Positions 1 to 64,000 of a DNA stretch of 64,000 nucleotides are shown here, one piece after another. Source of the DNA: a virus; the IMG/VR virus record IMGVR_UViG_3300029555_000004. The stretch is one strand, 5' to 3'. The translations under genes and the position numbers were made by a program. The stretch's first letter is position 1. Each line of letters begins with the position of its first letter. The notes under the pieces were generated by a model that was not told where the DNA came from, searched no databases, and worked only from the letters and a program-made list of their open reading frames with translations.

Positions 1-2
1 AT

Positions 3-335
3 ATGACAGACTTTGAATACTGCAAGTACAACTTCAAGGCAATGCGACTGAACCACTTAGTTGTTGAATGTAACTATTGTGGAGAATTGGTTGACAAAAC
101 AGCCGAAAATTACACGCACAGGCTTAAAGGGCATTGTTCCCTAGATACTTGCAAAAGCTTAGTAAATACGAATCATACGGCAGCATTACGGACGGTAACA
201 TTGGTGCATTTGAGTAATGAAGCAGCTGACCCGGAACAGATTTTGAGGGAGATACAAGAAACGTCTGGTGCTGATACAGTCGTTCAGATTGCAGCACCCG
301 GACTGAAAATTAACTTGGGCTTATGTCCGTTTTGA
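3..335 (+). CDS. hypothetical protein (may continue upstream of window)
   Basis: ORF track; first gene of a co-directional array; C-terminal LVHLSNEA...PGL stretch only weakly recalls MBL-fold hydrolase C-termini. Confidence 0.45.
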   Translation: MTDFEYCKYNFKAMRLNHLVVECNYCGELVDKTAENYTHRLKGHCSLDTCKSLVNTNHTAALRTVTLVHLSNEAADPEQILREIQETSGADTVVQIAAPGLKINLGLCPF

Positions 336-348
336 AAGGAGAAAATTA

Positions 349-684
349 ATGAAACTGTATTTTTACATTCTGGGTACAGACAGAAAAACAGGAAAATGGA
401 ATCTTCATCTTGAAGAATGTGAAGTAATAGAAAAGCCGAAGACATACAAACCAGTAACTGAATTCCCTGCCGGAATCTACGCTTCGTTTATAAGAAAAGA
501 ATCAATAGGCAATTTCATTAGCGAATACAGCAAAGTGGTTGTATTAGATGCACCTGATTATGAAAAAGCAAAGGAAGTATTTTTAAAACAATACGATAAT
601 GAATTAAACACGCTAAGAAAAAGCATTAATTTCTATGAGGAACTTAAATCTGCGATCGAAGCAGGAGAGGAGAGCTGTAAATGA
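349..684 (+). CDS. hypothetical protein
   Basis: ORF track; AGGAG RBS upstream; ATGA overlap with next gene. Confidence 0.6.
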   Translation: MKLYFYILGTDRKTGKWNLHLEECEVIEKPKTYKPVTEFPAGIYASFIRKESIGNFISEYSKVVVLDAPDYEKAKEVFLKQYDNELNTLRKSINFYEELKSAIEAGEESCK

Positions 685-1004
685 GCGTGTTCAGTGTACC
701 AGTAACGATTGGTATTAATGAGGAAGAAACTGCAAAGGAAATCCGCAAAAATGTTGAGGACAGGGTAGTTGAAAAAATTACCAAAGAAATAAAAGGAGTT
801 ATTTATAAAAAAGAGTTATATAGTAGTAGAGAAACTAATGAGCAGTTGTGTAGGATGATACATTCTCATATTTCCGAGATACTAGAAAAGAATGAAAGCG
901 TGATCGTACAGGAAGCGGCAAAAGCCTTAGCAGATAAGATGATTAAAACCAAGGCTGTGAAAGAAGCGATAAAAGAAACTATTGAAAAGGTCAAGGAGGA
1001 TTAA
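681..1004 (+). CDS. hypothetical protein
   Basis: ORF track; ATGA start/stop overlap with the upstream gene. Confidence 0.6.
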   Translation: MSVFSVPVTIGINEEETAKEIRKNVEDRVVEKITKEIKGVIYKKELYSSRETNEQLCRMIHSHISEILEKNESVIVQEAAKALADKMIKTKAVKEAIKETIEKVKED

Positions 1005-1007
1005 CAC

Positions 1008-1364
1008 ATGAAAATCTTCTTAAAAACACTTGACAAACTGAAAAAGTCAGAACCTTCTGAACAGGAATGTAAGTACGACAAAGGATGGAATGATGCAATC
1101 AAGAAGGTTGAAGAACTGATCTGTTCCTATAGTCCTGCGGATATGTGGATTCCAACAAATGTGAAGTTACCTCCAGAGCCAGATGTGAGAGAAAGTCCAG
1201 AAGATAGGATAAAATACAACGTTACCATAAAAGACGCTGAGTTACCAACAAACCTTACATATTTAGGCGATGGAAGATGGGGCATGGTAAAAGAACACGG
1301 AATTGCATATTACCCAGTCATTGCATGGCAACCAATGCCAACAGCTTACAAACCAGGGAGGTAA
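1008..1364 (+). CDS. DUF551-like phage protein
   Basis: C-terminal W-x-P-M/L-P pattern (VIAWQPMPTAYKP) and MWIPTNVKLPPEPD typical of DUF551. Confidence 0.45.
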   Translation: MKIFLKTLDKLKKSEPSEQECKYDKGWNDAIKKVEELICSYSPADMWIPTNVKLPPEPDVRESPEDRIKYNVTIKDAELPTNLTYLGDGRWGMVKEHGIAYYPVIAWQPMPTAYKPGR

Positions 1365-1369
1365 CACCA

Positions 1370-1558
1370 TTGGAAATTATAATCGGAATTTGTGCAGAGG
1401 AAATCAAAGAAATCCTTGTTGAGCACATCAAAACAAAAGGATTCAACGTAACAGAAGATGATATTTCCTTTGTTATCGGGAAAGAAGAAGTTGTAACAGG
1501 AAATACAAAGAAAATCAAACACGCACTTATCAGGTGCGACATTCAGATTGAGAGGTGA
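1370..1558 (+). CDS. hypothetical protein (TTG start)
   Basis: In-frame TTG 10 nt after GGAGG at 1355; the ORF-track start at 1277 would overlap the upstream gene by 88 nt. Confidence 0.4.
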   Translation: MEIIIGICAEEIKEILVEHIKTKGFNVTEDDISFVIGKEEVVTGNTKKIKHALIRCDIQIER

Positions 1559-1564
1559 TAAATT

Positions 1565-1975
1565 GTGAATATTGTTATTCTTTCTGGAAGATTAACTGCT
1601 GACCCAGATATCAGAATGGGAACGAATGATACCAAAATCGCAAGATATATTTTGGCTGTCGAGAGAAGAGTGAAAAAGAATACAGAAAGAAAATCTGACT
1701 TTATCACTTGCGTATGCCTTGGAAAAAATGCAGAATTCGCAGAGAAATATCTTAAAAAAGGCACGAAAGTAAATGTGCGTGGAGAATGGCAGACTGGAAA
1801 CTATACGAACAAAAATGGCGAAAAAGTCTACTCAAATGATTGCCTTGTTGCAGAACATGAATTTGCAGAAAGAAAGAAACAGGAAGCAGACACACGACCA
1901 GTACCACCGACAGAACCTAGTTTCATGGATGTGCCAGATTTAGGCGGTATGGAAGATGAATTTCCGTTTAGTTAG
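1565..1975 (+). CDS. ssb: single-stranded DNA-binding protein
   Basis: MNIVILSGRLTADP OB-fold N-terminus; acidic C-terminal tail MEDEFPFS typical of bacterial/phage SSB. Confidence 0.9.
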   Translation: MNIVILSGRLTADPDIRMGTNDTKIARYILAVERRVKKNTERKSDFITCVCLGKNAEFAEKYLKKGTKVNVRGEWQTGNYTNKNGEKVYSNDCLVAEHEFAERKKQEADTRPVPPTEPSFMDVPDLGGMEDEFPFS

Positions 1976-2032
1976 GTAATGAAAAACGAGTGTAGAAAGC
2001 TTGTGGATCAAATAGAAAAGGAATGAAGCAAG

Positions 2033-2623
2033 TTGGATTATAAAAAACTTAGACAGGCAAAAGCTATTGAAGCAACAAACCGTGAAAGATGGTTAAAAGT
2101 TAATCCGAATCTGAACGACAAATCTGGAATTTATATGCTCACTAGATGCGACGAAGAGGGATTCAAGTATGCGTACATAGGACAAGCAAAGCATATTTTA
2201 TCAAGACTTTGTGGACACAACATGGGATACAAGTCGCATATTGACAGAAGCTTAAAAAAACATGGGGTACTTTCAAAAATTAATCCATATGGATGGAATG
2301 CGACATTTATAAATTGCCCTATATCAGAGCTTGATGAAAAGGAAAAATTTTACGAAAGACAATTTGCAGACCACGGTTATCAACTTAGAAATAAAACAGG
2401 TGGCGGTCAAGGAAAGGGGAAGAAACAAATTGACGAATTTCGTCCGGCAAAAGGATATAGAGATGGAATCCAACAGGGCAAAATAACCCTTGCAAGAGAA
2501 CTAAAACACATCATTGATACTCACTTAAACGTATCAATAAGACCAGAAAAAGTAAATAACAAAGTATCTATTAAGGCGTTGGAAAAATTCAACGACTTAC
2601 TCAATGAAGAAAACTATCACTGA
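2033..2623 (+). CDS. GIY-YIG domain nuclease
   Basis: SGIYML...YAYIGQA (GIY...YIG) motifs followed by conserved R and E positions. Confidence 0.65.
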   Translation: MDYKKLRQAKAIEATNRERWLKVNPNLNDKSGIYMLTRCDEEGFKYAYIGQAKHILSRLCGHNMGYKSHIDRSLKKHGVLSKINPYGWNATFINCPISELDEKEKFYERQFADHGYQLRNKTGGGQGKGKKQIDEFRPAKGYRDGIQQGKITLARELKHIIDTHLNVSIRPEKVNNKVSIKALEKFNDLLNEENYH

Positions 2624-2723
2624 TTCTAACACACCAGTAGTTCTACTGGCTAAATTCAAAAGATAAAAAATAAAAATGAAAGGAGCTTGCCTTCAGCTGA
2701 CGTAAGGGTGCACCGGGCTTCTT

Positions 2724-3563
2724 TTGAAAATGAAATTAAAGTGTGAAATATATCGTGATTCTATGCAGAACTATAAAAAATACGCAATTCCAAGAGCGCA
2801 ACTCGTAATTGCTGATGTTCCATACAATGTAGGATGTAATTTCTACGGAAGTAATCCTATGTGGTACACGGGCGGAGACAACAAGAACGGCGAAAGTAAA
2901 CTTGCTGGTAAAGCAGCATTCAATTCAGATTTCAATTTCAATCTGTATGAATACTTCCATTTTTGTTCAAAAATGTTGAAGAAAGAACCAAAAAAGGCAG
3001 GTGTAAGAGGAAGAAGTTCAGACGCACCATGTATGATAGTGTTTTGTTCATTTGAACAAATTCAAACTCTGATTAATGCGGCGGCGAAACATGGATTTGT
3101 TCACTATATACCGCTTGTATTTATAAAAAACTACAGCCCACAGGTGCTTAAAGCAAATATGCGTGTGGTAGGTGCTACAGAATATGCTCTTGTATTCTAC
3201 AGAGATAAACTTCCAAAATTCAGAAATGGAGCGCAGACGGACGAAAACGGAAAGACTATTCGTGGAACCGGGAAAATGGTATTTAATTGGTTCCAATGGG
3301 AGAAGGACGGAAAAGATATTCCGAAAATTCATCCAGCGCAGAAACCAGTATCAGTTCTAAAACGACTGATTGAAATATTTACTGACCCTGGGGATGTAGT
3401 GATTGACCCTTGCTGTGGAAGTGGCAGCACATTGAGAGCCGCCATGGAACTTGGCAGAAGTGCATATGGATTTGAAATTGACAGGAACTTTTATAGCAGA
3501 GCAAAAAACGAAATGCTTGTTTTTGAAAATGATAGCCAAATGAGCATAGGAGATTTTATATAA
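2724..3563 (+). CDS. DNA methyltransferase (N6-A/N4-C type, beta motif order)
   Basis: Motif IV DVPY (IADVPYNVG) N-terminal; motif I VIDPCCGSGSTLRAA C-terminal; no adjacent restriction gene. Confidence 0.85.
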   Translation: MKMKLKCEIYRDSMQNYKKYAIPRAQLVIADVPYNVGCNFYGSNPMWYTGGDNKNGESKLAGKAAFNSDFNFNLYEYFHFCSKMLKKEPKKAGVRGRSSDAPCMIVFCSFEQIQTLINAAAKHGFVHYIPLVFIKNYSPQVLKANMRVVGATEYALVFYRDKLPKFRNGAQTDENGKTIRGTGKMVFNWFQWEKDGKDIPKIHPAQKPVSVLKRLIEIFTDPGDVVIDPCCGSGSTLRAAMELGRSAYGFEIDRNFYSRAKNEMLVFENDSQMSIGDFI

Positions 3564-3576
3564 GGAGCATGATTAA

Positions 3577-3885
3577 ATGTCAGAAAATACAAACGAATGT
3601 GTAATTGAGTGGATTCCCGGAAGAGATTATGTAGGGGTTACTGCTAAGAACGGAAGTTCCTGGAAGAATAGATGTGAGGAATTAGAAAAGGAATTTCCAG
3701 ACGATGTGAAAATTCTTGCCAGAAATAATGATGGATCTATTTTCGCTCACTTGCCGTATTCCTACATTAAAATCAATCCACCAAGAAAATATTCCGATGA
3801 AACAAAGAAGAAAGCTGCGGAAAGATTAAATAAAATGCGTGCAGAAAAAAGTAATACTGCGGAAGAAAATCCGTTTTGCCTATGA
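3577..3885 (+). CDS. hypothetical protein
   Basis: ORF track; RBS AAGGAG upstream. Confidence 0.6.
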   Translation: MSENTNECVIEWIPGRDYVGVTAKNGSSWKNRCEELEKEFPDDVKILARNNDGSIFAHLPYSYIKINPPRKYSDETKKKAAERLNKMRAEKSNTAEENPFCL

Positions 3886-4175
3886 ATTACCGTCAGAGGA
3901 AATATAATGAGGGGCAATCTTCTAGAAATGATATTTACGGATTTCTTGTCAAGTATTTTGAGAAACACGGATACATGCCTTCTTACGAAGAAATCATGGA
4001 TGGAACAGACCTCACAAAGTGTACCGTCCAGAGACATATGCGGCAATTGGAGATGGATTCTCTGATTGCCACAGAACATCCGGGAGTATCAAGAGCGTAC
4101 CGTTTGACGGAATACAGATACGAAAGGAAGAAACATGGGAAGCAAATTAAAGATGAAAGCGCCAAAGAAAAATAG
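3882..4175 (+). CDS. winged-helix DNA-binding protein (LexA N-terminal-like)
   Basis: HGYMPSYEEIMDGTDLTKCTVQRHMRQLE resembles the LexA/MarR wHTH; ATGA overlap with upstream stop. Confidence 0.5.
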   Translation: MNYRQRKYNEGQSSRNDIYGFLVKYFEKHGYMPSYEEIMDGTDLTKCTVQRHMRQLEMDSLIATEHPGVSRAYRLTEYRYERKKHGKQIKDESAKEK

Positions 4176-4221
4176 GGCGTTGGAATGCGATAACCAAATG
4201 TCATAGGCATTTGCCAGAGCC

Positions 4222-4521
4222 ATGCAGAATTCAAGAAAAGAGCTTGAATTTATGCAAGATCAGGCTTACAACGATGGATTCAGCAATGGTGACGACTGGG
4301 CGAATACGATCAATTCCGTAACTATGATGTTGACATTAAGAAAACTGCATGGATTTTCAACCAAAAGGCTTTTAGACGTAATCAATTGCGCAAATGATTT
4401 TGTGGGGCAAGCGAACCGTGGCGAAAGAAGCTTTATGAGCATGATTGAGGAATTGGAATCTGAAACAGATGTAAGAATCCCAGATTTGAATAAAGAATTG
4501 GTTAGAAGGTTCGGAAAATAA
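4222..4521 (+). CDS. hypothetical protein
   Basis: ORF track. Confidence 0.55.
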   Translation: MQNSRKELEFMQDQAYNDGFSNGDDWANTINSVTMMLTLRKLHGFSTKRLLDVINCANDFVGQANRGERSFMSMIEELESETDVRIPDLNKELVRRFGK

Positions 4522-4556
4522 AGGGAGAAAATCTAAGTGAGGAAAGTGAGGACACA

Positions 4557-4916
4557 ATGACAGAACAGGAAAAGAAGGAACTTCTGGACGAGTTAGAAAA
4601 ACGTATGGACGAGAAATACAAAGGTTGTCTTACCAGAGAAGATGTTGCAACCACATTAAAAGTGCCGAGAGAAAAGTGGTTCAGAGATGAGAACGGGAAC
4701 GGAAGCAAATCTCTGATGACGGATGCTTTTGATTCCAGTATTATTTCGTGGCAGGTTTGGGAAACAATCAGAAAATTAACTTGCGTCGTGTGCGGTAAGC
4801 AGTACGTCAGACAGCTTGCGAATGTAGAAAATGCGTATGAGATTGCAGAGAAAATTTGCCAGTTTGTTTATGACTTGAAGATGGATTTTAAGAAACAGGA
4901 GGACGCAAAATGTTAA
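4557..4916 (+). CDS. hypothetical protein
   Basis: ORF track; GAGGA RBS. Confidence 0.6.
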   Translation: MTEQEKKELLDELEKRMDEKYKGCLTREDVATTLKVPREKWFRDENGNGSKSLMTDAFDSSIISWQVWETIRKLTCVVCGKQYVRQLANVENAYEIAEKICQFVYDLKMDFKKQEDAKC

Positions 4917-4946
4917 TCAGAAGTCAGGATAAAGGGAAAATGGAAT

Positions 4947-5576
4947 ATGAGTAAGTTTGTAGACTTAACAGGAAGACGTTTCGGGAGATTAACAGTAATA
5001 AAGCGAAAAAAAACGGACGATACCAATAGAACATATTGGATATGCCAATGTGATTGCGGAAACATAAAAACCGTAGAAGCATACGCGCTCAAAATAGGAA
5101 GAACAAAATCGTGCGGTTGTTTAAGCGTTGATATTGCAAGGCAAAAAGCTACAAGACACGGATTAAGGCATACAAGGATATATAACATCTGGCGCAATAT
5201 GAAATATAGATGCGAGCACAAAGATCACCCACAATATATTGATTATGGCGGTCGTGGAATATCTGTTTGTGAAGAATGGCATGATTTTATGATGTTTTAT
5301 AAATGGGCAATAGAGAATGGGTATCAAGACAATTTAACGATTGACCGCATTGATAATAATAATGGATATTCGCCTGACAACTGTAGATGGGTGGATGCAA
5401 AAATACAAGGAAATAATAAAAGAAATAATTTGATTGTAGAATTCAAAGGAAAGCCAATGACAATTTCTCAAATTTCAGATCTTACTGAAATTAATTATGA
5501 AAAATTAAGAAAGGCATTTCATTCTGGCCGTATATATAAAATGTTTAATGAAGAGCCAGAAGATAGTGAGGTGTGA
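4947..5576 (+). CDS. HNH_3/AP2-like DNA-binding protein (homing-endonuclease-related)
   Basis: GRLTV...YWICQCDCG...SCGC repeats and TIDRIDNNNGYSPDNCRWV (HNH_3-like, catalytic His not evident). Confidence 0.5.
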   Translation: MSKFVDLTGRRFGRLTVIKRKKTDDTNRTYWICQCDCGNIKTVEAYALKIGRTKSCGCLSVDIARQKATRHGLRHTRIYNIWRNMKYRCEHKDHPQYIDYGGRGISVCEEWHDFMMFYKWAIENGYQDNLTIDRIDNNNGYSPDNCRWVDAKIQGNNKRNNLIVEFKGKPMTISQISDLTEINYEKLRKAFHSGRIYKMFNEEPEDSEV

Positions 5577-5578
5577 GT

Positions 5579-5872
5579 ATGAGGTATAGAAAAAAACCAG
5601 TTGTAATTGACGTGGTACAGTGGACTGGTACAAATCATCGAGAAATGTTCGATTTCCTGACGGACTATCAGTGTACAGACCAGTACATATCGGCAGAAGG
5701 TAAGAATTTCTATATTGACCATTGGAAGGTTCCGGGTGGTCTGGTTATTAAAACACTCGAGGGTGAACATCTTGCAAACATTGGTGATTACATCATCAAA
5801 GGTGTTCACGGTGAATTTTATCCGTGTAAGCCAGATATATTCAGAGAAACTTATGAGGAGGTGGAAGTATGA
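5579..5872 (+). CDS. conserved phage protein, unknown function
   Basis: RKKPVVIDVVQW...GEFYPCKPDIFRETYEEV pattern; GAGGTG RBS 7 nt before ATG 5579. Confidence 0.6.
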   Translation: MRYRKKPVVIDVVQWTGTNHREMFDFLTDYQCTDQYISAEGKNFYIDHWKVPGGLVIKTLEGEHLANIGDYIIKGVHGEFYPCKPDIFRETYEEVEV

Positions 5873-6087
5873 AGTATAAATGCGTGAAATCGTTCACGTT
5901 AGATACATACGATGGTGATGGATTTTACGTTGACGGATACATGGAAATTGAGGTAGGCGAAGTTTACGAAGTTGGAAATGAAAAAATTATTGATGGAGAA
6001 ATTCATCTTGACGGAGTAAATGTTAACAGATGGATTGAGATATCTCAAGAAATGTTAGATGAGTATTTTACAGAGGTGGTTGTATGA
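5869..6087 (+). CDS. hypothetical protein
   Basis: ORF track; overlaps neighbours by 4 nt. Confidence 0.6.
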   Translation: MKYKCVKSFTLDTYDGDGFYVDGYMEIEVGEVYEVGNEKIIDGEIHLDGVNVNRWIEISQEMLDEYFTEVVV

Positions 6088-6497
6088 GCAGAGTACGAAC
6101 CAGATTAGAGCAGTACAAAACTGAGATAGAAAATAAATCACAGTATAAGCATGGGCTTCCAGGGAGTGCACTGGATATTGTGAATACTCTTCTGGTGGAT
6201 GCGGAAGAAGATAGAAAAGAAAATAAACAATGGATTCGTCGGCTTCGAGGAAGTATAAATGGAATTAGAGATATTATATGCAATACTGATGAGATAAAAA
6301 CTGCAACATACAGGGTTCAGGAATACATGAGAAATCATGGGAGCGATAAAGAATTTATTCAAAACATTAATAACGATTTTGTTCTTGGATTTATGATTTC
6401 TCAAAGAATGATGCATGATGATTTCCAGGTTGTATGGGAAGAATATTTGGAATCAAGCGAGAGGTGGAAGCATGAGCCATATAAGGAGGTCAAATAA
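6084..6497 (+). CDS. hypothetical protein
   Basis: ORF track; 4-nt overlap. Confidence 0.6.
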   Translation: MSRVRTRLEQYKTEIENKSQYKHGLPGSALDIVNTLLVDAEEDRKENKQWIRRLRGSINGIRDIICNTDEIKTATYRVQEYMRNHGSDKEFIQNINNDFVLGFMISQRMMHDDFQVVWEEYLESSERWKHEPYKEVK

Positions 6498-6707
6498 ATG
6501 CTGAGAATAACACGTTGCGAAGGAAACGGGCAAAGTAGTTGTAAAGGATGCGAAGATAAAGGCATTTGGAACAGACACTGGGTGTGCTTCTTGTATAAAA
6601 TACAGGGACAAGAAGGTTGCTACTGTGAGAAATGCATAAAAGAAATCATGAGAAAGGAAGAGCGAGAATGGTTGAATACACTGAAAAAGACAGTAAAGAG
6701 CTCGTAG
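6498..6707 (+). CDS. hypothetical Cys-rich protein
   Basis: ORF track; CxxC pairs (CKGCEDK, CYCEKC). Confidence 0.5.
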   Translation: MLRITRCEGNGQSSCKGCEDKGIWNRHWVCFLYKIQGQEGCYCEKCIKEIMRKEEREWLNTLKKTVKSS

Positions 6708-6835
6708 AAGCCTTGAACACATTAATTTCAAAATGCGCAAAGGCAAAAAGTTACGAACTCAATTGCATCGTATCTTACGGAGAGAATCTGGAACTTGATT
6801 GTCATTTCGGCTTCAAAATGCACAAAGAGGACTAA
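6668..6835 (+). CDS. hypothetical protein
   Basis: Internal ATG with AAAGGAAGAG RBS inside ORF 6632..6835. Confidence 0.4.
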   Translation: MVEYTEKDSKELVEALNTLISKCAKAKSYELNCIVSYGENLELDCHFGFKMHKED

Positions 6836-6965
6836 ATTGGATATTGTAAATTATACTGCCCGGACGGTGAAACACAGTGCTGCATCTGCTGTACTAAACA
6901 GGATTCTTGTCAGTGCAAATGCGATGATATGGACATTTATGAAGAAGCGGAGGAGTGTGAGGATT

Positions 6966-7229
6966 ATGAGACTGATTGATGCTGATAAATTAAAAGAAGT
7001 TATTGAAAAAGAAAAAGACGATAATGATTATATGTGTAGATTATGCATTGAATCAACTAAGGAGATTATTGACGAACAGCCGACAGCTTTTGATGTAGAT
7101 GAAGTTGTTCAACAGTTGGAAATGTTAATCGAAGATAAAGTTTCAGAATCGGGTGACGATTGGTATACAGCCCAATGTCTGAATGAAGCAGTTGAAATTG
7201 TGAAAGGCGGTGGAGTAGATGGCAATTAA
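6966..7229 (+). CDS. hypothetical protein (MRLIDADKL N-terminus)
   Basis: ATG 6966 preceded by GGAGGAG; the ORF-track TTG extension from 6795 looks non-coding. Confidence 0.55.
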   Translation: MRLIDADKLKEVIEKEKDDNDYMCRLCIESTKEIIDEQPTAFDVDEVVQQLEMLIEDKVSESGDDWYTAQCLNEAVEIVKGGGVDGN

Positions 7230-7869
7230 GCCTATTTTATTCAATACCGATATGGTTCGGGCAATCATGGACGGAAGAAAGACATGCACACGGCGGGTGG
7301 TAAAAACCAGACGAAAAGACGCTTGTGGGTTCTACGTTACGAAAAGAACGGACGGCTCATTTACCGGGATATATGAATATGACGAAGATGAGAGAATGTT
7401 CGAAAATCAGTTGATTCCACCGTACAAGCCAGGAGACATTCTGTATGTTCGGGAAACTTGGCACAGATATACAAAGCGGGTTGGAAAAGGTGAAGGATGC
7501 CATCTGGAAGAACACTATGGATATAAGGCTAGCATTGCAAATTCTGAAGACGTAGAAGAGCCGTGGAAACCATCCATCCACATGCCGAAAGAAGCCGCAC
7601 GTATCTGGCTTAAGGTTACGGATGTTAGGGTGGAGCGGTTGCAGGATATTACAGATGATGGCGCAAAAGCCGAAGGAGCAAATTGCAAAGACGGTAAGAA
7701 TGTAGGCTGGCAGGAAAAGCAGAGAAGAACTGCAATTGAACGCTTTTCAGAGATATGGGAATCCACTGTTTCAAAAGAAAAAATTGATAGTTGTAGTTGG
7801 GCGGCGAATCCCTGGGTATGGGTAATTGAATTTGAAAGATGTGAGAAAATGCAGGAGGAACACAAATGA
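7219..7869 (+). CDS. ASCH-like domain protein
   Basis: ILFNTDMVRAIMDGRKTCTRR ... GDILYVRETW pattern. Confidence 0.45.
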   Translation: MAIKPILFNTDMVRAIMDGRKTCTRRVVKTRRKDACGFYVTKRTDGSFTGIYEYDEDERMFENQLIPPYKPGDILYVRETWHRYTKRVGKGEGCHLEEHYGYKASIANSEDVEEPWKPSIHMPKEAARIWLKVTDVRVERLQDITDDGAKAEGANCKDGKNVGWQEKQRRTAIERFSEIWESTVSKEKIDSCSWAANPWVWVIEFERCEKMQEEHK

Positions 7870-8108
7870 GTAGCGCAAGCGTAAGATTCGGAACAAAAGC
7901 GTATGTATGCGCAAGGTACTTCATCAGACCTGGAAAGTGCTTCAAATACATCGACCAGCGTGGCGAGGATGTCACAGAACACGTTTATGAGGTCATGGCA
8001 TTATACTCTTATTGTGTATTGTTAAGAGATACAAGAAACGGAGTCAGAACTTGCCCGGGATATAACACTTTGAGCCTGATGCTGAGAGGAAGCGAAGCGA
8101 GTGAGTAA
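7866..8108 (+). CDS. hypothetical protein
   Basis: ORF track; 4-nt overlap. Confidence 0.5.
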   Translation: MSSASVRFGTKAYVCARYFIRPGKCFKYIDQRGEDVTEHVYEVMALYSYCVLLRDTRNGVRTCPGYNTLSLMLRGSEASE

Positions 8109-8127
8109 AGGAAAAGACATTTCGACT

Positions 8128-8256
8128 ATGTTTACAAGAGAAGAAAACAAAAAGAACGGAAGACTCGGATATGGACTGGCTACCAGAGAAAAAGATACTA
8201 TCATTAGTCCTGCACAATATGGAGCATTCTTGCAGAAAAGAGGTAAGAGAAGATGA
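8128..8256 (+). CDS. hypothetical small protein (42 aa)
   Basis: Read by eye: ATG 8128, ATGA overlap with the gene at 8253; fills an otherwise empty gap. Confidence 0.3.
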   Translation: MFTREENKKNGRLGYGLATREKDTIISPAQYGAFLQKRGKRR

Positions 8257-8573
8257 GCAAATCAGTATTAGTGATAGATACGCCGAAAAATTGCTATGAC
8301 TGCCCGTTCGGAACTGAATATTGTGGAAATCTTGAATACGATGGGTTGTGTGAATTAGCTGACTGTTTAGATTATGATGCAATTCTGATGACAGAAGAAC
8401 ATTATGATTACGAAAGCAAATCAAGACCTGAATGGTGTCCATTGAAGCCACTGCCGGAGAAGAAAAGTACAACTGCACCCGTGAGCAATTATGAAGTGCA
8501 GAAAAACTTATTTGCCGCTGGTTGGAATAACTGCATTGATAAGATTACAGGAGGAGGGGATTCTGATGATTAA
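8253..8573 (+). CDS. hypothetical Cys-rich protein
   Basis: ORF track. Confidence 0.55.
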   Translation: MSKSVLVIDTPKNCYDCPFGTEYCGNLEYDGLCELADCLDYDAILMTEEHYDYESKSRPEWCPLKPLPEKKSTTAPVSNYEVQKNLFAAGWNNCIDKITGGGDSDD

Positions 8574-8925
8574 TTTAACAGGAAAAAGCGTGTTCGTAAA
8601 GACACAGGAAGAATATTTGAGTGTTCTGAAAATAGCAAGGTTTCAGGGATTCAAATGGGCGAGAGAAAACCATTTAAACCATATCGAAATTCCATTTCCA
8701 AACATATTGATTTTTTACGATAATAAGACCGTTACTTACAGCTTTGAAAAGACATTGCTTGAAGCATCCAAAATCGTCGAAGATGAAAAAAAAATCAAGG
8801 ATGCAGTAAAACTTGTCAGAACGTTCGCTAAATACCCAGATAGAACAACTTTGACGGACTCATTTATTAAGTCCTTGAAGCTACTTGCAGATACCGTAGA
8901 AAGTCAGATGGAAGAGGTGAAGTAG
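8566..8925 (+). CDS. hypothetical protein
   Basis: ATG 8566 with GGAGGGG RBS (ORF-track start 8491 overlaps the upstream gene). Confidence 0.55.
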   Translation: MINLTGKSVFVKTQEEYLSVLKIARFQGFKWARENHLNHIEIPFPNILIFYDNKTVTYSFEKTLLEASKIVEDEKKIKDAVKLVRTFAKYPDRTTLTDSFIKSLKLLADTVESQMEEVK

Positions 8926-9339
8926 ATGGAGAGATTGACAAAAAGAGAAATTAGCGGAATCACGTACAACAATAGTCCCGGATTCATATGCAGTTGCTAT
9001 TGCGATAATTGTTCAAAAGGAACAGGAGATTGTGACAGATTAAAAGCTATGGTTAATCGTCTTGCAAAATTTGAAGACTTAGAAGAACAGGGCCTTCTTG
9101 TGAGATTGCCGTGTAAGGTTGGGGATATATTATTCCGAATTAACAAGGGCGCAAGAAACCCAATTATCAAGATGAAAGTATCTCAGATTACTATGATAAG
9201 CAAATTATATAACATAAAGGCAATCCAAGAAGATTATGGAGAAGTATTTTTCTCAGATGATGTTATTGGGATAAAAGTATTTACTACCAGCGAAGAAGCT
9301 GAGAAGAAGTTGGAGGAGCTGGGAAATGACAAGACCTGA
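8926..9339 (+). CDS. hypothetical protein (MERLTKRE N-terminus)
   Basis: ORF track. Confidence 0.6.
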   Translation: MERLTKREISGITYNNSPGFICSCYCDNCSKGTGDCDRLKAMVNRLAKFEDLEEQGLLVRLPCKVGDILFRINKGARNPIIKMKVSQITMISKLYNIKAIQEDYGEVFFSDDVIGIKVFTTSEEAEKKLEELGNDKT

Positions 9340-9829
9340 GATTACGGCAAAATTATCAGCCATGGTTGAAAAGAAAATTAATCCGCATAATGATCCACGT
9401 ATTTATTGGGCACGAGAAGTTACATTTGATTACTATACAGATCATGCAATCAGAGTGGACTACATGAAATTTGTTCCAGCAAATAATAGCGTTTCTGGAA
9501 TAGAAAAAGCGGATTGCTACTGCTATGAAATTAAGTCGTCTGTTGAAGATTTCAAATCTGGACACGGGTTAAATTTCATTGGCGATTTCAACTATTTAGT
9601 TATGCCGCAAGATGTATATGCAAAAATATCTCTGGAAATTCCGTATTCTGTAGGGGTTTACATACCAGACGGAAGTGAGCTTTCATGCATCAAGAGAGCA
9701 GTGAGGAGATACAGAACAAGACCTGTATCTGAAATTCTTCTGATGATGTTCCGGTCAGCAAATAGAGATTATAGAAAAACTGCAAGGAAATTGGAGGAGA
9801 TGAAGAATGTACAGTCATCAATGGATTAA
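9326..9829 (+). CDS. MmcB-like PD-(D/E)xK nuclease family protein
   Basis: RVDYMKF...CYCYEIKSSVEDFKS pattern typical of the MmcB family. Confidence 0.55.
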   Translation: MTRPEITAKLSAMVEKKINPHNDPRIYWAREVTFDYYTDHAIRVDYMKFVPANNSVSGIEKADCYCYEIKSSVEDFKSGHGLNFIGDFNYLVMPQDVYAKISLEIPYSVGVYIPDGSELSCIKRAVRRYRTRPVSEILLMMFRSANRDYRKTARKLEEMKNVQSSMD

Positions 9830-9906
9830 ATATCACTCTCGCAGAAGAGGGCATATATACAGATGTGTAATTTGTGGAAAACTTTTTGGATAGGAGATGA
9901 AGGAAA

Positions 9907-10413
9907 ATGGATAAACCTGTTCTGGACGCTACATGTGGTTCAAGAATGATTTGGTTCAACAAAAATAATGAATTTGCTGTTTTCGTTGATAAACGCGAAC
10001 TGGATGACGAAGCAATATGGACAAGCGGAGATGGAAAAGTAACAAGGTATTGCAACATCCATCCAGATATTATAGCAGACTTCACATGCCTCCCGTTTGA
10101 AGATAATACATTTTGCCATGTTGTGTTTGACCCACCACATCTTATCCAAGGAGGAGACAATGCCTGGATGGTAAAGAAGTACGGAAAACTCAACAAAGAT
10201 ACATGGAAACAAGTGTTACATGATGGTTTTTCGGAGTGTATGCGTGTGCTTAAACCTTACGGCACATTGATTTTTAAGTGGAATGAGACACAGATTTCTG
10301 TAAAGGACGTTATTGCAGCCATTGGGGCACGACCCTTGTACGGCAATAGATCTGGCAAACAGGGGAAAACACATTGGATGGCATTTATTAAGGTGGAGGG
10401 GAATAATGGATAA
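9907..10413 (+). CDS. SAM-dependent DNA methyltransferase (small, motif I then DPPH)
   Basis: LDATCGSR (motif I) and VVFDPPHL (motif IV). Confidence 0.7.
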   Translation: MDKPVLDATCGSRMIWFNKNNEFAVFVDKRELDDEAIWTSGDGKVTRYCNIHPDIIADFTCLPFEDNTFCHVVFDPPHLIQGGDNAWMVKKYGKLNKDTWKQVLHDGFSECMRVLKPYGTLIFKWNETQISVKDVIAAIGARPLYGNRSGKQGKTHWMAFIKVEGNNG

Positions 10414-10933
10414 TTTAGAAAATGTTTCTATAGAAAGCGAAAGAGAAGCAAAAATTGAAAAAGAAAAAGTAACTGAATTGGATCTGGTTTTTGAGGTTAT
10501 GGGTGAGAAACCATATTATCAAATAAAATATAAGAAGGTTGGAGATAACTTTTACCATACGGGATATGGTTCATACAATTTTGAAGTTGTCCTGGAATAT
10601 AGAGATAAATATTTCGAATTGGTAAAAGAAGAGAAATCCAGCACAAAAGAGAGATACATTATTGATAAGTACACTATTGCGAGAAGCATTCTGTATTATG
10701 GGGAAGAAAAACAGAGTACCGTCTGCATGGAAGAATGTGCCGAGCTTATCCAGGCAATCAGTAAGGCAAAGCGTGGAAAAATCAACCGTGATAACATGAT
10801 AGAAGAAATTGCAGATGTGCTTATCTGTATCGAAATGCTAAAGCAAATGTACATGATTTCAGAAGAAAAAATTAATAAGTGGATTGAAAAGAAACAGGCG
10901 AGAGAAGCAGAAAGGATGAAGAAGAATGAATAA
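10406..10933 (+). CDS. MazG-like nucleotide pyrophosphohydrolase domain protein
   Basis: C-terminal EECAELIQAISK...IEEIADVLICIEML (EExxE...ExxD MazG motifs). Confidence 0.6.
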   Translation: MDNLENVSIESEREAKIEKEKVTELDLVFEVMGEKPYYQIKYKKVGDNFYHTGYGSYNFEVVLEYRDKYFELVKEEKSSTKERYIIDKYTIARSILYYGEEKQSTVCMEECAELIQAISKAKRGKINRDNMIEEIADVLICIEMLKQMYMISEEKINKWIEKKQAREAERMKKNE

Positions 10934-12047
10934 GAAAGAAATCGCAGAGATCAAGAAACAGTTTACACCAGCAAATTGTTCCATTACACGTATTTGTGGT
11001 TGTTATGTAGACGCAGAAAAGAACAAGAAAACCAAAATTAAAGAAGCTTTCCTTTCCCTTCCAGAGGAAGAAATGTTTAAGTATTTTGACATTTTCAAGA
11101 AAACCATGTCTGGCAGACTTGGGAAAAACCTTATGAACCTTGATTTTCCATTAGCACAGGAAAAAGAGGGTGGAACGCAGGAATTTCTTATGCGGATCAG
11201 AGCAAGTAAGCTTAAAGATGATGAGCTTTTGGACGAGTTCTATGACAAAGTAATTGAAAATTACGATTATCACAAAAATTACTACATAGTTCTCATTCAT
11301 GCAGTATATGACATTCCTGGAAAGGCTTCTGATGGAACCGAAATGCACGATGCATCAGAAGAAATTTATGAACACATTCTGTGCAGCATTTGTCCAGTAA
11401 ATCTTTCAAAGGCTGGACTTAGCTATGATGTGGCTGAAAATAACATCAAAGACAGAATTCGTGATTGGGTAGTCTCAAGACCAGAAACAGGATTCTTATT
11501 CCCTGTATTCAATGACAGAAGCACTGATATTCATGGAACATTGTATTTCAACAAAAACATAAAGAATATTCATCCAGACTTCATCGAAAATGTTCTTGGC
11601 ACGCCAATTCCACGTATACCCGGCAATGAGATCAATGTCTTTTCAGATTTTATCATGGACAATTTCGAAGGAAATAAAACATTCAATTTCACGGAAAGCC
11701 TGGTTGAATCATTACAGGAAGTAAGAGAACAGAAGAAAGACAGCCCGGAGATGATAACTGTATCATGTGATGAAATGGAACAGATTTTTGAATATTGCGG
11801 AATTCCAGGAGAAAAGTTATCGGATTTCAAAGAAAACTGGGAAATGTATTTCAGTAATGAGCCTGTTGCTCTTGATAATATCCATAATTCAAAAACTGCA
11901 AAAATTGTGACACCAGATGCAACAATCTGCATCCAGCCGGATAAAATTGCTCTGATTGAATTAAAAGAAATAAACGGTGTTCCATCTCTTGTAATTCCGG
12001 TAAATGGAGAGCTGAAAATCAACGGAATTGAAGTTGAATTAAGATAA
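10926..12047 (+). CDS. DUF4317 family protein
   Basis: MNKKEIAEIKKQFTPANCSITRICGCYVD N-terminus characteristic of DUF4317. Confidence 0.55.
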   Translation: MNKKEIAEIKKQFTPANCSITRICGCYVDAEKNKKTKIKEAFLSLPEEEMFKYFDIFKKTMSGRLGKNLMNLDFPLAQEKEGGTQEFLMRIRASKLKDDELLDEFYDKVIENYDYHKNYYIVLIHAVYDIPGKASDGTEMHDASEEIYEHILCSICPVNLSKAGLSYDVAENNIKDRIRDWVVSRPETGFLFPVFNDRSTDIHGTLYFNKNIKNIHPDFIENVLGTPIPRIPGNEINVFSDFIMDNFEGNKTFNFTESLVESLQEVREQKKDSPEMITVSCDEMEQIFEYCGIPGEKLSDFKENWEMYFSNEPVALDNIHNSKTAKIVTPDATICIQPDKIALIELKEINGVPSLVIPVNGELKINGIEVELR

Positions 12048-12090
12048 AAACTTTTGAAAAAGCTAGGAATTGGAGGAGGCAATTACATTA

Positions 12091-12999
12091 ATGACTAAAG
12101 TAAGCTGGATTAAAATTGAGATTGAAATGTTTAGCAACCGAAAAATTAAGCAAATAAGGAAAATGCCAGAGGGAAACAATATTGTTCTTATTTGGGTAAT
12201 GCTTTTGACAATGGCTGGCAGATGCAATTCAAACGGAATTATTTTCCTCACTGAAAATATTCCATACACAACAAAAATGCTTGCAGATGAATTGGATTTT
12301 GAGGAAAGCATTATTCAATTAGCATTAACAGTTCTGGAAAAGTTCGGTATGATTACCAGAGATTCTGAATTACTTTCTATTCCCGGCTGGGAAGAACATC
12401 AAAGTGCAGACGAGTTGGAGAAAATACGAGATCAAAACAGAAAAAGGGTTGCAGAATATCGTGAACGTCAAAAAAATAAGGCCGCATTGCTTTGCAAGAA
12501 AGATGATGTAACGTTACAGAAACGTTACTGTAACGTTTCTGTAACGGAACAGAATAAGAATAAAGATAAAGATTTAGAATTAGATTTAGATATAGAATTA
12601 GATAAAGATAAAGAAAAAGATATAAATGATTTAATAGTATCTAAAGATACTATTCGTCAGACTGACGTCCAACGAATCATTAATGAATGGAATACTCTGG
12701 AAGAATTCGGTATTACTCCTGTAAAAAGAATGACACCAAAACGAGAACAGGCAGTGAAAGCTAGAATCCGTCAGAACTGTGTTGAAGATATTCTGGAAGC
12801 GATTGAAAATATTCGACGCAGCACATTCCTACAAGGGCAAAATAAAAATGGCTGGATGGTTACGTTTGACTGGTTCTTAAAGCCTGGAAATTTCGCAAAA
12901 GTATTTGAAGGACAATACGTAGACAAGTCTACGAATAGACCGTGCAGCTACATGGAGAAAATTCAAAACAGGGTAAGCGAGGTAGATAATTGGGTATGA
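12091..12999 (+). CDS. phage replisome organizer
   Basis: WIKIEIEMFSNRKIKQIRKMPEGNNIVLIWVMLLTMAG N-terminal replisome-organizer motif; GGAGGAGG RBS. Confidence 0.75.
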   Translation: MTKVSWIKIEIEMFSNRKIKQIRKMPEGNNIVLIWVMLLTMAGRCNSNGIIFLTENIPYTTKMLADELDFEESIIQLALTVLEKFGMITRDSELLSIPGWEEHQSADELEKIRDQNRKRVAEYRERQKNKAALLCKKDDVTLQKRYCNVSVTEQNKNKDKDLELDLDIELDKDKEKDINDLIVSKDTIRQTDVQRIINEWNTLEEFGITPVKRMTPKREQAVKARIRQNCVEDILEAIENIRRSTFLQGQNKNGWMVTFDWFLKPGNFAKVFEGQYVDKSTNRPCSYMEKIQNRVSEVDNWV

Positions 13000-13550
13000 C
13001 AAGGGAAGAATGGGCGGTACTGGTAAAGGCAATGAAAGCTGTGTACACTTCTCCATCATTTCTGCCAGATCAGAATGCTTTTGATACATGGTATGGACTT
13101 TTGAAAGACATAGATTACAAGCTTTTAAGTTTTGGCTTGAAGAAATATATGCAGACTGAATGGAAAGAACCTACAATAGCTGCATTACGGCAATGCGCGC
13201 AGAGCCTTCAGCCACAAAAAGAAGAGCTGAATGAAACGGAAGCATGGGAAAAGGTATGCAAGGCCATTCAAAATTCTACATATAATGCAGAAACAGAGTT
13301 TGATAAACTCCCAAAAATCATCCAGAAAGCAGTATCAAGCCCGGCACAGCTTAGAGAATGGGCGGTATCTGAAAATGTGGATGGTACATGGTGGAGTGTA
13401 GTTCAGTCCAACTTTCAAAGGACTTACCGGGCAGAAGTACAGAGAGAACAAGAACGAAGAAAACTAAGCCCAGACCTTTTAAAAATTATAGATTCTGCCA
13501 GATTGGGAGGTGTGGAAAAATGCCAGATAGAAAACCATGGAGAGAATTAA
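12996..13550 (+). CDS. putative helicase-loader-like replication protein (G39P-like)
   Basis: Position right after the replisome organizer; ATGA overlap; weak pattern similarity only. Confidence 0.35.
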   Translation: MTREEWAVLVKAMKAVYTSPSFLPDQNAFDTWYGLLKDIDYKLLSFGLKKYMQTEWKEPTIAALRQCAQSLQPQKEELNETEAWEKVCKAIQNSTYNAETEFDKLPKIIQKAVSSPAQLREWAVSENVDGTWWSVVQSNFQRTYRAEVQREQERRKLSPDLLKIIDSARLGGVEKCQIENHGEN

Positions 13551-13762
13551 AAAGCACTGAAATTATAGGCCTAAAGCGGAGACAATGCTCGAAATGCGAC
13601 TATTACAGCAAGAGTGAAAATGCATGGAGTACAAATGCAACCTGTGATTATATCTTGATTGAAGAACATAGCAGAGGATGTGATCCGAGGGATTGTGTTA
13701 AAAATGGTATCTTCAAAAAGAAAGCGAGAGGAAATTCAAGAGTAAAGCGAGTGATTCTATGA
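13520..13762 (+). CDS. hypothetical Cys-rich protein
   Basis: ATG 13520 inside ORF 13388..13762. Confidence 0.45.
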   Translation: MPDRKPWRELKSTEIIGLKRRQCSKCDYYSKSENAWSTNATCDYILIEEHSRGCDPRDCVKNGIFKKKARGNSRVKRVIL

Positions 13763-13971
13763 GGAAGATAAGCGAAATGTATAAGCGGTCTGGTGGTACA
13801 GCTTATCAGCATACCTGTTCAGATTGCAGATTCTTCCGCGGAGGCAAGCATCCGCAGTGTTTGCAATACGAACTGGAAATTGACTGGAAACCAGATTATA
13901 TAGCTTGCAAATTTTACAATCTGGAAGAATCTCAGATTGATGGACAGGTCAATATCTTTGATTTGTTGTAA
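13759..13971 (+). CDS. hypothetical Cys-rich protein
   Basis: ORF track; 4-nt overlap. Confidence 0.55.
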   Translation: MRKISEMYKRSGGTAYQHTCSDCRFFRGGKHPQCLQYELEIDWKPDYIACKFYNLEESQIDGQVNIFDLL

Positions 13972-14022
13972 AATGTGATAATTGTGTACTTAAAATAGCG
14001 AAGAATCGCTCAAAAGAGAATA

Positions 14023-14208
14023 ATGGTAGAAATTATAGGGCATACAAAAGATAAAGAAAAACAGCGTTTAAAACGAGATAATTATATGGAGGGACAATTA
14101 ATGGAAAAAGCTATATTGTATGCCATAAACGAAAGAATGTTCTCACTTGGCCTGATAGATGAGAAAACAAGAGATAAAATTAAAGCTGAAATCAGCATTA
14201 GAAAATAA
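14023..14208 (+). CDS. hypothetical protein
   Basis: ORF track; weak RBS. Confidence 0.4.
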   Translation: MVEIIGHTKDKEKQRLKRDNYMEGQLMEKAILYAINERMFSLGLIDEKTRDKIKAEISIRK

Positions 14209-14232
14209 CAAAAATGTATTGAGTGGATTTAT

Positions 14233-16002
14233 ATGAGGTGTTATACTTTATGTGATTCCACTCCCTGTTTATTGAGGGAGAAATGCACTATGAATATTTA
14301 TTATGTCAGAGAAAAATTAAGAAGTTGCTCTATTTACGACATTGAACTAAATGTTGCTTATTATGCCAGGGTTTCAACGGAAAAACTTGAGCAGCAAGCA
14401 TCCATCAAGCATCAGGAAGAACATTTTGAAGAACTGATACATTCTAACAACAGATGGAAGTTTGCAGGTTCTTACATTGATGATGGTATTTCTGGTATGC
14501 ACGCAGATAAAAGAGAAGAATTTCAAAGAATGCTTAAAGATGCAAAACTTGGAAAAATTGATATGATTATCACAAAAGAAATTTCAAGATTTGCGAGAAA
14601 CACTCTTGATAGCATCCAATATACCAGAGAATTGTTGTCTTATGGCGTATGCGTTTGGTTCCAAAACGATGGAATTAATACCATTGATGATGATAGTGAG
14701 TTCCGACTTACTATTATGGCCGGGGTAGCACAGGACGAAATCCGAAAACTTTCTTCAAGAGTAAAATTCGGACACGCACAGTCAATTAAAAACGGTGTCG
14801 TGCTTGGACACAGAATGTATGGATACTCAAATAATCAAGGGAAGCTCGAACTAATCCCGGAAGAAGCAGATATGGTTCGAATGATTTTTCAAGACTATGC
14901 TTCTGGAATATCTACGCCAAGAATCGAAAAGAAGCTATGGAATATGGGATACAGAAATTTCAAAGGTGGTAAAATCAACCGGGATGTTATAAAAAACATT
15001 ATTCGGAATCCAAAATACAAAGGATACTATTGCGGAGGAAAAGTCAAGGTTATTGATATGTTTACCAAGAAACAAGAATTTCTTCCGCAGCCAGAATGGG
15101 TAATGTTTAAAGATGATGGTTCCAGAGTTCCACAGATCATTGATGAGAATACTTGGGAAAAAGCAAACGCATATTTAAGAGAGCGTGGAGAAGCTATAAA
15201 ATCAAGAAGAACCTCTTTTAAGAATGAAAATATTTTCACTGGGAAGCTCTTCTGTGCAAATGACGGGGCGCCATACTGGATGAAGCAACATTACATTCGA
15301 GGAAAAGAAGATGTTCGATGGGTATGCAGCTACAAGATAAAAAACGGAGCCGCTTCATGCAATTCATTTGGACTGGCAGAATCAGAACTGAAAGAAGTAA
15401 TCGCAGAATTAATAAATAAATCTTCTGAAAACATTGATAGCATTTTGGAGGAATATTTTGAAATTTTGCAGTCCTCGATCAAAAACATTCCAGACAATAA
15501 AAACGAAATCTCACGACTTGAAAAACAGATTGATCTGTTAAAACAAAAACGTGAAAAAATACTGGAATATAATCTGGATGGAAAAATATCTGATGATGAA
15601 TTTATTTCAAGAAATAAAGAATACATGAAGCAGATAAAGCAGATTGAGAGCCATATTCTAGAAATACAAAATACCAAAAGTCCAGAGCCAGTAGAAATAC
15701 AATTAAGTGCTATTAAAGAACAGTTAGAAAAGTTTAAGGGTGTTACTCCAAAAGACATTAACAGGCAGATTGTCAATGAACTTTTTGAAAAAATTACCGT
15801 GGAACCGTTGGCGGCTACATGTGCAACACTAACATTTCAATTGAGGTCTGGAAACCTTGAAAAATGGGGATTTCCTTTGCGTTGTTCTGACGATATGATT
15901 TTAACTCTACATTCAGAACAACACAAGATATTTAGTAGGAAAACTTGCATTAAGACACAAGATATGGTATTTTTCAAATATAAGTACCTTTTAGCACTAT
16001 AA
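14233..16002 (+). CDS. large serine recombinase (integrase-type)
   Basis: YYARVSTEKLEQQ catalytic-Ser region, resolvase domain, recombinase and zinc-ribbon/coiled-coil C-terminal extension; start 14233 or 14290. Confidence 0.9.
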   Translation: MRCYTLCDSTPCLLREKCTMNIYYVREKLRSCSIYDIELNVAYYARVSTEKLEQQASIKHQEEHFEELIHSNNRWKFAGSYIDDGISGMHADKREEFQRMLKDAKLGKIDMIITKEISRFARNTLDSIQYTRELLSYGVCVWFQNDGINTIDDDSEFRLTIMAGVAQDEIRKLSSRVKFGHAQSIKNGVVLGHRMYGYSNNQGKLELIPEEADMVRMIFQDYASGISTPRIEKKLWNMGYRNFKGGKINRDVIKNIIRNPKYKGYYCGGKVKVIDMFTKKQEFLPQPEWVMFKDDGSRVPQIIDENTWEKANAYLRERGEAIKSRRTSFKNENIFTGKLFCANDGAPYWMKQHYIRGKEDVRWVCSYKIKNGAASCNSFGLAESELKEVIAELINKSSENIDSILEEYFEILQSSIKNIPDNKNEISRLEKQIDLLKQKREKILEYNLDGKISDDEFISRNKEYMKQIKQIESHILEIQNTKSPEPVEIQLSAIKEQLEKFKGVTPKDINRQIVNELFEKITVEPLAATCATLTFQLRSGNLEKWGFPLRCSDDMILTLHSEQHKIFSRKTCIKTQDMVFFKYKYLLAL

Positions 16003-16010
16003 GAGAAAAA

Positions 16011-16691
16011 ATGGGAGTGGAATCAATGATACATACAGCTTATGACGTAATGAAAGAGTTTTTAATCACGGATGCAGAGCTTGTTGGACAGTACGGAATC
16101 CCTAAAATTCCAAAGACTTTTATCCATCCAGGGAAAAATACTGTAGATTTTGCGGAGAGCTTTAGCCGAAAAATTAAGAACCACCGGGAACTAGACGTAA
16201 ATTTCTATGTGGACGATGTACAGTTTCAAAGATTGTGGAATCAGCCAGACAAGTACATGGAGCATTTGAAATGTTTTCATGCAGTCATTATGCCAGATTT
16301 CAGCATATCGGTCGGCAAGAATGGAATGCCGTTGGCTATGTGCATGTGGAATAAATACCGCAATCATGCGTTGGCACATTATATGATCTTGAATGATATT
16401 CCAGTAATTCCAAACGTAAGCATATTACCGGAATACTGCTGGGACTGGTGCTTTGATGGACTGCCAGATGGAAGCACAGTTGCCTGTTGCACCAATGGAA
16501 GAGTAAAGAGCAAGGCAGCACGGTTGGAATTTTGCGTTGGTTTCAAGGAGATGGAACGGAGATTGAAACCGCTTCGAGTTATCATTATTGGAAGAATCCC
16601 GGAAGAACTGGAAACAGACACAGAAATTATAAACTTTGAAACCAGGAATCAGAAGATTAATAAGGAGGGCGTGAATGGGAACAACGACTGA
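16011..16691 (+). CDS. DUF4417 domain protein
   Basis: FYVDDVQFQRLWNQPDKY...PDFS...MPLAMCMWNKYRN...IPVIPNV matches the DUF4417 pattern. Confidence 0.7.
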   Translation: MGVESMIHTAYDVMKEFLITDAELVGQYGIPKIPKTFIHPGKNTVDFAESFSRKIKNHRELDVNFYVDDVQFQRLWNQPDKYMEHLKCFHAVIMPDFSISVGKNGMPLAMCMWNKYRNHALAHYMILNDIPVIPNVSILPEYCWDWCFDGLPDGSTVACCTNGRVKSKAARLEFCVGFKEMERRLKPLRVIIIGRIPEELETDTEIINFETRNQKINKEGVNGNND

Positions 16692-16809
16692 CAATTACCA
16701 GAGAAAGAAAAAACTTTCAAAGTCCCAAACGAAGAGGACGGAACGTTTAGAGAAATCATCTCACAGAAGATATGGAACACGGAAGAAAGAAGGATTAAAT
16801 AAATTGTGA
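16675..16809 (+). CDS. hypothetical small basic protein (44 aa)
   Basis: Read by eye; AAGGAGGG RBS 5 nt upstream; Lys/Arg-rich. Confidence 0.3.
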   Translation: MGTTTDNYQRKKKLSKSQTKRTERLEKSSHRRYGTRKKEGLNKL

Positions 16810-16866
16810 ATTTTGAATCATTCAGCACTTTACGCTATAGAAATATTTGTGCAAAATTAAAATTTA

Positions 16867-16913
16867 AGTGGTAATTAGAAAATGTGAGAATTTTTCTGGT
16901 TGCCACTTTTTTT
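16867..16913 (+). terminator. intrinsic terminator closing the early + strand array
   Basis: AGTGGTAATTAGAAAA / TTTTCTGGTTGCCACT stem (16 bp incl. GU), 9-nt loop, then a T7 run. Confidence 0.7.
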
Positions 16914-17082
16914 ATGAATTTCCTTGATTTTCGGTTCCCAAAATGATGTTGAAATTTAGGAATCATCCAAAAGTTAGTTGCAACTATTGAAACCTTGAGC
17001 AGTTGCGACTTTTCCGCTTACAAAAGCCAACCAGGGACAGCACCGAGAGCCGATACCACGCCGAACCGATGAAGCCGGGACG

Positions 17083-17137
17083 CTGCCAGGAATGATTGAA
17101 CGTCAACAAAGCCGACCGCCGGCCGTATCCCTGGCAG
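17083..17137. other. candidate recombination (attP-like) site
   Basis: CTGCCAGG (17083-90) and CCTGGCAG (17130-37) form an 8-bp inverted repeat spanning 55 bp; a third copy CCAGGGA lies at 17031-37. Confidence 0.25.
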
Positions 17138-17335
17138 ATCAGAACCAACCGCCCACAGATAATAGATCATAACATCAAATGGCATATAATGCAGTAATAA
17201 AAATACAATAATACTCTTGCAAAATAAGCCTTAAATATCTTGTAACGTATTTATCCTATATTTTATTGACTACGATTATAAAACGCCTTAAAAAGGCAAA
17301 TACGGCGTTATACAAGCATATCACGATATAGTTGT

Positions 17336-17492
17336 ATAGCCCTAATTGATATATAGCCCGGTCAACTGAGACAGATCACCGGGAAGCCCGGACAAGCTAC
17401 GCACATAAGCGGACAAAATGCACCAATTTACACGGTACGCAAATAAAGCATAGCCGAACATAGCTATACAAGGCTATTATACACTCATAGCC
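17336..17492. repeat. ATAGCC/ATAGCT hexamer cluster (6 copies, one inverted)
   Basis: Copies at 17336, 17353, 17450, 17460, 17472 (rc) and 17487 in noncoding DNA. Confidence 0.5.
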
Positions 17493-17747
17493 GCAGACAG
17501 TCAATAAACCATGCAAGACGCTAAAAAGCGTTTTAAAGGCTCTCAAGCTGGTAAAAAGACAAATGCTGCATAAATACCAATTAACAGAATAAAAAACGAT
17601 TTACGGATAAAATAGCTCGTTAATTGATTGACTTATTATATTAACTTTGCAAGGTGTATCTGGCAGAATGCCAAAAAACCGCTTGCACGCCGTGAACGTG
17701 CCGCCGGTCTGGAAACCGGGAAGCGGTAAAAAATCAATCAGTTATAC

Positions 17748-17882
17748 CTAAATATTCCATAGTTTTTTATCAATCTCTTTCCCAGTAATAGTCGGGGAAT
17801 AAATACTTTCTAAAAATTCTATGTAATTGTCTAGCTCATCAACAGAAAGTGTTATTAATTTATTAAATATTTTATCACTCAT
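17748..17882 (-). CDS. hypothetical small protein (44 aa)
   Basis: Read by eye on the minus strand (MSDKIFNKLITLSVDELDNY...); weak RBS. Confidence 0.25.
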   Translation of the reverse strand: MSDKIFNKLITLSVDELDNYIEFLESIYSPTITGKEIDKKLWNI

Positions 17883-17938
17883 GTTTTTATCTTTCTTCCC
17901 TTCACCCTGGGCGCCAGGATATAAAAAGACGCGCCCTA

Positions 17939-18316
17939 TTATTTAAAAGTCATTTTTGTAACAGCTGGAAGACTGCGGAAAAATTCCCGGCGGTCGTAAT
18001 CATCTTTAATATTAAATTGTCTGTCGCTTGTGGGGATGATCTCATCCTCGATAAGCTCCATACAGGACAGTTGTAAGCAGTTCTCTTTTTTCGTTGATCT
18101 GTGCAGTGCATACCGCATTATAGACTTTTTACCATCCCGGCGCTTTACCGAGGGCATATCCCAGTAAGCTAATTTAATAACGCCGCCAGCAACAGACACA
18201 AAAATTTCTATTGCTTCTTTTCTGGCTTTTTCTTCGATTATATCAACTGTGGAAAAGTCGCCGCTTTTTATGGCGGCGATTGTCTGCGCTTGAGTAGCTT
18301 TTTTAATTGTTATCAT
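17939..18316 (-). CDS. hypothetical protein
   Basis: ORF track; start at MITIKK with GGAGGG RBS. Confidence 0.55.
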   Translation of the reverse strand: MITIKKATQAQTIAAIKSGDFSTVDIIEEKARKEAIEIFVSVAGGVIKLAYWDMPSVKRRDGKKSIMRYALHRSTKKENCLQLSCMELIEDEIIPTSDRQFNIKDDYDRREFFRSLPAVTKMTFK

Positions 18317-18337
18317 TTTACAACCCTCCAATATTTA

Positions 18338-18363
18338 GAAAAAACAGGCGGGAAACCCCGCCC
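18338..18363 (-). terminator. hairpin + T-run (minus strand)
   Basis: GGCGGG-AAAC-CCCGCC stem-loop followed on the minus strand by T6. Confidence 0.7.
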
Positions 18364-18364
18364 T

Positions 18365-18733
18365 TTAAAAATGAACTTGTAAAAGTGTTTTCTTGCCTTC
18401 TGAAATTTTTTCTCTTAGTGGCTTATCATCATCCTTGATAAATAACATAAAATCATTAAGCGGCAAGTGATCTAATATATAACTATATTGCTTAATATCT
18501 GGCAGAGTAGAAAAATAGTTTTCCCATTTCTGGCGCTGATCTTCTGCCGCGCTTTCAATTTTTTTCTTGCTTTCTTCTGGGATATAATCGCCCAAAACAT
18601 AATATTGAACGTTTCCAGTTTCGGAAATATGGGCGATATATTTATAATCGCCGTGCTCAGTAACAGCAGAATTAAACACGGAAATTCCGTTACCGAGACA
18701 ACACATAAATAATTCAAATTTTTTTGCTTTCAT
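18365..18733 (-). CDS. hypothetical protein
   Basis: ORF track; AGGAGG RBS. Confidence 0.6.
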   Translation of the reverse strand: MKAKKFELFMCCLGNGISVFNSAVTEHGDYKYIAHISETGNVQYYVLGDYIPEESKKKIESAAEDQRQKWENYFSTLPDIKQYSYILDHLPLNDFMLFIKDDDKPLREKISEGKKTLLQVHF

Positions 18734-18751
18734 GTTTAAGCCTCCTTTGCT

Positions 18752-18779
18752 TAAAAACTGGCGGCATTAAAACCGCCAG
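18752..18779 (-). terminator. hairpin + T-run (minus strand)
   Basis: CTGGCGG / CCGCCAG 7-bp stem, 8-nt loop, T5 on the minus strand. Confidence 0.65.
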
Positions 18780-18786
18780 TCGAAAT

Positions 18787-19152
18787 TTAATTACATTTGA
18801 AACAAGAACGAATACAAGCGGCGGCTTGTGCAAGTGCCCTTGCTTGAACGTCTAACCATTCTTCACGGCTGTTTGGCTTAAGTTCTCCGTATTTTTTTCT
18901 TTTAAGCTCTGAAGGAGAGCAAAGAAGCTCTGCAATGTCACAATCATAGATGAGAGCACAGCCACCCCAGCTATATTGATTCCAGTTTTCTGCACCATTT
19001 AATAACAGTGCTTTCAATTCTTCCCAAGTTTCCGGTAGTTCGTCAATTTCTAAACCGTCCACTAAGTCTACAGCGTAATTCTTAACGCCTTTTTTCCATG
19101 CTGAATTTGCCTTTACATTCTCGATTTTCTCCATAAGTTCTTTTTTCATCAT
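18787..19152 (-). CDS. hypothetical protein
   Basis: ORF track; my impression, not verifiable here, is that the motif NGAENWNQYSWGGCALIYDCDIAELLCSPSELKR is seen in Firmicutes conjugative elements. Confidence 0.6.
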   Translation of the reverse strand: MMKKELMEKIENVKANSAWKKGVKNYAVDLVDGLEIDELPETWEELKALLLNGAENWNQYSWGGCALIYDCDIAELLCSPSELKRKKYGELKPNSREEWLDVQARALAQAAACIRSCFKCN

Positions 19153-19366
19153 TGCTTTTTACCTTCGCCCCTGTTATAATGGGGTTGCCTTTCTTTTTTA
19201 GTTTGGTGCTGGCTGTTTGTCTTGGTAGGATGCAGCCAGCTTTTTTATTTTGTTTAGGAACTAGAATTTTTCAATTAATCGGATTCGGTTCCTTATGTCC
19301 TCATTGGCTTGAGTGGTTCGGGCGGTTCCGGTTGTTTGTCTCTTGTGTTCCTTTGTTGATGGTTAT

Positions 19367-19395
19367 ATAATATCACTAATTTTAGGGAAAGTCAA
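19367..19395 (-). promoter_or_regulatory. sigma-A-type promoter for the minus-strand cluster
   Basis: Minus strand TTGACT-N17-TATTAT with TG extended -10. Confidence 0.6.
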
Positions 19396-19403
19396 TACAT
19401 AAA

Positions 19404-19419
19404 TCACAAAAATAAGTGA
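19404..19419. promoter_or_regulatory. operator O1 TCACAAAAATAAGTGA
   Basis: 16-bp site with palindromic TCAC/GTGA ends between the divergent -35 boxes; three copies in the locus. Confidence 0.6.
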
Positions 19420-19428
19420 AAATTTTTC

Positions 19429-19457
19429 TTGACATTTAGATCGCAAAAAGTTACATT
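19429..19457 (+). promoter_or_regulatory. promoter of the HTH gene
   Basis: TTGACA-N17-TACATT. Confidence 0.5.
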
Positions 19458-19488
19458 ATATATAGAAATAAAACAGGAGGAAAGAAAA

Positions 19489-19740
19489 ATGCTAGAGTAT
19501 AAAATCGATGTAATAAAAGAACTTTCAAATATTGGTATAAATACAACAGTTGCAAAAAATACCGGGATTTTTGGACAGGCTACAATGAAAAAATTTAGGG
19601 ATAGAGATACTAATATATCTCTTGATAACCTTAATCGGCTTTGCGCAGTTCTGGAGATGCAGCCAAGAGACATTTTGAAATATGTAGAAACAGAAAAAGA
19701 TAGATCAGATTATATAAATATAATTCACAAAAAAGAGTGA
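19489..19740 (+). CDS. helix-turn-helix transcriptional regulator (XRE/Cro-like)
   Basis: ISLDNLNRLCAVLEMQPRDILKY motif; AGGAGG RBS. Confidence 0.7.
   Translation: MLEYKIDVIKELSNIGINTTVAKNTGIFGQATMKKFRDRDTNISLDNLNRLCAVLEMQPRDILKYVETEKDRSDYINIIHKKE
19725..19740. promoter_or_regulatory. operator O2 TCACAAAAAAGAGTGA
   Basis: Second copy of the TCAC-N8-GTGA site, overlapping the stop codon of the HTH gene. Confidence 0.55.
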
Positions 19741-19748
19741 TAAATACA

Positions 19749-19778
19749 TTGACAAATCACAAAATATAGTGATATAAT
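19749..19778 (+). promoter_or_regulatory. strong promoter with embedded operator O3
   Basis: TTGACA-N18-TATAAT with TG extended -10; TCACAAAATATAGTGA (19757-19772) fills the spacer. Confidence 0.7.
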
Positions 19779-19837
19779 AAAGACAGTTAAAGAAGAACAG
19801 CACAGCCCCAGACAGGGACAGATCAGGAGGGAAGAAA

Positions 19838-20053
19838 ATGACTGGTGAAGAAAGAATTAAACAATTAGTCGAAAAAGGATGGAAAGTAGTAAAGGATGAA
19901 ACCACATGGTGTCGTTACGTGGAACTTGAAAATGAAGTTGCAAGAAAAAGCCGCGATCCGTTTGGAAATTCTACTGGCGAAGACTGGATGCAGACTATAC
20001 ACAGGCAGGTTACAATTTACAATGGTGGCGATTGGGAAGAAACAAGAGGATAA
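19838..20053 (+). CDS. hypothetical small protein
   Basis: ORF track; GGAGGG RBS. Confidence 0.6.
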   Translation: MTGEERIKQLVEKGWKVVKDETTWCRYVELENEVARKSRDPFGNSTGEDWMQTIHRQVTIYNGGDWEETRG

Positions 20054-20068
20054 AAGGAGGAAAAGAAC

Positions 20069-20356
20069 ATGGAAATTAAAATTTATTGCAATTACGGAGT
20101 CTTAGGAGCGGAGAAAAGGAAGAAATACACTTTCGGCGGTCCAGATAGCACGGCAGACTGCTTTGATGAACTGATGGTAGAAATACCAGAAGGATGGGAG
20201 CCGTTTAAAAATACCATGGGAAAATTAATGGTAAAAGCTCCATGGGGCTGGGACTACGAAATAAACGAAGTTTTACAGGGGGACAAAAATCCTTGCTTTT
20301 ACGCATTAGACAAGAATATGGATGGACATAGAAAATATTTAAAAATTATAGGATAA
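20069..20356 (+). CDS. hypothetical small protein
   Basis: ORF track; AGGAGG RBS. Confidence 0.6.
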   Translation: MEIKIYCNYGVLGAEKRKKYTFGGPDSTADCFDELMVEIPEGWEPFKNTMGKLMVKAPWGWDYEINEVLQGDKNPCFYALDKNMDGHRKYLKIIG

Positions 20357-20382
20357 TCAAACTTTCAGGAGGATAAAAAAAT

Positions 20383-20694
20383 ATGAAAAAAATATATTAT
20401 CACGAGATTACAATGTCCCAGAGTTACAATGAGGGGACAAAAGAACCGATTTACGAAGTATGCAAAGAACAATTTCAATGTGAATACTCGGAAGAATGGA
20501 CAGAAGACGACGAAGACCCTATAAAAGATTATGTGGAAAATATGATTGAAAATTCTTCTGACGAGAGTTTCAAAGAAAACGGTTATTCTTGGGATGAAAA
20601 CGCAGCTATCAATTTCTCAACAGTTACATTTTCGGGAGCAAGCCATATTTTATTTAAGAATGGGGAACCAATAGAATTGTATTACGTAGAATGA
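20383..20694 (+). CDS. hypothetical highly acidic small protein
   Basis: ORF track; Asp/Glu-rich (EEWTEDDEDPIKDYVENMIENSSDE). Confidence 0.6.
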   Translation: MKKIYYHEITMSQSYNEGTKEPIYEVCKEQFQCEYSEEWTEDDEDPIKDYVENMIENSSDESFKENGYSWDENAAINFSTVTFSGASHILFKNGEPIELYYVE

Positions 20695-20781
20695 AAAAAG
20701 GACAACTTTTTTGGTTGTCCAATCTCCATTAAATAATAAATATTTTTCAATTCACACCTAAATTTTAGGTATAATAAATAT

Positions 20782-20840
20782 AGCATATAAAAATATAGTT
20801 GTCAATAAGAAAAAGCCCTGGGATAATTCCTAGGGCTTTT
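20782..20840 (+). ncRNA. candidate ~60-nt small RNA
   Basis: TTCAAT-N18-TATAAT (20746-20775) followed ~35 nt later by the strong hairpin AGCCCTGGGA/TCCTAGGGCT + T4 (20814-20840); no ORF. Confidence 0.3.
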
Positions 20841-20854
20841 AAAATGCTTATTTG

Positions 20855-20897
20855 TGGCGGTGCAACGACAATCGAGGGGTTAACAGCCCCACCGCCA
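20855..20897. repeat. GC-rich inverted repeat in AT-rich DNA (cos/pac candidate)
   Basis: TGGCGGTG ... CACCGCCA, 8-bp arms 27 bp apart, ~0.6 kb upstream of terS. Confidence 0.3.
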
Positions 20898-21137
20898 AAG
20901 CTGTTAAAATATTAATAGCACAGGTTTTAAATTTTTGTCAAGAAAAATATTTTTTTATTTTTAGTCTTGACTTTCTGAAAAACTTACAGTAACGTTATTA
21001 CCAACGATGGTCGCGGGAACTCATGGAGGGGTGGTTATTGTGAAATCGTTTGCACCTGAACAGAATAAAGTAGCAGTTAACAAGCCAGATCAGCCAGGTA
21101 TTGAAGCTCGGTAAGGTCTGGCTTTTATTATGTTTAA

Positions 21138-21157
21138 ATATATTATATATAATATAT
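21138..21157. repeat. perfect 20-bp AT palindrome
   Basis: ATATATTATATATAATATAT equals its own reverse complement. Confidence 0.8.
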
Positions 21158-21405
21158 CTTTTACCCCTCCATAGATTCTTAAGACTAGAGTTTATTAAAA
21201 GATATGCTATACAGTACCGTATAATAATATATATAATATAAATATAAATGAAGATTATAATATAATACCCCAATTATTATTTATTAATTATTAACAAAAT
21301 AAAGGGTTTTATTTTATGCAAAATTAAATTTGACAAGATATTAAAAACTGTGTTAAGGTATCAGCAACAAAGAAAACAGAATATTTTATTTAAGTTTTAA
21401 GTTTT

Positions 21406-21473
21406 AGAGAATGTACCCGAACACCCGGAAGTTTTCCGGGAATAAGCTTTACCTGGTGACATTCTCTTTTTTT
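21406..21473 (+). terminator. branched leader terminator upstream of terS
   Basis: AGAGAATGT...ACATTCTCT outer stem, inner CCCGG/CCGGG hairpin, T7 run; ~50 nt after TTGACA-N18-(TG)TAAGGT at 21330. Confidence 0.7.
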
Positions 21474-21508
21474 ATTTACAAATTAACGTGTTAAAGCGAG
21501 GTGATAAC

Positions 21509-22099
21509 ATGAAAGATAATACGGTAAATATACAAGACGTAGATATCTATTTAGATAATATTAATATATATGCTGATGAATATATAAATACTGTATTATG
21601 TATATCACCAGATAACGAAAACTATAAGAAAGAAGTATCAGATAGCTTTGTAGATATGATTTTTTATATTGCAGATCATATACAAAAGCCAAGTAATGAC
21701 AATATAGAGCTATTAGATAAAATGTTTAATACTTATGTGAGATTATGCAGTAAATATCATGTATTACCAACCCTAGAAGTATTTAGCTTTTTAGTTGGGA
21801 TTAATCGTACAACGTTTACTGACTGGATGAATGGAGTGTATAGAACAAACTCGTCACATGGTGACACGGCTAAAAAATGGTTTGATATTTGCAAAAACTG
21901 CGCAATCAATAGATTACATAATCAGACCGGAACAAATGCGAATTTGATATTTGTTGCAAAAGCCGCCTATGGCATGGCAGAAACTGCACCAGTACAAGCC
22001 GCGCAGCAATACGGAGTACCCCAGCAGACAGCCCAGCAGATCGCGGAGAAGCACAAAGCAGCACTGGAGCTTCCAGAAATGGAAAAACCGGAACTATAA
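21509..22099 (+). CDS. terS: terminase small subunit (putative)
   Basis: HTH-like LVGINRTTFTDWMNG plus C-terminal NANLIFVAKAAYGMAE, resembling the terS motif gaiFlLKNxfGy; GAGGTG RBS. Confidence 0.55.
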   Translation: MKDNTVNIQDVDIYLDNINIYADEYINTVLCISPDNENYKKEVSDSFVDMIFYIADHIQKPSNDNIELLDKMFNTYVRLCSKYHVLPTLEVFSFLVGINRTTFTDWMNGVYRTNSSHGDTAKKWFDICKNCAINRLHNQTGTNANLIFVAKAAYGMAETAPVQAAQQYGVPQQTAQQIAEKHKAALELPEMEKPEL

Positions 22100-22425
22100 C
22101 AGTAAAAACACTATATGTTGTGATTACGAGAAAACGGATTCTATATCTAGCAATACGCAATGTGCAAATAGGGTACACCCTAAAAAGACATTCTATAAAA
22201 CACTGTTTTTTGTGCAATATGACAATAGATTTTGCATAGCATTTCCTTGACCACCGCCGAAGACTTACGATAAACAGCGACCGGGCAAGGGCAGCGGTTC
22301 CCATTGGGCGGTGGGCTGACTTGCCAGCGTCCGTACTGGATGACCGGGAGGGGGTATATATAAACCTCCGGTCAGCGGTAGTTACCACCGAAACCGCCCG
22401 AAAAAACAAAAAAGCTCTCCTTAAC

Positions 22426-22553
22426 ATGGCAGGGATAGTGATTCGAACACGACAAGCAGTAAGCCTTAACTGTTTCTCTGACATACTAAAAACAAGGTAA
22501 TACACAGAAAGGCAGGAAAAGAAGCATTTAGACTGTTGCTTCAATGGCAGGGA
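22426..22553. repeat. 10-bp direct repeat ATGGCAGGGA x2 flanking a tRNA-like T-arm fragment
   Basis: Copies at 22426-22435 and 22544-22553; GTGATTCGAACAC (22438-22450) is T-loop-like on either strand. Confidence 0.5.
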
Positions 22554-22564
22554 CTAATTAGGGC

Positions 22565-22593
22565 ATAAAAAAAGAGAACCATTACGGTTCCCT
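22565..22593 (-). terminator. intrinsic terminator (minus strand)
   Basis: GGGAACC-GTAAT-GGTTCTC then T7 on the minus strand; the stop codon lies in the loop. Confidence 0.8.
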
Positions 22594-22815
22594 TCTGATA
22601 TCGTCAGTTGTTAATTTAATCAAGACATCTGGTTTGGGTTCGATTATAAGTTGACATTCCAGGAAGTCAAGAATCTGAATTAACTCATCTGCGGATATAC
22701 TTCCTCTTGAAAATTTGTTTGCAAGAGATTGTGGAAGCATATCTAAATGGTTAGCTAATTGAACACTAGTAATTTTCTTCATTTTCATAATTTGTTTTAT
22801 TTTATCCGAAACCAT
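22582..22815 (-). CDS. XRE-family HTH regulator
   Basis: KKITSVQLANHLDMLPQSLANKFSRG HTH; GGAGGTG RBS; divergent from the recombinase gene. Confidence 0.75.
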   Translation of the reverse strand: MVSDKIKQIMKMKKITSVQLANHLDMLPQSLANKFSRGSISADELIQILDFLECQLIIEPKPDVLIKLTTDDIRREP

Positions 22816-22896
22816 ATAATCACCTCCTATTAATGTAATCATAATCAAAACCGTTTAAATAGTCAATAAAAATATTCATAAATGAGTATAAAACAC

Positions 22897-22925
22897 TTGA
22901 AATAATACTCGAGTACGTGTATAAT
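22897..22925 (+). promoter_or_regulatory. sigma-A-type promoter of the small recombinase gene
   Basis: TTGAAA-N17-TATAAT. Confidence 0.65.
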
Positions 22926-22955
22926 TGACTTATAAATAAACGGGAGGGATTATGT

Positions 22956-23546
22956 ATGAAAATAGGTTACGTGAGGGTATCAACAATAGAGCAGAATGAA
23001 GCGAGACAGATTGAAGCAATGAAAGCAGATGGTGTTGAAAAAATTTATATGGATAAAAAATCTGGGAAAGACTTCAATCGTCCAGAGTACCAGAGAATGA
23101 TTTCAGAACTAACTAAAGACGATATACTGATAATCCATTCAATTGACCGTCTTGGAAGAAACTACAATGAAATTGTTGAACAGTGGAGATGTATCACAAA
23201 AGAAATTGGAGCCGATATTATCGTACAGGACATGCCACTTCTTAACACATGCCAGGATAAAGACTTAACAGGAACCTTAATTACAGACATTGTATTGCAG
23301 CTTTTTTCATATGTAGCCCAAAGAGAGAGAGAAAACACTCGGCAGCGTCAAAAAGAAGGTATTGAAATAGCAAAAACGCAAGGCAAATATAAAGGCCGCG
23401 CCAAAAAAGAGATAGATAAGGAACTTTTTAAAGAAACTAAACGTAGCTGGCAAAGAGGGGAAATAACAAAAGTACAATTTGCCGAGATTATGGGAGTTTC
23501 AAGAAGCACGCTATATAAACTTTTAGAGGGGGATAAAGATGATTGA
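22956..23546 (+). CDS. small serine recombinase (resolvase/invertase family)
   Basis: MKIGYVRVSTIEQN catalytic Ser, SIDRLGRN, C-terminal HTH GVSRSTLYKLL. Confidence 0.9.
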   Translation: MKIGYVRVSTIEQNEARQIEAMKADGVEKIYMDKKSGKDFNRPEYQRMISELTKDDILIIHSIDRLGRNYNEIVEQWRCITKEIGADIIVQDMPLLNTCQDKDLTGTLITDIVLQLFSYVAQRERENTRQRQKEGIEIAKTQGKYKGRAKKEIDKELFKETKRSWQRGEITKVQFAEIMGVSRSTLYKLLEGDKDD

Positions 23547-24006
23547 TTTTACAAACAAGTGTATTGTTACAGAAAATAACGTTGAATCAGAACAGCTGCT
23601 TAAAAAAGCAATAGCTCAAGGGTTCAACTTGCCAAAAGGCCAAAAAGCAATGGAATCGAATAGATATTTTCATTTTATTGGAAGTCCATATAAACATGTT
23701 GTGGCTTCTTGCGGAGTAAGTTTGAACGACCCCAACAAGGCGGTTAGATATTCGGAGTTGTTTGGTGATGAGCAAGAAGAGCTAAGAAAAATTGTTGATT
23801 CAGCTGCAAGATGGTGCCGGGCATACGGATATGAACATTTGAATGTATATGCAAACGAAGAGATTGAAAGTTATACTGGAAAGGCAATCGCAAAGACAAC
23901 AGACAATATCATACAGCGTGTTGATGTTGAAATAAAGAAACCACGCAAACTGACTGTTTCAGAGTTGGAAGCTTACTTAGGATATCCAATTGAAATTGTA
24001 AGCTGA
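23539..24006 (+). CDS. hypothetical protein
   Basis: ORF track; overlaps the recombinase stop. Confidence 0.55.
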   Translation: MIDFTNKCIVTENNVESEQLLKKAIAQGFNLPKGQKAMESNRYFHFIGSPYKHVVASCGVSLNDPNKAVRYSELFGDEQEELRKIVDSAARWCRAYGYEHLNVYANEEIESYTGKAIAKTTDNIIQRVDVEIKKPRKLTVSELEAYLGYPIEIVS

Positions 24007-24011
24007 GGTAA

Positions 24012-24173
24012 ATGCTCATGAAAACAAACCCACAATCCGAATCCATCCGCATCCGATTTTCCGAAAAACAGAAAAAAAGGCTCCTGGAAGAGAAGAACCG
24101 GACGGACAGGAGCGTATCGGATATTGTAAGACAAGCAGTTGATGAATATTTCGGGAGGAAAAGACGTGCTTAA
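24012..24173 (+). CDS. ribbon-helix-helix (CopG/MobC-like) protein, 53 aa
   Basis: Read by eye: SIRIRFSEKQKKRLLEE...SVSDIVRQAVDEYF is a classic RHH pattern; below the ORF-track size cutoff. Confidence 0.55.
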   Translation: MLMKTNPQSESIRIRFSEKQKKRLLEEKNRTDRSVSDIVRQAVDEYFGRKRRA

Positions 24174-24567
24174 ATTTTTCTCAAAAAACAAAAAAGGCGT
24201 TTCCGAAACAAACCAAGCATATGAAAATGTTGAACAGGAATCCCCGGCAATTCGGAAACTCGTAAAGCCAATTCACGCAAAAGCAATATTAACTGATGGA
24301 AGATTGTATGATACTCAAACTGCTACATACGTTTGTGAATATGGGAATCTTTCTTTGTTTGTTACAAAGAATGGTAGATGGTTTGGCGCAAAATCAAAAT
24401 CTGAATTAGCTGGTTATAGTGTTGATGAAAACGGAGACAGAACCGCCGAGTACAGATTGACGTATTATGGTCTGGAATGTATTGATAAAATTTTTGTGAT
24501 GCAACATCTGTGGTATTGCAGCCATAAGCTTTACAAGAAATATTTCGGGGAGGTAGAAGAGGGATGA
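24166..24567 (+). CDS. hypothetical protein
   Basis: GTG 24166 six nt after GGAGG; overlaps the RHH gene by 8 nt. Confidence 0.5.
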   Translation: MLKFFSKNKKGVSETNQAYENVEQESPAIRKLVKPIHAKAILTDGRLYDTQTATYVCEYGNLSLFVTKNGRWFGAKSKSELAGYSVDENGDRTAEYRLTYYGLECIDKIFVMQHLWYCSHKLYKKYFGEVEEG

Positions 24568-24929
24568 AAGATTACAATACTCGCAACAACGAAGAAAATT
24601 TCCCAGATGGGACAGTTAAGGCGCAAGACGGGAAGTTCTTTTTAATGGTGAATGGAAAATGGGAACAGGTGATTGGTTCAGAAGGCAAAAATCTTTTGCA
24701 ATCTCCTACAGATGTAGCTCCCATGATTATTAACGCGACTATAACATATGAGCCGCCAAAGCCATTTTCACCATTATCCCCATTATTGAAACGTGAGCCA
24801 CGTGTAGTTCCAAGATACAGCATATATGAGCTTGAAGAAATCGCAAAACACATTCTTTTGTATTGTAAATTTCGAAGGAGGGGATGCGAAGATGCCGATA
24901 GTGAAAATCACAAACCCCACCCCCTATGA
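24564..24929 (+). CDS. hypothetical protein
   Basis: ORF track; 4-nt overlap. Confidence 0.5.
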   Translation: MKDYNTRNNEENFPDGTVKAQDGKFFLMVNGKWEQVIGSEGKNLLQSPTDVAPMIINATITYEPPKPFSPLSPLLKREPRVVPRYSIYELEEIAKHILLYCKFRRRGCEDADSENHKPHPL

Positions 24930-25290
24930 TTGGCTCGGCACAAAATATTTCATTGATGGAAATGAAGTTCCGAGAGTAAGATCAATAAATTTTCATACCG
25001 CAGTAGATGAAATTCCAGTATTTGATTTTGAAATGATGGCTGTTCCAGACATTGAAATGGAATGCTTGGCACAAATTAGTGTCACTTCTCAATCAATTAC
25101 TGATGCAATTTTAGTTTTAAGGCACGAACTGTTACAACATGGAGAAATTTACAATGGCTTCAAATCAAGCCTAAAATCGGCTTTAGAATCCTACAATTAC
25201 TGCGGAATGCCATTTGAGCCAGAGGAAGAAATTGCAGAAAAAATTCTGGATTTCTTAATTGGGGAGGAAAAAGAAAATGAATTCACTTAA
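24892..25290 (+). CDS. hypothetical protein
   Basis: ATG 24892 after GGAGGGG. Confidence 0.5.
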   Translation: MPIVKITNPTPYDWLGTKYFIDGNEVPRVRSINFHTAVDEIPVFDFEMMAVPDIEMECLAQISVTSQSITDAILVLRHELLQHGEIYNGFKSSLKSALESYNYCGMPFEPEEEIAEKILDFLIGEEKENEFT

Positions 25291-25447
25291 TGTTGTTGGA
25301 GTTGCATTAAACCTCATGCTTTTTGTAATCGTTGCCACAGGTGTACTGGCAATGCTTGATGAAAGAAAAATTAATTGCTTGCAAGCTCTGTTTTATTTTC
25401 TAATGGAAGCCCTGTTTGTACTGAATATTTTTTTGATTACGAGGTGA
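25277..25447 (+). CDS. small hydrophobic membrane protein
   Basis: Two predicted TM stretches; GGGAGG RBS. Confidence 0.45.
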   Translation: MNSLNVVGVALNLMLFVIVATGVLAMLDERKINCLQALFYFLMEALFVLNIFLITR

Positions 25448-25666
25448 CAAATGTATTTACCAATTCCAATTGGAATTATCCCGATTGAGTTAATCGAAAG
25501 GGTTAAATTCATAAAAGCACCACTTCGACTTAATCCATGTAGGCTCGGGAAAGCCTACGAAAGCGATAAGTCGAGGCATCCAGAGTAGCGAATAACAATC
25601 TTTATAGGATAAAAGTGCTGGACTTTATATATCACACCCCTGGATTAATGGTGCGCCAGGGGGTAA

Positions 25667-25738
25667 TGGGCTATCGCCAAGTGGTAAGGCCGTGGAATTT
25701 GACTCCACAATTCGTTGGTTCAAATCCAACTAGCCCAG
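25667..25738 (+). tRNA. tRNA-Gln (anticodon UUG)
   Basis: Hand-folded cloverleaf: acceptor TGGGCTA/TAGCCCA, anticodon arm GTGGA-ATTTGAC-TCCAC, T-arm GTTGG-TTCAAAT-CCAAC; no encoded CCA. Confidence 0.9.
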
Positions 25739-25951
25739 TTTGCAGTATTTAATATGCTGTAAAGGATTTTAAGCTTTCATAAGAAACACCTATAGCCTTC
25801 TAGCCTAGATGGGGCTGATTAAAGGGACTTCAAATATCCCGGAAGGCGTATCTGAAGTATCAGGAGTATTTCAGAAAACCTTTGTTATAGTTGGTGGTTA
25901 AGAACTGTAACAGTGCCAGTTTGGTTACCAGTATTGCCAACTGGTATCTCA

Positions 25952-26024
25952 GGAAGCTTAGTTCAGCGGTAAGAGCAACGGCCTCATAAGCCGTAAGTCC
26001 TGGGTTCGAATCCCAGAGCTTCCA
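25952..26024 (+). tRNA. tRNA-Met (anticodon CAU; elongator or Ile2-type, not initiator)
   Basis: Acceptor GGAAGCT/AGCTTCC, anticodon arm ACGGC-CTCATAA-GCCGT, T-arm CTGGG-TTCGAAT-CCCAG. Confidence 0.9.
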
Positions 26025-26373
26025 TTTCTTCTAAATGCCATTCATCCGTAATATGGGTGGAAAAAACTTCCAGTTGAGCGTGTGGATCAGGTAAATTATA
26101 GGTGCGATACGGCGCAGCCTAAATGGATCTGGTTTCCAAGCTGGAATGCATCTTGGAGTTAAAGAAATCAGCGCAGCGCACGCTGATTAAAGGAGTTTTC
26201 AAAAGATGCGAACCATAAGCCATTAAAGTTGTGCATAAAAATACTCGTGGAGCATACCACGGTTATCAAAAAGCCGCCAGGGTTGCCAGTAAGCGTACCG
26301 CAAATAAAGAAAACTGGATAGTGGAAAGCATAACACGATAAACCTATTGCTAACCCGGTTTTTCCGGGTTATT

Positions 26374-26445
26374 CGGAAAGTGCAAGTAACTGGGAACGGC
26401 CTGGTCGTAGACTAGGTCTTAATGGTTCGAATCCATTCTTTCCGT
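26374..26445 (+). ncRNA. tRNA-like RNA with degenerate D-arm (anticodon-position GUA)
   Basis: Perfect acceptor CGGAAAG/CTTTCCG and T-arm AATGG-TTCGAAT-CCATT; arm CCTGG-TCGTAGA-CTAGG; no pairable D-stem. Confidence 0.4.
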
Positions 26446-26446
26446 T

Positions 26447-26555
26447 CCGTATAGTGGCGAAATATGTAGACGCTATTGTGGTAGCATAGGTTTCAACCCA
26501 CAACTTAGGTGACCTAAGTCGACAGCATGATAGGTGTAAATCCTATCCTATACGG
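26447..26555 (+). ncRNA. oversized type-II tRNA-like RNA (~108 nt)
   Basis: 8-bp acceptor CCGTATAG/CTATACGG, Leu-like D-arm TGGCGAAATATGTAGACGC, variable hairpin CTTAGG-TGA-CCTAAG, T-arm ATAGG-TGTAAAT-CCTAT; anticodon region non-canonical. Confidence 0.35.
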
Positions 26556-26588
26556 ACGTTTGGCGTGTTGAGTGATAACACACCTGAT

Positions 26589-26725
26589 TGAAAAGTGGCG
26601 GAACTATTGACGGTGATGAATCCGATACAATAGAAAGGCAGACGCAGAGGATAGTACATCATAATGGGTGAGTATGTGTCTTAGGACATGGGATGTACAT
26701 AGAAGTTCAAATCTTCTCTTTTCAA
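26589..26725 (+). ncRNA. 137-nt RNA with tRNA-like acceptor/T-arm minihelix
   Basis: Acceptor TGAAAAG/CTTTTCA 7/7, T-arm AGAAG-TTCAAAT-CTTCT, D-arm-like TGGCGGAAC...GCAGACGC split by a CTATTG/CAATAG hairpin; no 7-nt anticodon loop. Confidence 0.35.
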
Positions 26726-26948
26726 TTCTATCTACCAAGTGTAGATTGGAAATCTGACTTTAGCATAGCTATTGTTAGTTCTCGCACATAAATGAGGATT
26801 TGTTTGTGTGCGTTCGTGCAGGCATATAGACGCAACTCACTAGCGATCTTGTGCAAAAACTTTTTAGAGAGATAAGACCAATGCCCGTGAGGAGTGATAG
26901 TCGGGGATTCTAAAAAAATCATCTTGTTTAGCGTTTGAGGATGAAAAA

Positions 26949-27020
26949 AGAAACATAGCTCAGTGGTAGAGCAATGATATCCAATATCATGTGACACAGG
27001 TTCGATTCCTGTTGTTTCTA
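26949..27020 (+). tRNA. tRNA-Trp (anticodon CCA)
   Basis: Acceptor AGAAACA/TGTTTCT, D-arm GCTC-AGTGGTA-GAGC, anticodon arm ATGAT-ATCCAAT-ATCAT, T-arm ACAGG-TTCGATT-CCTGT. Confidence 0.9.
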
Positions 27021-27137
27021 TCTGGCAAATTGCCATTGCCAGAAGTTGCATTTTCCCCCTAAAGTTCCAGTGTTTCTCGTTGGGAGATTCATGCCGTTCA
27101 AGTCGGCACACTGGATTTTGAATGTGAGGTATAAGAA

Positions 27138-27503
27138 ATGAGAAAACCGATTATTTTATACATTGCACCTACTAGAAGAGATGTAGAATTGTTTTTACGT
27201 AAAACATTATTCCAAATTAAAAATGAACTTGTTCTGAAAACTAATTTTTCAACTAAAACTATTGAAACAAAAGATTACATTTTGAAAGCAATTGCTATTT
27301 CGGATTATCGCATTTCGCACGGACTTTATCCAATAAAATATTTTCTGCAAAGCGAATGTACATTTTCAATGCGAATATCATTTATTTCACCTATGTTTTT
27401 TGCTTTACAGACTATAAAAGACCATTTTTTGCCATGTACACAGGAAATTAACCAAGAACAGCTTATTAGTATTCTTAACGGAATTAATGAGGAGAAAAAA
27501 TAG
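27138..27503 (+). CDS. hypothetical protein
   Basis: ORF track; GAGG RBS. Confidence 0.5.
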   Translation: MRKPIILYIAPTRRDVELFLRKTLFQIKNELVLKTNFSTKTIETKDYILKAIAISDYRISHGLYPIKYFLQSECTFSMRISFISPMFFALQTIKDHFLPCTQEINQEQLISILNGINEEKK

Positions 27504-27505
27504 TT

Positions 27506-27652
27506 ATGGAAATTAATTGCAAAACCTGCAGAAAACATGATGACTTCACATGGGTTTGTTTCAATGGTGATAGCGAATATTGCGCAGACTTTACTGAACC
27601 AGAGTGCTGTTGCGAGTTTTGGGAAGGAAAAGAAGATGGAAATATGCGGTAA
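27506..27652 (+). CDS. small Cys-rich protein (48 aa)
   Basis: Read by eye: MEINCKTCRKHDDFTWVCFNGDSEYCADFTEPECCCEFW; GAGGAG RBS. Confidence 0.4.
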   Translation: MEINCKTCRKHDDFTWVCFNGDSEYCADFTEPECCCEFWEGKEDGNMR

Positions 27653-27797
27653 AGAAATAAAAGACGAATGCTCACACTGCGGAAATATTCTTGAATGTGA
27701 GTTATTCCGGCAAGGACATGGAATAAAACAGGAACGTGAAAACATAGCTAAAATGATTGCCTGTCAGATGAAGCACAGGGAGGAAAGAGAGAAATGA
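27636..27797 (+). CDS. small Cys-rich protein (53 aa)
   Basis: ATG 27636 inside ORF 27537..27797; CGKEIKDECSHCGN. Confidence 0.4.
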   Translation: MEICGKEIKDECSHCGNILECELFRQGHGIKQERENIAKMIACQMKHREEREK

Positions 27798-28033
27798 TTA
27801 AAAAACTTTCTAATTTTTGGCTCAAAAGAAAAACGGACAATCTTACAAAAATTCCTTTATTCATTATGATGTTCAATTGGAGAAAGTTTCAGAAAGATGG
27901 GAAAGATGGAAGCTGCTTATTATATGCGCTTCACCCAGATATTGCAAAGGATGCATTTTTGAGAGAAAAGTTGCAAGAGTGCGTAGATTATATCCGTGAC
28001 AACTACGATATGGAAACATTTACTAAGATTTGA
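27794..28033 (+). CDS. hypothetical protein
   Basis: ORF track; 4-nt overlap. Confidence 0.5.
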   Translation: MIKKLSNFWLKRKTDNLTKIPLFIMMFNWRKFQKDGKDGSCLLYALHPDIAKDAFLREKLQECVDYIRDNYDMETFTKI

Positions 28034-28043
28034 GGAGAATGCC

Positions 28044-28385
28044 ATGAGAATTGAAGAATTGAAAAATTGGACAGTAGATCAGCTGAAAGAAGTTGTTGTT
28101 CGTCTGGCTGATGAGAGCGAAGCAAAGCAACATGAAATTCTGAGCAAAAATAAGAAAATCAATGAGCTTCAGGCTAAACTTGATAAAATGTGCGATTACA
28201 ACAATAACTTAAAAAGGCAGGTGCGTGAAAATGCAGATACGCCACTTTATGATGAATCTGTAGAAATCGCAAAATGTCGCAGACAGCACCAGGATGATTG
28301 CATTACAATCAATCAGCTTCAGGCCGCATTGGATGTCATAGTTGACCGATATGCGAATCTGAGAAAGATTCATGGGGTGGGATAA
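28044..28385 (+). CDS. coiled-coil protein
   Basis: ATG 28044 after GAGGAG; heptad-like sequence. Confidence 0.5.
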   Translation: MRIEELKNWTVDQLKEVVVRLADESEAKQHEILSKNKKINELQAKLDKMCDYNNNLKRQVRENADTPLYDESVEIAKCRRQHQDDCITINQLQAALDVIVDRYANLRKIHGVG

Positions 28386-28389
28386 TGTT

Positions 28390-28665
28390 ATGAAAAACCA
28401 AATTACTGTTAGAAAATTAGTAAATATACTCGATGATCTTTCGCAGAGCGGCTTTGGAGATATGCCTGTATTCTTAGGCGAAAACTATCCGTTGTTAGAA
28501 GATTCGATAAGTATTAACACACATGAAAACAAGTTAAAAATCAGGAACACGTATTATGATGAGAAAATGACAGAAGCAATAAGAAGAGCCATTAAGAGGC
28601 TGGAATTTGTACATAGATCATATATATCAGATTGTTACGAAATCGGGAGAAGAATGGGAGAATAA
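28390..28665 (+). CDS. hypothetical protein
   Basis: ATG 28390 in ORF 28372..28665. Confidence 0.5.
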   Translation: MKNQITVRKLVNILDDLSQSGFGDMPVFLGENYPLLEDSISINTHENKLKIRNTYYDEKMTEAIRRAIKRLEFVHRSYISDCYEIGRRMGE

Positions 28666-28671
28666 GTTGAT

Positions 28672-28845
28672 ATGCCAAGTAATATGTCTTTTGAAACATT
28701 TATGTGCGCTTGGTTGAGCAACACTGGAAGCACCAGAGCATTGATGAGATACGGAATATACCTAACAAACAACGGAAAAAAGATGCACGGGGAACCAAAG
28801 GAACGTAGAGTTTCAGGGCGAAAAGGAGTAAGAAAAAATAAATGA
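28672..28845 (+). CDS. hypothetical small basic protein (57 aa)
   Basis: Read by eye; ATGA overlap with the gene at 28842. Confidence 0.35.
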   Translation: MPSNMSFETFMCAWLSNTGSTRALMRYGIYLTNNGKKMHGEPKERRVSGRKGVRKNK

Positions 28846-29075
28846 GTATTAAGTCAGCATTAGAATCCGAAGGAATAGATTTTTCTGAATACATGAACCA
28901 ACCCGAACCGTGGAATGGACAGGCATTGATACGGAATATTAACGAAACGAAATACGCCTGTTGCCCTTTTTGTCAGAAGAAAGCGCTTCTGATTAGCCCA
29001 GAGACAAAGATTCAGCATCTTAAATTGAAGTGCAAGGGAAGTAACTGCAAGAAAGAGTTTGAGGTGAATGTATGA
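28842..29075 (+). CDS. zinc-ribbon protein (Com-like pattern)
   Basis: CCPFCQKK...LKCKGSNCKKEF paired Cys motifs. Confidence 0.45.
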   Translation: MSIKSALESEGIDFSEYMNQPEPWNGQALIRNINETKYACCPFCQKKALLISPETKIQHLKLKCKGSNCKKEFEVNV

Positions 29076-29653
29076 GAATTGTGGTTAAAAGGATTCCGAT
29101 TGAGATCATCGAACTTGGAATAGAAACATATGCGCAGATTGATATCGAGGAAATTCTTCTTATATCTTATCCGCCAATTACAAAGACCGTTTTAAAATTT
29201 TATACTGAGTACATTGCGTTTGAATTCCAAAATGAATATTCAGTAAAAATAAAAAATGATGATGCAGTGATAAAATGTTATAGGGGAAACACTTTGAACA
29301 CTTTCATTCAGAAAGACGCAGGTGAAAGAACTGTTGCTGAATGGCGCAAGGTTATATCGCGTTCAGAAAACACTCCGTACATTGTTAGAACTATTGATTC
29401 TATAAAAGTGCCTGATGAAGATGTTATTAAAACAGTTGCCAGCGATGCGGAAGAACTTCAAAAGACTAAACCTGTGGAACTGGACGAACTTTCGGAAGAA
29501 ACCAAGTTTAGAATTTATAAATTAATTGTAAATGAAATTGGAAAGCATTTTTATAATTGCGAGATGCGTATGTCATATAAAGACTTTATACTTGTTGAGG
29601 ATTGCATCAGAAAAGTTTTGCAAGGAGAACAAGATGAACGCAAAACGGATTAA
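29072..29653 (+). CDS. hypothetical protein
   Basis: ORF track; 4-nt overlap. Confidence 0.55.
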   Translation: MRIVVKRIPIEIIELGIETYAQIDIEEILLISYPPITKTVLKFYTEYIAFEFQNEYSVKIKNDDAVIKCYRGNTLNTFIQKDAGERTVAEWRKVISRSENTPYIVRTIDSIKVPDEDVIKTVASDAEELQKTKPVELDELSEETKFRIYKLIVNEIGKHFYNCEMRMSYKDFILVEDCIRKVLQGEQDERKTD

Positions 29654-29813
29654 ATGTATTCTGACAGGTGGATGCAAGTTCAAAAGCTGTGATACAGAAT
29701 CAAAATGTAACGATAAAGAAAAGACCTGTACAATCACAGAAACTTGCTACAAATGCGGGAAGAAGTACACTGCCGTATTTACTTACAAACAGTTAGGGAT
29801 TTCAGTGAGGTGA
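29634..29813 (+). CDS. small Cys-rich protein (59 aa)
   Basis: ATG 29634 after AAGGAG inside ORF 29532..29813. Confidence 0.4.
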   Translation: MNAKRIKCILTGGCKFKSCDTESKCNDKEKTCTITETCYKCGKKYTAVFTYKQLGISVR

Positions 29814-29817
29814 ATTT

Positions 29818-30072
29818 ATGAAAGTATATCTGGTTTACGGAGATGTCCATTTTGAACAATATGGTTCAGAATTTCATTTATTTGGAGTGTTTACTTCAAA
29901 GGAAATGGCAGAGAAAGTCAAAAATCAGAAAGAGGAAGAATTCTACCGAAAAGAAATGAAAGAAAAACCGTGTTATCGTAATATCGACAGCAGGGAAGAG
30001 GTTGAATTCGAAATAAAAGAAATGCAACTTGATAAAATTTGCGACTTATTTGTAGGAGGATATGTCGAATGA
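29818..30072 (+). CDS. hypothetical protein
   Basis: ORF track; GAGG RBS. Confidence 0.55.
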   Translation: MKVYLVYGDVHFEQYGSEFHLFGVFTSKEMAEKVKNQKEEEFYRKEMKEKPCYRNIDSREEVEFEIKEMQLDKICDLFVGGYVE

Positions 30073-30656
30073 AAAAGATACCAACATTGTTTGAGCGAGA
30101 ATTTAAAGACCATAATGTTATAAAAATCCTTCCAAAAGTGCATCCGGGTATGGAATGGGTACTTGAAGGAGAAGGGATTGCAACAGTGAAATATGATGGC
30201 GTTTGTTGTGCCGTAATTGACGGACAGTATTATAAACGATACGACTGCAAGAAAGGAAAAACACCGCCAGAAGGATTTATCCCTTGTTGTGAACCAGACA
30301 CAATTACAGGTCATTGGCCGGGATGGGTAAAGGTTGATGAGAAAAATCCGGCTGATAAGTGGTTTGTAGAAGCGTATTATGTAACTTCAATGTGGACAAA
30401 TCAAGGTTGTAAATTACCAGATGGCACATATGAAGCTGTCGGAAATCATTTTCAAGGCAATCCATATTATGACGATGATGATTCTTTAGTAAGACATGGC
30501 AACAATATCGTTGAAGTCGAGCGTACATTTTATGGAATCAAGAAATATCTTTCCGAACACGAGATAGAGGGATTAGTTTTCTGGAAGGACGGAAGCCCAC
30601 AATGCAAAATCAAACGTTCAGATTTTGGCTTTGAATGGCCCGTCAAGAAAGCGTGA
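30069..30656 (+). CDS. minimal ATP-dependent ligase-like nucleotidyltransferase (RNA/DNA ligase family)
   Basis: Motif I KYDG (ATVKYDGVCC), motif IV EGLVFW, motif V CKIKRSDF; only ~195 aa, no OB domain. Confidence 0.55.
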   Translation: MKKIPTLFEREFKDHNVIKILPKVHPGMEWVLEGEGIATVKYDGVCCAVIDGQYYKRYDCKKGKTPPEGFIPCCEPDTITGHWPGWVKVDEKNPADKWFVEAYYVTSMWTNQGCKLPDGTYEAVGNHFQGNPYYDDDDSLVRHGNNIVEVERTFYGIKKYLSEHEIEGLVFWKDGSPQCKIKRSDFGFEWPVKKA

Positions 30657-30660
30657 CCAA

Positions 30661-30855
30661 ATGAACAAAATCAGAAAAATATGTTGGATAATTGCGAATT
30701 TCATAATATTCAAATGGGTAGCAGATTATTTGATAGGCACAATTCAAATGATGATTGAAAATCATTGGGGATTTTCGGCAGTACCATTACTGTTTATGGC
30801 AGTATTCGCAGAGTGGAAAGTAATTGAAAATATTTTTACGGAAATAAATAAGTAA
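30661..30855 (+). CDS. small membrane protein
   Basis: Two hydrophobic helices (ICWIIANFIIFKWV, VPLLFMAVFAEW). Confidence 0.45.
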   Translation: MNKIRKICWIIANFIIFKWVADYLIGTIQMMIENHWGFSAVPLLFMAVFAEWKVIENIFTEINK

Positions 30856-30876
30856 ACCAGTCAAGAGAGCCACATG

Positions 30877-30923
30877 AGAGCCAGACTAAATCCTAAAAAG
30901 AAAGGAAGTCTGGCTCTATTTTT
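30877..30923 (+). terminator. hairpin + T-run abutting the terL start codon
   Basis: Perfect 11-bp stem AGAGCCAGACT/AGTCTGGCTCT, 19-nt loop containing AAAGGA, then ATTTTT-ATG. Confidence 0.65.
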
Positions 30924-32675
30924 ATGGAAAAAATTACAGAAGGTTCGCTTGAATGGTATCGGACAGTCCTAAATCAGATTATCAATGGGGACATGACAAT
31001 CTATCAAAATCAAAAAGATTGCCTTGATTTGCTCTTAAATATGAATATTGACCTTCCTTTCGACAAGAACCAAGAAGCACGGAAAATGGCTATGAAAGTA
31101 AGTCAATACTCACATAACATAGCAGAGAAGTGTGCTGCATTAACTGGTAGTGGTGACTTTGACGATATCTACTGGCAGTATTTATTATTGGAATCACCAC
31201 ATTTGCTTGATTCATATGCCATGTATATAGAAAAAGATAGAAAACCAGAAGAACGGTTCTATTTACCAAGACGCAGAACATTGAAAAAAGTAGTAGATAA
31301 ATTACAAGCACTTGAAGAAGATGAACTTGACGAATTGTTTCTGCATCAGCCAGCCAGAACTGGTAAATCGCAAATTATTACTGTTGGAACCGCATGGCAT
31401 TGTGCAAGAAATTCAGAGATAAGCAACCTCTATGTTACATATAAAGAAGGACTTGGCGGCGCATTCCTAGATGGAGTTATGGAAATATGGACTGACCCCA
31501 CATATTGTCATGAAGATGTATTTCATTCAAAAATAGCCAGAACGGATGCAAAGAACCACAAAGTAGACCTTGAAAGAAAGAAAAAATATGCGACATTATC
31601 TGGAAAAGGTTTGGAATCTGGTTTGAACGGTGAGTATGACGCATATGGTTGGCTGATTCTCGATGATATCCTGGAAGGTATTCAAGATGTATTAAATCCA
31701 GATATTCTAAGAAGAAAGCAAATTGTGTTTGACAACAATGTAATGTCGAGAAAGAAAGAACAATGTAAATTGATTCTAAATGGTACTATCTGGTCATTGC
31801 ATGATTTGTATATGGACAGACTATCATTTCTTCAAAATAATCCAGAGGCAAAACACATTAGATATGATGTTCTTAAAATTCCAGCTCTTGACCCGGAAAC
31901 TGATGAGAGCAATTTTGACTACGATTACGGAGTTGGATTCAGTACAAAATATTATCGTACTATTCGTTCTAAATTTGAAGAAAACGATGATATGGCAGGA
32001 TGGTTAGCCCAATATCAGCAGGAACCTATTGAAAGAGATGGCGCTTTATTTAATGCGCAACATATGAATTTTTATAATGGACAACTGCCAGATGAAGAAC
32101 CATTGAAAGTAGTTTCGGCTTGCGACGTGGCTCTTGGTGGTAGTGATTACCTTGCAATGCCAGTAGCATATGTATATGAAGATGGTTCCGTATATATACA
32201 CGAAGTAGTATTTGATAACTCTGAAAAGAAATTTACTATGCCAAAAGTTGTATCAGCAATTGTCAATAATAAAGTTACGAATGCTTTTTTTGAAGCCAAT
32301 GCAGGCGGCGAAGGGTATAAAGATGAAGTAGAAGGAAAGTTGAAGGAGCAAGGGTATCAAACTAATCTTACTTCTAAATATGCTCAACAAATGATTTTGA
32401 ATAATGGTGGACACGCACCTAAATCAGCAGTTAGAAAAGAACAGAGAATTTGGGATAATGCTGAAAACATTAGAAAATTTTATTTTCTTGATACTGGATA
32501 TCAAAATGCAGAGTATAGAAAATTTATGAATAATGTCTATTCATTCACAATGACAGGAAAAAATAAGCACGATGACGCACCAGATTCACTCGCTAGCTTA
32601 GCAGTATTCTTAAAAAATGGAAGCGGAGTTGGAACCGCAACAGCAACACAGAATCCACTTTGGGGAAGGAGATAG
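30924..32675 (+). CDS. terL: terminase large subunit
   Basis: Walker A-like QPARTGKS, Walker B WLILDDILEG, C-terminal nuclease motif KHDDAPDSLA. Confidence 0.9.
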   Translation: MEKITEGSLEWYRTVLNQIINGDMTIYQNQKDCLDLLLNMNIDLPFDKNQEARKMAMKVSQYSHNIAEKCAALTGSGDFDDIYWQYLLLESPHLLDSYAMYIEKDRKPEERFYLPRRRTLKKVVDKLQALEEDELDELFLHQPARTGKSQIITVGTAWHCARNSEISNLYVTYKEGLGGAFLDGVMEIWTDPTYCHEDVFHSKIARTDAKNHKVDLERKKKYATLSGKGLESGLNGEYDAYGWLILDDILEGIQDVLNPDILRRKQIVFDNNVMSRKKEQCKLILNGTIWSLHDLYMDRLSFLQNNPEAKHIRYDVLKIPALDPETDESNFDYDYGVGFSTKYYRTIRSKFEENDDMAGWLAQYQQEPIERDGALFNAQHMNFYNGQLPDEEPLKVVSACDVALGGSDYLAMPVAYVYEDGSVYIHEVVFDNSEKKFTMPKVVSAIVNNKVTNAFFEANAGGEGYKDEVEGKLKEQGYQTNLTSKYAQQMILNNGGHAPKSAVRKEQRIWDNAENIRKFYFLDTGYQNAEYRKFMNNVYSFTMTGKNKHDDAPDSLASLAVFLKNGSGVGTATATQNPLWGRR

Positions 32676-32678
32676 AGT

Positions 32679-33101
32679 ATGATGACTACAGCTCAATATT
32701 TACGCCAGATTGAAAATTATGATAACAGAATCAAAAATAAGCTTATCGAAGAAGAACAGCTCAGTTCTCTTTCCACAAGTGTATCTGCAATTCCTGTTGG
32801 AGAAAAGGTACAAACTTCTGTAAAACGTGATCCAATGGGAGATATGGTTGCAAAGATATTTGATCTGCGAGAAGAGATTTCAAAAATGATATCCGAATTT
32901 TTACAAAAAAAACAGGAAATAGTCCGAACCATAGAACAGGTTGAAGACCCGTTGCTATACAACATACTATTTAAGCATTATGTTGAGTACAAATCTTTGG
33001 TTCGTATCGCAGATGAGATGGGATATTCCGAAATACATATGAAAAGAATGCACTTAAAAGCCATAGCAGAAGTAAAAAAGATAAAAGGTTTTGAAAGATG
33101 A
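32679..33101 (+). CDS. DUF1492/sigma-70 region-4-like late transcription regulator
   Basis: N-terminal YLRQIENYDNRIKNK, C-terminal HTH LLYNILFKHYVEYKSLVRIADEMGYSEIHMKRMHLKA. Confidence 0.6.
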   Translation: MMTTAQYLRQIENYDNRIKNKLIEEEQLSSLSTSVSAIPVGEKVQTSVKRDPMGDMVAKIFDLREEISKMISEFLQKKQEIVRTIEQVEDPLLYNILFKHYVEYKSLVRIADEMGYSEIHMKRMHLKAIAEVKKIKGFER

Positions 33102-33142
33102 TACTAAAGTATACTGAATGATACCACCAATATGTGTAAAAT
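33100..33142 (+). promoter_or_regulatory. conserved late box, copy A
   Basis: GATAC-N15-GATAC around AGTATACT, then TATGTG-TAAAAT; near-identical at 44890 and 59955. Confidence 0.6.
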
Positions 33143-33152
33143 ATAAAGTAGA

Positions 33153-33186
33153 GCATTGGATTAAAATATCCAGTGCTTTTTATTTT
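33153..33186 (+). terminator. leader terminator after box A
   Basis: GCATTGGA/TCCAGTGC stem, 8-nt loop, TTTTTATTTT. Confidence 0.7.
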
Positions 33187-33195
33187 GCAGAAAGG

Positions 33196-34677
33196 ATGGT
33201 TCGGCTCGTGAGAAATACAATGAATTTTGTAGATTTATGCCGAGGTGAGTTCGGGCGAAAAGTAGCCTACACAGGCGTTGACCGAATCACTCCACAAAAT
33301 GTAGTAAAAGTAGTATCAGATACAATTGGCATACATAATAGAAACCGAACATTGATTGATTACTTGTATCGGTATATGAAAGGCGATCAGCCGATATTAT
33401 ACCGAAACAAAATAGTCCGACCAGAAGTTAATAACAGAGTGGTCGAAAATCACGCATTTGAAACTGTAAAATTTAAAGCTGGACAGATTTGTGGGGAGCC
33501 AATCCAATATGTATGTAAAAAGAAAAATGCAGACAAAAAAATAAATGAGCAAGTTGATTTGTTGAATGATTATCTGGATGAAGCCAATGCAGATGCAAGA
33601 AACATCCAGAGGGCAATATACCAAAGTGCAACAGGAACTTCCTATAAGGCTATTCTGAAAGAAGAGGACTGGACAAAAAACGGAGATTTACCACCGTTTA
33701 GAATCTTCATTCCGTATCCTGGTGATTGTTACATTGTATACTCACAGAGAAATGGGAAACCAATGCTTTCCGTGCAGATTTTAAAAGATGAAGATGAACA
33801 GCAATATTATTTGTGCTATTCAAAGAACCAGTTTTTTGAAATCAAGAATGGAAAAGTAACTAACTACGGCATCAATGGTTTTGGTGGTATTCCAATCGTT
33901 GAATGTCCGAATAATCACGACAGACTTTCGGATGTTGAAATTGCAATCACCTTATTTGATGCAATTAACAAATATCAGTCTGATAGATTAAATGGCGTGG
34001 AACAGTTTGTGCAAGCCTTTATGAAGTTTAAGAACTGCGAGGTAGACGAAAACGAGTTTTTGAAAATGGTAAAACTTGGTGCTATCTCTGTTAAAGATAC
34101 CGGAAATGGATGTCAGTCGGATGTTGAACTGATGACCGCTGAATTGAATCAATCAGAGAGCCAGGTTGCAAAGGATGATATCTACAATAATATGCTGATT
34201 GTAGAAGCAATGCCAAACCGACAAAGCAATAGTGGAGGAGATACAGGAAATGCCGTATACCTTCGTAATGGATGGGATTTTGCAGAGAGAGATGCAAAAT
34301 TGGTAGAAGCATTCACCAAGGAAGCTGAAAAGGAATCTGCCAGAATTATTCTAAATATTATCCGTGGCACGTCAAATGATGTTAATATCTCAACCCGAGA
34401 TTTCGATGTGAAGATAACCAGAAACCCAACAGACAATATGCTTGTAAAAGCACAGGCACTTGATTATCTGTTTAAAAATAAAATCCATCCGCTTATTGCA
34501 CTAATTACTTGCGGTTTATTTAGTGATCCACAGAAAGTTTATGAAATGAGTTTACCGTATCTGGGAACTATTTACCCGGAACTGGCAGACCCGGAAGCAG
34601 AAATGCAGAAAGCGCAACAATTACTGGATGAAAAATTTCAGAATCCAATCAATAAAGGCGTGATAGATAATGAATAA
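33196..34677 (+). CDS. portal protein (SPP1 gp6-like)
   Basis: Size, position after terL, SPP1-type portal N-terminal pattern; start ambiguous (ATG 33196, GTG 33208 or ATG 33220). Confidence 0.8.
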   Translation: MVRLVRNTMNFVDLCRGEFGRKVAYTGVDRITPQNVVKVVSDTIGIHNRNRTLIDYLYRYMKGDQPILYRNKIVRPEVNNRVVENHAFETVKFKAGQICGEPIQYVCKKKNADKKINEQVDLLNDYLDEANADARNIQRAIYQSATGTSYKAILKEEDWTKNGDLPPFRIFIPYPGDCYIVYSQRNGKPMLSVQILKDEDEQQYYLCYSKNQFFEIKNGKVTNYGINGFGGIPIVECPNNHDRLSDVEIAITLFDAINKYQSDRLNGVEQFVQAFMKFKNCEVDENEFLKMVKLGAISVKDTGNGCQSDVELMTAELNQSESQVAKDDIYNNMLIVEAMPNRQSNSGGDTGNAVYLRNGWDFAERDAKLVEAFTKEAEKESARIILNIIRGTSNDVNISTRDFDVKITRNPTDNMLVKAQALDYLFKNKIHPLIALITCGLFSDPQKVYEMSLPYLGTIYPELADPEAEMQKAQQLLDEKFQNPINKGVIDNE

Positions 34678-35305
34678 AGCCTTACAGTTTGATGAATTAA
34701 ATGTTTTATCAGAGAACCGCAGAAGTGAACCGTACGAAGAATATTTCGATAAAATGTCCATTTCTGACAAACAAAAAAGACTGAGGATAGCTTTTTCCGA
34801 ACAGATGGAAGAAGTTATCCTTTTTGTTTTATCACTGATAGAAACAATGGTTGAGAATGAAGAAGTTGACCAGGAATATATAGAAAATGAGTTATCCGAA
34901 CAATACCTTGCGATAACAGCTATATATTTTGCTGTTGATGACTATATCACAGATTATGTTAGACAATTCTCACATGATGTTGTTCAATCCACATTCGATC
35001 ACATCAAGGAAGAGTATTATCTTTCCAGAGACAGGGCAATGTTTATTTCTGAATGTGAAGCAAATACTTCATTGAATTATAAGGAATACACGGATGCAAT
35101 CAAATCTGGGAAGAAACATAAAACCTGGAAAGACATAGGAGATAAAAGAGAGCGCAGAACACATCTTGAAGTTGGCGGCACGACAATTCCAATCAAGGAG
35201 TTGTTTGCAGTCGGTGACAGCTTAATGCTTTTTCCAAAAGATGCTTCACATGGAGCTTCCAGCAAAGAAATTGTGAACTGTCGATGCTCAATTCAATACA
35301 GTTAA
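34670..35305 (+). CDS. head morphogenesis protein (Mu F / SPP1 gp7-like)
   Basis: C-terminal RTHLEVGG...NCRCSIQY motif; follows the portal gene. Confidence 0.75.
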   Translation: MNKALQFDELNVLSENRRSEPYEEYFDKMSISDKQKRLRIAFSEQMEEVILFVLSLIETMVENEEVDQEYIENELSEQYLAITAIYFAVDDYITDYVRQFSHDVVQSTFDHIKEEYYLSRDRAMFISECEANTSLNYKEYTDAIKSGKKHKTWKDIGDKRERRTHLEVGGTTIPIKELFAVGDSLMLFPKDASHGASSKEIVNCRCSIQYS

Positions 35306-35307
35306 TT

Positions 35308-35332
35308 AGGGACGAGAAATCGTCTCTTTTTT
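35308..35332 (+). terminator. intrinsic terminator
   Basis: AGGGACGA-GAAA-TCGTCTCT then T6. Confidence 0.85.
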
Positions 35333-35431
35333 ATTACACAAAAATAAAATGCATCCCGATAGCGTGAACATGGGAGACACCTTATGTTGAGCGAACAACG
35401 TTAAAAAGCGTACTGGTGAAAGGAGATTTCA

Positions 35432-36055
35432 ATGACAAGAGAAGATGTTAAAAAGATTTTTCCAGAAGCAACTGACGAGCAGATTACAGCATTTCTGAAT
35501 CAGTCTAATTCTGATGTGGCTAGAGAAAAAGCAAAAGCCCAGAAGATGAAAGAGGATGCAGAAAAAGCGGAAGCACTGGAAAAAGAACTGGAAGAACTCA
35601 AACAGCAGAACATGACGGAAGCTGAGAAAGCAGAACTGGAACGCCAGAAAGAAAAAGTTGCAAATGAGAAGAGGATTTCTGACCTCGAATCTGCACTTGC
35701 AACGTCCCAGAGAGAAGCCCTAGTAGGAAAAATCACTTCCATTTTTGCTAATGCAGGAATGAAAGGGGATGCTTACGCCGGAGCGATCAAAGCTTTTTCC
35801 AACATGAATGCGGATGATGCTCTTAAAGAAGCCCAGACCTTTGTTGATGGAATTTCCGCAGAAAATAAAGCGACACTTGATACCGCAAAGGCAGCTTGGG
35901 AGAAGGAAGCATTGGAAAACACTCCGAATCCGGGCGGTGGTAGTGGTAGCAAAGATACCGTAAAAAGCGATGCTGCTGAATTTGCAAAAGCTTACTCAGC
36001 AAAAATGAACCAGGAAACTAAATCAGCGGACGGTAACGCCCCTGTAAATATTTAA
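35432..36055 (+). CDS. scaffolding protein (DUF4355-like)
   Basis: Coiled-coil, Glu/Lys/Ala-rich; directly upstream of the capsid genes. Confidence 0.7.
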   Translation: MTREDVKKIFPEATDEQITAFLNQSNSDVAREKAKAQKMKEDAEKAEALEKELEELKQQNMTEAEKAELERQKEKVANEKRISDLESALATSQREALVGKITSIFANAGMKGDAYAGAIKAFSNMNADDALKEAQTFVDGISAENKATLDTAKAAWEKEALENTPNPGGGSGSKDTVKSDAAEFAKAYSAKMNQETKSADGNAPVNI

Positions 36056-36073
36056 GTAAAGGAGATATAAATA

Positions 36074-36418
36074 ATGGCTTTTATGAAAACAGAGCAGTAT
36101 GAGTCCACTCCAAATATTCTCGAATCCGAGGTCGGACTTGTGCTTAAAACCTACACAGCAGATCAGACAAATGCTGAAACAGTTGGAACTAAGAAAATTA
36201 TTAAAGCAGGTTCCGTATATCCAACAAATGCGACAGGTGCAATCGGTATTGTATTTGAAGATGTTGATATGACAGATGATACCAAGAGACCAATTTCCGT
36301 GATTGTCGCAGGACGTGTTCTCGAAAAGAGACTTCCGGTAACAGTTGACACTACTGCAAAAACAGAGCTTGAAAAAGCCGGAATTGTTTTTGTAGTCACA
36401 GAAGACCCAGTATTTTAA
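36074..36418 (+). CDS. putative head decoration/accessory capsid protein
   Basis: Position between scaffold and major capsid; no clear motif. Confidence 0.35.
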   Translation: MAFMKTEQYESTPNILESEVGLVLKTYTADQTNAETVGTKKIIKAGSVYPTNATGAIGIVFEDVDMTDDTKRPISVIVAGRVLEKRLPVTVDTTAKTELEKAGIVFVVTEDPVF

Positions 36419-36431
36419 GGAGGTATGACAA

Positions 36432-37469
36432 ATGCCATTTAATGTATTAGAAACAATCACAGAGGAAGAGAGACTTAATTTCTCCCAGAGTTTTGATGTA
36501 AAAAGACCTGGCATCCTTGGTACCATTTTCCCGGATACAAAAACACAATATTTGAAAGCCGAATACTACAGACTTATGGCTGGACAGCGACTGCCAGAGG
36601 TAGCTTTTGTTCACGCACTTGATACCGAAGCAGAAATCGGTTCCAGACCTGGTTTCGAAAAGGTATTGACCGAGAAACTTTTCATTAAGAGAAAAATCAA
36701 TCAGTCTGAGAGATTACAGCAGGCTATTGAAAATGGTGTTCCAGATGACAATAATCTCAAAAAATTTGTATTTGACGATGCAGCCAATCTTTTTGAGGGC
36801 GTAGTCGCAAGGGCGAATGTAATGAAAGGCCAGTTCCTTTCCACTGGTATTGTAAAAATCAAGGAAAATCATGTGGATATGAGCATTGATTACGGCGTTA
36901 CATCTGATGCAAAAGTAACACTCACTGATTGGTCTAAGCCAGACGCAGATATCATGGGCGATATCCAGAAGATGGTAGCCATTGCAGAAGATAACGGATA
37001 TGTGGTAAACAAAGCTCTTACTTCTCTCAAAATGATTAATTACATGAGAAACAATACTGCAATGCAGACCGCTGTTCTTGGAGCTGCAAACAAACGTCTT
37101 CTGACAAAACAGGAGCTTACAAATCTGCTTATGCAGGAGTACGGATTCACAATTGATCGTTGTGATGAAAAATATCGTTACAGAAAAGCAGACGGAACTC
37201 TGAAAACAGGAAGATACTTCAAAGAAGATGTGTTTACTTTGTATGAAGCAAATGCGAATGGCTCCTTTGGCTCCGGACTTTGGGGTGTAACTCCAGAGGA
37301 AACGGAATACAGACAGTTCATCCAGGAAGAGAACCGTTCTTTCGTAACTCTGTCCATGTGGGCTACACCAGATCCAGTTGCAGTATGGACAAAAGCATCC
37401 GGTATGTTCGTTCCTGTTGCACCAAAAGCCAACGGCGGTATCGTAATCGGTACCAAGGCGGGGGAATAA
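36432..37469 (+). CDS. major capsid protein (capsid protein E-like)
   Basis: 345 aa, position, N-terminal MPFNVLE...LNFSQSF pattern. Confidence 0.8.
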   Translation: MPFNVLETITEEERLNFSQSFDVKRPGILGTIFPDTKTQYLKAEYYRLMAGQRLPEVAFVHALDTEAEIGSRPGFEKVLTEKLFIKRKINQSERLQQAIENGVPDDNNLKKFVFDDAANLFEGVVARANVMKGQFLSTGIVKIKENHVDMSIDYGVTSDAKVTLTDWSKPDADIMGDIQKMVAIAEDNGYVVNKALTSLKMINYMRNNTAMQTAVLGAANKRLLTKQELTNLLMQEYGFTIDRCDEKYRYRKADGTLKTGRYFKEDVFTLYEANANGSFGSGLWGVTPEETEYRQFIQEENRSFVTLSMWATPDPVAVWTKASGMFVPVAPKANGGIVIGTKAGE

Positions 37470-37669
37470 CCGGGCATAGTCTCGATGAAAACAGCCAGTC
37501 ACCATCTGTAGCGAGTGCTTATGATGAATCAAAACATAAGTATACAGAAAGCGAGTTGTCTAATATGACTGTATCTCAGTTAAGACAACTTGCAAGTGAT
37601 AACGGCTATGCCCTGACAGCAACTAATAAGGCTGGAATAATATCAGAGATTTTATCTCAGCAAAGGTAG
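37385..37669 (+). CDS. HeH/Rho-N-like motif ORF in the -1 frame of the capsid gene 3' end
   Basis: C-terminus SELSNMTVSQLRQLASDNGYALTATNKAGIISEILSQQ; no RBS at ATG 37385; may be a frameshift extension. Confidence 0.3.
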   Translation: MDKSIRYVRSCCTKSQRRYRNRYQGGGITGHSLDENSQSPSVASAYDESKHKYTESELSNMTVSQLRQLASDNGYALTATNKAGIISEILSQQR

Positions 37670-37677
37670 GTGATTAA

Positions 37678-37998
37678 ATGGACGAACAGCTTATAGAGGA
37701 CTTGACAAATTATCTTGAAGATGATGCAGAAACTGCGAGGATGATTCCTCTTTCGGCAAAGAGGGCTATTCGTTCATTTAAGAAGAAAAGGAATTATCCT
37801 TCATCTTACAGTGATGAGAAAATAAATTCCGATATGGAAAACTGCTATGATTGCATATTTGATTTGGCTCTTTTCTTCCTGGTGAAACAGGGAGCTGAAT
37901 TTCAAGAATCACATTCCGAATCTTCTGTAAACAGAAATTGGACTTCTGAAACTGAAATATATGTAAATCATGGTGTTTTTCCATTTATCGGATTCTAA
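37678..37998 (+). CDS. head-tail connector (gp6/DNA-packaging-like)
   Basis: ~106 aa, position after capsid, pattern typical of the phage_connect_1 family. Confidence 0.5.
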   Translation: MDEQLIEDLTNYLEDDAETARMIPLSAKRAIRSFKKKRNYPSSYSDEKINSDMENCYDCIFDLALFFLVKQGAEFQESHSESSVNRNWTSETEIYVNHGVFPFIGF

Positions 37999-38105
37999 GA
38001 TGGTGTGTGCGTGATACGTCAATCCTCCCACGTATCGCAGGGGTGCTTCAAATTAGGTGGGTAGAAGCAATATCTAAAAAATGGGAGTGATGGAAAGGAA
38101 TAGCG

Positions 38106-38417
38106 ATGGGATGTGAACACGAGTGTATCAACGAACACCGCTTGAAAGAATTGGAAAGTGCCGTCCATGAGATGAAAGAAAAGCATTCCAAAAGGGATGG
38201 AGTTTTTTTTGAACGTATCAATGCTTTGGAACAGAAAATTGCTTTATACAACAATGACCTGGGACACATTAAGGATACAGTTGACGAAATGAACGACAAT
38301 TTAAAATCACTCATGGAAAAGCCAGGAAAGTTACAGGACAAAATAATTGCTTATGTCATAACTGGCATAATTGGTATTGTTTTAGGCTTTGCCCTAAAAG
38401 GCATTTTCCCGGTGTAA
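38106..38417 (+). CDS. XhlA-like membrane protein
   Basis: HRLKELESAVHEMKEKH coiled coil, EKPGK, single C-terminal TM IIAYVITGIIGIVLGFAL as in PBSX XhlA. Confidence 0.55.
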   Translation: MGCEHECINEHRLKELESAVHEMKEKHSKRDGVFFERINALEQKIALYNNDLGHIKDTVDEMNDNLKSLMEKPGKLQDKIIAYVITGIIGIVLGFALKGIFPV

Positions 38418-38449
38418 ATATTGATTCCACTAACAGGGAGGACAGTGGA

Positions 38450-38686
38450 ATGGATGATTATAAAGACTTTTCAGAAGATGAAAGAATCTTCTATTTGCGT
38501 GAAGCTGGATTTGATTCCAGAGAAAAGGAGTTATTCCGATTGCGTGTCTATGAAGAAAAAACGCTTGCAGAAGCTTCAGAAATCATGGGCTACAGCACGA
38601 GAACCGTAGACCGCATAAACAGAAAATTAAAAAAGAAAATTATGAAAGTTGCCCCGATGTATTGTCGGGGCTTTTCTTTGTATTAA
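38450..38686 (+). CDS. mini sigma-70 region-4-like HTH protein (78 aa)
   Basis: REKELFRLRVYEEKTLAEASEIMGYSTRTVDRINRKLKKK. Confidence 0.6.
   Translation: MDDYKDFSEDERIFYLREAGFDSREKELFRLRVYEEKTLAEASEIMGYSTRTVDRINRKLKKKIMKVAPMYCRGFSLY
38651..38679 (+). terminator. intrinsic terminator inside the last codons of the sigma-like gene
   Basis: GCCCCGA-7 nt-TCGGGGC then TTTTCTTT. Confidence 0.85.
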
Positions 38687-38692
38687 TAGAAA

Positions 38693-38759
38693 ATGGCGTA
38701 TTTATGGCGTTATCATGGCGTGTTAATCAACCTCTTATTATTGTAAAATATAGTTATAA
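38693..38759 (+). promoter_or_regulatory. ATGGCGT x3 (11-bp period) upstream of a -10-only promoter
   Basis: Repeats at 38693, 38704 and 38715; TGTAAAAT at 38752-38759; no -35 match. Confidence 0.55.
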
Positions 38760-38779
38760 AAACAAGGGAGGTTTGAGAT

Positions 38780-39277
38780 ATGCAGTATGGTAATCCGTAT
38801 TTTGCACAACCATTTCAACAAATACAGCCGTATCAAGATAGATTAGCACAATTACAGAATAGTTATCAGCAGGCAATGCCATACGGGCAGGCGCAGATTC
38901 AGCAACCAATACAACAAATGCCACAAGTACCACAAATCCCCATGTTGCAAGGACAGATGGTCGATGGTATTGATACCGTAAAGGCAAAAGACGTAGATAT
39001 GTCTGGAAACCCTGTTTATTATCCAAAAACAGATGGAACAGAAATATATAGAAAACAATTACAGGCAGATGGAAGAAGTAGAATTTTTGTTTATCGACTT
39101 ATAAATCCGGAAGAACAACAGCAACCAAAGGCAGAAGAAAAACCAATTGACATAGAAGCTATGTTTAATCAGCTTCGGAACGATGTTTGTTCTGAGATTT
39201 CCGAAATAAAGAGTATGTTTCCGACACAAATGTCGGGAACACCGGAACTCAAGCAGAATGGAGGTAAACAGAGATGA
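38780..39277 (+). CDS. Gln/Pro-rich protein, unknown function
   Basis: N-terminal ~55 aa are about one-third Gln (QPFQQIQPYQDRLAQLQNSYQQ...); GGGAGG RBS. Confidence 0.6.
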   Translation: MQYGNPYFAQPFQQIQPYQDRLAQLQNSYQQAMPYGQAQIQQPIQQMPQVPQIPMLQGQMVDGIDTVKAKDVDMSGNPVYYPKTDGTEIYRKQLQADGRSRIFVYRLINPEEQQQPKAEEKPIDIEAMFNQLRNDVCSEISEIKSMFPTQMSGTPELKQNGGKQR

Positions 39278-39519
39278 ATTTTAGTCCAAACGCCATGATG
39301 AAAAAGCAATTTGAGAAAATGATTACTCAGAGGTTCGGAAGTGTTGATAACATGATAAACGATATGAGTAAATTTGCAGGGAATAATCCAACATTAAAAA
39401 ATGCGTTGGATTTATACAAAAAAGGTGATACAGACCAGTTGCATCAAATACAGCAAAATGTATTTAATGAAAAACACTTATCACCAGATGGAATTATACA
39501 GAAATTCCTTGGATTATAA
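39274..39519 (+). CDS. hypothetical protein
   Basis: ORF track; 4-nt overlap. Confidence 0.55.
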   Translation: MNFSPNAMMKKQFEKMITQRFGSVDNMINDMSKFAGNNPTLKNALDLYKKGDTDQLHQIQQNVFNEKHLSPDGIIQKFLGL

Positions 39520-39615
39520 CACTTCCCCATAATTGGGTGATTAAGAATCGCTACAATTTGGGACGACAGCCGCGGATGTCTCCTATTGTAAATAAAATTT
39601 AAGGAGACTAAAAAC

Positions 39616-40425
39616 ATGATGAATGGTTCAAATTACAGCCTTAGCGACATTGCAGCTGCTACAGGCTCTAATAACCGTGCCAATGATATGTGGGGCGGTG
39701 ATGGCTTTTCACTTATCTGGCTCGTCCTAATCTTCGCAATCTTCGGCTGGGGAGGTTTTGGCGGCTGGGGCGGCGGCTTTGGTGGTAACGGTGGAAACGG
39801 TGCGAACGGTGCCGGCTTCCAAGGATGGGCTACCCGTTCAGATATTAATGAGGAATTCGCCCTTAATGATATTCAGAATGGTATCAGAGGTATTCAGCAG
39901 GGTATCTGTGACAGCACATATTCTCTTAACAATACCATGCAGAGTGGCTTTAATGGTATGAATGTCGGAATGCTTCAAGGCTTTAATGGCGTTCAGCAGG
40001 CAATCAATGCTGATACTGTAGCCGGTATGCAGAATACCAACGCATTACAGTCTCAGTTAGCAAATTGTTGCTGCGAAACAAGAGAAGCAATCCAGGGCAT
40101 CAATTATAACCTTGCCACTAACACTTGTGCTCTCCAGAACACAATGAACAACAACACAAGAGATCTTCTGGAAAACCAGAACAGCAACACAAGAGCAATC
40201 CTTGACTTCCTGACTAACGATAAGATTGCAACATTACAGGCAGAGAACTCTGATCTGAAACGTGCTGCATCCCAGGATCGCCAGTCTGCATTGCTTACAA
40301 CAGAGATGTACGCACAGGCTCAGAGATTAATCAATGCAATCAACCCGGCTCCGATTCCTGCATTCCAGGTTCCAGCTCCATATGCATACGCAGGATGTAA
40401 TACATATGGTAACGGTTGTTGCTAA
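39616..40425 (+). CDS. Gly-rich/Asn-Gln-rich membrane-anchored protein with Cys clusters
   Basis: TM LIWLVLIFAIFGW followed by GGFGGWGGGFGGNGGNGANG, internal CCC, C-terminal GCNTYGNGCC; AAGGAG RBS. Confidence 0.6.
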   Translation: MMNGSNYSLSDIAAATGSNNRANDMWGGDGFSLIWLVLIFAIFGWGGFGGWGGGFGGNGGNGANGAGFQGWATRSDINEEFALNDIQNGIRGIQQGICDSTYSLNNTMQSGFNGMNVGMLQGFNGVQQAINADTVAGMQNTNALQSQLANCCCETREAIQGINYNLATNTCALQNTMNNNTRDLLENQNSNTRAILDFLTNDKIATLQAENSDLKRAASQDRQSALLTTEMYAQAQRLINAINPAPIPAFQVPAPYAYAGCNTYGNGCC

Positions 40426-40504
40426 GTAACTCACCCTTAGAGGTTGACTAAATTCTAAGAGGTGGGTTGCGGCTCACCTCTTATTTTGATTGAGAGGTAG
40501 AAAT

Positions 40505-40930
40505 ATGAGTTGTAAAAATGTTTGTAAGCTCTGCAACCGTCTTGTAATAAGCCAAGCTGTTGCGTTTACAGGAGGTAATCTTGTAATCACACTCCCAGAA
40601 GGCAGTTACAACAATGGAGAGAAATATTGTATTGTTGTTGCACAAAGTATACCAGAAGCCACTACAATTACTGCTCCGGTAATGATTCAGATAGGAACAG
40701 GAACAACTTTGTATCCGCTAGAAAATCGTTGCTGTGCACAGATTACGGCTTGTGGAATAAGAACCAGAACGAAGTACGCAACCAGAGTAGCTACAAGTGC
40801 AACTGGCGGAGTATTCAAGATGTTAGGAAATCCGGCTTGTAGTCCGAGCAACAATTTGAAAGCAATTAATGGTACAGCCCCAACGACAGAAGCACCTGTT
40901 ACGCAGGCTGTTAGAAAGGGGGCACTGTAA
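40505..40930 (+). CDS. Cys-rich protein, unknown function
   Basis: MSCKNVCKLCN...RCCAQITACG; GAGAGG RBS. Confidence 0.55.
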   Translation: MSCKNVCKLCNRLVISQAVAFTGGNLVITLPEGSYNNGEKYCIVVAQSIPEATTITAPVMIQIGTGTTLYPLENRCCAQITACGIRTRTKYATRVATSATGGVFKMLGNPACSPSNNLKAINGTAPTTEAPVTQAVRKGAL

Positions 40931-41562
40931 TGCATAAAGTTGCAATGGAAATGGGAAAATGGGCTATGGAAAAAGCCAAAACACATGGCTTTGATAATCT
41001 TAGTGCTCAAGACTGGGACGATTTGAAAGACTGCATGGAAGCAGTAAAATGTGCGATTTGCGCTGATAAAGATTATCGTATTGTGGAAGCTATGGATGAA
41101 TGCGAACAGGAAGAAAAGTATCTTGGACGCATGGGATATGACCGTTACCGCTATTCAAATGGGCGTTTCGCTCCAAAAGGTAGGGGAACCAGAAAAGGCT
41201 ATAGACCGTATCTGTATATGCAGGATGATGACTGGATGGATGAGTATTTAAACAATCCAGAATTTGAGCGCAATATGTACCGCATGGGATATCATCCAGA
41301 TCGTAGTGATATGGAAAATGATGGTATGAATATGAATTGGAAGAAATCCAGATATGGCGAATCCTATGATAAATACGATGAGAATCGTAGACACTATCAT
41401 GATTCCAAAGACACGGAATCCAAGAGAAAAATGGATGATTCCATGAAAGAATACACATCAGATATTATTCGTAATCTCACGGAAATGTGGTCAGATGCAG
41501 ATGCAACACTCAGACAGTCAATGAAAGCTGACCTGACCAGACTTGTACAGCAGATGAACTAG
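40930..41562 (+). CDS. Tyr/Arg/Asp/Met-rich low-complexity protein
   Basis: ORF track; abuts the upstream stop. Confidence 0.55.
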   Translation: MHKVAMEMGKWAMEKAKTHGFDNLSAQDWDDLKDCMEAVKCAICADKDYRIVEAMDECEQEEKYLGRMGYDRYRYSNGRFAPKGRGTRKGYRPYLYMQDDDWMDEYLNNPEFERNMYRMGYHPDRSDMENDGMNMNWKKSRYGESYDKYDENRRHYHDSKDTESKRKMDDSMKEYTSDIIRNLTEMWSDADATLRQSMKADLTRLVQQMN

Positions 41563-41581
41563 AGCAATAAATGAATTAAGT

Positions 41582-41615
41582 CCTTGTCGCGAATTAATGC
41601 GGCAGGGGCTTTTTT
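41582..41615 (+). terminator. intrinsic terminator
   Basis: CCTTGTCGC/GCGGCAGGG stem then CTTTTTT; followed by AGAAAGGATGGT, the same 12-mer found after the box A terminator. Confidence 0.7.
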
Positions 41616-41638
41616 CGTAGAAAGGATGGTAAGAAACC

Positions 41639-42025
41639 ATGCTGAAACAATTCTATATGAACGGGTACTTATGGAGAGTTCGCTTTGTTTCTCCCCATGA
41701 TAATGTTTTGATTGACCGCACAGGAAAACGCACACTTGCTGTATCTGATTACTCTACAATGACAATTTCGATTGCAAACAACTTGCATGGTGAACTTCTA
41801 AATCGTGTATTTATTCATGAATTAGGGCATTGTGTGATGTTCAGCTACGGTTTACTTACAGAGCTTCACCGCATGGTTAAGAAACGATACTGGGTAGATG
41901 CAGAGGAATTTGTATGCAATATTCTGGCAGACTATGGACAGTTTGTTATTGGCACAGCCAGAGATATCTTAGGAAACCAGTTCACATATGTAGCTCCCAT
42001 TGGGGCAGAAAGGATGATTGCGTAA
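41639..42025 (+). CDS. small HExxH zinc-metallopeptidase-like protein
   Basis: FIHELGHCV motif. Confidence 0.55.
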   Translation: MLKQFYMNGYLWRVRFVSPHDNVLIDRTGKRTLAVSDYSTMTISIANNLHGELLNRVFIHELGHCVMFSYGLLTELHRMVKKRYWVDAEEFVCNILADYGQFVIGTARDILGNQFTYVAPIGAERMIA

Positions 42026-42268
42026 ATGGCAAAAGCAGAAAACACAATTATTTTTGATGGCATTCAGTACAATCCAGGTGATGAATTGCCGGATTTAGGC
42101 AGTTGGGTATGTACAGATGCAAAAGGTATGGTTCGTGATTACGAGGGGCTTTCAAAAGATGTATCAAAGCTCCCACATTATGTACAGAGCGGTTCTTCGG
42201 CGTTGTGCCTTGATACCTCTGAATTATACGAGTATCACAAACCTACAGACACATGGTACAGGTTGTAA
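42026..42268 (+). CDS. hypothetical protein
   Basis: ORF track. Confidence 0.5.
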   Translation: MAKAENTIIFDGIQYNPGDELPDLGSWVCTDAKGMVRDYEGLSKDVSKLPHYVQSGSSALCLDTSELYEYHKPTDTWYRL

Positions 42269-42279
42269 AGGAGAAGCGT

Positions 42280-43719
42280 ATGGCATTAACAGCAAAGAAA
42301 GTATATGCAATATTAAAACGCCAGATTTCCGATATGGAATCACAACTGAATCATCCAGTTAGATATAAAGGAACAGTCGCTACAGCAGATTTACTCCCAC
42401 TAAATCCAGCCATTGGAGACATGTATAATATCGAATCCAAATCCATCTATGGCGGAGCAGGAATGAATGTGGCATGGAACGGCGTAGTTTGGGACACTAT
42501 GGGCGCTCCAATTGATATGTCACTGTATCTCACAAAAGAAGAATCAGAGACGGTAATACAAAGATTAGTTACGGAATATTTTGAAAAGAATCCAGTCAAG
42601 CCTGGAGCCACGACAGAACAGGCACAGCAGATCGAGCAGAACAAGACAGACATTGCTTCACTGAAAACGGAAACTGGTTCACTAAAGGAAGATTTAGAGA
42701 TTTCGCTATTAGAGAATGACAGATTATATGAAGGTACAAATCTTGCCGAAAAATTCAAAGATGAAATCGCTAATTACTCAGACATCTGGCAGTGGATCAA
42801 AGCCAGAATCAAGGCAGGAAACTTTGCGGGTATTCATGTAAATGATTTTATCCGCTGGCAGACAACAGATAAGAAATGGATTGAATCCCGTATTGCTGGT
42901 ATCAACACATATAAGAGATATGGAAACCAGGCGGCGCCAGACCACATTGATTTCATATCAAAGGATTTGTGGCCGACTCTGCATGTTATGCAGCCAGTCA
43001 ACTATAACAATGGCGTAATCCCTATCGAAAATCTGTCAGGGGATGGCGCAAAAACAACATTTACTCTGGTAAATGAAATGGCGGGGATCGCGTCTGTTAC
43101 AGTCGGCGGTACCGCAGTGACAAGCTACACATACGATATTGATACCCACACAATTACTTTCAGCGAAGCACCAGTGACGGGAACGAATAATATCGTGGTA
43201 ACCGGAACTGGTTCAATGCACCCTTGGTTATCATCAGATCTGTATTTATACGCAAACAGTCTTAGAGGTCATGTACCGAGTGGTACAAGCAAGACCTCAC
43301 CTGTTAAGTTAGTAGATTACAGGGACGATGGTATTTGGTCTAAACTGCCAGATGAGCTGAAATCCGTAATCGTAACGAAACGCGCATTACTCTCTCAGCG
43401 ATATTCAGCATCTGGGGTGTTATCAAATAATAATTCCTGGGGCTGGCAGGATACGGGTAAACTCTGGATCCCGTCAGAAATTGAGGTGTATGGGCATGGT
43501 GTATGGGCAAATAACGGATATGATAAAGGTGGATTTGTCCAGTATCCGATATTCAACTGCAATATGGGACGTATAAAAGGACTGGGTGACTGGTGGTTGA
43601 TTTCTGATTCCGATGGCAACACCAGCTACTTCTGTGGTGTCACCGGCGGCGGTAATGCCAGCCACGCCGTTGCTTCCGCCACCTGGGTGGGGCTGCCCGT
43701 CTGCTTCCGAATTGCGTAG
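42280..43719 (+). CDS. fibre-like structural protein (head or tail fibre)
   Basis: N-terminal YKGTVATADLLPLNPAIGDMYNI...NVAWNGVVWD motif common in Firmicutes phage fibre proteins. Confidence 0.5.
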   Translation: MALTAKKVYAILKRQISDMESQLNHPVRYKGTVATADLLPLNPAIGDMYNIESKSIYGGAGMNVAWNGVVWDTMGAPIDMSLYLTKEESETVIQRLVTEYFEKNPVKPGATTEQAQQIEQNKTDIASLKTETGSLKEDLEISLLENDRLYEGTNLAEKFKDEIANYSDIWQWIKARIKAGNFAGIHVNDFIRWQTTDKKWIESRIAGINTYKRYGNQAAPDHIDFISKDLWPTLHVMQPVNYNNGVIPIENLSGDGAKTTFTLVNEMAGIASVTVGGTAVTSYTYDIDTHTITFSEAPVTGTNNIVVTGTGSMHPWLSSDLYLYANSLRGHVPSGTSKTSPVKLVDYRDDGIWSKLPDELKSVIVTKRALLSQRYSASGVLSNNNSWGWQDTGKLWIPSEIEVYGHGVWANNGYDKGGFVQYPIFNCNMGRIKGLGDWWLISDSDGNTSYFCGVTGGGNASHAVASATWVGLPVCFRIA

Positions 43720-43737
43720 TGAAAGGAGATTAAATCT

Positions 43738-43932
43738 ATGAATTATAAAGCCGAAATAGTAGCACTTAAAAGCTTACTCGCTGACACCGATTACAAGGCA
43801 TTAAAACATGCTGATGGTGCAATGAGTGATGAAGAATACGAGTCTGTTAGAGTACAGAGAGAAGAATGGCGTAGACTTATCAACGAATATGAAGAAAGAG
43901 TGAAAGATATGGATGAATCTGAGTTTATGTAA
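43738..43932 (+). CDS. hypothetical protein
   Basis: ORF track; AGGAGA RBS. Confidence 0.5.
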   Translation: MNYKAEIVALKSLLADTDYKALKHADGAMSDEEYESVRVQREEWRRLINEYEERVKDMDESEFM

Positions 43933-43984
43933 TTAACTAAAGAAAGCTTTAGTTAAGCAACCAAATTTAAGAAAGAGAGGAAAT

Positions 43985-44377
43985 ATGAGAGGATTAGTTC
44001 GTCAAAAACAAAAAGTATATTGGTCACGAATATCCGAAAAGACAGAAGGATTAGACCGAATTAAGGTTTATGAGAAACCAGCTTTGTACTCTTTTTCCGT
44101 ATCATCTACAGCCGGAACACCGGAAGAAATCGCAGCCGGAATAGTGCCAGATTATGACAGATACATTACAAGCTTTAATCGAAATTTCCATCCACAGGAA
44201 GCAGATATATTTTGGATAGACAGAATCCCACAAATAAGCGAGGATGGAAGCCTTATTTTGGACGAAGATGGCGAGCCTACAGTATTGCCAGATTATGTAC
44301 TAAAGAAGATTTTAGACACACAAAAAGGCAATATTGCCAGATACGGAATTTCCAAGAGAGGAAATGAGGATGGGTAA
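43985..44377 (+). CDS. putative head-closure/head-tail adaptor protein
   Basis: Size and position before the gp10-like gene. Confidence 0.4.
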   Translation: MRGLVRQKQKVYWSRISEKTEGLDRIKVYEKPALYSFSVSSTAGTPEEIAAGIVPDYDRYITSFNRNFHPQEADIFWIDRIPQISEDGSLILDEDGEPTVLPDYVLKKILDTQKGNIARYGISKRGNEDG

Positions 44378-44885
44378 GACAATAAAGTGTACCTTATCAC
44401 AGAAGTCAATCCGGAATGCTATTGATGAAATAAAAAATTATCAAAAATCTTTAAGGAGCAAAAATGAAATCTTCATAAAAAGATTATGTGAATTAGGGAT
44501 TCCAGTTATTGACCAAAATATTTTGGCAGCACAAGGCGATTCTGATAAAAACTACAATACTTACATCAAAATTAACAGTTTTGGTAATTATGCAGAAGCC
44601 CATTTAATATGCGAAGGCAAAAGCATTTTATTCATTGAATTCGGCGCTGGTATTTACCAAAATGGTGCAGCCGGTTCTAGCCCACATCCAAAAGGAGAAG
44701 AATTTGGTTATACAATCGGTTCTTACGGACAAGGAAAAGGAAAATACGATTCCTGGGTATATGTCTCCGATTCTGGCGAATGGGTTCGCTCTTACGGTAC
44801 AGAAGCCACAATGCCAATGTATAAGGCAAGCGTAGAAATCATTCAGAATATCCGCAAAATCGCCAAAGAGGTGTTCTCTTCCTAA
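44370..44885 (+). CDS. HK97 gp10-like neck/tail-completion protein
   Basis: FIEFGAG motif and position. Confidence 0.5.
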   Translation: MGKTIKCTLSQKSIRNAIDEIKNYQKSLRSKNEIFIKRLCELGIPVIDQNILAAQGDSDKNYNTYIKINSFGNYAEAHLICEGKSILFIEFGAGIYQNGAAGSSPHPKGEEFGYTIGSYGQGKGKYDSWVYVSDSGEWVRSYGTEATMPMYKASVEIIQNIRKIAKEVFSS

Positions 44886-44889
44886 AGAA

Positions 44890-44933
44890 GATACCATAAT
44901 ATACTGAATGATACCAACTAATTATGTTATCAT
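44890..44933 (+). promoter_or_regulatory. conserved late box, copy B
   Basis: GATACCATAATATACTGAATGATACC ... TATGT-TATCAT; weaker hairpin AATGCG/CGCATT + T6 at 44962-44994. Confidence 0.55.
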
Positions 44934-45011
44934 TACAGTGTTAAATTGTAGCATAAAATGCAATGCGTTCACTATGAAGGTGGGCGCATTTTTTATTGTG
45001 AGGTGACAGAT

Positions 45012-45413
45012 ATGCCGGACACAATAGAATCCCCTGTACTGGAAGTTTTTTCAAGGTGGGGAGCGGCTGTTTCTAAGATTACCGGTGCAGACAATTATTC
45101 CATGGATGGGAGCGAGACAAATGCTTCCGGAAAAAAGGCATATGCACAGCTTTATATGCTCGGAAATCCAACTACGAAAGGTGACCTTGAAGGGGATGAA
45201 TGCGCAACAATGCCATCATTTCAAGTAAATTGTTTCACATCTGGTAGCAAAGCATTAACCAGAGTGTATGAATTGGACAAGATAAGTCACAAAGCTATGG
45301 TGAGCATGGGATTCCGTCGTACATATGGACCGGAGCTTATGTTTTTTGGTGACAGTGGAATCAAAAAGCTTGTGAGCCGATACAGCCGGATATATACAGG
45401 AAAATTACTTTGA
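45012..45413 (+). CDS. putative tail terminator/tail-completion protein
   Basis: ATG 45012 after GAGGTGA; position before the major tail gene. Confidence 0.4.
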   Translation: MPDTIESPVLEVFSRWGAAVSKITGADNYSMDGSETNASGKKAYAQLYMLGNPTTKGDLEGDECATMPSFQVNCFTSGSKALTRVYELDKISHKAMVSMGFRRTYGPELMFFGDSGIKKLVSRYSRIYTGKLL

Positions 45414-45420
45414 AACCAAT

Positions 45421-45443
45421 GAACGCATAGACGTTCTTTTTTT
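45421..45443 (+). terminator. intrinsic terminator
   Basis: GAACG-CATAGA-CGTTC then T7. Confidence 0.6.
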
Positions 45444-45471
45444 ATGCTTAAAACGAAAGCGAGGTGAGATT

Positions 45472-45765
45472 ATGGATCAGATTTTAAGTTATGTAAAGCC
45501 AGAATTACTTATTGTCGTTGTATTTCTTTATTTTATCGGAGAAATGATTAAAAAGTCAGAGAATATTTCTGACAAATTTATTCCAATGATTTTAGGAATT
45601 CTTGGTGTATTAATTTGCGGTCTTTATGTTTTTGCAACATCTACAGTTTCCGGTTCACAGGAAGTTGCAATGGCACTGTTTACCGCAATTACACAAGGCG
45701 TTATCGTTGCCGGATTAAGTAATTATGTAAATCAAATTATTAAGCAAGCAGGAAAAGAAGAGTAG
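45472..45765 (+). CDS. holin-like protein (phage_holin_4/phi LC3-type pattern)
   Basis: YVKPELLIVVVFLYFIGEMIKK...DKFIPMILGILGV...ITQGVIVAGLSNYVNQIIKQ; three hydrophobic segments. Confidence 0.65.
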   Translation: MDQILSYVKPELLIVVVFLYFIGEMIKKSENISDKFIPMILGILGVLICGLYVFATSTVSGSQEVAMALFTAITQGVIVAGLSNYVNQIIKQAGKEE

Positions 45766-45840
45766 AAAGGCGGTGATCCGCTATCTCCCGGCACAGGGTT
45801 ACGTGCATAAAGCTTAAATTAAAGAAAGGAGCCTATTAAA

Positions 45841-46371
45841 ATGGCAGATTTAACAACACTTGGCGTAACTTTTCATTACGGTGTTGAAACCGTTAAAGGA
45901 ACGAAGCCAACTGCATTCACCTGGTTAAAAAGATGTAGTTCTATTGGTGGAATTTCTCTTGATACAGAACAGATTGACGTATCCGCACTCGAAGACTTCA
46001 TTACACAGTACGCATCTGGTAGACAGGATACTGGTGGTACTTGGGATGTAACCTTCAATCTTAACGCTGATGTTATCACAGCATTAAAGAAGCTTATGAC
46101 TGATACGGCAACAGGAAAGACAAAAGGATTTAGAGTTTGGTTTGAAGTTGTATTTCCAGACCTCGAAGATGCATTCTTTGTTATCGCAGACCCTGGAAAA
46201 AATATTCCACTGTCTGACATTGGGCAGAATGAAGCAGCAACAATTCCGCTGTCTCTCATTATTCAGGAATACAAAGGTCTTGATACAAAAGTTGTTTCCG
46301 AAGAGCTTGCACAGGCTTTAGACACCGCAAAAGCAGTAGCAGATTCCACAGGCGCAATGGCACTCAGCTAA
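45841..46371 (+). CDS. major tail protein
   Basis: 176 aa, position before chaperones and tape measure, pattern resembling phi13/TP901-1-type MTP. Confidence 0.7.
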   Translation: MADLTTLGVTFHYGVETVKGTKPTAFTWLKRCSSIGGISLDTEQIDVSALEDFITQYASGRQDTGGTWDVTFNLNADVITALKKLMTDTATGKTKGFRVWFEVVFPDLEDAFFVIADPGKNIPLSDIGQNEAATIPLSLIIQEYKGLDTKVVSEELAQALDTAKAVADSTGAMALS

Positions 46372-46395
46372 TAAATATATCGGGAGGATTATAAA

Positions 46396-46824
46396 ATGGT
46401 AACTTTTAATGTACATGGAAAAGAATATAAGGTTGTATTTGGATATGGACTTCTTACAAAAACAGATGTGCTGGACAAGGTACAGGGAATTACAGATGGA
46501 AAAGAGAGAAGCCTTCAGAAGATGATTTCTCTTCTCCCGGAACTGCTTCTTGCCGGACTTCAAAAGAAGCACAAGGAAGAGTTTGGGTATGAAAGTGATT
46601 CTGAAAAAGAAGCTGCTCTTGATAAAGTCTGTGACCTTTTGGATGATTACGAAGATGAAGGAACTGAGGAAAATCCAAAAAGCGGATTTGATTTATACCA
46701 ACTTCTCGACAAAGAATTGGAGAAAAATGGTTTTTTATCCGGTCTGCTGAATGCAGTAGCAGAAGCACAGGCAGTGGAGAAGAATGCAACGAAGCTTCCG
46801 CAGGATCACAAAAAGAAAAATTAA
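46396..46824 (+). CDS. tail assembly chaperone (gpG-like)
   Basis: Position; acidic C-terminal half; A-rich slippery run at its end. Confidence 0.65.
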   Translation: MVTFNVHGKEYKVVFGYGLLTKTDVLDKVQGITDGKERSLQKMISLLPELLLAGLQKKHKEEFGYESDSEKEAALDKVCDLLDDYEDEGTEENPKSGFDLYQLLDKELEKNGFLSGLLNAVAEAQAVEKNATKLPQDHKKKN

Positions 46825-47219
46825 CTTTTCGAGAAGCTGTTTACCAAGAGATTCTTCCTTTATACCTCTCTATTGGTGTATCTAAAGAAGAATTTATGGA
46901 TTCTACTCCAACAGAGTTAAAGCCTTATCTTGAAGCTGAAAAGATACGCCAAAAGAGGAAAGATGCCGAACTCTGGCAAGCGGGCATTTATGAAACATCA
47001 GCCACATTCACAGCTGTTGCAAATGCTTTAATCGGAAAAAAATCCAAGGCAGAGTATTTGAAGAAACCTTTACTTGAATCAGCAGAGGAAGAAAAGCGTA
47101 AACAGGAAGGTATACTTTCCGAAGAAGAAAAGAAAAAACAGAGAAACGCACTTTTGGCAAGCTTGCAACTCATGCAGGCAAGCTTTGAGCTTAACCATGA
47201 AAAGGGCAGGCAGGATTAA
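46810..47219 (+). CDS. tail assembly chaperone -1 frameshift extension (gpT-like)
   Basis: The -1 frame is open from 46692 to 47219; AAAAAG at 46810-46815 precedes the gpG stop. Confidence 0.55.
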
Positions 47220-47245
47220 CACTCTTGTCTGCCCTTTATTTTTTT
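47204..47245 (+). terminator. hairpin + T-run between chaperone and tape measure
   Basis: GGGCAGGCAGGA/TCTTGTCTGCCC stem (12 bp incl. GU), 7-nt loop holding the gpT stop, TTTATTTTTTT. Confidence 0.65.
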
Positions 47246-47268
47246 GTAAAAAAGGAGGGATAAATAAA

Positions 47269-50200
47269 ATGGCTGACAATACCATTGATACCCTTGATAT
47301 ACAGATTAGCAGTAGTACAGAAAAAGCAGTACGTGCGCTGACTAATCTTTCAAATAAACTTACAGAAGTTAATTCCGCATTAAGCGGAGTTAATACAAAT
47401 GGACTGCGTAGTTGTGTAAGGGAACTTGGAAAACTAAAAGAACTTGATATAGGGAAAATGACAAGCATTGCTGATGGAATTGGAAAATTCTCAAATTCCA
47501 TAAAGACAATGGGCGGAGTAGATTATAAAGGCTCTGGTCTGAATGCAGTTATCAACTCAATCAACAGGCTTAGCCAGATTGATGTTAGTGGATTTGATTC
47601 TGGAAAACTTGGAGAAATAATCCATAAATTAAGCAATTTGGCAGAGATTCCAGATGTATCTTCCGGTGTTAATCGTTTTGTTAATTCAATGGCTAGATTA
47701 GCCAATTCCGGTGAATATATTGCGAATGTATCAGCTGAATTGCCTGGGCTTGGAAGAAATCTTAAATCAATTGTAGAGAGTTTTACGAGCGTTGGCGATA
47801 TATCTGAACCTGTGAATAGGTTAGTTCAGTCTATTGCACAATTGGCAAGCTCTGGAAATAAAATCGGACAAACATCAAGCCAACTTGGAACACTAGCAAA
47901 GGAAGTATTATCTTTCTTCGATGTGATGAAAACTGCGCCTAAAATCAGCGAAAACACTGTAAGAATGACAGAAGCTTTGGCACATTTAGCTACTGCAAGT
48001 GGGAAAATAAATAAAGTCACAAATTCTCTTACGAATTCATTTTCGAGATTATCAAATGCCACAAATGGACTTGGAAATGCAGGAAGAAAATTATCTTCCA
48101 TGATTGGCTCTGCAAGCTCTGCACTAGCTAATTTTGGAAATACCGCAAATGTAACCACAAGGAAGACTGGTTCATTAACTTCACAGCTTGCAGGATTATA
48201 TGCAAAATTTTTTACTGTGACAAGAGGAATTAAAGCACTTTGGAATTCTGTAAAGTCTGCATCTAATTATGTTGAAACATTGAACTATTTCAATTCTGCG
48301 TTCGATCAAGTTACTGATGGATTAGATATCAGCAAGTGGCAGAATGCAGGAGTAAAATCCGCAGAGGAATATGTTGGTTCTTTTGAAAAACGTGCAAAAG
48401 AACTTACAAAAAAAATGACTGGATTTGAAGTATCAGATGCAGGAGATCTGACACGTATATCTGGTGGCAGTCTAGGTCTTAATCCAAACGACACCATGAA
48501 TTATCAAGCTACTTATGCGCAGATGGCATCATCAATGGGGGCAACAGCAGATGCATCAACTAAGGTTTCACAAGCTTTAACAGAAATCGGATCAGACCTT
48601 GCTTCTGTAAAAAATCTTGAATTCAACGATGTTTGGAATGATATGGCTTCTGGCATAACCGGAATGAGCAGGGCACTTGATAAATATGGTATTAATATCC
48701 GTGTAGCAAATTTACAACAGGAACTTTATAATCTTGGAATTGACGCTACTGTATCAAGTCTAAGCCAGTCAGATAAAGCTATATTAAGAACAATTACAAT
48801 ATTGAATAGTTCTAAATATGCATGGGCTGATTTGGCTTCAACAATTAATCAACCAGCCAACCAGGTTCGTATGTTGAAATCTAATTTCGAAGCACTTGGT
48901 AGAAGTATCGGAACATTGTTCCTCCCTATTGTTGCAAAAGTACTTCCATATATTAACGGTCTTTTTATGGCATTGGAAAGAGCTTTTTCTTGGCTCGCAA
49001 AACTACTTGGCATTAAGCTATCGGATTATGTATCTTCAACTGGAAAAGCTTCAGTCGATATGGGAGATATTGCAGACAGCACAGATAATGCTGCATCCGG
49101 GCTCGACAATGCAAACGACAATGCGAAGAAATTACAAAAAACTCTTTCTGTTCTTTCCTTCGATGAATTGAACCAGTTGAATGATAACAAGACATCAAGT
49201 TCAAGTGGAAGCTCGGGCAGCGGGGCTCCGGGAAGTGCCCATATACCAGAACTGGACGCTGCTTTCGATAAAGCACTTTCTGATTATCAAAAAGCATGGG
49301 ATCAAGCATTTGCAAATGTTGAGAATAAAGCGCAAACTGTATCTGATAAGATTATCAAGGCATTTAAACAAATCAGAAAGAATGCAAAGCCAACCACTGC
49401 CGCAATAAAGAAGCTTTATAATGAAGGTCTAAGCAGACTAGGAAATTTTTCGATTAATGCTTTGAAAAATTTGTGGAAGAATTACCTCCAGCCAATCGGT
49501 AAATGGTCATTATCAAACAACTCAGGATTTCCAAGATTCTTTAACATTACAAATGATTTGCTGACAAAAATCAACTGGTTAAAGCTCCAAACTTCTTTAG
49601 AAGGATTGTTTACTATGCTCCAAAAGCCAACACAATTTGTTTGGACGGGACTTATGGATTTTTACGAGCATTTTCTCGTTCCAGTCGGAACTTGGACGAT
49701 GAACGGCGCAATTCCACAATTAGTTGATGCGTTGACCAGTTTCGGAAACAACATTCATTGGGAAGAACTTAATAAATCACTGAAAAATTTCTGGGATGCA
49801 TTGGCTCCATTTGCAAAGAATGTAGGACAAGGCATTGTGGATTTTTATAAAGATTTACTTAATGTCGGAGAGAATTTCATCAATTCAACTGTTCCTGGAG
49901 GTCTAAATTCTATCGCAGAAGCAATAAAAAATATAAGTCCCGAAACAGCACAAGCTATAGGAAAGAGTCTCGGCCAAATTTCTTTGGCGATTCTAGGATT
50001 CAAAGGATTAACCTTTATTGGTGGAATCATTGGAAAAGACAGCCCATTAGGAAAAGGACTTTCTTTACTGGCAAAACATCCTTATGCGTCAATGGCACTT
50101 GGCATCGGTGGAATCGTACTTGCGCTTGATAATTTCGGAGTTATTGATGTTGACTGGGAGTGGATTTGGAGCAGTATTGACCGTGTAAAAACCTCAATAC

Positions 50201-52209
50201 AGAATTTTATTGATAAGGTTGATTGGAATGCTGTTGGAACTGCTATTGGAAATTTATGGTCTGCATTCCAACCATTTGCAGAGGGATTTGCAGATGCGTT
50301 GATTACCGGGCTTGAAGGAATAATTAATATCGGAGCGGATTTAATTAACGGTATTGCAAATGCAATTAATTGGCTGGCTGAAAAATTAAGTGGAATTGAT
50401 CCAGAATTTATAAAACAAGTTGGTGCTGCATTCGGAACATTGTTTGCGATCAAAATAGCCAAAGATATTGCCACCGAAATCTTTTCCTTTGCTAGCGGAA
50501 TCGGTTCATTAGCTTCAAAACTTTTAAATTTCCCACTTGATACCGCATCTTCTCTTCCCACTATCATCGGTGATATTGGTGGAGCAGCGGAAACGGCTGG
50601 AAATGGCGGGTTTACTACACTTGCAGAAAAGATAAAAAATCTCGGTGATGTCGCACAAACAGCTGGTGGACAATTCCAAGGATTTTGGGGATACGCAACT
50701 AATTTAGGCGCAACTGCATTTGTCATGGAAGGACTTGGACAGGTAAAAAAAGCTATGGACTTTAAAGACTCCACAGCTGACGCATTCAACGATTTTGAAG
50801 TTGTTAGAAAAGCATTAAAAATCCTTGAAGACCAAACTGGAATTTCCGGAGATAAATTTATCGGTCTTGGCGGTGATTTAAAAAATGTGAAAGACAATGC
50901 ATTTGATTTTGATGGACAGCTTCAAACCGTAGAAACATCACTTGAAAATCTTGGAATTTCTTCCGATACATTTAAGCAAGCATTAAAACAGGCAATGGAA
51001 GAATCCGATACTTCTACAAATTCTCATGTAAGTAATATTAATGAATATATCGGTACGATGGGGACAGAATTTGATAATGCGAAATCTGCATTAGAAAGAC
51101 TTTCAAATCAAGCGGTAATCACTCCAACGCAGTTTGATGAATTAAGTGCTGTCCTTCAGCAACAAGAATCATCTGGTGCAACAGCCAGAGCCGCATTCCA
51201 AGCCTTGATGGATAAAATGGCAGAGATGGGAATTGACACAGGAAAAGTTATTAAAGCTTTTTCAGAAGATGTTCCAAAAGCTTCATCAACAATGAGCAAA
51301 TCAGTGGAAACAGCTACGAAATCCATTTCTTCAAAATCTAAGACTGGTTTTGGAATAGCCAGTGCAGCTGTAAGCACAGCAATGGCTGGAATGAAAAAAA
51401 GCACAGAAAGCACAATGCCTTCCATTTGGTCAAAGATAAAGAACACGAATGATGATGTTGAAACCAACTCTAAAACCAATTGGGGAAATTCTGCAAGTGC
51501 TGTATCGACAGCCCTCGGAACCATGGACACTGATACAAGAAATGTAATGGGTAAGGTTATGACAACCATTCAAAGTTATTGGTCTTCCGTTTTGATCAAT
51601 ACAAACCAGATTTGGGAAAAGGCTTCTGGCAAGGTTGATACAGAAACCGAAAACATGAAGACTTATACAGAATCTAACTTATCTGGTATTTCAGATTATA
51701 TCACAAGTCTGTTCAAAAATGATTTAACATCAATGGGTAGGGAAACTGCACAATCTTTCGCCAATGGTATGAAACAAGTTCATCTACCAACATTAACATA
51801 TCGAATCTCTGAATGGAGAAAGCATAACCTCGGAAACGGAAAAACCAGTTCTACACCAGTTTATAAGCCTAATTGGTACGCCAAAGGTGGTCTTTTTAAT
51901 GGCGCACAGGTAATTGGTATCGGTGAAGCTGGTTCTGAAGCCGTTCTTCCTTTGGAAAATCCACGAACCATGAAGAAGATCGCGGACAGCATTGTTTCCA
52001 GCTCAGACGGAAGCATGGGACTTACAAAAGAAGAAATGGCAAAAGCAGTAGCCCAGGGAGTTGCAATGGCAATGAGTATGAACAGCGGAAACAAGAATCC
52101 GCAGTACATTATGAACAGTATTATTCTGGACGGAAGCGAGATTGCAAAAGCAGTAACAAAAGCCCAAAATGATACAGATAGCCGTTTCAAACCGTCCCCG
52201 GCATATTGA
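47269..52209 (+). CDS. tape measure protein (1646 aa)
   Basis: Length, position, Ala/Ser/Gly/Asn-rich helical repeats; AAGGAGGG RBS before ATG 47269. Confidence 0.9.
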   Translation: MADNTIDTLDIQISSSTEKAVRALTNLSNKLTEVNSALSGVNTNGLRSCVRELGKLKELDIGKMTSIADGIGKFSNSIKTMGGVDYKGSGLNAVINSINRLSQIDVSGFDSGKLGEIIHKLSNLAEIPDVSSGVNRFVNSMARLANSGEYIANVSAELPGLGRNLKSIVESFTSVGDISEPVNRLVQSIAQLASSGNKIGQTSSQLGTLAKEVLSFFDVMKTAPKISENTVRMTEALAHLATASGKINKVTNSLTNSFSRLSNATNGLGNAGRKLSSMIGSASSALANFGNTANVTTRKTGSLTSQLAGLYAKFFTVTRGIKALWNSVKSASNYVETLNYFNSAFDQVTDGLDISKWQNAGVKSAEEYVGSFEKRAKELTKKMTGFEVSDAGDLTRISGGSLGLNPNDTMNYQATYAQMASSMGATADASTKVSQALTEIGSDLASVKNLEFNDVWNDMASGITGMSRALDKYGINIRVANLQQELYNLGIDATVSSLSQSDKAILRTITILNSSKYAWADLASTINQPANQVRMLKSNFEALGRSIGTLFLPIVAKVLPYINGLFMALERAFSWLAKLLGIKLSDYVSSTGKASVDMGDIADSTDNAASGLDNANDNAKKLQKTLSVLSFDELNQLNDNKTSSSSGSSGSGAPGSAHIPELDAAFDKALSDYQKAWDQAFANVENKAQTVSDKIIKAFKQIRKNAKPTTAAIKKLYNEGLSRLGNFSINALKNLWKNYLQPIGKWSLSNNSGFPRFFNITNDLLTKINWLKLQTSLEGLFTMLQKPTQFVWTGLMDFYEHFLVPVGTWTMNGAIPQLVDALTSFGNNIHWEELNKSLKNFWDALAPFAKNVGQGIVDFYKDLLNVGENFINSTVPGGLNSIAEAIKNISPETAQAIGKSLGQISLAILGFKGLTFIGGIIGKDSPLGKGLSLLAKHPYASMALGIGGIVLALDNFGVIDVDWEWIWSSIDRVKTSIQNFIDKVDWNAVGTAIGNLWSAFQPFAEGFADALITGLEGIINIGADLINGIANAINWLAEKLSGIDPEFIKQVGAAFGTLFAIKIAKDIATEIFSFASGIGSLASKLLNFPLDTASSLPTIIGDIGGAAETAGNGGFTTLAEKIKNLGDVAQTAGGQFQGFWGYATNLGATAFVMEGLGQVKKAMDFKDSTADAFNDFEVVRKALKILEDQTGISGDKFIGLGGDLKNVKDNAFDFDGQLQTVETSLENLGISSDTFKQALKQAMEESDTSTNSHVSNINEYIGTMGTEFDNAKSALERLSNQAVITPTQFDELSAVLQQQESSGATARAAFQALMDKMAEMGIDTGKVIKAFSEDVPKASSTMSKSVETATKSISSKSKTGFGIASAAVSTAMAGMKKSTESTMPSIWSKIKNTNDDVETNSKTNWGNSASAVSTALGTMDTDTRNVMGKVMTTIQSYWSSVLINTNQIWEKASGKVDTETENMKTYTESNLSGISDYITSLFKNDLTSMGRETAQSFANGMKQVHLPTLTYRISEWRKHNLGNGKTSSTPVYKPNWYAKGGLFNGAQVIGIGEAGSEAVLPLENPRTMKKIADSIVSSSDGSMGLTKEEMAKAVAQGVAMAMSMNSGNKNPQYIMNSIILDGSEIAKAVTKAQNDTDSRFKPSPAY

Positions 52210-52225
52210 TTTTTGACTGATTGTG

Positions 52226-52339
52226 TGGTATAATTTTTTTAATGAAGAAGTACACACGGTCTTGATTTTTGAGCCGCTAAGAAGAAATTAACATTTCTCA
52301 ATTTTGAGGAATTTTTATCTTACTTGGCGGCTCTTTTTT
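52226..52339 (+). promoter_or_regulatory. extended -10 promoter followed by branched terminator
   Basis: TGGTATAAT at 52226-52234; stem GAGCCGCTAAG/CTTACTTGGCGGCTC (52271-52333) then T6. Confidence 0.5.
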
Positions 52340-52372
52340 ATTTTATCCATCAATATAAGGAGGAATGGAAGA

Positions 52373-53062
52373 ATGGGAAATGAAGTTTTAGTAACAAGCG
52401 AACAGACACCTATTGAGATTGCACTTGGGATTGACGAAGAAGGCATGACTACTGCAAGAAAACTATATTCATTTTTAGAACTTGCACAGGGACAATTTTC
52501 AAGATGGGCGAAAACAAATATTATCGACAATTCATTTGCGGTAGAAAATGAAGACTATTGGGGGTTCGACATTGATGTCGAGGGTAATAAAACTGTTGAT
52601 TATAAGATAACTGCCCATTTTGCCAAAAAACTTTCAATGCTATCAAAATCTGAAAGAGGAGAACAAGCAAGAAATTATTTTATTGGTTGCGAACAATCCT
52701 TAAAAATTGCTTTTAAAAAGCAGCGTGCAGCAGAACTTGAACGAGCCAAAGGAATAGCAGTAAGACAGGCATTGACAAAGGCAATCCAGCAATCTTCTGA
52801 AAATGAAAGAATGCACGGACATGCCTATTCTACATATACGGACGTTATTTACAAGTCCATATTTGGCAAAAACGCCAAGCAACTAAGAGAGGAATTCGGA
52901 ATCACAAAAAAAGAAAGTATGAGAGATTATTTTTCAGAAGAAGAGTTGGTGAAAGTTCAGAACGCAGAAATGCTTGTAAGTGCGTTGGTCGGATATGGCT
53001 GGGGGTATAACGAAATTAAAGAATTTATTCTGAATAAAGGAATTAATAAAATTGCGGCATAA
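52373..53062 (+). CDS. AntA/AntB-type antirepressor-like protein
   Basis: FSRWAKTNII...EDYWGF...DYKITAHFAKKLSMLSKSERGEQARNYFI; AAGGAGGAA RBS. Confidence 0.6.
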   Translation: MGNEVLVTSEQTPIEIALGIDEEGMTTARKLYSFLELAQGQFSRWAKTNIIDNSFAVENEDYWGFDIDVEGNKTVDYKITAHFAKKLSMLSKSERGEQARNYFIGCEQSLKIAFKKQRAAELERAKGIAVRQALTKAIQQSSENERMHGHAYSTYTDVIYKSIFGKNAKQLREEFGITKKESMRDYFSEEELVKVQNAEMLVSALVGYGWGYNEIKEFILNKGINKIAA

Positions 53063-53152
53063 ATTTTGATCTTTTAGACAGCTCGCATTTAAAATGAGGT
53101 CTGGAAATGTTCGATTTAAAATAGAACCTTACAATGGGGAGGGAAAGCAAAA

Positions 53153-53368
53153 ATGTCATATAAAAATTATTGCGTTGTAAGCAAAGAAGTGCTTCATAAT
53201 AGAAATATTTCCCTTGAAGCAAAGGGAATATACGCTTTAATGATGAGTGTTGGCAAAGATAATTTTAATGTAAAGGAATTATATGATCTTTCAAAAGAAG
53301 AAATAAATGTTATTGATAATGCGATAAATGAGTTAGAAAAACTCGGTTACGTAACTCTTGAAAAATAA
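53153..53368 (+). CDS. small winged-helix/HTH protein
   Basis: ISLEAKGIYALMMS...AINELEKLGYVTLEK pattern. Confidence 0.4.
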   Translation: MSYKNYCVVSKEVLHNRNISLEAKGIYALMMSVGKDNFNVKELYDLSKEEINVIDNAINELEKLGYVTLEK

Positions 53369-53500
53369 TTCGGTAAAATCAGTGGGCTAGGTTGGCCGCC
53401 GAAAAGCGTAATTCCATGATACGTCTGTCCACTGTTTTTATAAATCATGGGTCTGCGACAAGAAAGTAGTCACGCATTAACGACATGGAGGTTATCTAAT

Positions 53501-54670
53501 ATGAATTCTGAAATCAGAGAAATATCCCAAGAAGAAATAAAAGCGAGAGTAGCGTTTCTTTCATCCGCAAAATGTAATCATACACCACACAAATATATTG
53601 ATATTGCTGGTGGATTGATTGAGGGTACGCTATTATCAAGAATTTTATATTGGTTTTCTGAGGATAAAAATAAAAGAAGAAAAGTGCGCATTTTTAAAGA
53701 CGGCCATTATTGGATTGCAAAACAGAGAAAAGATTGGCAAGAAGAAATTAGAATTACAGAACGCCAATACGATAAGGCAATTAAAGAACTGAAAAATAGA
53801 GGGTTTGTTGAACTCGCAAAATATAAGTTTAATTCCATGCCTACAGTACATATTCGCCCATTGTGGGAAAATATCAATAAGGCTGTTGCTGTTTGGGAAA
53901 GTGAACTTGAAAAAGAAATTGTTTCCGAATTTCAAAATGAAGCAAACGGGAATAACGAAAAATGTAATTCCCAAGGGAATGACGAAAAATGTAATTCGGG
54001 AATTACAGAAGGAAGCACTTCTTTAACATTACCTACTAACAATGATTATCATAATAACAATGATTACTTTCAAGAGAAAACAGAACCAGACTTTATTGAT
54101 AATAAAGAAAAAAAGACTTTATCTTATACAGATAAAGATAATCAGACTTCTGCTCCTAATAATTATAATAAATTAAATATATATAATATACCTCCTAGAA
54201 CCAAGGAGCAGAAAGCCAACCGCTATAATTTTAGGAACCAATCATCTCTCTTAGATTATAAAGACGAGGATGTTGAGAAATTGGTAACCGAAATATACGA
54301 AAGCATTTACGGAGCCAAAGAGAATATTTTTGAAGACCATGACATTTGCTTATCTATATTTTTAATTAAGGAGTTTTTTAAGAAATATCAAAAGTACCGT
54401 GAAGAGAAACATCCGATGGTTACACAAAGCCAAGCTGAAAATATTCTGAAAATGATACGCAATCCAGATACAGATATGGCAAAAGATGATTTGGTAGACG
54501 ATAAAGAAGAACCACTATTCTATCTTGACATGATGGAGGAACATTTTAAGACAAAGTGGGGGAAAAGAAATGGCGGAGATTTTGATTATAGAATCATGTT
54601 ATTTTTTAAGGACACCACACAAAATATGTTATATCAAAGAGTGAAACAGAAAAGGGAGGACACATTATGA
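53501..54670 (+). CDS. putative replication-initiator-like wHTH protein
   Basis: GTLLSRILYWFSED...YWIAKQRKDWQEEIRITERQYDKAIKELKNRGFVE; internal 27-bp tandem repeat. Confidence 0.4.
   Translation: MNSEIREISQEEIKARVAFLSSAKCNHTPHKYIDIAGGLIEGTLLSRILYWFSEDKNKRRKVRIFKDGHYWIAKQRKDWQEEIRITERQYDKAIKELKNRGFVELAKYKFNSMPTVHIRPLWENINKAVAVWESELEKEIVSEFQNEANGNNEKCNSQGNDEKCNSGITEGSTSLTLPTNNDYHNNNDYFQEKTEPDFIDNKEKKTLSYTDKDNQTSAPNNYNKLNIYNIPPRTKEQKANRYNFRNQSSLLDYKDEDVEKLVTEIYESIYGAKENIFEDHDICLSIFLIKEFFKKYQKYREEKHPMVTQSQAENILKMIRNPDTDMAKDDLVDDKEEPLFYLDMMEEHFKTKWGKRNGGDFDYRIMLFFKDTTQNMLYQRVKQKREDTL
53948..53999. repeat. 27-bp tandem duplication with palindromic ends inside the rep-like gene
   Basis: GGGAATAACGAAAAATGTAATTCCC / GGGAATGACGAAAAATGTAATTCGG. 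Confidence 0.7.
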
Positions 54671-55299
54671 AAAGAATCAAAGCACTACTGGCAACCATTA
54701 TCTGTATTTGCGTTATCACAGGGCTAACAGGCTGTGCAGCGAATGACGATTACATGAATGACGTGAAAGGAAATCTTTCTGGTAACAGCTACACAATCTA
54801 TACCTACGACAACTACGGTCAAAAGGTTATGACTACCACTGGGGACAAGATCAACATTGCCGGGAATAAAACCAAATCCAAGGGCTACGATAGTGAGGGA
54901 AATGAAACAACCAGCTACGATGTATCTTCCGTCATTACAATTCTGATTGACGGTAAAGAAATTGAAAGCTGTGGTGATACTTGTATTTTTGAGCAAAAAG
55001 GATTGAAGCCAGAGGTTGATTTTACCCAGGAGGATATAATTAGCCATTCAACTGGGAAGATTTCAGAGAACACATACATAGCCGGGATTGTGAATTATTA
55101 TAAAAATTATTTCGGGAAATCTAGGGTTGTAGTAATAAAATCTCAACTCGGGCAACCGATAGCCGCATATTCTGGTGACGAGGTGTTCTGGAAAATCCCG
55201 GACGATCTGCCTAAAATGACAAAGCTAATGATTGACGGAAAAGCTCTTTATATCCACAGGGCAAATTTCCAGATTATTGATAAAGAATTACTGCAATAA
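54667..55299 (+). CDS. lipoprotein
   Basis: Signal peptide with lipobox LTGC (MKRIKALLATIICICVITGLTGCAAN). Confidence 0.7.
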   Translation: MKRIKALLATIICICVITGLTGCAANDDYMNDVKGNLSGNSYTIYTYDNYGQKVMTTTGDKINIAGNKTKSKGYDSEGNETTSYDVSSVITILIDGKEIESCGDTCIFEQKGLKPEVDFTQEDIISHSTGKISENTYIAGIVNYYKNYFGKSRVVVIKSQLGQPIAAYSGDEVFWKIPDDLPKMTKLMIDGKALYIHRANFQIIDKELLQ

Positions 55300-55406
55300 A
55301 ATAGCCAAATTCGTCTTAAAACCTCTTACCAGATAAAATATAGGCACAAGACAAGAAAATTGAAATTTGAACAAAGAAATCAACTAATTGTGGAGAATTA
55401 AAACAT

Positions 55407-55739
55407 ATGAGCCAAATAGGAACAGAACTTCCAACAGAATATTCAGACCGTTTCGATAAATTACGACAGAATAGGGTTGAGGTAAGCTTTTACAAGTATG
55501 GTACGGCAAAGGATAACTTCGGGGAGAAGTTGGTAAACGCCTTGGAATCCCACGATATGTGCATCAAAAAGTATCGTGAGACTGGGAATACAGAATATCT
55601 TTGCGATGCAGCAAATTATCTCATGTTTGAGTTTATGTATCCACAAATTCAAGGCGCATACTTCAAGGCAACAGACAGCGGAGAAAGTGCCGGAGTTGCC
55701 GGAACACCGATTAATCAGCTGAAGGAGAAGTGGTATTAA
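55407..55739 (+). CDS. hypothetical protein
   Basis: ORF track. Confidence 0.5.
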   Translation: MSQIGTELPTEYSDRFDKLRQNRVEVSFYKYGTAKDNFGEKLVNALESHDMCIKKYRETGNTEYLCDAANYLMFEFMYPQIQGAYFKATDSGESAGVAGTPINQLKEKWY

Positions 55740-55762
55740 CGAAAAGGAGATGTAAAAATATA

Positions 55763-56050
55763 ATGAACAGACCATTATTTGAGCCAGGGGATATTGTACA
55801 GCACTTCAAACGAGAAACCATCAAGGAGCCACACAACAACGAATATTTGTATGAGATTGTTGGATTCGCCCAACATACGGAAACAGGAGAAGCCCTGGTG
55901 ATATACAGGGCATTGTACGGTGGTAAGAAATTATATGCCAGACCATCAAAAATGTTCTACGGAAAAGTAGATCGGAACAGGTACCCGGAAATTCAGCAAG
56001 AGTACAGATTTGTGAAGTATCATGGAGTGCTTTACGCTGATGGACTTTAA
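55763..56050 (+). CDS. DUF1653 domain protein
   Basis: VQHFKRE...YEIVGFAQHTETGEALVIYRALYG...YARPSKMF matches the DUF1653 pattern. Confidence 0.6.
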   Translation: MNRPLFEPGDIVQHFKRETIKEPHNNEYLYEIVGFAQHTETGEALVIYRALYGGKKLYARPSKMFYGKVDRNRYPEIQQEYRFVKYHGVLYADGL

Positions 56051-56255
56051 GCAGACTTACTTTTCCATCTGGCAAGATATATGGAATCTCCACAAGAAGT
56101 ATGCCTTTATCTCAAAAGACGATATTCCCAAGTGGGAAAATCTCACCATGGAAGCAAGCCAGATTCACGATAAATACTCCGATTCTTTCGGTGCGAAATT
56201 TGCCGAAGCTCTTTTGATTGCTGTGACTGCGGAAATTGATAGAAAAGCGAAATAG
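56040..56255 (+). CDS. hypothetical protein
   Basis: ORF track (start 56022 or 56040). Confidence 0.4.
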   Translation: MDFKQTYFSIWQDIWNLHKKYAFISKDDIPKWENLTMEASQIHDKYSDSFGAKFAEALLIAVTAEIDRKAK

Positions 56256-56317
56256 TGCTTCCAGAATACGTCCCAAGGTGGTACAATATGGGTATCAAAC
56301 TAAGGAGGGGGATATTT

Positions 56318-57820
56318 ATGGCACTGATTAAATGTCCAGAATGCGGCAAGGAAATAAGTGATAAAGCGGCAAGCTGCCCGAACTGTGGATTCCCGATAAC
56401 ACAGGGAAATGCAACACAGGAACTGCCACAGAAGCAAAAGGAATACGACATTGAGATGTTGGATTCTATGAGAATCAAGGCTTCAAAAGCGAATATTGAG
56501 GTTTACTACAAAGGAAATTTGTTACTTGAAGCAAATCCTATGGATTTTGTATTGAATTATGATAAGGAAGAACCAGACGATTTAGGGAGAGTACAGTTGA
56601 AAGTTGCTTTTTCAATTCCGAAATACGCAAAGCCTTTCAAAATTTGCTTATCAACAGGTTCTTCCGCATATGAACAGGCAAAAGAATTTACAACAGAGAT
56701 TGCGGAGCGGTACTTCAAAAAACAATATGTTGTTGAATGGTATATGTTAGACAAGAGTGTAATGGATAATTGCGACAGGGGCGAAGCAAACAAGGCCAGA
56801 ACAACTATTGAGAATATCGAAAAACCTAAAACATATTCTGCACCAAAACCACAGTACACAACACAGCCGACAGCTACCAAGAAAAAAGGGGGATGCGCAA
56901 ACTATTTTGGTTTTATCTGCCTTGTGTTTATTCTAATTGGCTGGTATTCATCTAAAACAGAGAAAACAGCAGATACATCCAAAACACAGACGGAAAAATC
57001 CAGTAGTTACGAAAGAAAAGCAACTCCTACAGTAGAAGAGAAAAAACAGAATGTGGCTCCAATTACTTTTGATGATGAATTACAAACATTTAATTCTGGT
57101 GAATATTCTTATATCACTGACAGCGATTTATATAAATATGCAGTCAATATGAGCGGAGCTAAAATTTATACTGTAGCAACAATAAGTGAGATTAAAGACA
57201 ATAAGGTGCAAGTTACTATTGGTGATAAATACATGATGAGTAATTTTAATGTATCTGATAGTAAATTGTATGCAAAATATGAAAGCGGTCTTAAAGATGA
57301 TGATGTGGTTGCTATTCTTGGAACAGTATCAAATGTAGATTCATGGGGATTTATGGGAGATTCCATAAATTTAGAGAATTGTATGGTATTCGCCAAAGGA
57401 GATGAAGCTAAAAACTACAAAAAGAATGCTTCAGATGATAGTTTATCACAGTATTTTGTAGTGACAGAAGAAGTGGCAAATTCAAAAGAAGTTTCAGAGG
57501 ACGAATACAAGGCACTTTGCCAAACATTGGACTATAATGATATATTGAGAAATCCTGACAGTTACGATAAAAAACATTGTATTGTCTCTGGAACAATAGA
57601 TCAGTCATTAGAAGGAATATTCGGCGGATATACGTTGTATATTGTTGACGGAAACGGTAATAAATGGGATTGTTCATATAGCTATGAGGATGGCGAAACA
57701 CATTACCTAGAAGGAGATTGGGTAACCGTATACGGAACTTGTAGCGGAACATTAAATTCTACAACACTTCTTGGGAAACAAGTTACATTGCCAAGTATAG
57801 ATGTTAAATACATTAACTGA
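56318..57820 (+). CDS. zinc-ribbon membrane protein
   Basis: N-terminal CPECGKEISDKAASCPNCG, one TM (YFGFICLVFILIGWY), large C-terminal domain; AAGGAGGGGG RBS. Confidence 0.6.
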   Translation: MALIKCPECGKEISDKAASCPNCGFPITQGNATQELPQKQKEYDIEMLDSMRIKASKANIEVYYKGNLLLEANPMDFVLNYDKEEPDDLGRVQLKVAFSIPKYAKPFKICLSTGSSAYEQAKEFTTEIAERYFKKQYVVEWYMLDKSVMDNCDRGEANKARTTIENIEKPKTYSAPKPQYTTQPTATKKKGGCANYFGFICLVFILIGWYSSKTEKTADTSKTQTEKSSSYERKATPTVEEKKQNVAPITFDDELQTFNSGEYSYITDSDLYKYAVNMSGAKIYTVATISEIKDNKVQVTIGDKYMMSNFNVSDSKLYAKYESGLKDDDVVAILGTVSNVDSWGFMGDSINLENCMVFAKGDEAKNYKKNASDDSLSQYFVVTEEVANSKEVSEDEYKALCQTLDYNDILRNPDSYDKKHCIVSGTIDQSLEGIFGGYTLYIVDGNGNKWDCSYSYEDGETHYLEGDWVTVYGTCSGTLNSTTLLGKQVTLPSIDVKYIN

Positions 57821-57829
57821 TAAAAATAA

Positions 57830-57862
57830 GGCTAGGGAGAAATCTCTAGCCTTTTTATTTTT
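57830..57862 (+). terminator. intrinsic terminator
   Basis: GGCTAGGGA/TCTCTAGCC stem, 4-nt loop, T5AT5. Confidence 0.85.
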
Positions 57863-57868
57863 GAAAAA

Positions 57869-58036
57869 TGAATCATCATTTTGATGGATTTTCGGAAAAA
57901 TAACTGTCCCTCAAAATTGAAGAGCAGGGTTCTTCATTTTGAGGATCGAACGGACAAATTGACCTGCCGTAGGCTTGAATCATCATTTTGATGAACCTTC
58001 GTGATTTTCAAGATGGTTCATTCCTCATTGATGAGG
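57869..58036. repeat. 18-bp direct repeat x2 plus palindromic hairpin cluster
   Basis: TGAATCATCATTTTGATG at 57869 and 57976; 14-bp hairpin at 57909-57944; CCTCA-TTGA-TGAGG at 58023-58036. Confidence 0.7.
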
Positions 58037-58058
58037 AGTAAAAAAATATAAAAATGTT

Positions 58059-58105
58059 ATTGACTTCTAATCGACTTCATAGTATATTATAAGTAAGAAG
58101 TCAAT
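58059..58105 (+). promoter_or_regulatory. promoter bracketed by a 10-bp inverted repeat (RHH operator candidate)
   Basis: TTGACT-N17-TATATT; ATTGACTTCT (58059-68) / AGAAGTCAAT (58096-105); GACTTC x3. Confidence 0.6.
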
Positions 58106-58135
58106 ATGACTTCAAGAAAGGAGGAAATGCTAATA

Positions 58136-58330
58136 ATGAGTATCAAAACATTTACGTTAAGACTGACAGAAGAACAGCTTGATTTTGTCGGTGAGAAAGC
58201 AAAAGAAATGGGGGTGAGTAAAAACGATTATATTCGCAGGTTAATTGATGGAGATATTCGAGCAGACAAAGAGGATAAAATCTTACAGGAAATTATCGAA
58301 ATCAAGAATATGTTAAAAGCAAACAAATAA
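58136..58330 (+). CDS. ribbon-helix-helix (CopG-like) regulator
   Basis: KTFTLRLTEEQLDFVGEKAKEMGVSKNDYIRRLI; start 58127 or 58136. Confidence 0.65.
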   Translation: MSIKTFTLRLTEEQLDFVGEKAKEMGVSKNDYIRRLIDGDIRADKEDKILQEIIEIKNMLKANK

Positions 58331-58453
58331 AAAAAGGATTCCTGAACCCTAGAAAAGTCGGAACCCTTTAAGCACTCAACACACCGAAGTAGTTGATATT
58401 GTCATTATATCTCCCTTCGGTGTAATTGTAAACACCGAAAGGAGATTTTTTAT

Positions 58454-59269
58454 ATGGCAAATTTAAAGGTTATTGAAAATGAATTAGTTCCTGTGTACGA
58501 AACCGAAAAAGGAATTAAAGTTGTATATGGAAAAGACTTGCATAAAAGCTTAGCAGTAAAAACAGATTTTTCCACATGGGTAAAGAGGAGATTATCAGAG
58601 TGTGATGCTGAGGAAAAAGAAGATTTTGATCTGCTCCCCAAAATTGAGGAGCAGGTAACAGGCAGTAAACACACGATTGAATACCTCATCAAACTCGACA
58701 CTGCCAAAGAAATGGCAATGCTTGAACGCAACGACAAAGGAAAACAGGTTCGCAAGTATTTCATCCAAGTGGAAGAGAAATATAAGCAGACAGCAATCAA
58801 TATCAATCAGCTGTCACCCGAACTGCAAATGTTCAATCAGATTTTCCAACAAGTAGCTAAGACCGAACTGGAACAGAAGAAACTTGCGGAACGTGCCGAC
58901 CAACAAGAGAAGAACATGAAAACCATCATTGATACTTTCAAGGGGACGGATTCCGATGTTGGCACAGAGAAGTGGGTAAACAGATGTATTTCAAAGATTG
59001 CCGAGAGCGATGATTTCTCTTACTCATTCGGGAATAAATATGCCGCCGCCAGAAACGAAAGCTACCGCAGATTATCAGACAGAGCTGGTTGCCGATTAGA
59101 TCAGAAACTTAGAAATGCGATTTCCAGAGCTGAGGAAAGAGGTTGCACAAAAGAGCTGATTAATCAGATTAATAAACTGTCCGTAATCATGCAAGATAAG
59201 CGACTGAAAGAAATTTACATTGGTGTGATTAAAGAAATGATGATTGCATATAGAGTAGAAATTGCATAA
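58454..59269 (+). CDS. AntA/ORF6N-type antirepressor-like protein
   Basis: LVPVYETEKG...VYGKDLHKSL...DFSTWVKRRL...EYLIKLDTAKEMAMLERNDKGKQVRKYFI. Confidence 0.6.
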   Translation: MANLKVIENELVPVYETEKGIKVVYGKDLHKSLAVKTDFSTWVKRRLSECDAEEKEDFDLLPKIEEQVTGSKHTIEYLIKLDTAKEMAMLERNDKGKQVRKYFIQVEEKYKQTAININQLSPELQMFNQIFQQVAKTELEQKKLAERADQQEKNMKTIIDTFKGTDSDVGTEKWVNRCISKIAESDDFSYSFGNKYAAARNESYRRLSDRAGCRLDQKLRNAISRAEERGCTKELINQINKLSVIMQDKRLKEIYIGVIKEMMIAYRVEIA

Positions 59270-59305
59270 TTAGATTTTTACAGAGATACACAGGAGGAAA
59301 ATAAA

Positions 59306-59557
59306 ATGACAGAAAATATGGATAGAGAAGACACAATGTTTGAAGTAGAGGACACTATTGATAAAATCAAGTTTCTTGTGGATGATTTCATGGAACAGTA
59401 TGGATTTAACAGCACAGAAGAGATGGACAAAGAGAAAAGCCTTTTCTTTGCATATAACAAGCAATTTATGACAATGAAACTGTTGATTTTGAGCGATTAT
59501 GCCAATAAAGCAAGACAGAAATTTAAGGCTCTTGAATCTATGGAGCAGAAAGCGTGA
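59306..59557 (+). CDS. hypothetical protein
   Basis: ORF track; AGGAGG RBS. Confidence 0.5.
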   Translation: MTENMDREDTMFEVEDTIDKIKFLVDDFMEQYGFNSTEEMDKEKSLFFAYNKQFMTMKLLILSDYANKARQKFKALESMEQKA

Positions 59558-59561
59558 TCGT

Positions 59562-59858
59562 ATGGCAAACAGAATCCAGTTCAATGGCTTTCAGAAAAAG
59601 AGTGTGTACGCCAAGTGCAACGGAAAATGTGCGATATGCGGTAAGCCTGTCAAATTTAAGAAAATGACAATCGACCACATTATGCCGTTGTCTCGGGGCG
59701 GCACCAATGATATTAAGAATCTGCAACTGGCGTGTAAGCGCTGCAACAGCATGAAGAGCAACATGACAATGGATGATATGATGGGGCAGATTTCCGAGAT
59801 TTTGAAGTATAACCGCAAACAGAAATTGATTAGAGTGTTGGGAGGAATTGTGGAATGA
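59562..59858 (+). CDS. HNH endonuclease
   Basis: CAICGKPV...TIDHIMPLSRGGTNDIKNLQLACKRCNSMK. Confidence 0.8.
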   Translation: MANRIQFNGFQKKSVYAKCNGKCAICGKPVKFKKMTIDHIMPLSRGGTNDIKNLQLACKRCNSMKSNMTMDDMMGQISEILKYNRKQKLIRVLGGIVE

Positions 59859-59956
59859 ATTACTATAAGACAGAGATCATTAATCTCGTACAGAATTGCG
59901 ACAATAGCCACTGGCTAGAAGTGATTTATACGTTTGTAAAAAGATTATTGAAATGA
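59855..59956 (+). CDS. hypothetical small protein (33 aa)
   Basis: Read by eye; ATGA overlap with the HNH stop; its own stop TGA overlaps box C. Confidence 0.3.
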   Translation: MNYYKTEIINLVQNCDNSHWLEVIYTFVKRLLK

Positions 59957-59998
59957 TACCATAGTATACTGAATGATACTTTCACCGTATGTTATAAT
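59955..59998 (+). promoter_or_regulatory. conserved late box, copy C
   Basis: GATACCATAGTATACTGAATGATACT ... TATGT-TATAAT (perfect extended -10 TGTTATAAT). Confidence 0.65.
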
Positions 59999-60022
59999 AT
60001 AAAATCATAATAAGCAATTTTT

Positions 60023-60055
60023 AAAGCGTTTACCTTTCGGGGTAGGCGCTTTTTT
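60023..60055 (+). terminator. leader terminator after box C
   Basis: AAAGCGTTTACC/GGTAGGCGCTTT 12-bp stem, 6-nt loop, T6. Confidence 0.8.
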
Positions 60056-60084
60056 CGTGCGTAAAAATACATGAGGGTTAGCAT

Positions 60085-60450
60085 ATGGCAGAAGTATTTC
60101 TTAAAGTGGATGGGGTAGCATTGCCCTGTCCTTCTTCTTTTACATGGGGATTACAGGATATATCGGCATCAGAATCCGGCAGAACAGATGATACGACCAT
60201 GCACAAAAACAGAGTTGGACAGAAACGAAAGCTGTCTGTAGGTTGGAATGGCCCAGATTGGGACACTGCTTGCAAAATTATACAGGCAGTAAATCCAGAG
60301 TACATACAGGTCACATATCCAGACTTGCTGTCTGCGAACAAGCACGAAACCAGAACATTCTATGTTGGTGACAGGGAATCCCCTTTTAAGTGTTGGTGGA
60401 TAGGCAATGAGCGCATGGAAGGACTTAAATTTGATTTTATCGAGAGGTAA
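60085..60450 (+). CDS. putative distal tail protein (small)
   Basis: Position immediately before the tail-tip protein; no clear motif. Confidence 0.4.
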   Translation: MAEVFLKVDGVALPCPSSFTWGLQDISASESGRTDDTTMHKNRVGQKRKLSVGWNGPDWDTACKIIQAVNPEYIQVTYPDLLSANKHETRTFYVGDRESPFKCWWIGNERMEGLKFDFIER

Positions 60451-60453
60451 AAT

Positions 60454-63400
60454 ATGCGAAATTTATCAACGGAATTTAAAGAACAACAGAATAGTGGGAA
60501 CCGTAACTATCTGAAATATGCAGATTTTACCTTTACGGACGGAAGTACATTATCCATTACCGACAAAGACTTATGGTCTAATGGCTTCAAATTTGAGGAT
60601 GCAGTATCGCAAAGTGGTTCTTTTGATATCGGCGCAGCTATTGTAAATAAGCTGACATTGCAGATCAACAACTTTTCTGGCAAGTACACAGATTACATCT
60701 GGGACGGAGCGAGAGTTGTTTGCCATATTGGGCTTGAATTATCTACTGGTATTGAAAAAATCCGTATCTGCACCATGACAGTAACAGATGCCCCATACCA
60801 GAACACAGCTATTATCAGCCTAACTTGTGAAGATTCCATGCGATTATTTGATCGTGATTATTCAGAAAGTAAGCTGACTTATCCGGCAACTAGATTACAG
60901 ATCATCCAGGATGCTTGCGAGGTGTGCGGAGTAACACTGCAATCAACAAGATTTGATAACGATGATTTTGTAATCCAGAATCGACCAGATGATAGCAGCA
61001 TTACTTTCCGACAGGTAATTGCATGGGTAGCACAGATGGGCTGCCAGTGGGCGAAAACAGATGCATACGGCAGATTATGCCTTGACTGGTACAAAAATGA
61101 AGTACCGGAAAATTTTTATAATAAGGCAGAAGTACCATGGAATGATATTGAAGGGAAAGACATCTTAGATACCGCTGGTGCACAGATTATCACTGTTATG
61201 CAAAAGGGTATTACAGCCATAGATACGAATGGATTCACACCATGGTTGTATGATGTTGAAATAACAGGCATAAAAGTTGCAGAATACGTTGAAAATTCTT
61301 CTAAAAATGAAGCGAAAACATATCAGTCGGGGAAAACTGGCTATGTTATCGAAATCAGTGATAATAAGCTAATTCAAGAGGGCTCCGGGGAGAAAATCTG
61401 CCAGATTATCGCAGACAGGTGCGTGGGGCTAAAATTCAGACCATTTACTACAGGCGCATTGACTAATATAGCATGGGAAGCTGGTGACACCATTGAGATT
61501 TCCGACAGAAACGGGAAACAGTATAAGAGCTTCCTAACTTCTGTTACTTTGAATCCAGGCGCATTTGAGCAACTTGAATGCAGTGCTAAGAGTGTATCTA
61601 GGAATAAGCAGAAACAGTATACACTTAACCAACAGATGCAAGCTGAAAACAAAAAGAACTTAAAAGATGAACGTACCGCCAGAGAAAAGGCACTGGAAGA
61701 ATTATCACAACGCCTTGCGGAATCTTCTGGAACATACACGACAGTAGAAACACAGCCGGACGGAAGCAAAATCTATTATCTTCATAATAAGCCACAGTTG
61801 TCCGATTCTGATATTATATGGAAAATGACTGCGGAAGCATGGGCTGTTTCTACAGATGGTGGGCAACATTGGAATGGTGGCATGACAGTTGATGGTGATG
61901 TGATTGCCAGAATCCTTACTGCTACAGGTGTTAATGCTGACTGGATTAACACAGGAACTATTAAGGCAATTGACAAAGACGGAAATACAACTTTCCTGGT
62001 TGATGTAACAACAGGAAGGGTTGTTATTAATGCGGATTCCGTACAAGTTAAGGGAAAAGATGTTAATGCGATTGCAAAGGAAAAAGCAGAAACAGAAGTA
62101 AATAATTTTATAAGCAATACATACACAACTGATATCAATAATTTACAGTCTCAAATCGACGGACAGATCGAGACTTTTTTTTATGACTATGAACCGACCT
62201 TGCAGAATATCCCGGCTTCTGGATGGACTACAAACGAAGAGCGAAAGAAACATGAGGGTGACTTATTTTACTGGAAATCCAAGGGATATGCATACCGTTT
62301 TATGCAAGATGGGGCAACTTGGAAATGGCAATTGGTACAAGATACCGATATCACGTTAGCACTTGCCGCCGCAGAAAAAGCACAGGACACAGCAGACCAT
62401 AAGCGCAGAGTATTCGTAGTTCAGCCAGAACCACCTTACGATATTGGGGATTTATGGACGCAAGGAAAAACTGGCGATTTGATGAGATGTAAGGTTGCCA
62501 GAGCAAGCGGTTCTTATTCAGGGGATGATTGGGAAAAGGCTTCAAAATATACAGATGATTCTACTTTCAATACTTTCTTGGATGGTGTTTTCAAAGACAC
62601 GATTAATAATCTTAAAACACAGATTGATGGAAAAATTGAAACCTGGTATCAGCCAAATGATCCATCCGTAAAATGGACAAAAACAGAGGAATTACCGTGG
62701 TGTGATATTGATGGAAACAAGATTCTGGATGAATCCGGGAATGAAATTGTCTTGATATGGGAGTCCGAGAAAGCAGAGCATGAAGGTGACCTTTGGCACA
62801 ATACTTCTGATAACACACAATGGATTTACAAATCTGGTATTTGGCAACCACAATCCATACCAGATGAACTGTTAGACAAGATAGATGGGAAGTCATCTGT
62901 CTATATGGTTCAGCCAAAACCGCCATATTACGAAGGTGACTTGTGGGTGACAACCAATAGTGAAGGAAAGGCTTCCCTCAAAACATCCACTGTAAATCGT
63001 GTTGGCGGAGCGTTTGACGCATCCGATTGGATTGATTTCAAGTATGCAGACAAAGACGATATTAAAAATGCAATTGATAAGTATGATACCAGTCTTGGAC
63101 AGGATGAAGTGTTCAATAAACTCACAAAAGGCGGCACTGAACAGGGAATCTATATCAAAGATGGAAAAGTATACATTAATGCAAAATATATTCTGGCTGG
63201 ACTGCTTGCTGGTGAGAGAATCAATGGTCGAGGACTGAAAGTTATTGATGACGACAATAATGTGACTTTAGAAATCGACAGCAACGGAAATGTTATTCTA
63301 GCTCCAAAGACTTTTTCCTTACAAGGGAAAACAGTAAAGGAAATTGCAGATTCTTCTGCCAGTACCGCAGTTTCTGGACAGACACAATCCGATATTTTCA

Positions 63401-64000
63401 ACAAACTTACCAATGGCGGCAAGGCACAGGGGATTTACTTGGATGAAAATGGAAATGTCTATGTAAACGGGAAATTTATTAAAGCGTTGAGCATAGCCAC
63501 TAATGCTCTAGCAGCTGGTTCTATTACCACAGAAAAATTAGATGCTAAGGCGGTCACGGCTGAAAAAATGTCCTTGAATGAGCTTGCGGCAATTGGAGCC
63601 ACTATAGGCGGATTTACGATTCAAAACAACAGAATTTATAATAAAAAAAATGGAACCCTACAGATTTCCGCAGGAAATGAATATAACGCTCCCTCAGTAC
63701 TTGCTATGGATGCACAAGGACAATTTATTAAATACAGTGCAAGCGGTATTGAATCTTCTTACACTAATTCTCTAAAATTAACGCCACATAATACAACTAC
63801 AGAAGAAGGATTTACAGACGGTTCAAAACATTATCTGGGAAGAACACAATTCAATTCAGATGTTAGTATTTTTGGCGATTTTAAGGTTTCTGGAACAAAA
63901 TCCATAATAGCTGACACTGAAAACTATGGAGAACAGCTATTTTACTGCTACGAGACTCCAACTCCAACTCTGGGAGATTTTGGCGGTGGCGTAATCGGAG
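60454..64000 (+). CDS. tail-tip / minor structural protein (Tal-like), 3'-truncated by the window
   Basis: Not in the ORF track because it has no stop; I translated frame 1 from ATG 60454 to 64000 with no stop codon; N-terminal pattern typical of siphovirus tail-tip proteins; repeated P-P-Y-x-x-GDLW motifs. Confidence 0.8.
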   Translation, partial: MRNLSTEFKEQQNSGNRNYLKYADFTFTDGSTLSITDKDLWSNGFKFEDAVSQSGSFDIGAAIVNKLTLQINNFSGKYTDYIWDGARVVCHIGLELSTGIEKIRICTMTVTDAPYQNTAIISLTCEDSMRLFDRDYSESKLTYPATRLQIIQDACEVCGVTLQSTRFDNDDFVIQNRPDDSSITFRQVIAWVAQMGCQWAKTDAYGRLCLDWYKNEVPENFYNKAEVPWNDIEGKDILDTAGAQIITVMQKGITAIDTNGFTPWLYDVEITGIKVAEYVENSSKNEAKTYQSGKTGYVIEISDNKLIQEGSGEKICQIIADRCVGLKFRPFTTGALTNIAWEAGDTIEISDRNGKQYKSFLTSVTLNPGAFEQLECSAKSVSRNKQKQYTLNQQMQAENKKNLKDERTAREKALEELSQRLAESSGTYTTVETQPDGSKIYYLHNKPQLSDSDIIWKMTAEAWAVSTDGGQHWNGGMTVDGDVIARILTATGVNADWINTGTIKAIDKDGNTTFLVDVTTGRVVINADSVQVKGKDVNAIAKEKAETEVNNFISNTYTTDINNLQSQIDGQIETFFYDYEPTLQNIPASGWTTNEERKKHEGDLFYWKSKGYAYRFMQDGATWKWQLVQDTDITLALAAAEKAQDTADHKRRVFVVQPEPPYDIGDLWTQGKTGDLMRCKVARASGSYSGDDWEKASKYTDDSTFNTFLDGVFKDTINNLKTQIDGKIETWYQPNDPSVKWTKTEELPWCDIDGNKILDESGNEIVLIWESEKAEHEGDLWHNTSDNTQWIYKSGIWQPQSIPDELLDKIDGKSSVYMVQPKPPYYEGDLWVTTNSEGKASLKTSTVNRVGGAFDASDWIDFKYADKDDIKNAIDKYDTSLGQDEVFNKLTKGGTEQGIYIKDGKVYINAKYILAGLLAGERINGRGLKVIDDDNNVTLEIDSNGNVILAPKTFSLQGKTVKEIADSSASTAVSGQTQSDIFNKLTNGGKAQGIYLDENGNVYVNGKFIKALSIATNALAAGSITTEKLDAKAVTAEKMSLNELAAIGATIGGFTIQNNRIYNKKNGTLQISAGNEYNAPSVLAMDAQGQFIKYSASGIESSYTNSLKLTPHNTTTEEGFTDGSKHYLGRTQFNSDVSIFGDFKVSGTKSIIADTENYGEQLFYCYETPTPTLGDFGGGVIG

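Follow-up and report, generated by a model that had tools for sequence, protein, structure and literature searches.

A low-complexity gene cassette of a virus genome is one copy of a syntenic module shared by phages of anaerobic gut microbes

In phage HK97, gp15 is a superinfection-exclusion moron encoded in the late operon, and to our knowledge the superinfection-exclusion factors described are single small proteins, not operons of five to eight genes. The p16.7 protein of phage phi29 is a membrane-anchored coiled-coil protein that organises phage DNA replication. Each resembles in part the locus described here, which lies in virus record IMGVR_UViG_3300029555_000004; the window is the whole stretch of 64,000 nucleotides that was analysed. 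On the plus strand, where all features given below lie, it carries five consecutive open reading frames (ORFs): P1 (38780-39277, 165 aa), P2 (39274-39519, 81 aa), P3 (39616-40425, 269 aa), P4 (40505-40930, 141 aa from the ATG, or 146 aa with a TTG start at 40490) and P5 (40930-41562, 210 aa).

The original prediction of a cassette of five ORFs with biased compositions holds, since its coordinates and compositions were re-derived and relatives keep the genes. Each of the five is preceded by a Shine-Dalgarno-like site of good match, and the start/stop overlaps of P1/P2 and of P4/P5 suggest that these pairs are translationally coupled. All five genes are kept in every close IMG/VR relative that covers the region (about 80 relatives), always at one position inside the structural operon, and they diverge no faster than the structural genes. 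Identity among these relatives is 74-100% for P1, 85-100% for P3, 83-100% for P4 and 83-100% for P5, while P2 is either 74-100% identical or, in about 12 relatives, swapped for another allele that is about 30-33% identical. In a collection of 5.8 billion proteins, the families comprise at least 7,912 proteins for P3, 3,858 for P4 and 1,455 for P5, and the homologues of P4 and P5 are unnamed. None of the five gives a meaningful match in Pfam, NCBIfam, PADLOC or PDB sequences, and only P1 and P3 match PHROG families, both of unknown function. The earlier statement that none is a recognisable virion or lysis protein therefore stands, as no homology to a characterised family appears in Pfam, NCBIfam, PHROG, PADLOC or PDB.

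Judged from its sequence, the cassette is a local copy of a syntenic module common to thousands of gut phages with unrelated hosts, and its recognition as such is what is new here. More than 40 divergent loci, which represent no fewer than five lineages of bacteria, share the gene order: a small helix-turn-helix (HTH) gene of sigma region 4 type, an optional papain-like gene, P1, P2, P3, a P4 slot, a P5 slot and an optional mini-zincin gene. The module is mobile, and its carriers belong to Clostridia, Bacteroidales (crAss-like phages included), Selenomonadales and Sphaerochaeta, the last as MAG contigs; P3 is also found in putative viruses of Methanomassiliicoccales. All source habitats are gut, rumen or faeces, and only anaerobes are represented. 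The cassette as first delimited ends too early, because it leaves out the HExxH gene at 41639-42025 as well as the wider module.

Two upstream genes had been proposed as companions of the cassette. The sigma-like gene (38450-38686, 78 aa), which matches Sigma70_r4 of Pfam (E=4e-7, 29.9 bits, cutoff 24.1) and also PHROG transcription-regulator families, does belong with it: about 30 of 53 divergent loci have a homologous small HTH gene right before P1, and the 78-aa product is a candidate dedicated regulator. The XhlA-like gene (38106-38417) is linked to the module in just 6 of the 53 loci and drops out. This gene scores 21.1 bits against a cutoff of 34.7 for Pfam XhlA and matches phrog_937, "hemolysin", with E=2e-13. 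The position that the XhlA-like gene has in the window, after the head-tail connector, is taken in Dulem virus 35 by a small gene with a holin annotation, and the module lies elsewhere. Weak PADLOC matches (E about 1.5e-3) are also seen for the XhlA-like gene.

The position of the module varies among phages. In the window it occupies the neck region, with the head-tail connector gene on one side and the head-closure/tail-terminator genes on the other, and in Dulem virus 35 it lies between the portal/minor capsid and major capsid genes. In bajarodcaudo virus 5, Ceridwen, XP41-N3 and a Vescimonas prophage it follows holin and lysin, and in the prophage it abuts host DNA. It adjoins the integrase in Dulem virus 33, lies amid genes of replication and recombination in Dulem virus 39 and Bacteroides phage C3_41T2LP, and stands near a DGR, among structural genes, in crAss cr52_1. 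Placement in the structural module is thus not conserved, as head, neck, post-lysis, prophage-end and replication regions are all seen. P3 is nearly absent from plasmids (2 matches among 72,556).

Signals around the cassette are consistent with its own transcriptional control. A terminator-like hairpin at the 3' end of the HTH gene (38651-38671; 9-bp stem with 6 GC pairs, T-tract) is a candidate terminator that may shield P1-P5 from upstream transcription. Between it and the start of P1 lie three direct ATGGCGT repeats (38693-38721) with an exact spacing of 11 bp, which may serve the cassette promoter as operator or activator site and are presumably bound by the HTH protein. This array occurs nowhere else in the 64-kb window, where even a two-repeat pattern is expected 0.13 times by chance, and 16 close relatives keep it unchanged in the corresponding place. 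A second hairpin, which is terminator- or attenuator-like, separates P3 and P4 (40456-40483, 12 pairs), and a strong terminator-like one follows P5 (41578-41611; 14 pairs, 7 of them GC, T-tract). The region 37400-44000 holds 8 such sites, against 3.8 +/- 2.0 in shuffled sequences. Among divergent loci, 7 of 37 have a terminator-like hairpin in the 200 nt before P1 and 9 of 33 have one in the 200 nt after P5, compared with 3% of random 200-nt windows, so that a strict test is positive in about 20-27%. Of the features expected of a moron, terminator-like hairpins before P1 and after P5 and variable positions are seen, and the candidate promoter is a weak match (9 of 12 consensus positions) together with the unique repeat. 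Variable position and frequent bracketing by terminators speak for an autonomous accessory operon resembling a moron and against a role in the virion.

P3, which matches phrog_16490 (E=1.5e-65), is the signature protein of the module. Its homologues are uniformly about 230-300 aa long, form at least 2,598 clusters at 50% identity, and their alignment covers Clostridia, Butyrivibrio, C. perfringens and crAss-like phages. The protein begins with an acidic tail of about 30 residues followed by one short transmembrane (TM) segment with Gly/aromatic belts on either side; residues 44-70 of the window protein contain 16 Gly (GWGGFGGWGGGFGGNGGNGANGAGFQG). The remainder is a long helical Asn/Gln-rich region with the motifs CCC(E/D) and PxPxPA(F/Y) and a Cys/Gly C-terminal tail. 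Asn makes up 13.4% of the window protein, and Cys stands at 98, 151-153 (CCC), 171, 261, 268 and 269. The CCC motif is present in 137 of 148 P3 sequences. Because the single TM segment is kept across the family, the membrane-associated role first proposed is plausible. Among 91 full-length representatives, the median is 10 Cys, the TM segment starts at about residue 30, the N-tail has 0.5 Lys/Arg and 2.9 Asp/Glu, and the C-flank has 1.3 Lys/Arg. By the charge-difference rule the more positive C-flank would be the cytoplasmic side, a call that depends on small charge differences. Firmicutes avoid Cys in exported proteins, and a cytoplasmic P3 stalk would fit the TM and charge data, the Cys content and the partners: by sequence inspection, neither a signal peptide nor a TM segment is present in P1, P2, P4 or P5. 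The AF2 model of P3, which is of low confidence, has the TM segment at 31-42 and helices at 86-122 and 144-242, one of them about 100 residues long. On the basis of remote homology, crAss annotators have labelled P3 "spike protein" and "viral fibre". No holin or spanin family match was found for P3 in Pfam or PHROG. A spanin identity was rejected, as sequence inspection finds no lipobox protein in the cassette and phages of Clostridia, which are monoderm, often carry the module. P3 was likewise rejected as a YjcZ-like peptide, these being about 30-50 aa long, because it has 269 aa with a long helical domain and no NCBIfam or Pfam match.

P4 is a Cys-rich beta-strand protein without signal peptide, whose eight Cys stand at 3, 7 and 10 (the CxxxCxxC of an N-terminal arm), 42, 76 and 77 (CC), 83 and 112; conserved Cys are seen among the homologues, whose N-termini (MSCKN/MACKN) support the ATG start. 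The AF2 core (residues 11-85) is all beta with a pLDDT of 70-83, and the whole models of P4 and P3 are poor (pLDDT 56.7 and 47.1), so that stalk, tip and trimer are putative. A Foldseek search of PDB found nothing. In BFVD, the P4 model matches uncharacterised gut-virome proteins and then, weakly, tail-fibre/hyaluronidase proteins (E 2e-3 to 0.1), the latter with poor rmsd from a low-confidence model. Across phages, the beta-rich proteins of the P4 slot are of at least three types with no apparent relation to one another, and an hhalign comparison of types A and B shows none. Alternative proteins of this slot in other phages belong to phrog_20016 and match BclA_C, a TNF-like trimer domain, below threshold (E=8e-4, 19.7 bits, cutoff 38); P4 of the window has no BclA_C match.

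The remaining proteins are small, biased in composition or both, with the ORFs of the window itself as background. P1, a member of phrog_21718 (E=6e-18, unknown function), contains 17.6% Gln (background 3.8%) and 9.1% Pro, and 28 of its first 60 residues are Gln or Pro. Its Gln/Pro/Tyr-rich N-terminus precedes a conserved domain of about 60 residues and a coiled-coil-like C-terminal helix, and it matches nothing in Pfam or PDB, a 27-sequence profile included. In 38 of the 53 divergent loci, P1 is immediately upstream of P2/P3. P2 is a small Met/Gln/Asn-rich helical protein, and its slot holds a small ORF of 55-103 aa in 37 loci, that of Ceridwen being phrog_22984. P5 (Met 9.0%, Asp 12.4%, Arg 8.6%, Tyr 7.6%) has a disordered middle between helical N- and C-terminal segments; 47 of the 102 residues from 64 to 165 are Arg, Tyr, Asp or Met, and this region keeps the short motifs RMGY, NGRFAPKGRG and SRYGESYD. 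An Arg/Tyr/Asp-rich protein (R+Y+D fraction 0.20-0.39) fills the P5 slot in about 47 loci, and the slot proteins are of at least three types, one of them DUF7841 (PF25223, E=3e-42).

A putative peptidase gene is a recurrent member of the module. In the window it is the gene at 41639-42025 (128 aa), frequent as the last gene of the module, whose product is a candidate minimal gluzincin-type metallopeptidase that matches phrog_1233 (E=3e-10) and phrog_13742, "peptidase" (E=1e-3), and has no match in Pfam. H60, E61, L62 and H64 are invariant among its homologues, which come after P5 in Lachnospiraceae loci and in Dulem virus 39; Bacteroides phage C3_41T2LP has a "PolyVal metallopeptidase" in the same place. 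Many loci have a gene for a papain-like Cys-His-Asp protein, which is absent from the window copy.

The reading that we prefer, with a probability of roughly 35%, is that the module is an autonomous, self-regulated, moron-type operon whose products form a membrane-bound assembly in the infected or lysogenic cell and not a part of the virion. Topology, oligomeric state, protein contacts, regulation and biological role are as we infer them. The module would move between unrelated tailed phages of anaerobic gut microbes. The small HTH protein would control a promoter just upstream of P1, which in the window phage carries the three ATGGCGT repeats with an intrinsic terminator on each side. The one TM segment near its N-terminus would place P3 in the cytoplasmic membrane, so oriented that the short acidic tail is exposed outside and the long Cys-rich helical stalk reaches into the cytoplasm, and P3 would probably oligomerise into a coiled-coil fibre. 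The beta-rich P4, made without signal peptide, would cap or decorate this stalk, and its slot would be swapped among non-homologous beta-rich proteins as happens with fibre tips. Disordered P1 (Gln/Pro/Tyr-rich), P5 (Arg/Tyr/Asp-rich, with conserved Arg-Tyr motifs) and the small helical P2 would be adaptors on the assembly, and one component may be processed by the small peptidase, HExxH here and papain-like Cys-His-Asp in other phages. A P3 stalk with exchangeable beta-rich tips and disordered P1/P5 partners is our best guess at the architecture. Its favoured role would be to modify the inner face of the membrane for the benefit of the phage, for example by exclusion of competitors or control of a membrane-dependent late step. 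Against a moron, crAss-like carriers are not classical temperate phages, and the presence in all of about 80 relatives, at one position, in a structural operon and with slow divergence looks like a core late function rather than a dispensable moron.

That same presence in all close relatives would suit virion proteins, with P3/P4 as a head, neck or whisker fibre, or P1, P3 and P5 as packaged internal or ejection proteins, of which the hydrophobic Gly-rich segment of P3 may enter the host membrane at DNA delivery. Structural-gene neighbours in the window, Dulem virus 35 and crAss cr52_1, strong Shine-Dalgarno sites, the weak resemblance of the P4 model to tail-fibre/hyaluronidase proteins and the "viral fibre" label of P3 point the same way, and virion parts may be rich in Cys when they are made in the cytoplasm and set free by lysis. 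We nevertheless consider this unlikely. The carriers differ in virion architecture, from HK97-like siphophages to crAss-like phages; the module is also found after lysis genes, at the prophage/host junction, by an integrase and amid replication genes; it is bracketed by terminators and matches no PHROG structural family; and fibres seldom have a strongly hydrophobic TM-like segment or an HTH regulator of their own. The ejection proteins of the original prediction are unlikely, as the position of the module varies across phages with different virion types.

A lysis function, in which P3 would be a class-III-like holin, an antiholin or a lysis-timing factor and the others regulators, is improbable too. 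The module stands right after holin and endolysin in at least five phages or prophages, an XhlA-like membrane protein adjoins the cassette in the window, a "lysis regulatory protein-like" TM/coiled-coil protein is encoded two genes upstream of P3 in crAss cr52_1, and a membrane target is present in every host type. However, the carriers already have canonical holins, that of the window lying at 45472-45765 (phrog_1129, E=3e-22) and those of XP41-N3, bajarodcaudo virus 5 and the Vescimonas prophage being annotated separately. The lack of a holin or spanin family match for P3, the frequent distance from lysis genes and the linkage to XhlA in only 6 of 53 loci also speak against it, and five soluble or disordered partners with Cys-rich beta proteins are without precedent in lysis cassettes.

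Phage-borne anti-phage defence or abortive infection, by a membrane effector with sensor or adaptor proteins, a protease and an HTH regulator, seems more doubtful still. Defence operons commonly combine a TM protein, a peptidase and an HTH protein, the placement and insulation of the module are moron-like, and the slot-wise swaps of P2, P4 and P5 suggest arms-race dynamics. The module, though, has no protein with a meaningful match to the known systems modelled in PADLOC, where P3 and ZorA match marginally (E=0.0057); it has neither a nuclease nor an NTPase nor any other enzymatic domain typical of effectors; crAss-like phages carry the module; and it is fixed among about 80 close relatives, unlike defence islands.

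A phage-made cellular structure of a kind not recognised before, common to the gut virome, is a further idea to which we give little credence: a membrane-anchored, Cys-rich P3 fibre with exchangeable P4 tips in a condensate-like low-complexity layer, which the aromatic/Gly belt of P3, the Gln/Pro/Tyr-rich P1, the Arg/Tyr-rich P5 and the Met/Gln-rich P2 would form. If so, it could keep progeny or phage machinery attached to the membrane or, alternatively, cross-link when the reduced, anaerobic contents meet oxygen outside the gut, and phages of strict anaerobes would have it as an adaptation to their particular environment, whatever the host phylum.

Very improbable is a cross-linked protective matrix like the spore coat or exosporium, or a sporulation-related function. 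The composition of Gln-rich P1 recalls GerQ, that of Cys-rich P4 CotY/ExsY and that of Arg/Tyr-rich P5 CotG/ExsB; alternative P4-slot proteins approach BclA_C, the papain-like protein of many loci could be a transglutaminase, and the module is confined to anaerobes, where Cys would stay reduced until exposure to air. But the coat and exosporium families (CotY/ExsY, BclA_C, GerQ, CotG) have no significant match to P1-P5 in Pfam or NCBIfam, the window copy lacks the papain-like gene, and carriers infect non-sporulating Bacteroidales, Selenomonadales and Sphaerochaeta. The likeness to spore-coat and YjcZ proteins that had been noticed is thus compositional only, with no Pfam or NCBIfam match and with hosts that include non-sporulating Bacteroidales; of the original interpretation, the absence of a virion or lysis identity, the link to the sigma-like gene and the membrane role are retained, and the XhlA, spore-coat/YjcZ and ejection parts are not. 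That the ORFs are chance low-complexity frames, as their biased composition and lack of database annotation might suggest, has practically no likelihood and is already refuted by conservation, with homologues in thousands, synteny across phyla, Shine-Dalgarno sites and motifs invariant even inside the low-complexity parts.

Among known systems, minigluzincins (such as MJ1213) and the PolyVal metallopeptidase domain are comparable to the family of the gene at 41639-42025, whose proteins of about 105-128 aa have HELxH as an invariant motif; the best PDB profile match, MJ1213, is not significant (E=0.29), and catalysis is predicted only. The Bacillus exosporium fibre system (BclA with its TNF-like C-terminal domain, BxpB/ExsFA, Cys-rich ExsY/CotY) has similar Cys-rich components made in the cytoplasm and a similar logic of stalk, trimeric head and anchor, and its BclA_C domain is weakly matched by phrog_20016, whereas the module has no collagen repeat, an alpha-helical TM stalk and hosts that include non-sporulating ones. 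Class III holins (T4 T) and i-spanins likewise have a single N-terminal TM segment and a large domain with conserved Cys, and the module is often beside lysis genes; P3 differs in having no family match, separate canonical holins and many soluble partners, and the hosts of the module include Gram-positive ones, in which no spanin is needed. Trimeric fibres, such as reovirus sigma-1, phage tail fibres (those of HylP type included) and trimeric autotransporter adhesins, resemble the predicted long helix of P3 and the exchangeable beta-rich distal protein of the P4 slot, whereas P3 is anchored by an N-terminal TM segment and probably lies on the cytoplasmic side, and stalk and tip are separate polypeptides. 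P3 has no sequence similarity to phi29 p16.7, is twice as long and Cys-rich, and its module lies mostly in late regions, but both have an N-terminal TM segment and, in P3 as a prediction, a cytoplasm-facing coiled coil, the module is sometimes found amid replication genes, and the Arg/Tyr-rich P5 is predicted to have potential for nucleic-acid binding. Compared with morons, the module has five to eight genes with a dedicated HTH protein and a putative peptidase, is fixed in all close relatives and has no sequence similarity to known exclusion proteins; like them, it encodes a membrane protein, has no tie to a virion type and would be an accessory unit of structural operons or prophage ends, bracketed by terminator-like hairpins and with its own candidate promoter region.

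The five proteins of odd composition encoded by the cassette, P1 to P5, all lie on the + strand, exactly where the original prediction placed them: P1 at 38780-39277 (165 aa), P2 at 39274-39519 (81 aa), P3 at 39616-40425 (269 aa), P4 at 40505-40930 (141 aa) and P5 at 40930-41562 (210 aa). P4 would have 146 aa from an alternative TTG at 40490, and its ATG start is preferred because homologues begin with MSCKN or MACKN. The compositional biases described earlier for these proteins are borne out against the proteome of the window as background. P1 has 17.6% Gln and 9.1% Pro, with Q or P at 28 of its first 60 residues. P3 has 13.4% Asn, 16 Gly within residues 44-70, immediately C-terminal of its hydrophobic segment, and Cys at positions 98, 151-153, 171, 261, 268 and 269. 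P4 contains eight Cys, including C3-x3-C7-x2-C10 and C76-C77, and in the central part of P5 R, Y, D or M make up 47 of 102 residues. Shine-Dalgarno-like sites precede all five genes, and stop and start codons overlap in the P1/P2 and P4/P5 pairs. Each protein is kept in every close relative whose sequence spans the region (80 loci retained out of more than 597 IMG/VR matches), and P4, P3 and P5 belong to families of 3,858, at least 7,912 and 1,455 unnamed proteins, respectively. This conservation and the membership of large families indicate that P1 to P5 are genes and not chance frames. P2 is swapped for an allele of about 30-33% identity in about 12 loci, even among close relatives.

Human gut metagenomes are the source of the tailed phage to which the window belongs; the phage has about 80 kb and a GC content of about 38%. 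Among genome-resolved relatives of its P3, the nearest (58% identity) is on a 486-kb Lachnospira intestinalis contig and is therefore probably part of a prophage. The cassette is placed between head genes, which are the scaffold (35432-36055), the major capsid (36432-37469) and a putative 106-aa head-tail connector (37678-37998), and tail-joining genes, which comprise genes at 43985-44885, a tail-terminator-like gene (44958-45413) and the major tail (45841-46371). Directly 5' of it are an XhlA-like membrane protein (38106-38417; phrog_937, E=2e-13, below the Pfam threshold) and a 78-aa sigma-70 region-4-like HTH protein (38450-38686, above the Pfam threshold), and directly 3' is a 128-aa HExxH protein (41639-42025), which matches phrog_1233 and phrog_13742, ‘peptidase’.

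The XhlA-like protein has a coiled coil and a C-terminal TM segment and follows the head-tail connector. In Dulem virus 35 a small gene annotated as holin occupies the same position, though the module of that virus is elsewhere, so the XhlA-like gene seems to be part of the neck region and not of the cassette. The holin of the window (45472-45765; phrog_1129, E=3e-22) sits between the tail-terminator-like and major tail genes, an unusual site for a lysis gene, and is found in only a subset of close relatives; no endolysin was seen within the annotated parts of the window. Downstream of the HExxH gene, within 42026-43719, genes for 80-aa and 488-aa proteins are present in only some close relatives, and the neck region is therefore an accessory-gene hotspot in this phage family. 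The 488-aa protein has a weak ‘virion structural protein’ match and a C-terminal WW/Cys-containing domain. Three genes directly after the 1,711-aa tape-measure-like gene (47074-52209) resemble a further accessory insertion, in the tail region (52304-55299): an anti-repressor (52304-53062), a replication-initiator-like gene (53447-54670) and a lipoprotein-like gene (54667-55299; phrog_2316). A frame at 60449-64000 has no stop over more than 1,183 codons and runs off the window end; it probably encodes a large tail or fibre protein.

Searches with P1 to P5 gave no meaningful match to anything CHARACTERISED in Pfam, NCBIfam and PADLOC, for which the neighbours were also scanned, or among PDB sequences by phmmer. 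In PHROGs, P1 belongs to phrog_21718 (E=6e-18) and P3 to phrog_16490 (E=1.5e-65), both families of unknown function. Pfam with 27 diverse P1 proteins as queries, and Rfam with window positions 37000-44500, returned no useful match. AlphaFold2 was run on alignments of 63 P4 sequences, of low diversity, and 65 P3 sequences. Neither model is good enough for a fold to be assigned. That of P4 has a pLDDT of 56.7 overall and reaches 70-83 in its core of beta strands, residues 11-85. That of P3 has a pLDDT of 47.1 and shows a TM segment at residues 31-42, followed by helices at 86-122 and, unbroken over about 100 residues, at 144-242. With the low-confidence P4 model, Foldseek gave no match to PDB at E<0.7, and in BFVD it matched five uncharacterised gut-virome proteins (E 3e-11 to 2e-5), with a weak, high-rmsd likeness to hyaluronidase and tail-fibre proteins. 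It also matched A0A8S5LXP6, a 294-aa ‘DUF7841 domain-containing protein’ from crAss-like virus sp. ctRQZ5, over 87 columns (rmsd 2.9, E=1e-3); in this protein P5-type and P4-type domains may be naturally fused.

The same set of genes recurs well beyond the close relatives. When P3 was compared by tblastn with 50,697 phage genomes, 33 records matched. Faeces, gut or rumen is the source of every one, and they include crAss-like phages, in which P3 is annotated as ‘spike protein/glycoprotein’ or ‘outer capsid protein/viral fibre’. With a crAss P3 as query there were 49 records, including two Caudoviricetes assigned by their depositors to Methanomassiliicoccales hosts. The module was not found in the roughly 50,000 sequenced phages from other habitats. 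Only three carriers are cultured: Butyrivibrio phage Ceridwen and C. perfringens phage XP41-N3, which have equivalent genes in the same order as the window, and Bacteroides uniformis phage C3_41T2LP; crAss cr52_1 has a rearranged version. A P3 scan of one genome per GTDB species gave 51 loci, which are in Clostridia (Lachnospiraceae, Oscillospiraceae, Acutalibacteraceae and others), in Bacteroidales (Bacteroidaceae, Alistipes, Paludibacteraceae), and in Selenomonadales, Sphaerochaeta and ‘Bacilli’ and ‘Mollicutes’ MAGs. Against 1.84 billion cluster representatives, the P3 profile matched 2,598 clusters with a cutoff of E<=1e-3 and 1,402 with one of E<=1e-10, and the best 150 of these matches are uniformly about 230-300 aa, without domain fusions.

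The consensus gene order was derived from iterative HMM searches and slot-by-slot inspection of divergent loci, with P3 in 53 of them. It starts with a small r4-type HTH gene (about 30 loci) and an optional Cys-rich protein of about 125-155 aa (phrog_3754), which has invariant Cys17, His97 and Asp108 in a papain-like pattern. These are followed by P1 (38 loci), the small helical P2 (37), P3 (53), a Cys-containing beta-rich protein of 137-172 aa (43), an R/Y/D-rich protein (47) and an optional HExxH protein of about 105-125 aa. The R/Y/D-rich gene is upstream of P3 in crAss-like loci and in some loci labelled ‘Bacilli’ or ‘Mollicutes’. Profiles built from diverse alignments of the papain-like gene, the HExxH gene, P1 and one type of the P4 slot (type B) found nothing useful among PDB sequences, the best match being minigluzincin MJ1213 (E=0.29). 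The original prediction had grouped the cassette with both the sigma-like and the XhlA-like genes; the recurrence of the small HTH upholds the first association, and the second fails, as an XhlA-like gene is linked in only 6 of the 53 loci.

P3 is the invariant core of the module, and its anatomy was drawn from alignments and 91 full-length representatives. It begins with an acidic tail of about 30 residues (0.5 K/R and 2.9 D/E), which leads to a short, very hydrophobic segment with Gly/Trp/Phe belts on either side; the 30 residues that follow include about 9 Gly. The motif (Q/A)(S/A)QLA(N/S)CCC(E/D) lies in a long helical region rich in N/Q, with CCC in 137 of 148 sequences; there is a further motif, PxP(I/V)PA(F/Y), and a C-terminal tail such as GCGCGC or GNGCC. 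The median is 10 Cys per P3. This Cys/Gly tail was considered as a RiPP core peptide and rejected, since maturation enzymes are missing and P3 is a 270-aa TM protein.

Some P3 loci are irregular. In two divergent Clostridia loci, L089 (1023-3173) and L134 (6428-8303), the P3 gene is split exactly at the CCC motif by inserts that encode GIY-YIG homing endonucleases of 288 and 214 aa, respectively. The DNA of the 5' junction is conserved between them, and positions 2541-2777 of L089 match the entire length of the group I intron model of Rfam, though at 34.6 bits (E=1e-6) they stay below its gathering score. An HNH-like endonuclease gene is inserted between the P4 and P5 slots of Ceridwen (L001, 9109-9903), and an opposite-strand endonuclease gene between P2 and P3 of Dulem virus 33 (L139, 6073-6624). 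In crAss cr52_1 (L003, 3751-7640) and in L119, L121, L126 and L127, P3 and its neighbours contain in-frame standard-code stops, because of which the P3 homologue is seen as two ORFs; in these crAss-like genomes such stops are consistent with stop-codon reassignment.

The positions that follow P3 are slots filled by differing protein types, which are mixed and matched from locus to locus. The P4 slot has at least three types: type A, that of the window and of XP41-N3, type B/D, which is phrog_20016 (E=9e-66 and 7e-8) and has one member with a sub-threshold BclA_C match (E=8e-4), and type C, that of crAss. No relation between types A and B was detected by hhalign. Type A aligned with crAss type C at E=0.052 and a probability of 1%, and the iterative HMM recruited two Bacteroidales/Sphaerochaeta proteins; a relation of type A to type C is only suggestive. 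The N-terminal CxxxCxxC of P4 was rejected as a radical-SAM motif, because P4 is all-beta and too small, and because the other slot types lack the motif. The P5 slot holds the window type, a Ceridwen type with FUS-like RGG/SYG stretches and a DUF7841 type (PF25223, E=3e-42), and short Arg-Tyr motifs such as RDSMGRYS, NGRFAPKG and TGRYVSR are common to them. The window P5 family keeps RMGY, NGRFAPKGRG and SRYGESYD within its ‘low-complexity’ region.

The position of the module is independent of any virion module. It is in the neck region in the window, between portal/minor capsid and scaffold/major capsid in Dulem virus 35, at the late-operon end after holin and lysin in bajarodcaudo virus 5, Ceridwen and XP41-N3, and at a prophage/host junction after holin and amidase in Vescimonas fastidiosa. 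In Dulem virus 33 it adjoins the integrase, in Dulem virus 39 and C3_41T2LP it is among replication and recombination genes, and in crAss cr52_1 and the putative archaeal viruses it is beside a DGR. Association with plasmids or ICEs was rejected, as P3 is essentially missing from plasmids (2 matches in 72,556). In the window, strong terminator-like hairpins stand before P1 (38651-38671), divide the cassette (40456-40483) and close the bracket round it (41578-41611), and the region has 8 terminator-like sites against 3.8 +/- 2.0 in shuffles. Three ATGGCGT repeats with exact 11-bp spacing (38693-38721) lie between the first hairpin and P1, a pattern found nowhere else in the window (chance expectation 0.13) and kept in 16 relatives. 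A stricter hairpin test, applied in divergent loci to the 200 nt before P1 and the 200 nt after the P5-slot gene, was positive in 7 of 37 and 9 of 33, respectively, on a background of 3% of random windows.

We conclude with high confidence that the cassette is an accessory module of gut phages, probably an autonomous one. The module includes the HTH and, in many lineages, a small putative peptidase, and XhlA is not part of it. For its function, a membrane complex acting in the cell is a tentative reading, to which we give a probability of about one in three. P3 would be a membrane-anchored stalk that projects into the cytoplasm, as suggested by the charge distribution around its TM segment, by P1, P2, P4 and P5 being without signal peptides, and by the abundance of Cys, a residue that is avoided in the proteins Firmicutes export. 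The P4-slot protein would be an exchangeable distal element of the stalk, the disordered P1 and P5 would be adaptors and the peptidase a processing enzyme, an arrangement that is an anatomical model only. Such a complex might exclude other phages, control a late step that depends on the membrane, tether phage components or do something new. Several points count against this reading: every close relative carries the module, fixed within the structural operon, crAss-like phages carry it too, the structure predictions are weak, and we know of no exclusion-type unit this large.

That the module proteins are virion-associated, which includes the earlier suggestion of ejection proteins, is unlikely, the spread of the module over differing virion architectures and genome positions arguing against an integral virion role. 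An accessory function in lysis is similarly improbable; the window and other carriers have separate canonical holins, which argues against the module being the lysis system. A defence system is slightly more doubtful than either, and a coat-like matrix is very improbable.

Most gut-virome genes have unknown function, and here there is a single syntenic module whose signature protein alone accounts for about 2,600 clusters at 50% identity. It is common to abundant phages of Lachnospiraceae and Oscillospiraceae, to crAss-like phages and possibly to viruses of methanogens. Its most intriguing feature is confinement to anaerobic gut, rumen and faecal sources while crossing host phyla; a function that spans host envelope and virion types and is confined to gut anaerobes would indicate a general unknown step in gut phage biology. 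As three cultured phage-host pairs carry the module, the question is directly testable. The member families are catalogued only as unknowns (phrog_16490, phrog_21718, phrog_20016, phrog_22984, phrog_3754 and Pfam DUF7841), and among 8 million papers, searched for these identifiers and for the carrier phages, no account of the module or of what any member does was found. The module matches none of the kinds of phage system against which it was tested, though knowledge of its function may yet show it to belong to a known kind as a variant, for example of an exclusion device or a fibre.

Follow-up and report, generated by a model that had tools for sequence, protein, structure and literature searches.

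In phage P22, the genes sieA-mnt-arc-ant of the immI region stand in this order between gene 16 and the tailspike gene 9. In the P2/P4-like hotspots and the hyperplastic regions of T4-like phages, the cargo of one genomic position varies widely between flanks that are conserved, and in T4-like phages exchange takes place at short conserved regulatory cassettes. At the RNA level, the c4 (P1/P7) and CI (P4) immunity RNAs are structured RNAs located upstream of their targets in the same transcript, with loops complementary to sites that include the ribosome-binding site (RBS) and with specificity classes that differ by compensatory changes. The adjacency of sieA and mnt between genes 16 and 9 has been documented, together with the mere 836 bp that phage L carries in the region equivalent to immI (PMC10883804). 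Ltp, the prototype exclusion lipoprotein (PMC3952083), and gp15 both target the DNA entry that depends on the tape measure (PMC3952083; refs 8, 9 in PMC10883804). Helper-embedded PICIs, finally, combine a Bro-N network zone, immunity RNAs and a replication zone (PMC10111431).

The locus described here lies in a window of 64,000 nucleotides of viral DNA, from a temperate siphophage of the gut with a genome of about 80 kb, whose host is probably Blautia. Positions 52210-60084, from the end of the tape measure gene (52209) to the DUF6711 gene (60085), hold 12 plus-strand genes (Table 1). We consider it likely that this interval is a clade-specific, permanently occupied accessory-gene hotspot that splits the tail operon and whose cargo is shuffled; its anatomy, distribution, shuffling and domain content are direct observations, as is the covariation in the RNA leader of one cassette. 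All ORFs listed in the initial annotation were recovered at their positions on the plus strand, while orf110, orf77, orf83 and the int-alpA RNA (53380-53450) had been omitted from it.

Table 1. Coordinates of the features discussed, in window positions
Feature	Position	Strand	Evidence and remarks
Replisome organiser of the phage	12070-12999		Phage_rep_org_N E 9e-37
Tape measure protein	47269-52209	+	left anchor; largest ORF, after major tail protein and chaperone ORFs; ORF opens 47074, likely start ATG 47269 after GGAGG
Conserved linker	52206-52345	+	promoter scan: extended -10 match 52206-52234, then long hairpin and U-run 52271-52345; common to 57 loci
AntA1	52373-53062	+	slot A; Pfam AntA E 1.9e-13; C-terminal phrog_2657 domain (PHROG)
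Small winged-helix protein, 71 aa	53153-53368	+	slot B; HTH_36 E 2e-4, below the Pfam cutoff
int-alpA RNA, Rfam RF02996	53380-53450	+	47.7 bits vs gathering score 35.8, full model
Site 2, CAUGGAGG	53484-53491	+	second site complementary to the int-alpA loop; overlaps Shine-Dalgarno of Rep-like gene
Rep-like protein, 389 aa	53501-54670	+	N-terminal winged helix and C-terminal helical domain joined by disordered linker
Two 23-nt direct repeats, 27 nt apart	53948-53997	+	in linker-coding part of Rep-like gene; iteron-like
DUF5052 lipoprotein	54667-55299	+	Pfam E 4e-75; signal peptide, lipobox LTGC at residue 20
Conserved intergenic linker	55296-55395		between variable slots; at least 80% identity in 74/81 loci
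orf110	55407-55739	+	no family match; 36/58 loci
DUF1653 protein	55730-56050	+	Pfam E 4e-17; 29/58 loci
orf77	56022-56255	+	anchor; 57/58 loci, sole nearly ubiquitous cassette
Zinc-ribbon membrane protein	56255-57820	+	Pfam Zn_Ribbon_1 E 1.3e-7; TM segment residues 212-232
Intrinsic-terminator-like hairpin	57828-57853	+	11-bp stem then U-run; ends central block
Pair of palindromic 26-nt direct repeats, and strong hairpin	57869-58038		in 1 other of 81 loci
Promoter match	58060-58088	+	upstream of RHH gene; consensus match
Operator-like GACTTC half-sites and palindrome	58097-58113	+	over RHH promoter and start codon
RHH gene	58106-58330	+	Pfam NikA-like E 2.8e-8, RHH_1
AntA2, antirepressor-like	58454-59269	+	Pfam AntA E 3e-19; phrog_373 E 7e-38
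orf83	59306-59557	+	no family match
HNH endonuclease, 98 aa	59562-59858	+	Pfam HNH E 6e-17; near-universal right-hand anchor; ORF opens 59499
Late box C region	59949-60056	+	box 59955-59979, -10-like TATAAT, hairpin and U-run 60024-60056
Small Dit-like protein, DUF6711/phrog_1194	60085-60450	+	right anchor; phrog_1194 E 5e-36
Large tail protein, phrog_6616	60454-64000	+	E 1e-193; continues past window end

A junction occupied throughout the close clade

The initial annotation assumed that the distal tail gene normally comes right after the tape measure. This is the case in nine more distant relatives, where the tape measure-Dit gap is 10-17 nt (Dit identities 77%, 53% and 37%), and a homologue of the DUF6711 gene lies directly 3' of the tape measure in phiFL3A and the other outgroups. 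In the close clade this junction is indeed broken: the gap measures 5.4-9.8 kb in all 57 relatives with a complete interval, five further intervals exceed 10 kb, and a Blautia MAG with 82% Dit identity carries a diverged island of about 5.5 kb. The presence-absence comparison proposed earlier thus found the junction occupied in 57 of 57 close relatives and no empty site among them, in a sample that is narrow because nearly all relatives derive from one IMG/VR dataset (3300045988). The last 100 amino acids of the tape measure are 88-100% identical in the 57 relatives.

Within this frame, 58 genomes present 56 distinct gene orders while the order of slots is fixed, with alternative cassettes in the slots and conserved linkers in between. 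The mean r2 of cassette presence drops from 0.095 at less than 1 kb apart to 0.019 at more than 4 kb, linkage decaying within about 1 kb, and all four presence/absence combinations are found in 308 of 351 cassette pairs. Linkers and anchors are common to 52-76 of 81 loci and most cassettes to 6-49; the genes flanking the linker at 55296-55395, for instance, are common to 43-48 loci only. The outgroup MT835477 encodes a homologue of orf77 (38% identity) on its minus strand, near 17.8 kb, and therefore orf77 is not a tail gene. Mosaicism extends to the tape measure and the tail genes of these phages; some of the variability can thus be put down to a population that is recombinogenic overall.

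Mechanistically, the interval would consist of some 15 slots in a set order, each empty or holding one of several unrelated cassettes, which would be exchanged by homologous recombination between co-circulating phages at the conserved linkers and anchors. The candidate exchange points are the 3' end of the tape measure gene together with the promoter and hairpin there, the RNA leader, two linkers (55.30-55.40 and 59.27-59.31 kb), orf77, the HNH gene and late box C. The interval encodes many HNH and T5orf172 nucleases, and the double-strand breaks that they make may stimulate the exchange. One could go further and propose that these nucleases, as homing endonucleases, themselves invaded beside essential tail genes, dragging along cassettes of no use to the phage. 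Four HNH and two T5orf172 families do occupy edge slots, nuclease genes are located at recombination boundaries in other phages (PMC10448857), and one locus holds an ORF judged by eye to be IS605-type TnpB-like. However, the right-hand HNH gene is nearly fixed (76 of 81 loci) rather than sporadic, and the exported-protein block, the RHH-antirepressor pair and the RNA-Rep pair are coherent functional units also found elsewhere, which makes a nuclease-driven island unlikely compared with a shuffled hotspot.

The extended -10 promoter and terminator at the left border, the terminator after the zinc-ribbon gene and the late box that restarts the tail genes had all been annotated before and were found again, the promoters and terminators as consensus matches only. 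The left hairpin (52271-52345) has a fold energy of -32.7 kcal/mol (z = -5.8), and the 25-nt late box occurs in three copies (33100, 44890 and 59955) against 0 expected. The terminator-like sites would insulate the array, and the downstream tail genes would be re-expressed from the third box. A further terminator-like hairpin follows late box C ahead of the Dit gene, an odd position if the box is a plain promoter.

The leader RNA and the Rep-like gene

The int-alpA RNA folds into an outer stem with a U-run around two hairpins. The second hairpin carries the loop CCAUGAU, which has its complements in site 1 (AUCAUGG, 53444-53450) and site 2. Members of the Rep-like family always have this RNA in front of them: it is found directly upstream of the family in 45 of the 82 sequences searched (81 loci plus the window), and it likewise stands immediately before a Rep homologue in each of four unrelated prophage loci (L082, L085, L086 and L088). 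Loop, site 1 and site 2 covary across at least five sequence classes here, and also in L082, while in E. coli copies of the motif the loop covaries with site 1. In classes A-C the covariation involves the loop and the base triplet just 5' of GGAGG; in classes D and E the loop pairs with the Shine-Dalgarno itself. C4 copies were also seen in an E. coli island.

This covariation with two downstream sites, one of them on the RBS, points to class-specific translational control of the Rep-like gene. The cassette would be a portable unit of structured leader RNA and winged-helix protein, in which the RNA loop would pair with the site just 3' of its own terminator-like stem and with the RBS of the gene, setting translation class by class. 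What is new here is that the sequence pattern of a known Rfam motif suggests its mode of action.

The Rep-like ORF opens at 53447, with 53501 as the probable true start because the closest homologue in the database has 389 aa. In its AlphaFold model, residues 1-148 and 250-389 are confident and 149-225 disordered. A role as replication initiator is plausible, though the protein may instead regulate transcription, and the initial annotation had pointed out that such a gene would be extra to a replication module at 12-13.5 kb; this module is present, with its own replisome organiser. One may therefore consider the cassette a second functional origin/initiator of the phage itself, used for example for another mode of replication or in another host background; the remaining genes of the interval would be unrelated cargo. 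The winged helix-disordered linker-helical architecture is typical of replisome organisers, PHROG initiator families match weakly (phrog_428, E 6.5e-6), in small prophages the homologue is the only large gene between a cro-like gene and the terminase, and a tightly controlled leader fits a dosage-sensitive gene. Direct repeats stand at the same codon position in divergent homologues, with other sequences, and an AT-rich tract lies inside the gene (54157-54188). On the other hand, the ORF has no Pfam or NCBIfam match, the fold search returned generic wHTH regulators only (E 0.012 or worse), and the internal tandem repeats noted earlier amount to just two 23-nt copies. The protein is homologous to the alternative cassette c10 (HHalign E 7e-20), whereas no homology to the phage's own organiser was detected (HHalign E 0.16), and 6 of the 58 complete-interval relatives lack both the cassette and the related c24 gene. 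A second origin is thus possible but doubtful.

The more far-reaching proposal, made in the initial annotation, was a replicon-like hitch-hiking island. The interval would then be, or descend from, a replicon in the helper's late operon like the helper-embedded PICIs, with its own initiator and origin, able to excise or over-replicate on induction. Its parts list recalls that of Gram-negative PICIs (Bro-N network, regulatory RNA, Rep-like gene with internal repeats; PMC10111431), the RNA family is found beside integrases in E. coli satellite-like islands, the genes are co-oriented with the late genes, and the junction is empty in outgroups. Yet no integrase was found among the island genes of the window or the scanned cluster representatives, AlpA and primase are absent, and the longest word common to both borders is 9 nt, a length reached in 37% of shuffles; in some relatives the c1 gene is duplicated at both ends, the copies being only about 75% identical. 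The hairpin/direct-repeat cluster annotated after the terminator is real (repeats and hairpins at 57869-58001), but it is not supported as a candidate origin: it is shared with a single other locus of 81 and unlinked to the Rep cassette, which is itself missing in about a quarter of loci. Since integrase and att-like repeats are absent, the interval is not a discrete satellite or replicon; the lack of an empty site in 57 relatives and the independent assortment of its genes agree with this rejection, and descent from a hitch-hiking replicon appears very improbable.

Regulatory, exported and nuclease cargo

Over all loci, the cargo comprises AntA, Bro-N, P22_AR_N, Rha, ORF6C and T5orf172/MUG113 domains, four HNH families, Ltp lipoproteins, Big_2 and other signal-peptide proteins. 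In relatives, slot A holds c22 (no Pfam match), HNH (c24, c26) or T5orf172 (c32) genes. The small winged-helix gene was found in 8 of 58 loci; among PHROG families, its product also hits the N-terminal part of DnaD-like and initiator proteins, in line with its previous annotation. The assignments of DUF1653, the RHH gene, the HNH endonuclease and both AntA-type genes (52373 and 58454) likewise stood; the two flanking antirepressor paralogs, however, share only their N-terminal AntA domain (31% identity over 119 aa). The RHH protein may autoregulate, as its operator-like sites suggest, and by analogy with Arc/Mnt of P22 may repress the downstream antirepressor; the order RHH-antirepressor-x-HNH recurs in the unrelated prophage L082.

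The lipoprotein and the zinc-ribbon membrane protein also matched their earlier descriptions. The DUF5052 gene is present in 38 of 58 loci. The zinc-ribbon protein, in which a single transmembrane segment lies between the N-terminal ribbon and a C-terminal domain of about 290 aa, is encoded in 20, its slot being otherwise filled by Ltp lipoproteins or Big_2 proteins. Lipoproteins with an Ltp domain are encoded in 16 of 58 loci and form clusters c20 and c49, the latter assigned by reading its sequence. This central block would most likely stop DNA entry of superinfecting phages; as the window itself contains no Ltp-domain protein, the proposed role of its two exported proteins rests on export signals and slot-mates. 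Taken globally, the cargo may serve phage-versus-phage competition and lysogeny control, with the RHH repressor gating the antirepressor and other AntA/Bro-N-network DNA-binding proteins joining in. A moron/defence island was the nearest option offered by the initial annotation; for the defence part, PADLOC matched no known defence system among the island proteins of the window, beyond generic HNH similarity.

Relation to described systems

The hotspot resembles P22 immI in placing accessory genes within the late structural cluster, between DNA-delivery and distal tail genes, in joining membrane exclusion, putative here, to RHH-type control of an antirepressor, and in varying among related phages. 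It differs in being far larger and more combinatorial, in lying between the tape measure and Dit of a Firmicute-type siphophage, and in adding nucleases and the Rep-like cassette. With morons and Sie genes (HK97 gp15, TP-J34 Ltp) it shares promoter/terminator-flanked genes between otherwise adjacent late genes, as well as the Ltp-domain lipoproteins; unlike Ltp, the exported proteins of the window are DUF5052 and zinc-ribbon proteins with a putative exclusion function, and ltp of TP-J34 lies in the lysogeny module rather than the tail operon. The conserved flanks and highly variable cargo recall those of the P2/P4 and T4 regions, but with other linker sequences, a strict slot order and no known defence system match. 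Helper-embedded PICIs are likewise sited in, and co-oriented with, the helper's late genes (PMC10111431), whereas the hotspot is no coherent unit and lacks att sites as well as genes for an integrase, AlpA and a primase. Although the int-alpA leader belongs to RF02996, not RF01695, and has one loop instead of two, it parallels c4 of P1/P7 and CI of P4 in its position upstream of the target, its loop facing an RBS site and its compensatory classes.

The tail-gene junction in the phage and its relatives

The window is one long phage genome segment on the plus strand, with a siphovirus-like tail module made up of a major tail protein, chaperone ORFs and the tape measure. Since it encodes a large serine recombinase/integrase, we consider the phage to be temperate; this is the sole recombinase seen, and it lies outside the island, i.e. 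the 12 genes between the tape measure and Dit (the DUF6711/phrog_1194 gene). A DUF4417 protein follows the recombinase, and a short cluster of minus-strand genes with reversed GC skew is probably the lysogeny module. The replisome organiser of the phage (Phage_rep_org_N, E 9e-37) is immediately preceded by the gene of a DUF4317 protein (E 3e-137), and three tRNA genes were found (Gln-TTG, Met-CAT and Trp-CCA). Megablast against GenBank phages returned short unannotated fragments only.

The initial annotation held that the tape measure is normally followed directly by the distal tail gene, and nine outgroup phages bear this out, with 10-17 nt separating the stop codon of the tape measure gene from the start of the DUF6711 gene. 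Their Dit identities are 37% for Enterococcus phage phiFL3A, 53% for four contigs from gut viromes and 77% for four further contigs or records. To the last group belongs the 84.7-kb record MT835477, which is syntenic with the window; several island families have homologues in it at other places (68.7-78.5 kb and about 17.8 kb). Among the close relatives (80 IMG/VR contigs of ~80 kb, Dit 98-100% identical), the interval is filled by 5.4-9.8 kb in all 57 complete cases, and five further intervals exceed 10 kb, the length fetched. A satellite would be expected to come and go at this junction as a discrete unit; no empty junction occurs among the 57. A diverged island of ~5.5 kb also occupies the same junction in a Blautia MAG (Dit 82% identical), so that the hotspot is older than the close clade. 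The phage host is probably Blautia. As for the inventory, every component initially listed is present, while three small ORFs and one structured RNA had been overlooked.

Features of the window, with the pieces widely shared among loci as given by the coverage profile
Feature	Position	Strand	Remark
DUF4317 protein gene	10926-12047
Replisome organiser	12070-12999
Large serine recombinase/integrase	14233 to about 16002
Recombinase plus DUF4417 protein	14233-16691
Short gene cluster	17900-19200	-	reversed GC skew
Three tRNA genes	within 25667-27020
25-nt box, first copy	33100-33124		upstream of 519-aa ORF
519-aa ORF	from 33118
25-nt box, second copy	44890-44914		upstream of a tail gene block
Major tail protein	from 45841
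Tape measure	to 52209
Promoter match/strong hairpin	52206-52345		predicted
Linker after the tape-measure end (both shared)	52210-52329		widely shared
Stable long hairpin with U-run	52271-52345		z = -5.8
AntA1 gene	52373-53062	+
int-alpA RNA	53380-53450		RF02996
Rep-like gene	53501-54670	+	389 aa
Shared piece	54653-54670		widely shared
Linker	55296-55395		widely shared
orf77	56022-56255	+	widely shared
Promoter match/strong hairpin	57828-57853		predicted
Two palindromic 26-nt direct repeats and strong hairpin	57869-58038
Promoter match/strong hairpin	58060-58088		predicted
Shared piece	59272-59311		widely shared
HNH gene	59562-59858	+	widely shared
25-nt box, third copy (box C)	59955-59979		upstream of Dit
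Promoter match/strong hairpin	60024-60056		predicted; terminator-like, with U-run
DUF6711/phrog_1194 protein gene (Dit)	60085-60450	+	121 aa; next tail gene after the island
Tail protein, more than 1182 aa	directly next tail gene after the DUF6711 protein	+

Consensus promoter matches and strong hairpins were predicted by sequence at four places in and around the island. The first includes a very stable hairpin, conserved in 57 loci, which follows immediately on the end of the tape measure gene and an extended -10 promoter match; it may represent a small RNA, or else a leader subject to regulation. Weak Rfam matches over the terminator regions (MicC, L20 leader, Atu_C9, CsrC) lie far below the gathering scores and were discarded. 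A 25-nt box, GATACCATAGTATACTGAATGATAC, occurs three times with at most 2 mismatches, before the 519-aa ORF (which we take to be the portal), before a tail gene block and before Dit. All three copies precede late gene blocks. The box probably serves as a late promoter or as an activator site, and outgroup MT835477 lacks it. Given this third copy upstream of Dit, the split tail operon appears to be restarted after the array, in line with the role initially proposed for box C. A terminator-like hairpin with a U-run lies between box C and the Dit start codon; it is odd for a promoter meant to drive tail genes, and may signal antitermination or RNA stabilisation. Further structured RNAs were seen in relatives: a FuFi-1 RNA (RF02986, 139 bits) on the minus strand of close relative L030 (19432-19619), ~9 kb downstream of Dit and corresponding to a site beyond the window end, and two Pistol ribozymes (L086, 2890-2955 and 3169-3234, minus strand) in a small prophage that has a Rep homologue, both within its early region.

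Cassette assortment and cargo of the island

The ORFs of all loci fall into 76 clusters, and 58 genomes present 56 gene orders. Slot order is constant, each slot being filled by alternative, unrelated cassettes whose presence is nearly unlinked. The mean r2 between cassettes drops from 0.095 at distances below 1 kb to 0.019 above 4 kb, and 308 of 351 cassette pairs display every one of the four possible presence/absence combinations. The coverage profile resolves short linkers and a few anchors common to 52-76 of 81 loci, with the genes between them found in 6-49. Shared linkers with variable genes are the pattern expected for homologous exchange at conserved boundaries.

A hitch-hiking replicon or satellite, as initially suggested, would instead be expected to move as one unit with its own means of transfer. 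Profile searches of the island genes, including NCBIfam, gave no match to an integrase, a recombinase or Phage_AlpA, and the island borders share no att-like repeat, their longest common word being 9 nt, a length reached in 37% of shuffles. Excision through the duplicated c1 genes, an ORF cluster found at both ends in some relatives, was also considered and rejected, the copies being ~75% identical with a longest exact match of at most 18 nt. With the junction filled in all 57 complete intervals and the cassettes assorting independently, a hitch-hiking replicon is an unlikely account of the region.

The edge slots carry, across loci, AntA, Bro-N, P22_AR_N and Rha N-domains, often fused to ORF6C, together with T5orf172/MUG113 proteins and four HNH families. 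Free-standing homing endonucleases combine a nuclease domain with a sporadic distribution; an HNH domain is present in the HNH protein of the window, which is nearly fixed (76 of 81 loci), and other HNH and T5orf172 cassettes are sporadic. The central slots encode exported proteins, namely a DUF5052 lipoprotein, Ltp-domain lipoproteins, Big_2 proteins and other proteins with signal peptides, as well as a small membrane protein and a zinc-ribbon membrane protein. Ltp is the prototype of an exclusion-lipoprotein family (PMC3952083). PADLOC recognised no known defence system among the island proteins, reporting generic HNH similarity and weak matches of the AntA1 C-domain to candidate families. 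NCBIfam gave only a weak zinc-ribbon-domain match in a 521-aa protein (22 bits against a cutoff of 130), and PDB sequence searches with the Rep-like, DUF5052, zinc-ribbon and DUF1653 proteins returned nothing useful. A 369-aa island ORF of L047 (interval 3439-4548, starting MLKAYKYRLYPN...) resembles, judged by eye, a TnpB of IS200/IS605 type. Phages of an abundant gut genus thus hold, in this hotspot, a ready-made and compact collection of candidate genes for superinfection exclusion, antirepressors and nucleases.

The Rep-like gene and its int-alpA RNA

The idea of a second replicon came from the Rep-like gene and from the repeat cluster at about 58 kb. We place the start of the gene behind GGAGG, because its closest database homologue has 389 aa. 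The AlphaFold model shows a confident winged-helix domain (residues 1-148), a disordered linker (149-225) and a helical domain (250-389). Foldseek against the PDB matched generic winged helices only (E 0.012 or worse), with DnaD-N and RepA_N among many MarR-type regulators, and so cannot separate an initiator from a regulator. No curated initiator family was matched in Pfam or NCBIfam, the only PHROG matches had E 6.5e-6 and 4.9e-4, and profile comparison revealed no homology to the phage's replisome organiser. The alternative cassette c10 encodes a full-length homologue of the protein (E 7e-20). In small prophages, the stretch from a cro-like gene to the terminase has a homologue as its largest gene; Pfam found nothing in the neighbours of these homologues. 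Two direct repeats at the start of the linker-coding region are iteron-like, if only two in number, and divergent homologues have repeats of different sequence at the same codon position. An initiator function is plausible. The repeat cluster initially listed as a candidate origin is found elsewhere in only 1 of 81 related loci. Annotators should not take an initiator-like gene with repeats in a phage, on its own, as evidence of a second replicon.

Between the small wHTH gene and the Rep-like gene lies an int-alpA RNA (47.7 bits against a gathering score of 35.8, model positions 1-71). This orphan Rfam motif is known from integrase-linked islands of Proteobacteria, and we found no report of its function in the literature. 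The window's copy has no integrase or alpA neighbour, the typical context of the family. Of 82 sequences (81 loci and the window), 45 have int-alpA immediately before a gene of the Rep-like family (c10 or c17, or c10 with an HNH gene in between), irrespective of the preceding gene, and the RNA takes up the same position before Rep homologues in four unrelated prophage loci. A second copy before an 81-aa gene upstream of the Rep homologue (L082 7539-7610, L085 2930-3000) indicates that small prophages hold two int-alpA RNAs, one per adjacent gene. The E. coli copies lie downstream of a tyrosine integrase in satellite-like islands, and Pfam found nothing in the genes downstream of them; one such island (L089, 5068-5773) also has isrK and two C4 antisense RNAs, which fall inside the span of annotated Icd-like genes. 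In E. coli L104 and L105 (~1500-1560), AUCACAAAAU replaces the U-run after the outer stem, so termination is not universal in the family.

By eye from the alignment, the helices show compensatory changes: P2 goes from GGU/GCC to GGG/CCC, P3 from GCGUA/UACGU to GUGUA/UGCAC and GUCUC/GAGAU, and P1 is variable too. Two sites are complementary to the second hairpin's loop, one immediately 3' of the U-run and the other formed by three bases 5' of the Shine-Dalgarno sequence and its first Gs. Loop complementarity was counted by script because MAFFT sets the loop classes out of register.

Loop classes of the int-alpA second hairpin and their complementary sites
Class	Loop	Site 1	Site 2
A (window)	CCAUGAU	AUCAUGG	CAUGGAGG
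B	CCUUGAU	AUCAAGG	CAAGGAGG
C	CCGUAAU	AUUACGG	UACGGAGG
D	CUCCGA	UCGGAG	CGGAGGU
E	CCUCCAA	UUGGAGG	UGGAGGU

The loop-to-tail pairing covaries in the five classes and in E. coli, where ACCUUA/UAAGGU in one copy stands against GCCUUA/UAAGGC in another; prophage L082 has CCUACGA opposite UCGUAGG, two times. As linkage alone cannot yield complementarity, an RNA-RNA contact between the loop and its sites is strongly indicated by these pairings. We favour translational control of the downstream gene, given the shape of an intrinsic terminator and a second target that is a ribosome-binding site. Mechanistically, the RNA could act in cis as a pseudoknot switch, or alternatively in trans, the terminated RNA acting as c4 of P1/P7 does. 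A more specific version is rather doubtful, namely that int-alpA is a class-specific riboregulator of the c4/CI kind whose terminated form targets the ribosome-binding site of the gene behind it, be this an initiator or a regulator, and so sets copy number or immunity, with at least five orthogonal classes circulating in one gut phage population. If this class-specific version were true, the RNA and the Rep-like gene would form a satellite-type control and replication module traded via the hotspot. The cassette supplies a testable base-pairing model for a motif of unreported function and extends int-alpA to these low-GC gut phages, though Rfam may already list copies outside Proteobacteria.

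Comparison with known accessory regions

As in moron-type insertions, the island separates two genes that are adjacent in related phages, and its content varies among close relatives. The hallmarks of satellites and helper-embedded PICIs (an integrase with an AlpA-type regulator, att repeats and discrete presence/absence) were not found. Of the options initially offered, the evidence supports a moron-type accessory hotspot and not a hitch-hiking replicon, so that the initial interpretation holds in part. It also implies that a tail operon can be split permanently, by a recombination hotspot with frequently refilled slots.

The succession of RHH, antirepressor, small ORF and HNH genes in the island's right part is seen again in the unrelated small prophage L082, with identities of 68% for RHH, 58% for the antirepressor N-domain and 43% for HNH. 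In P22, RHH repressors control ant. The right part resembles that arrangement, in which ant lies beside sieA in the gene 16-gene 9 interval (PMC10883804). Hotspots of this general kind are already known, and what makes the present one unusual is that it sits inside a tail operon, keeps a strict order of slots and shuffles its cassettes almost freely.
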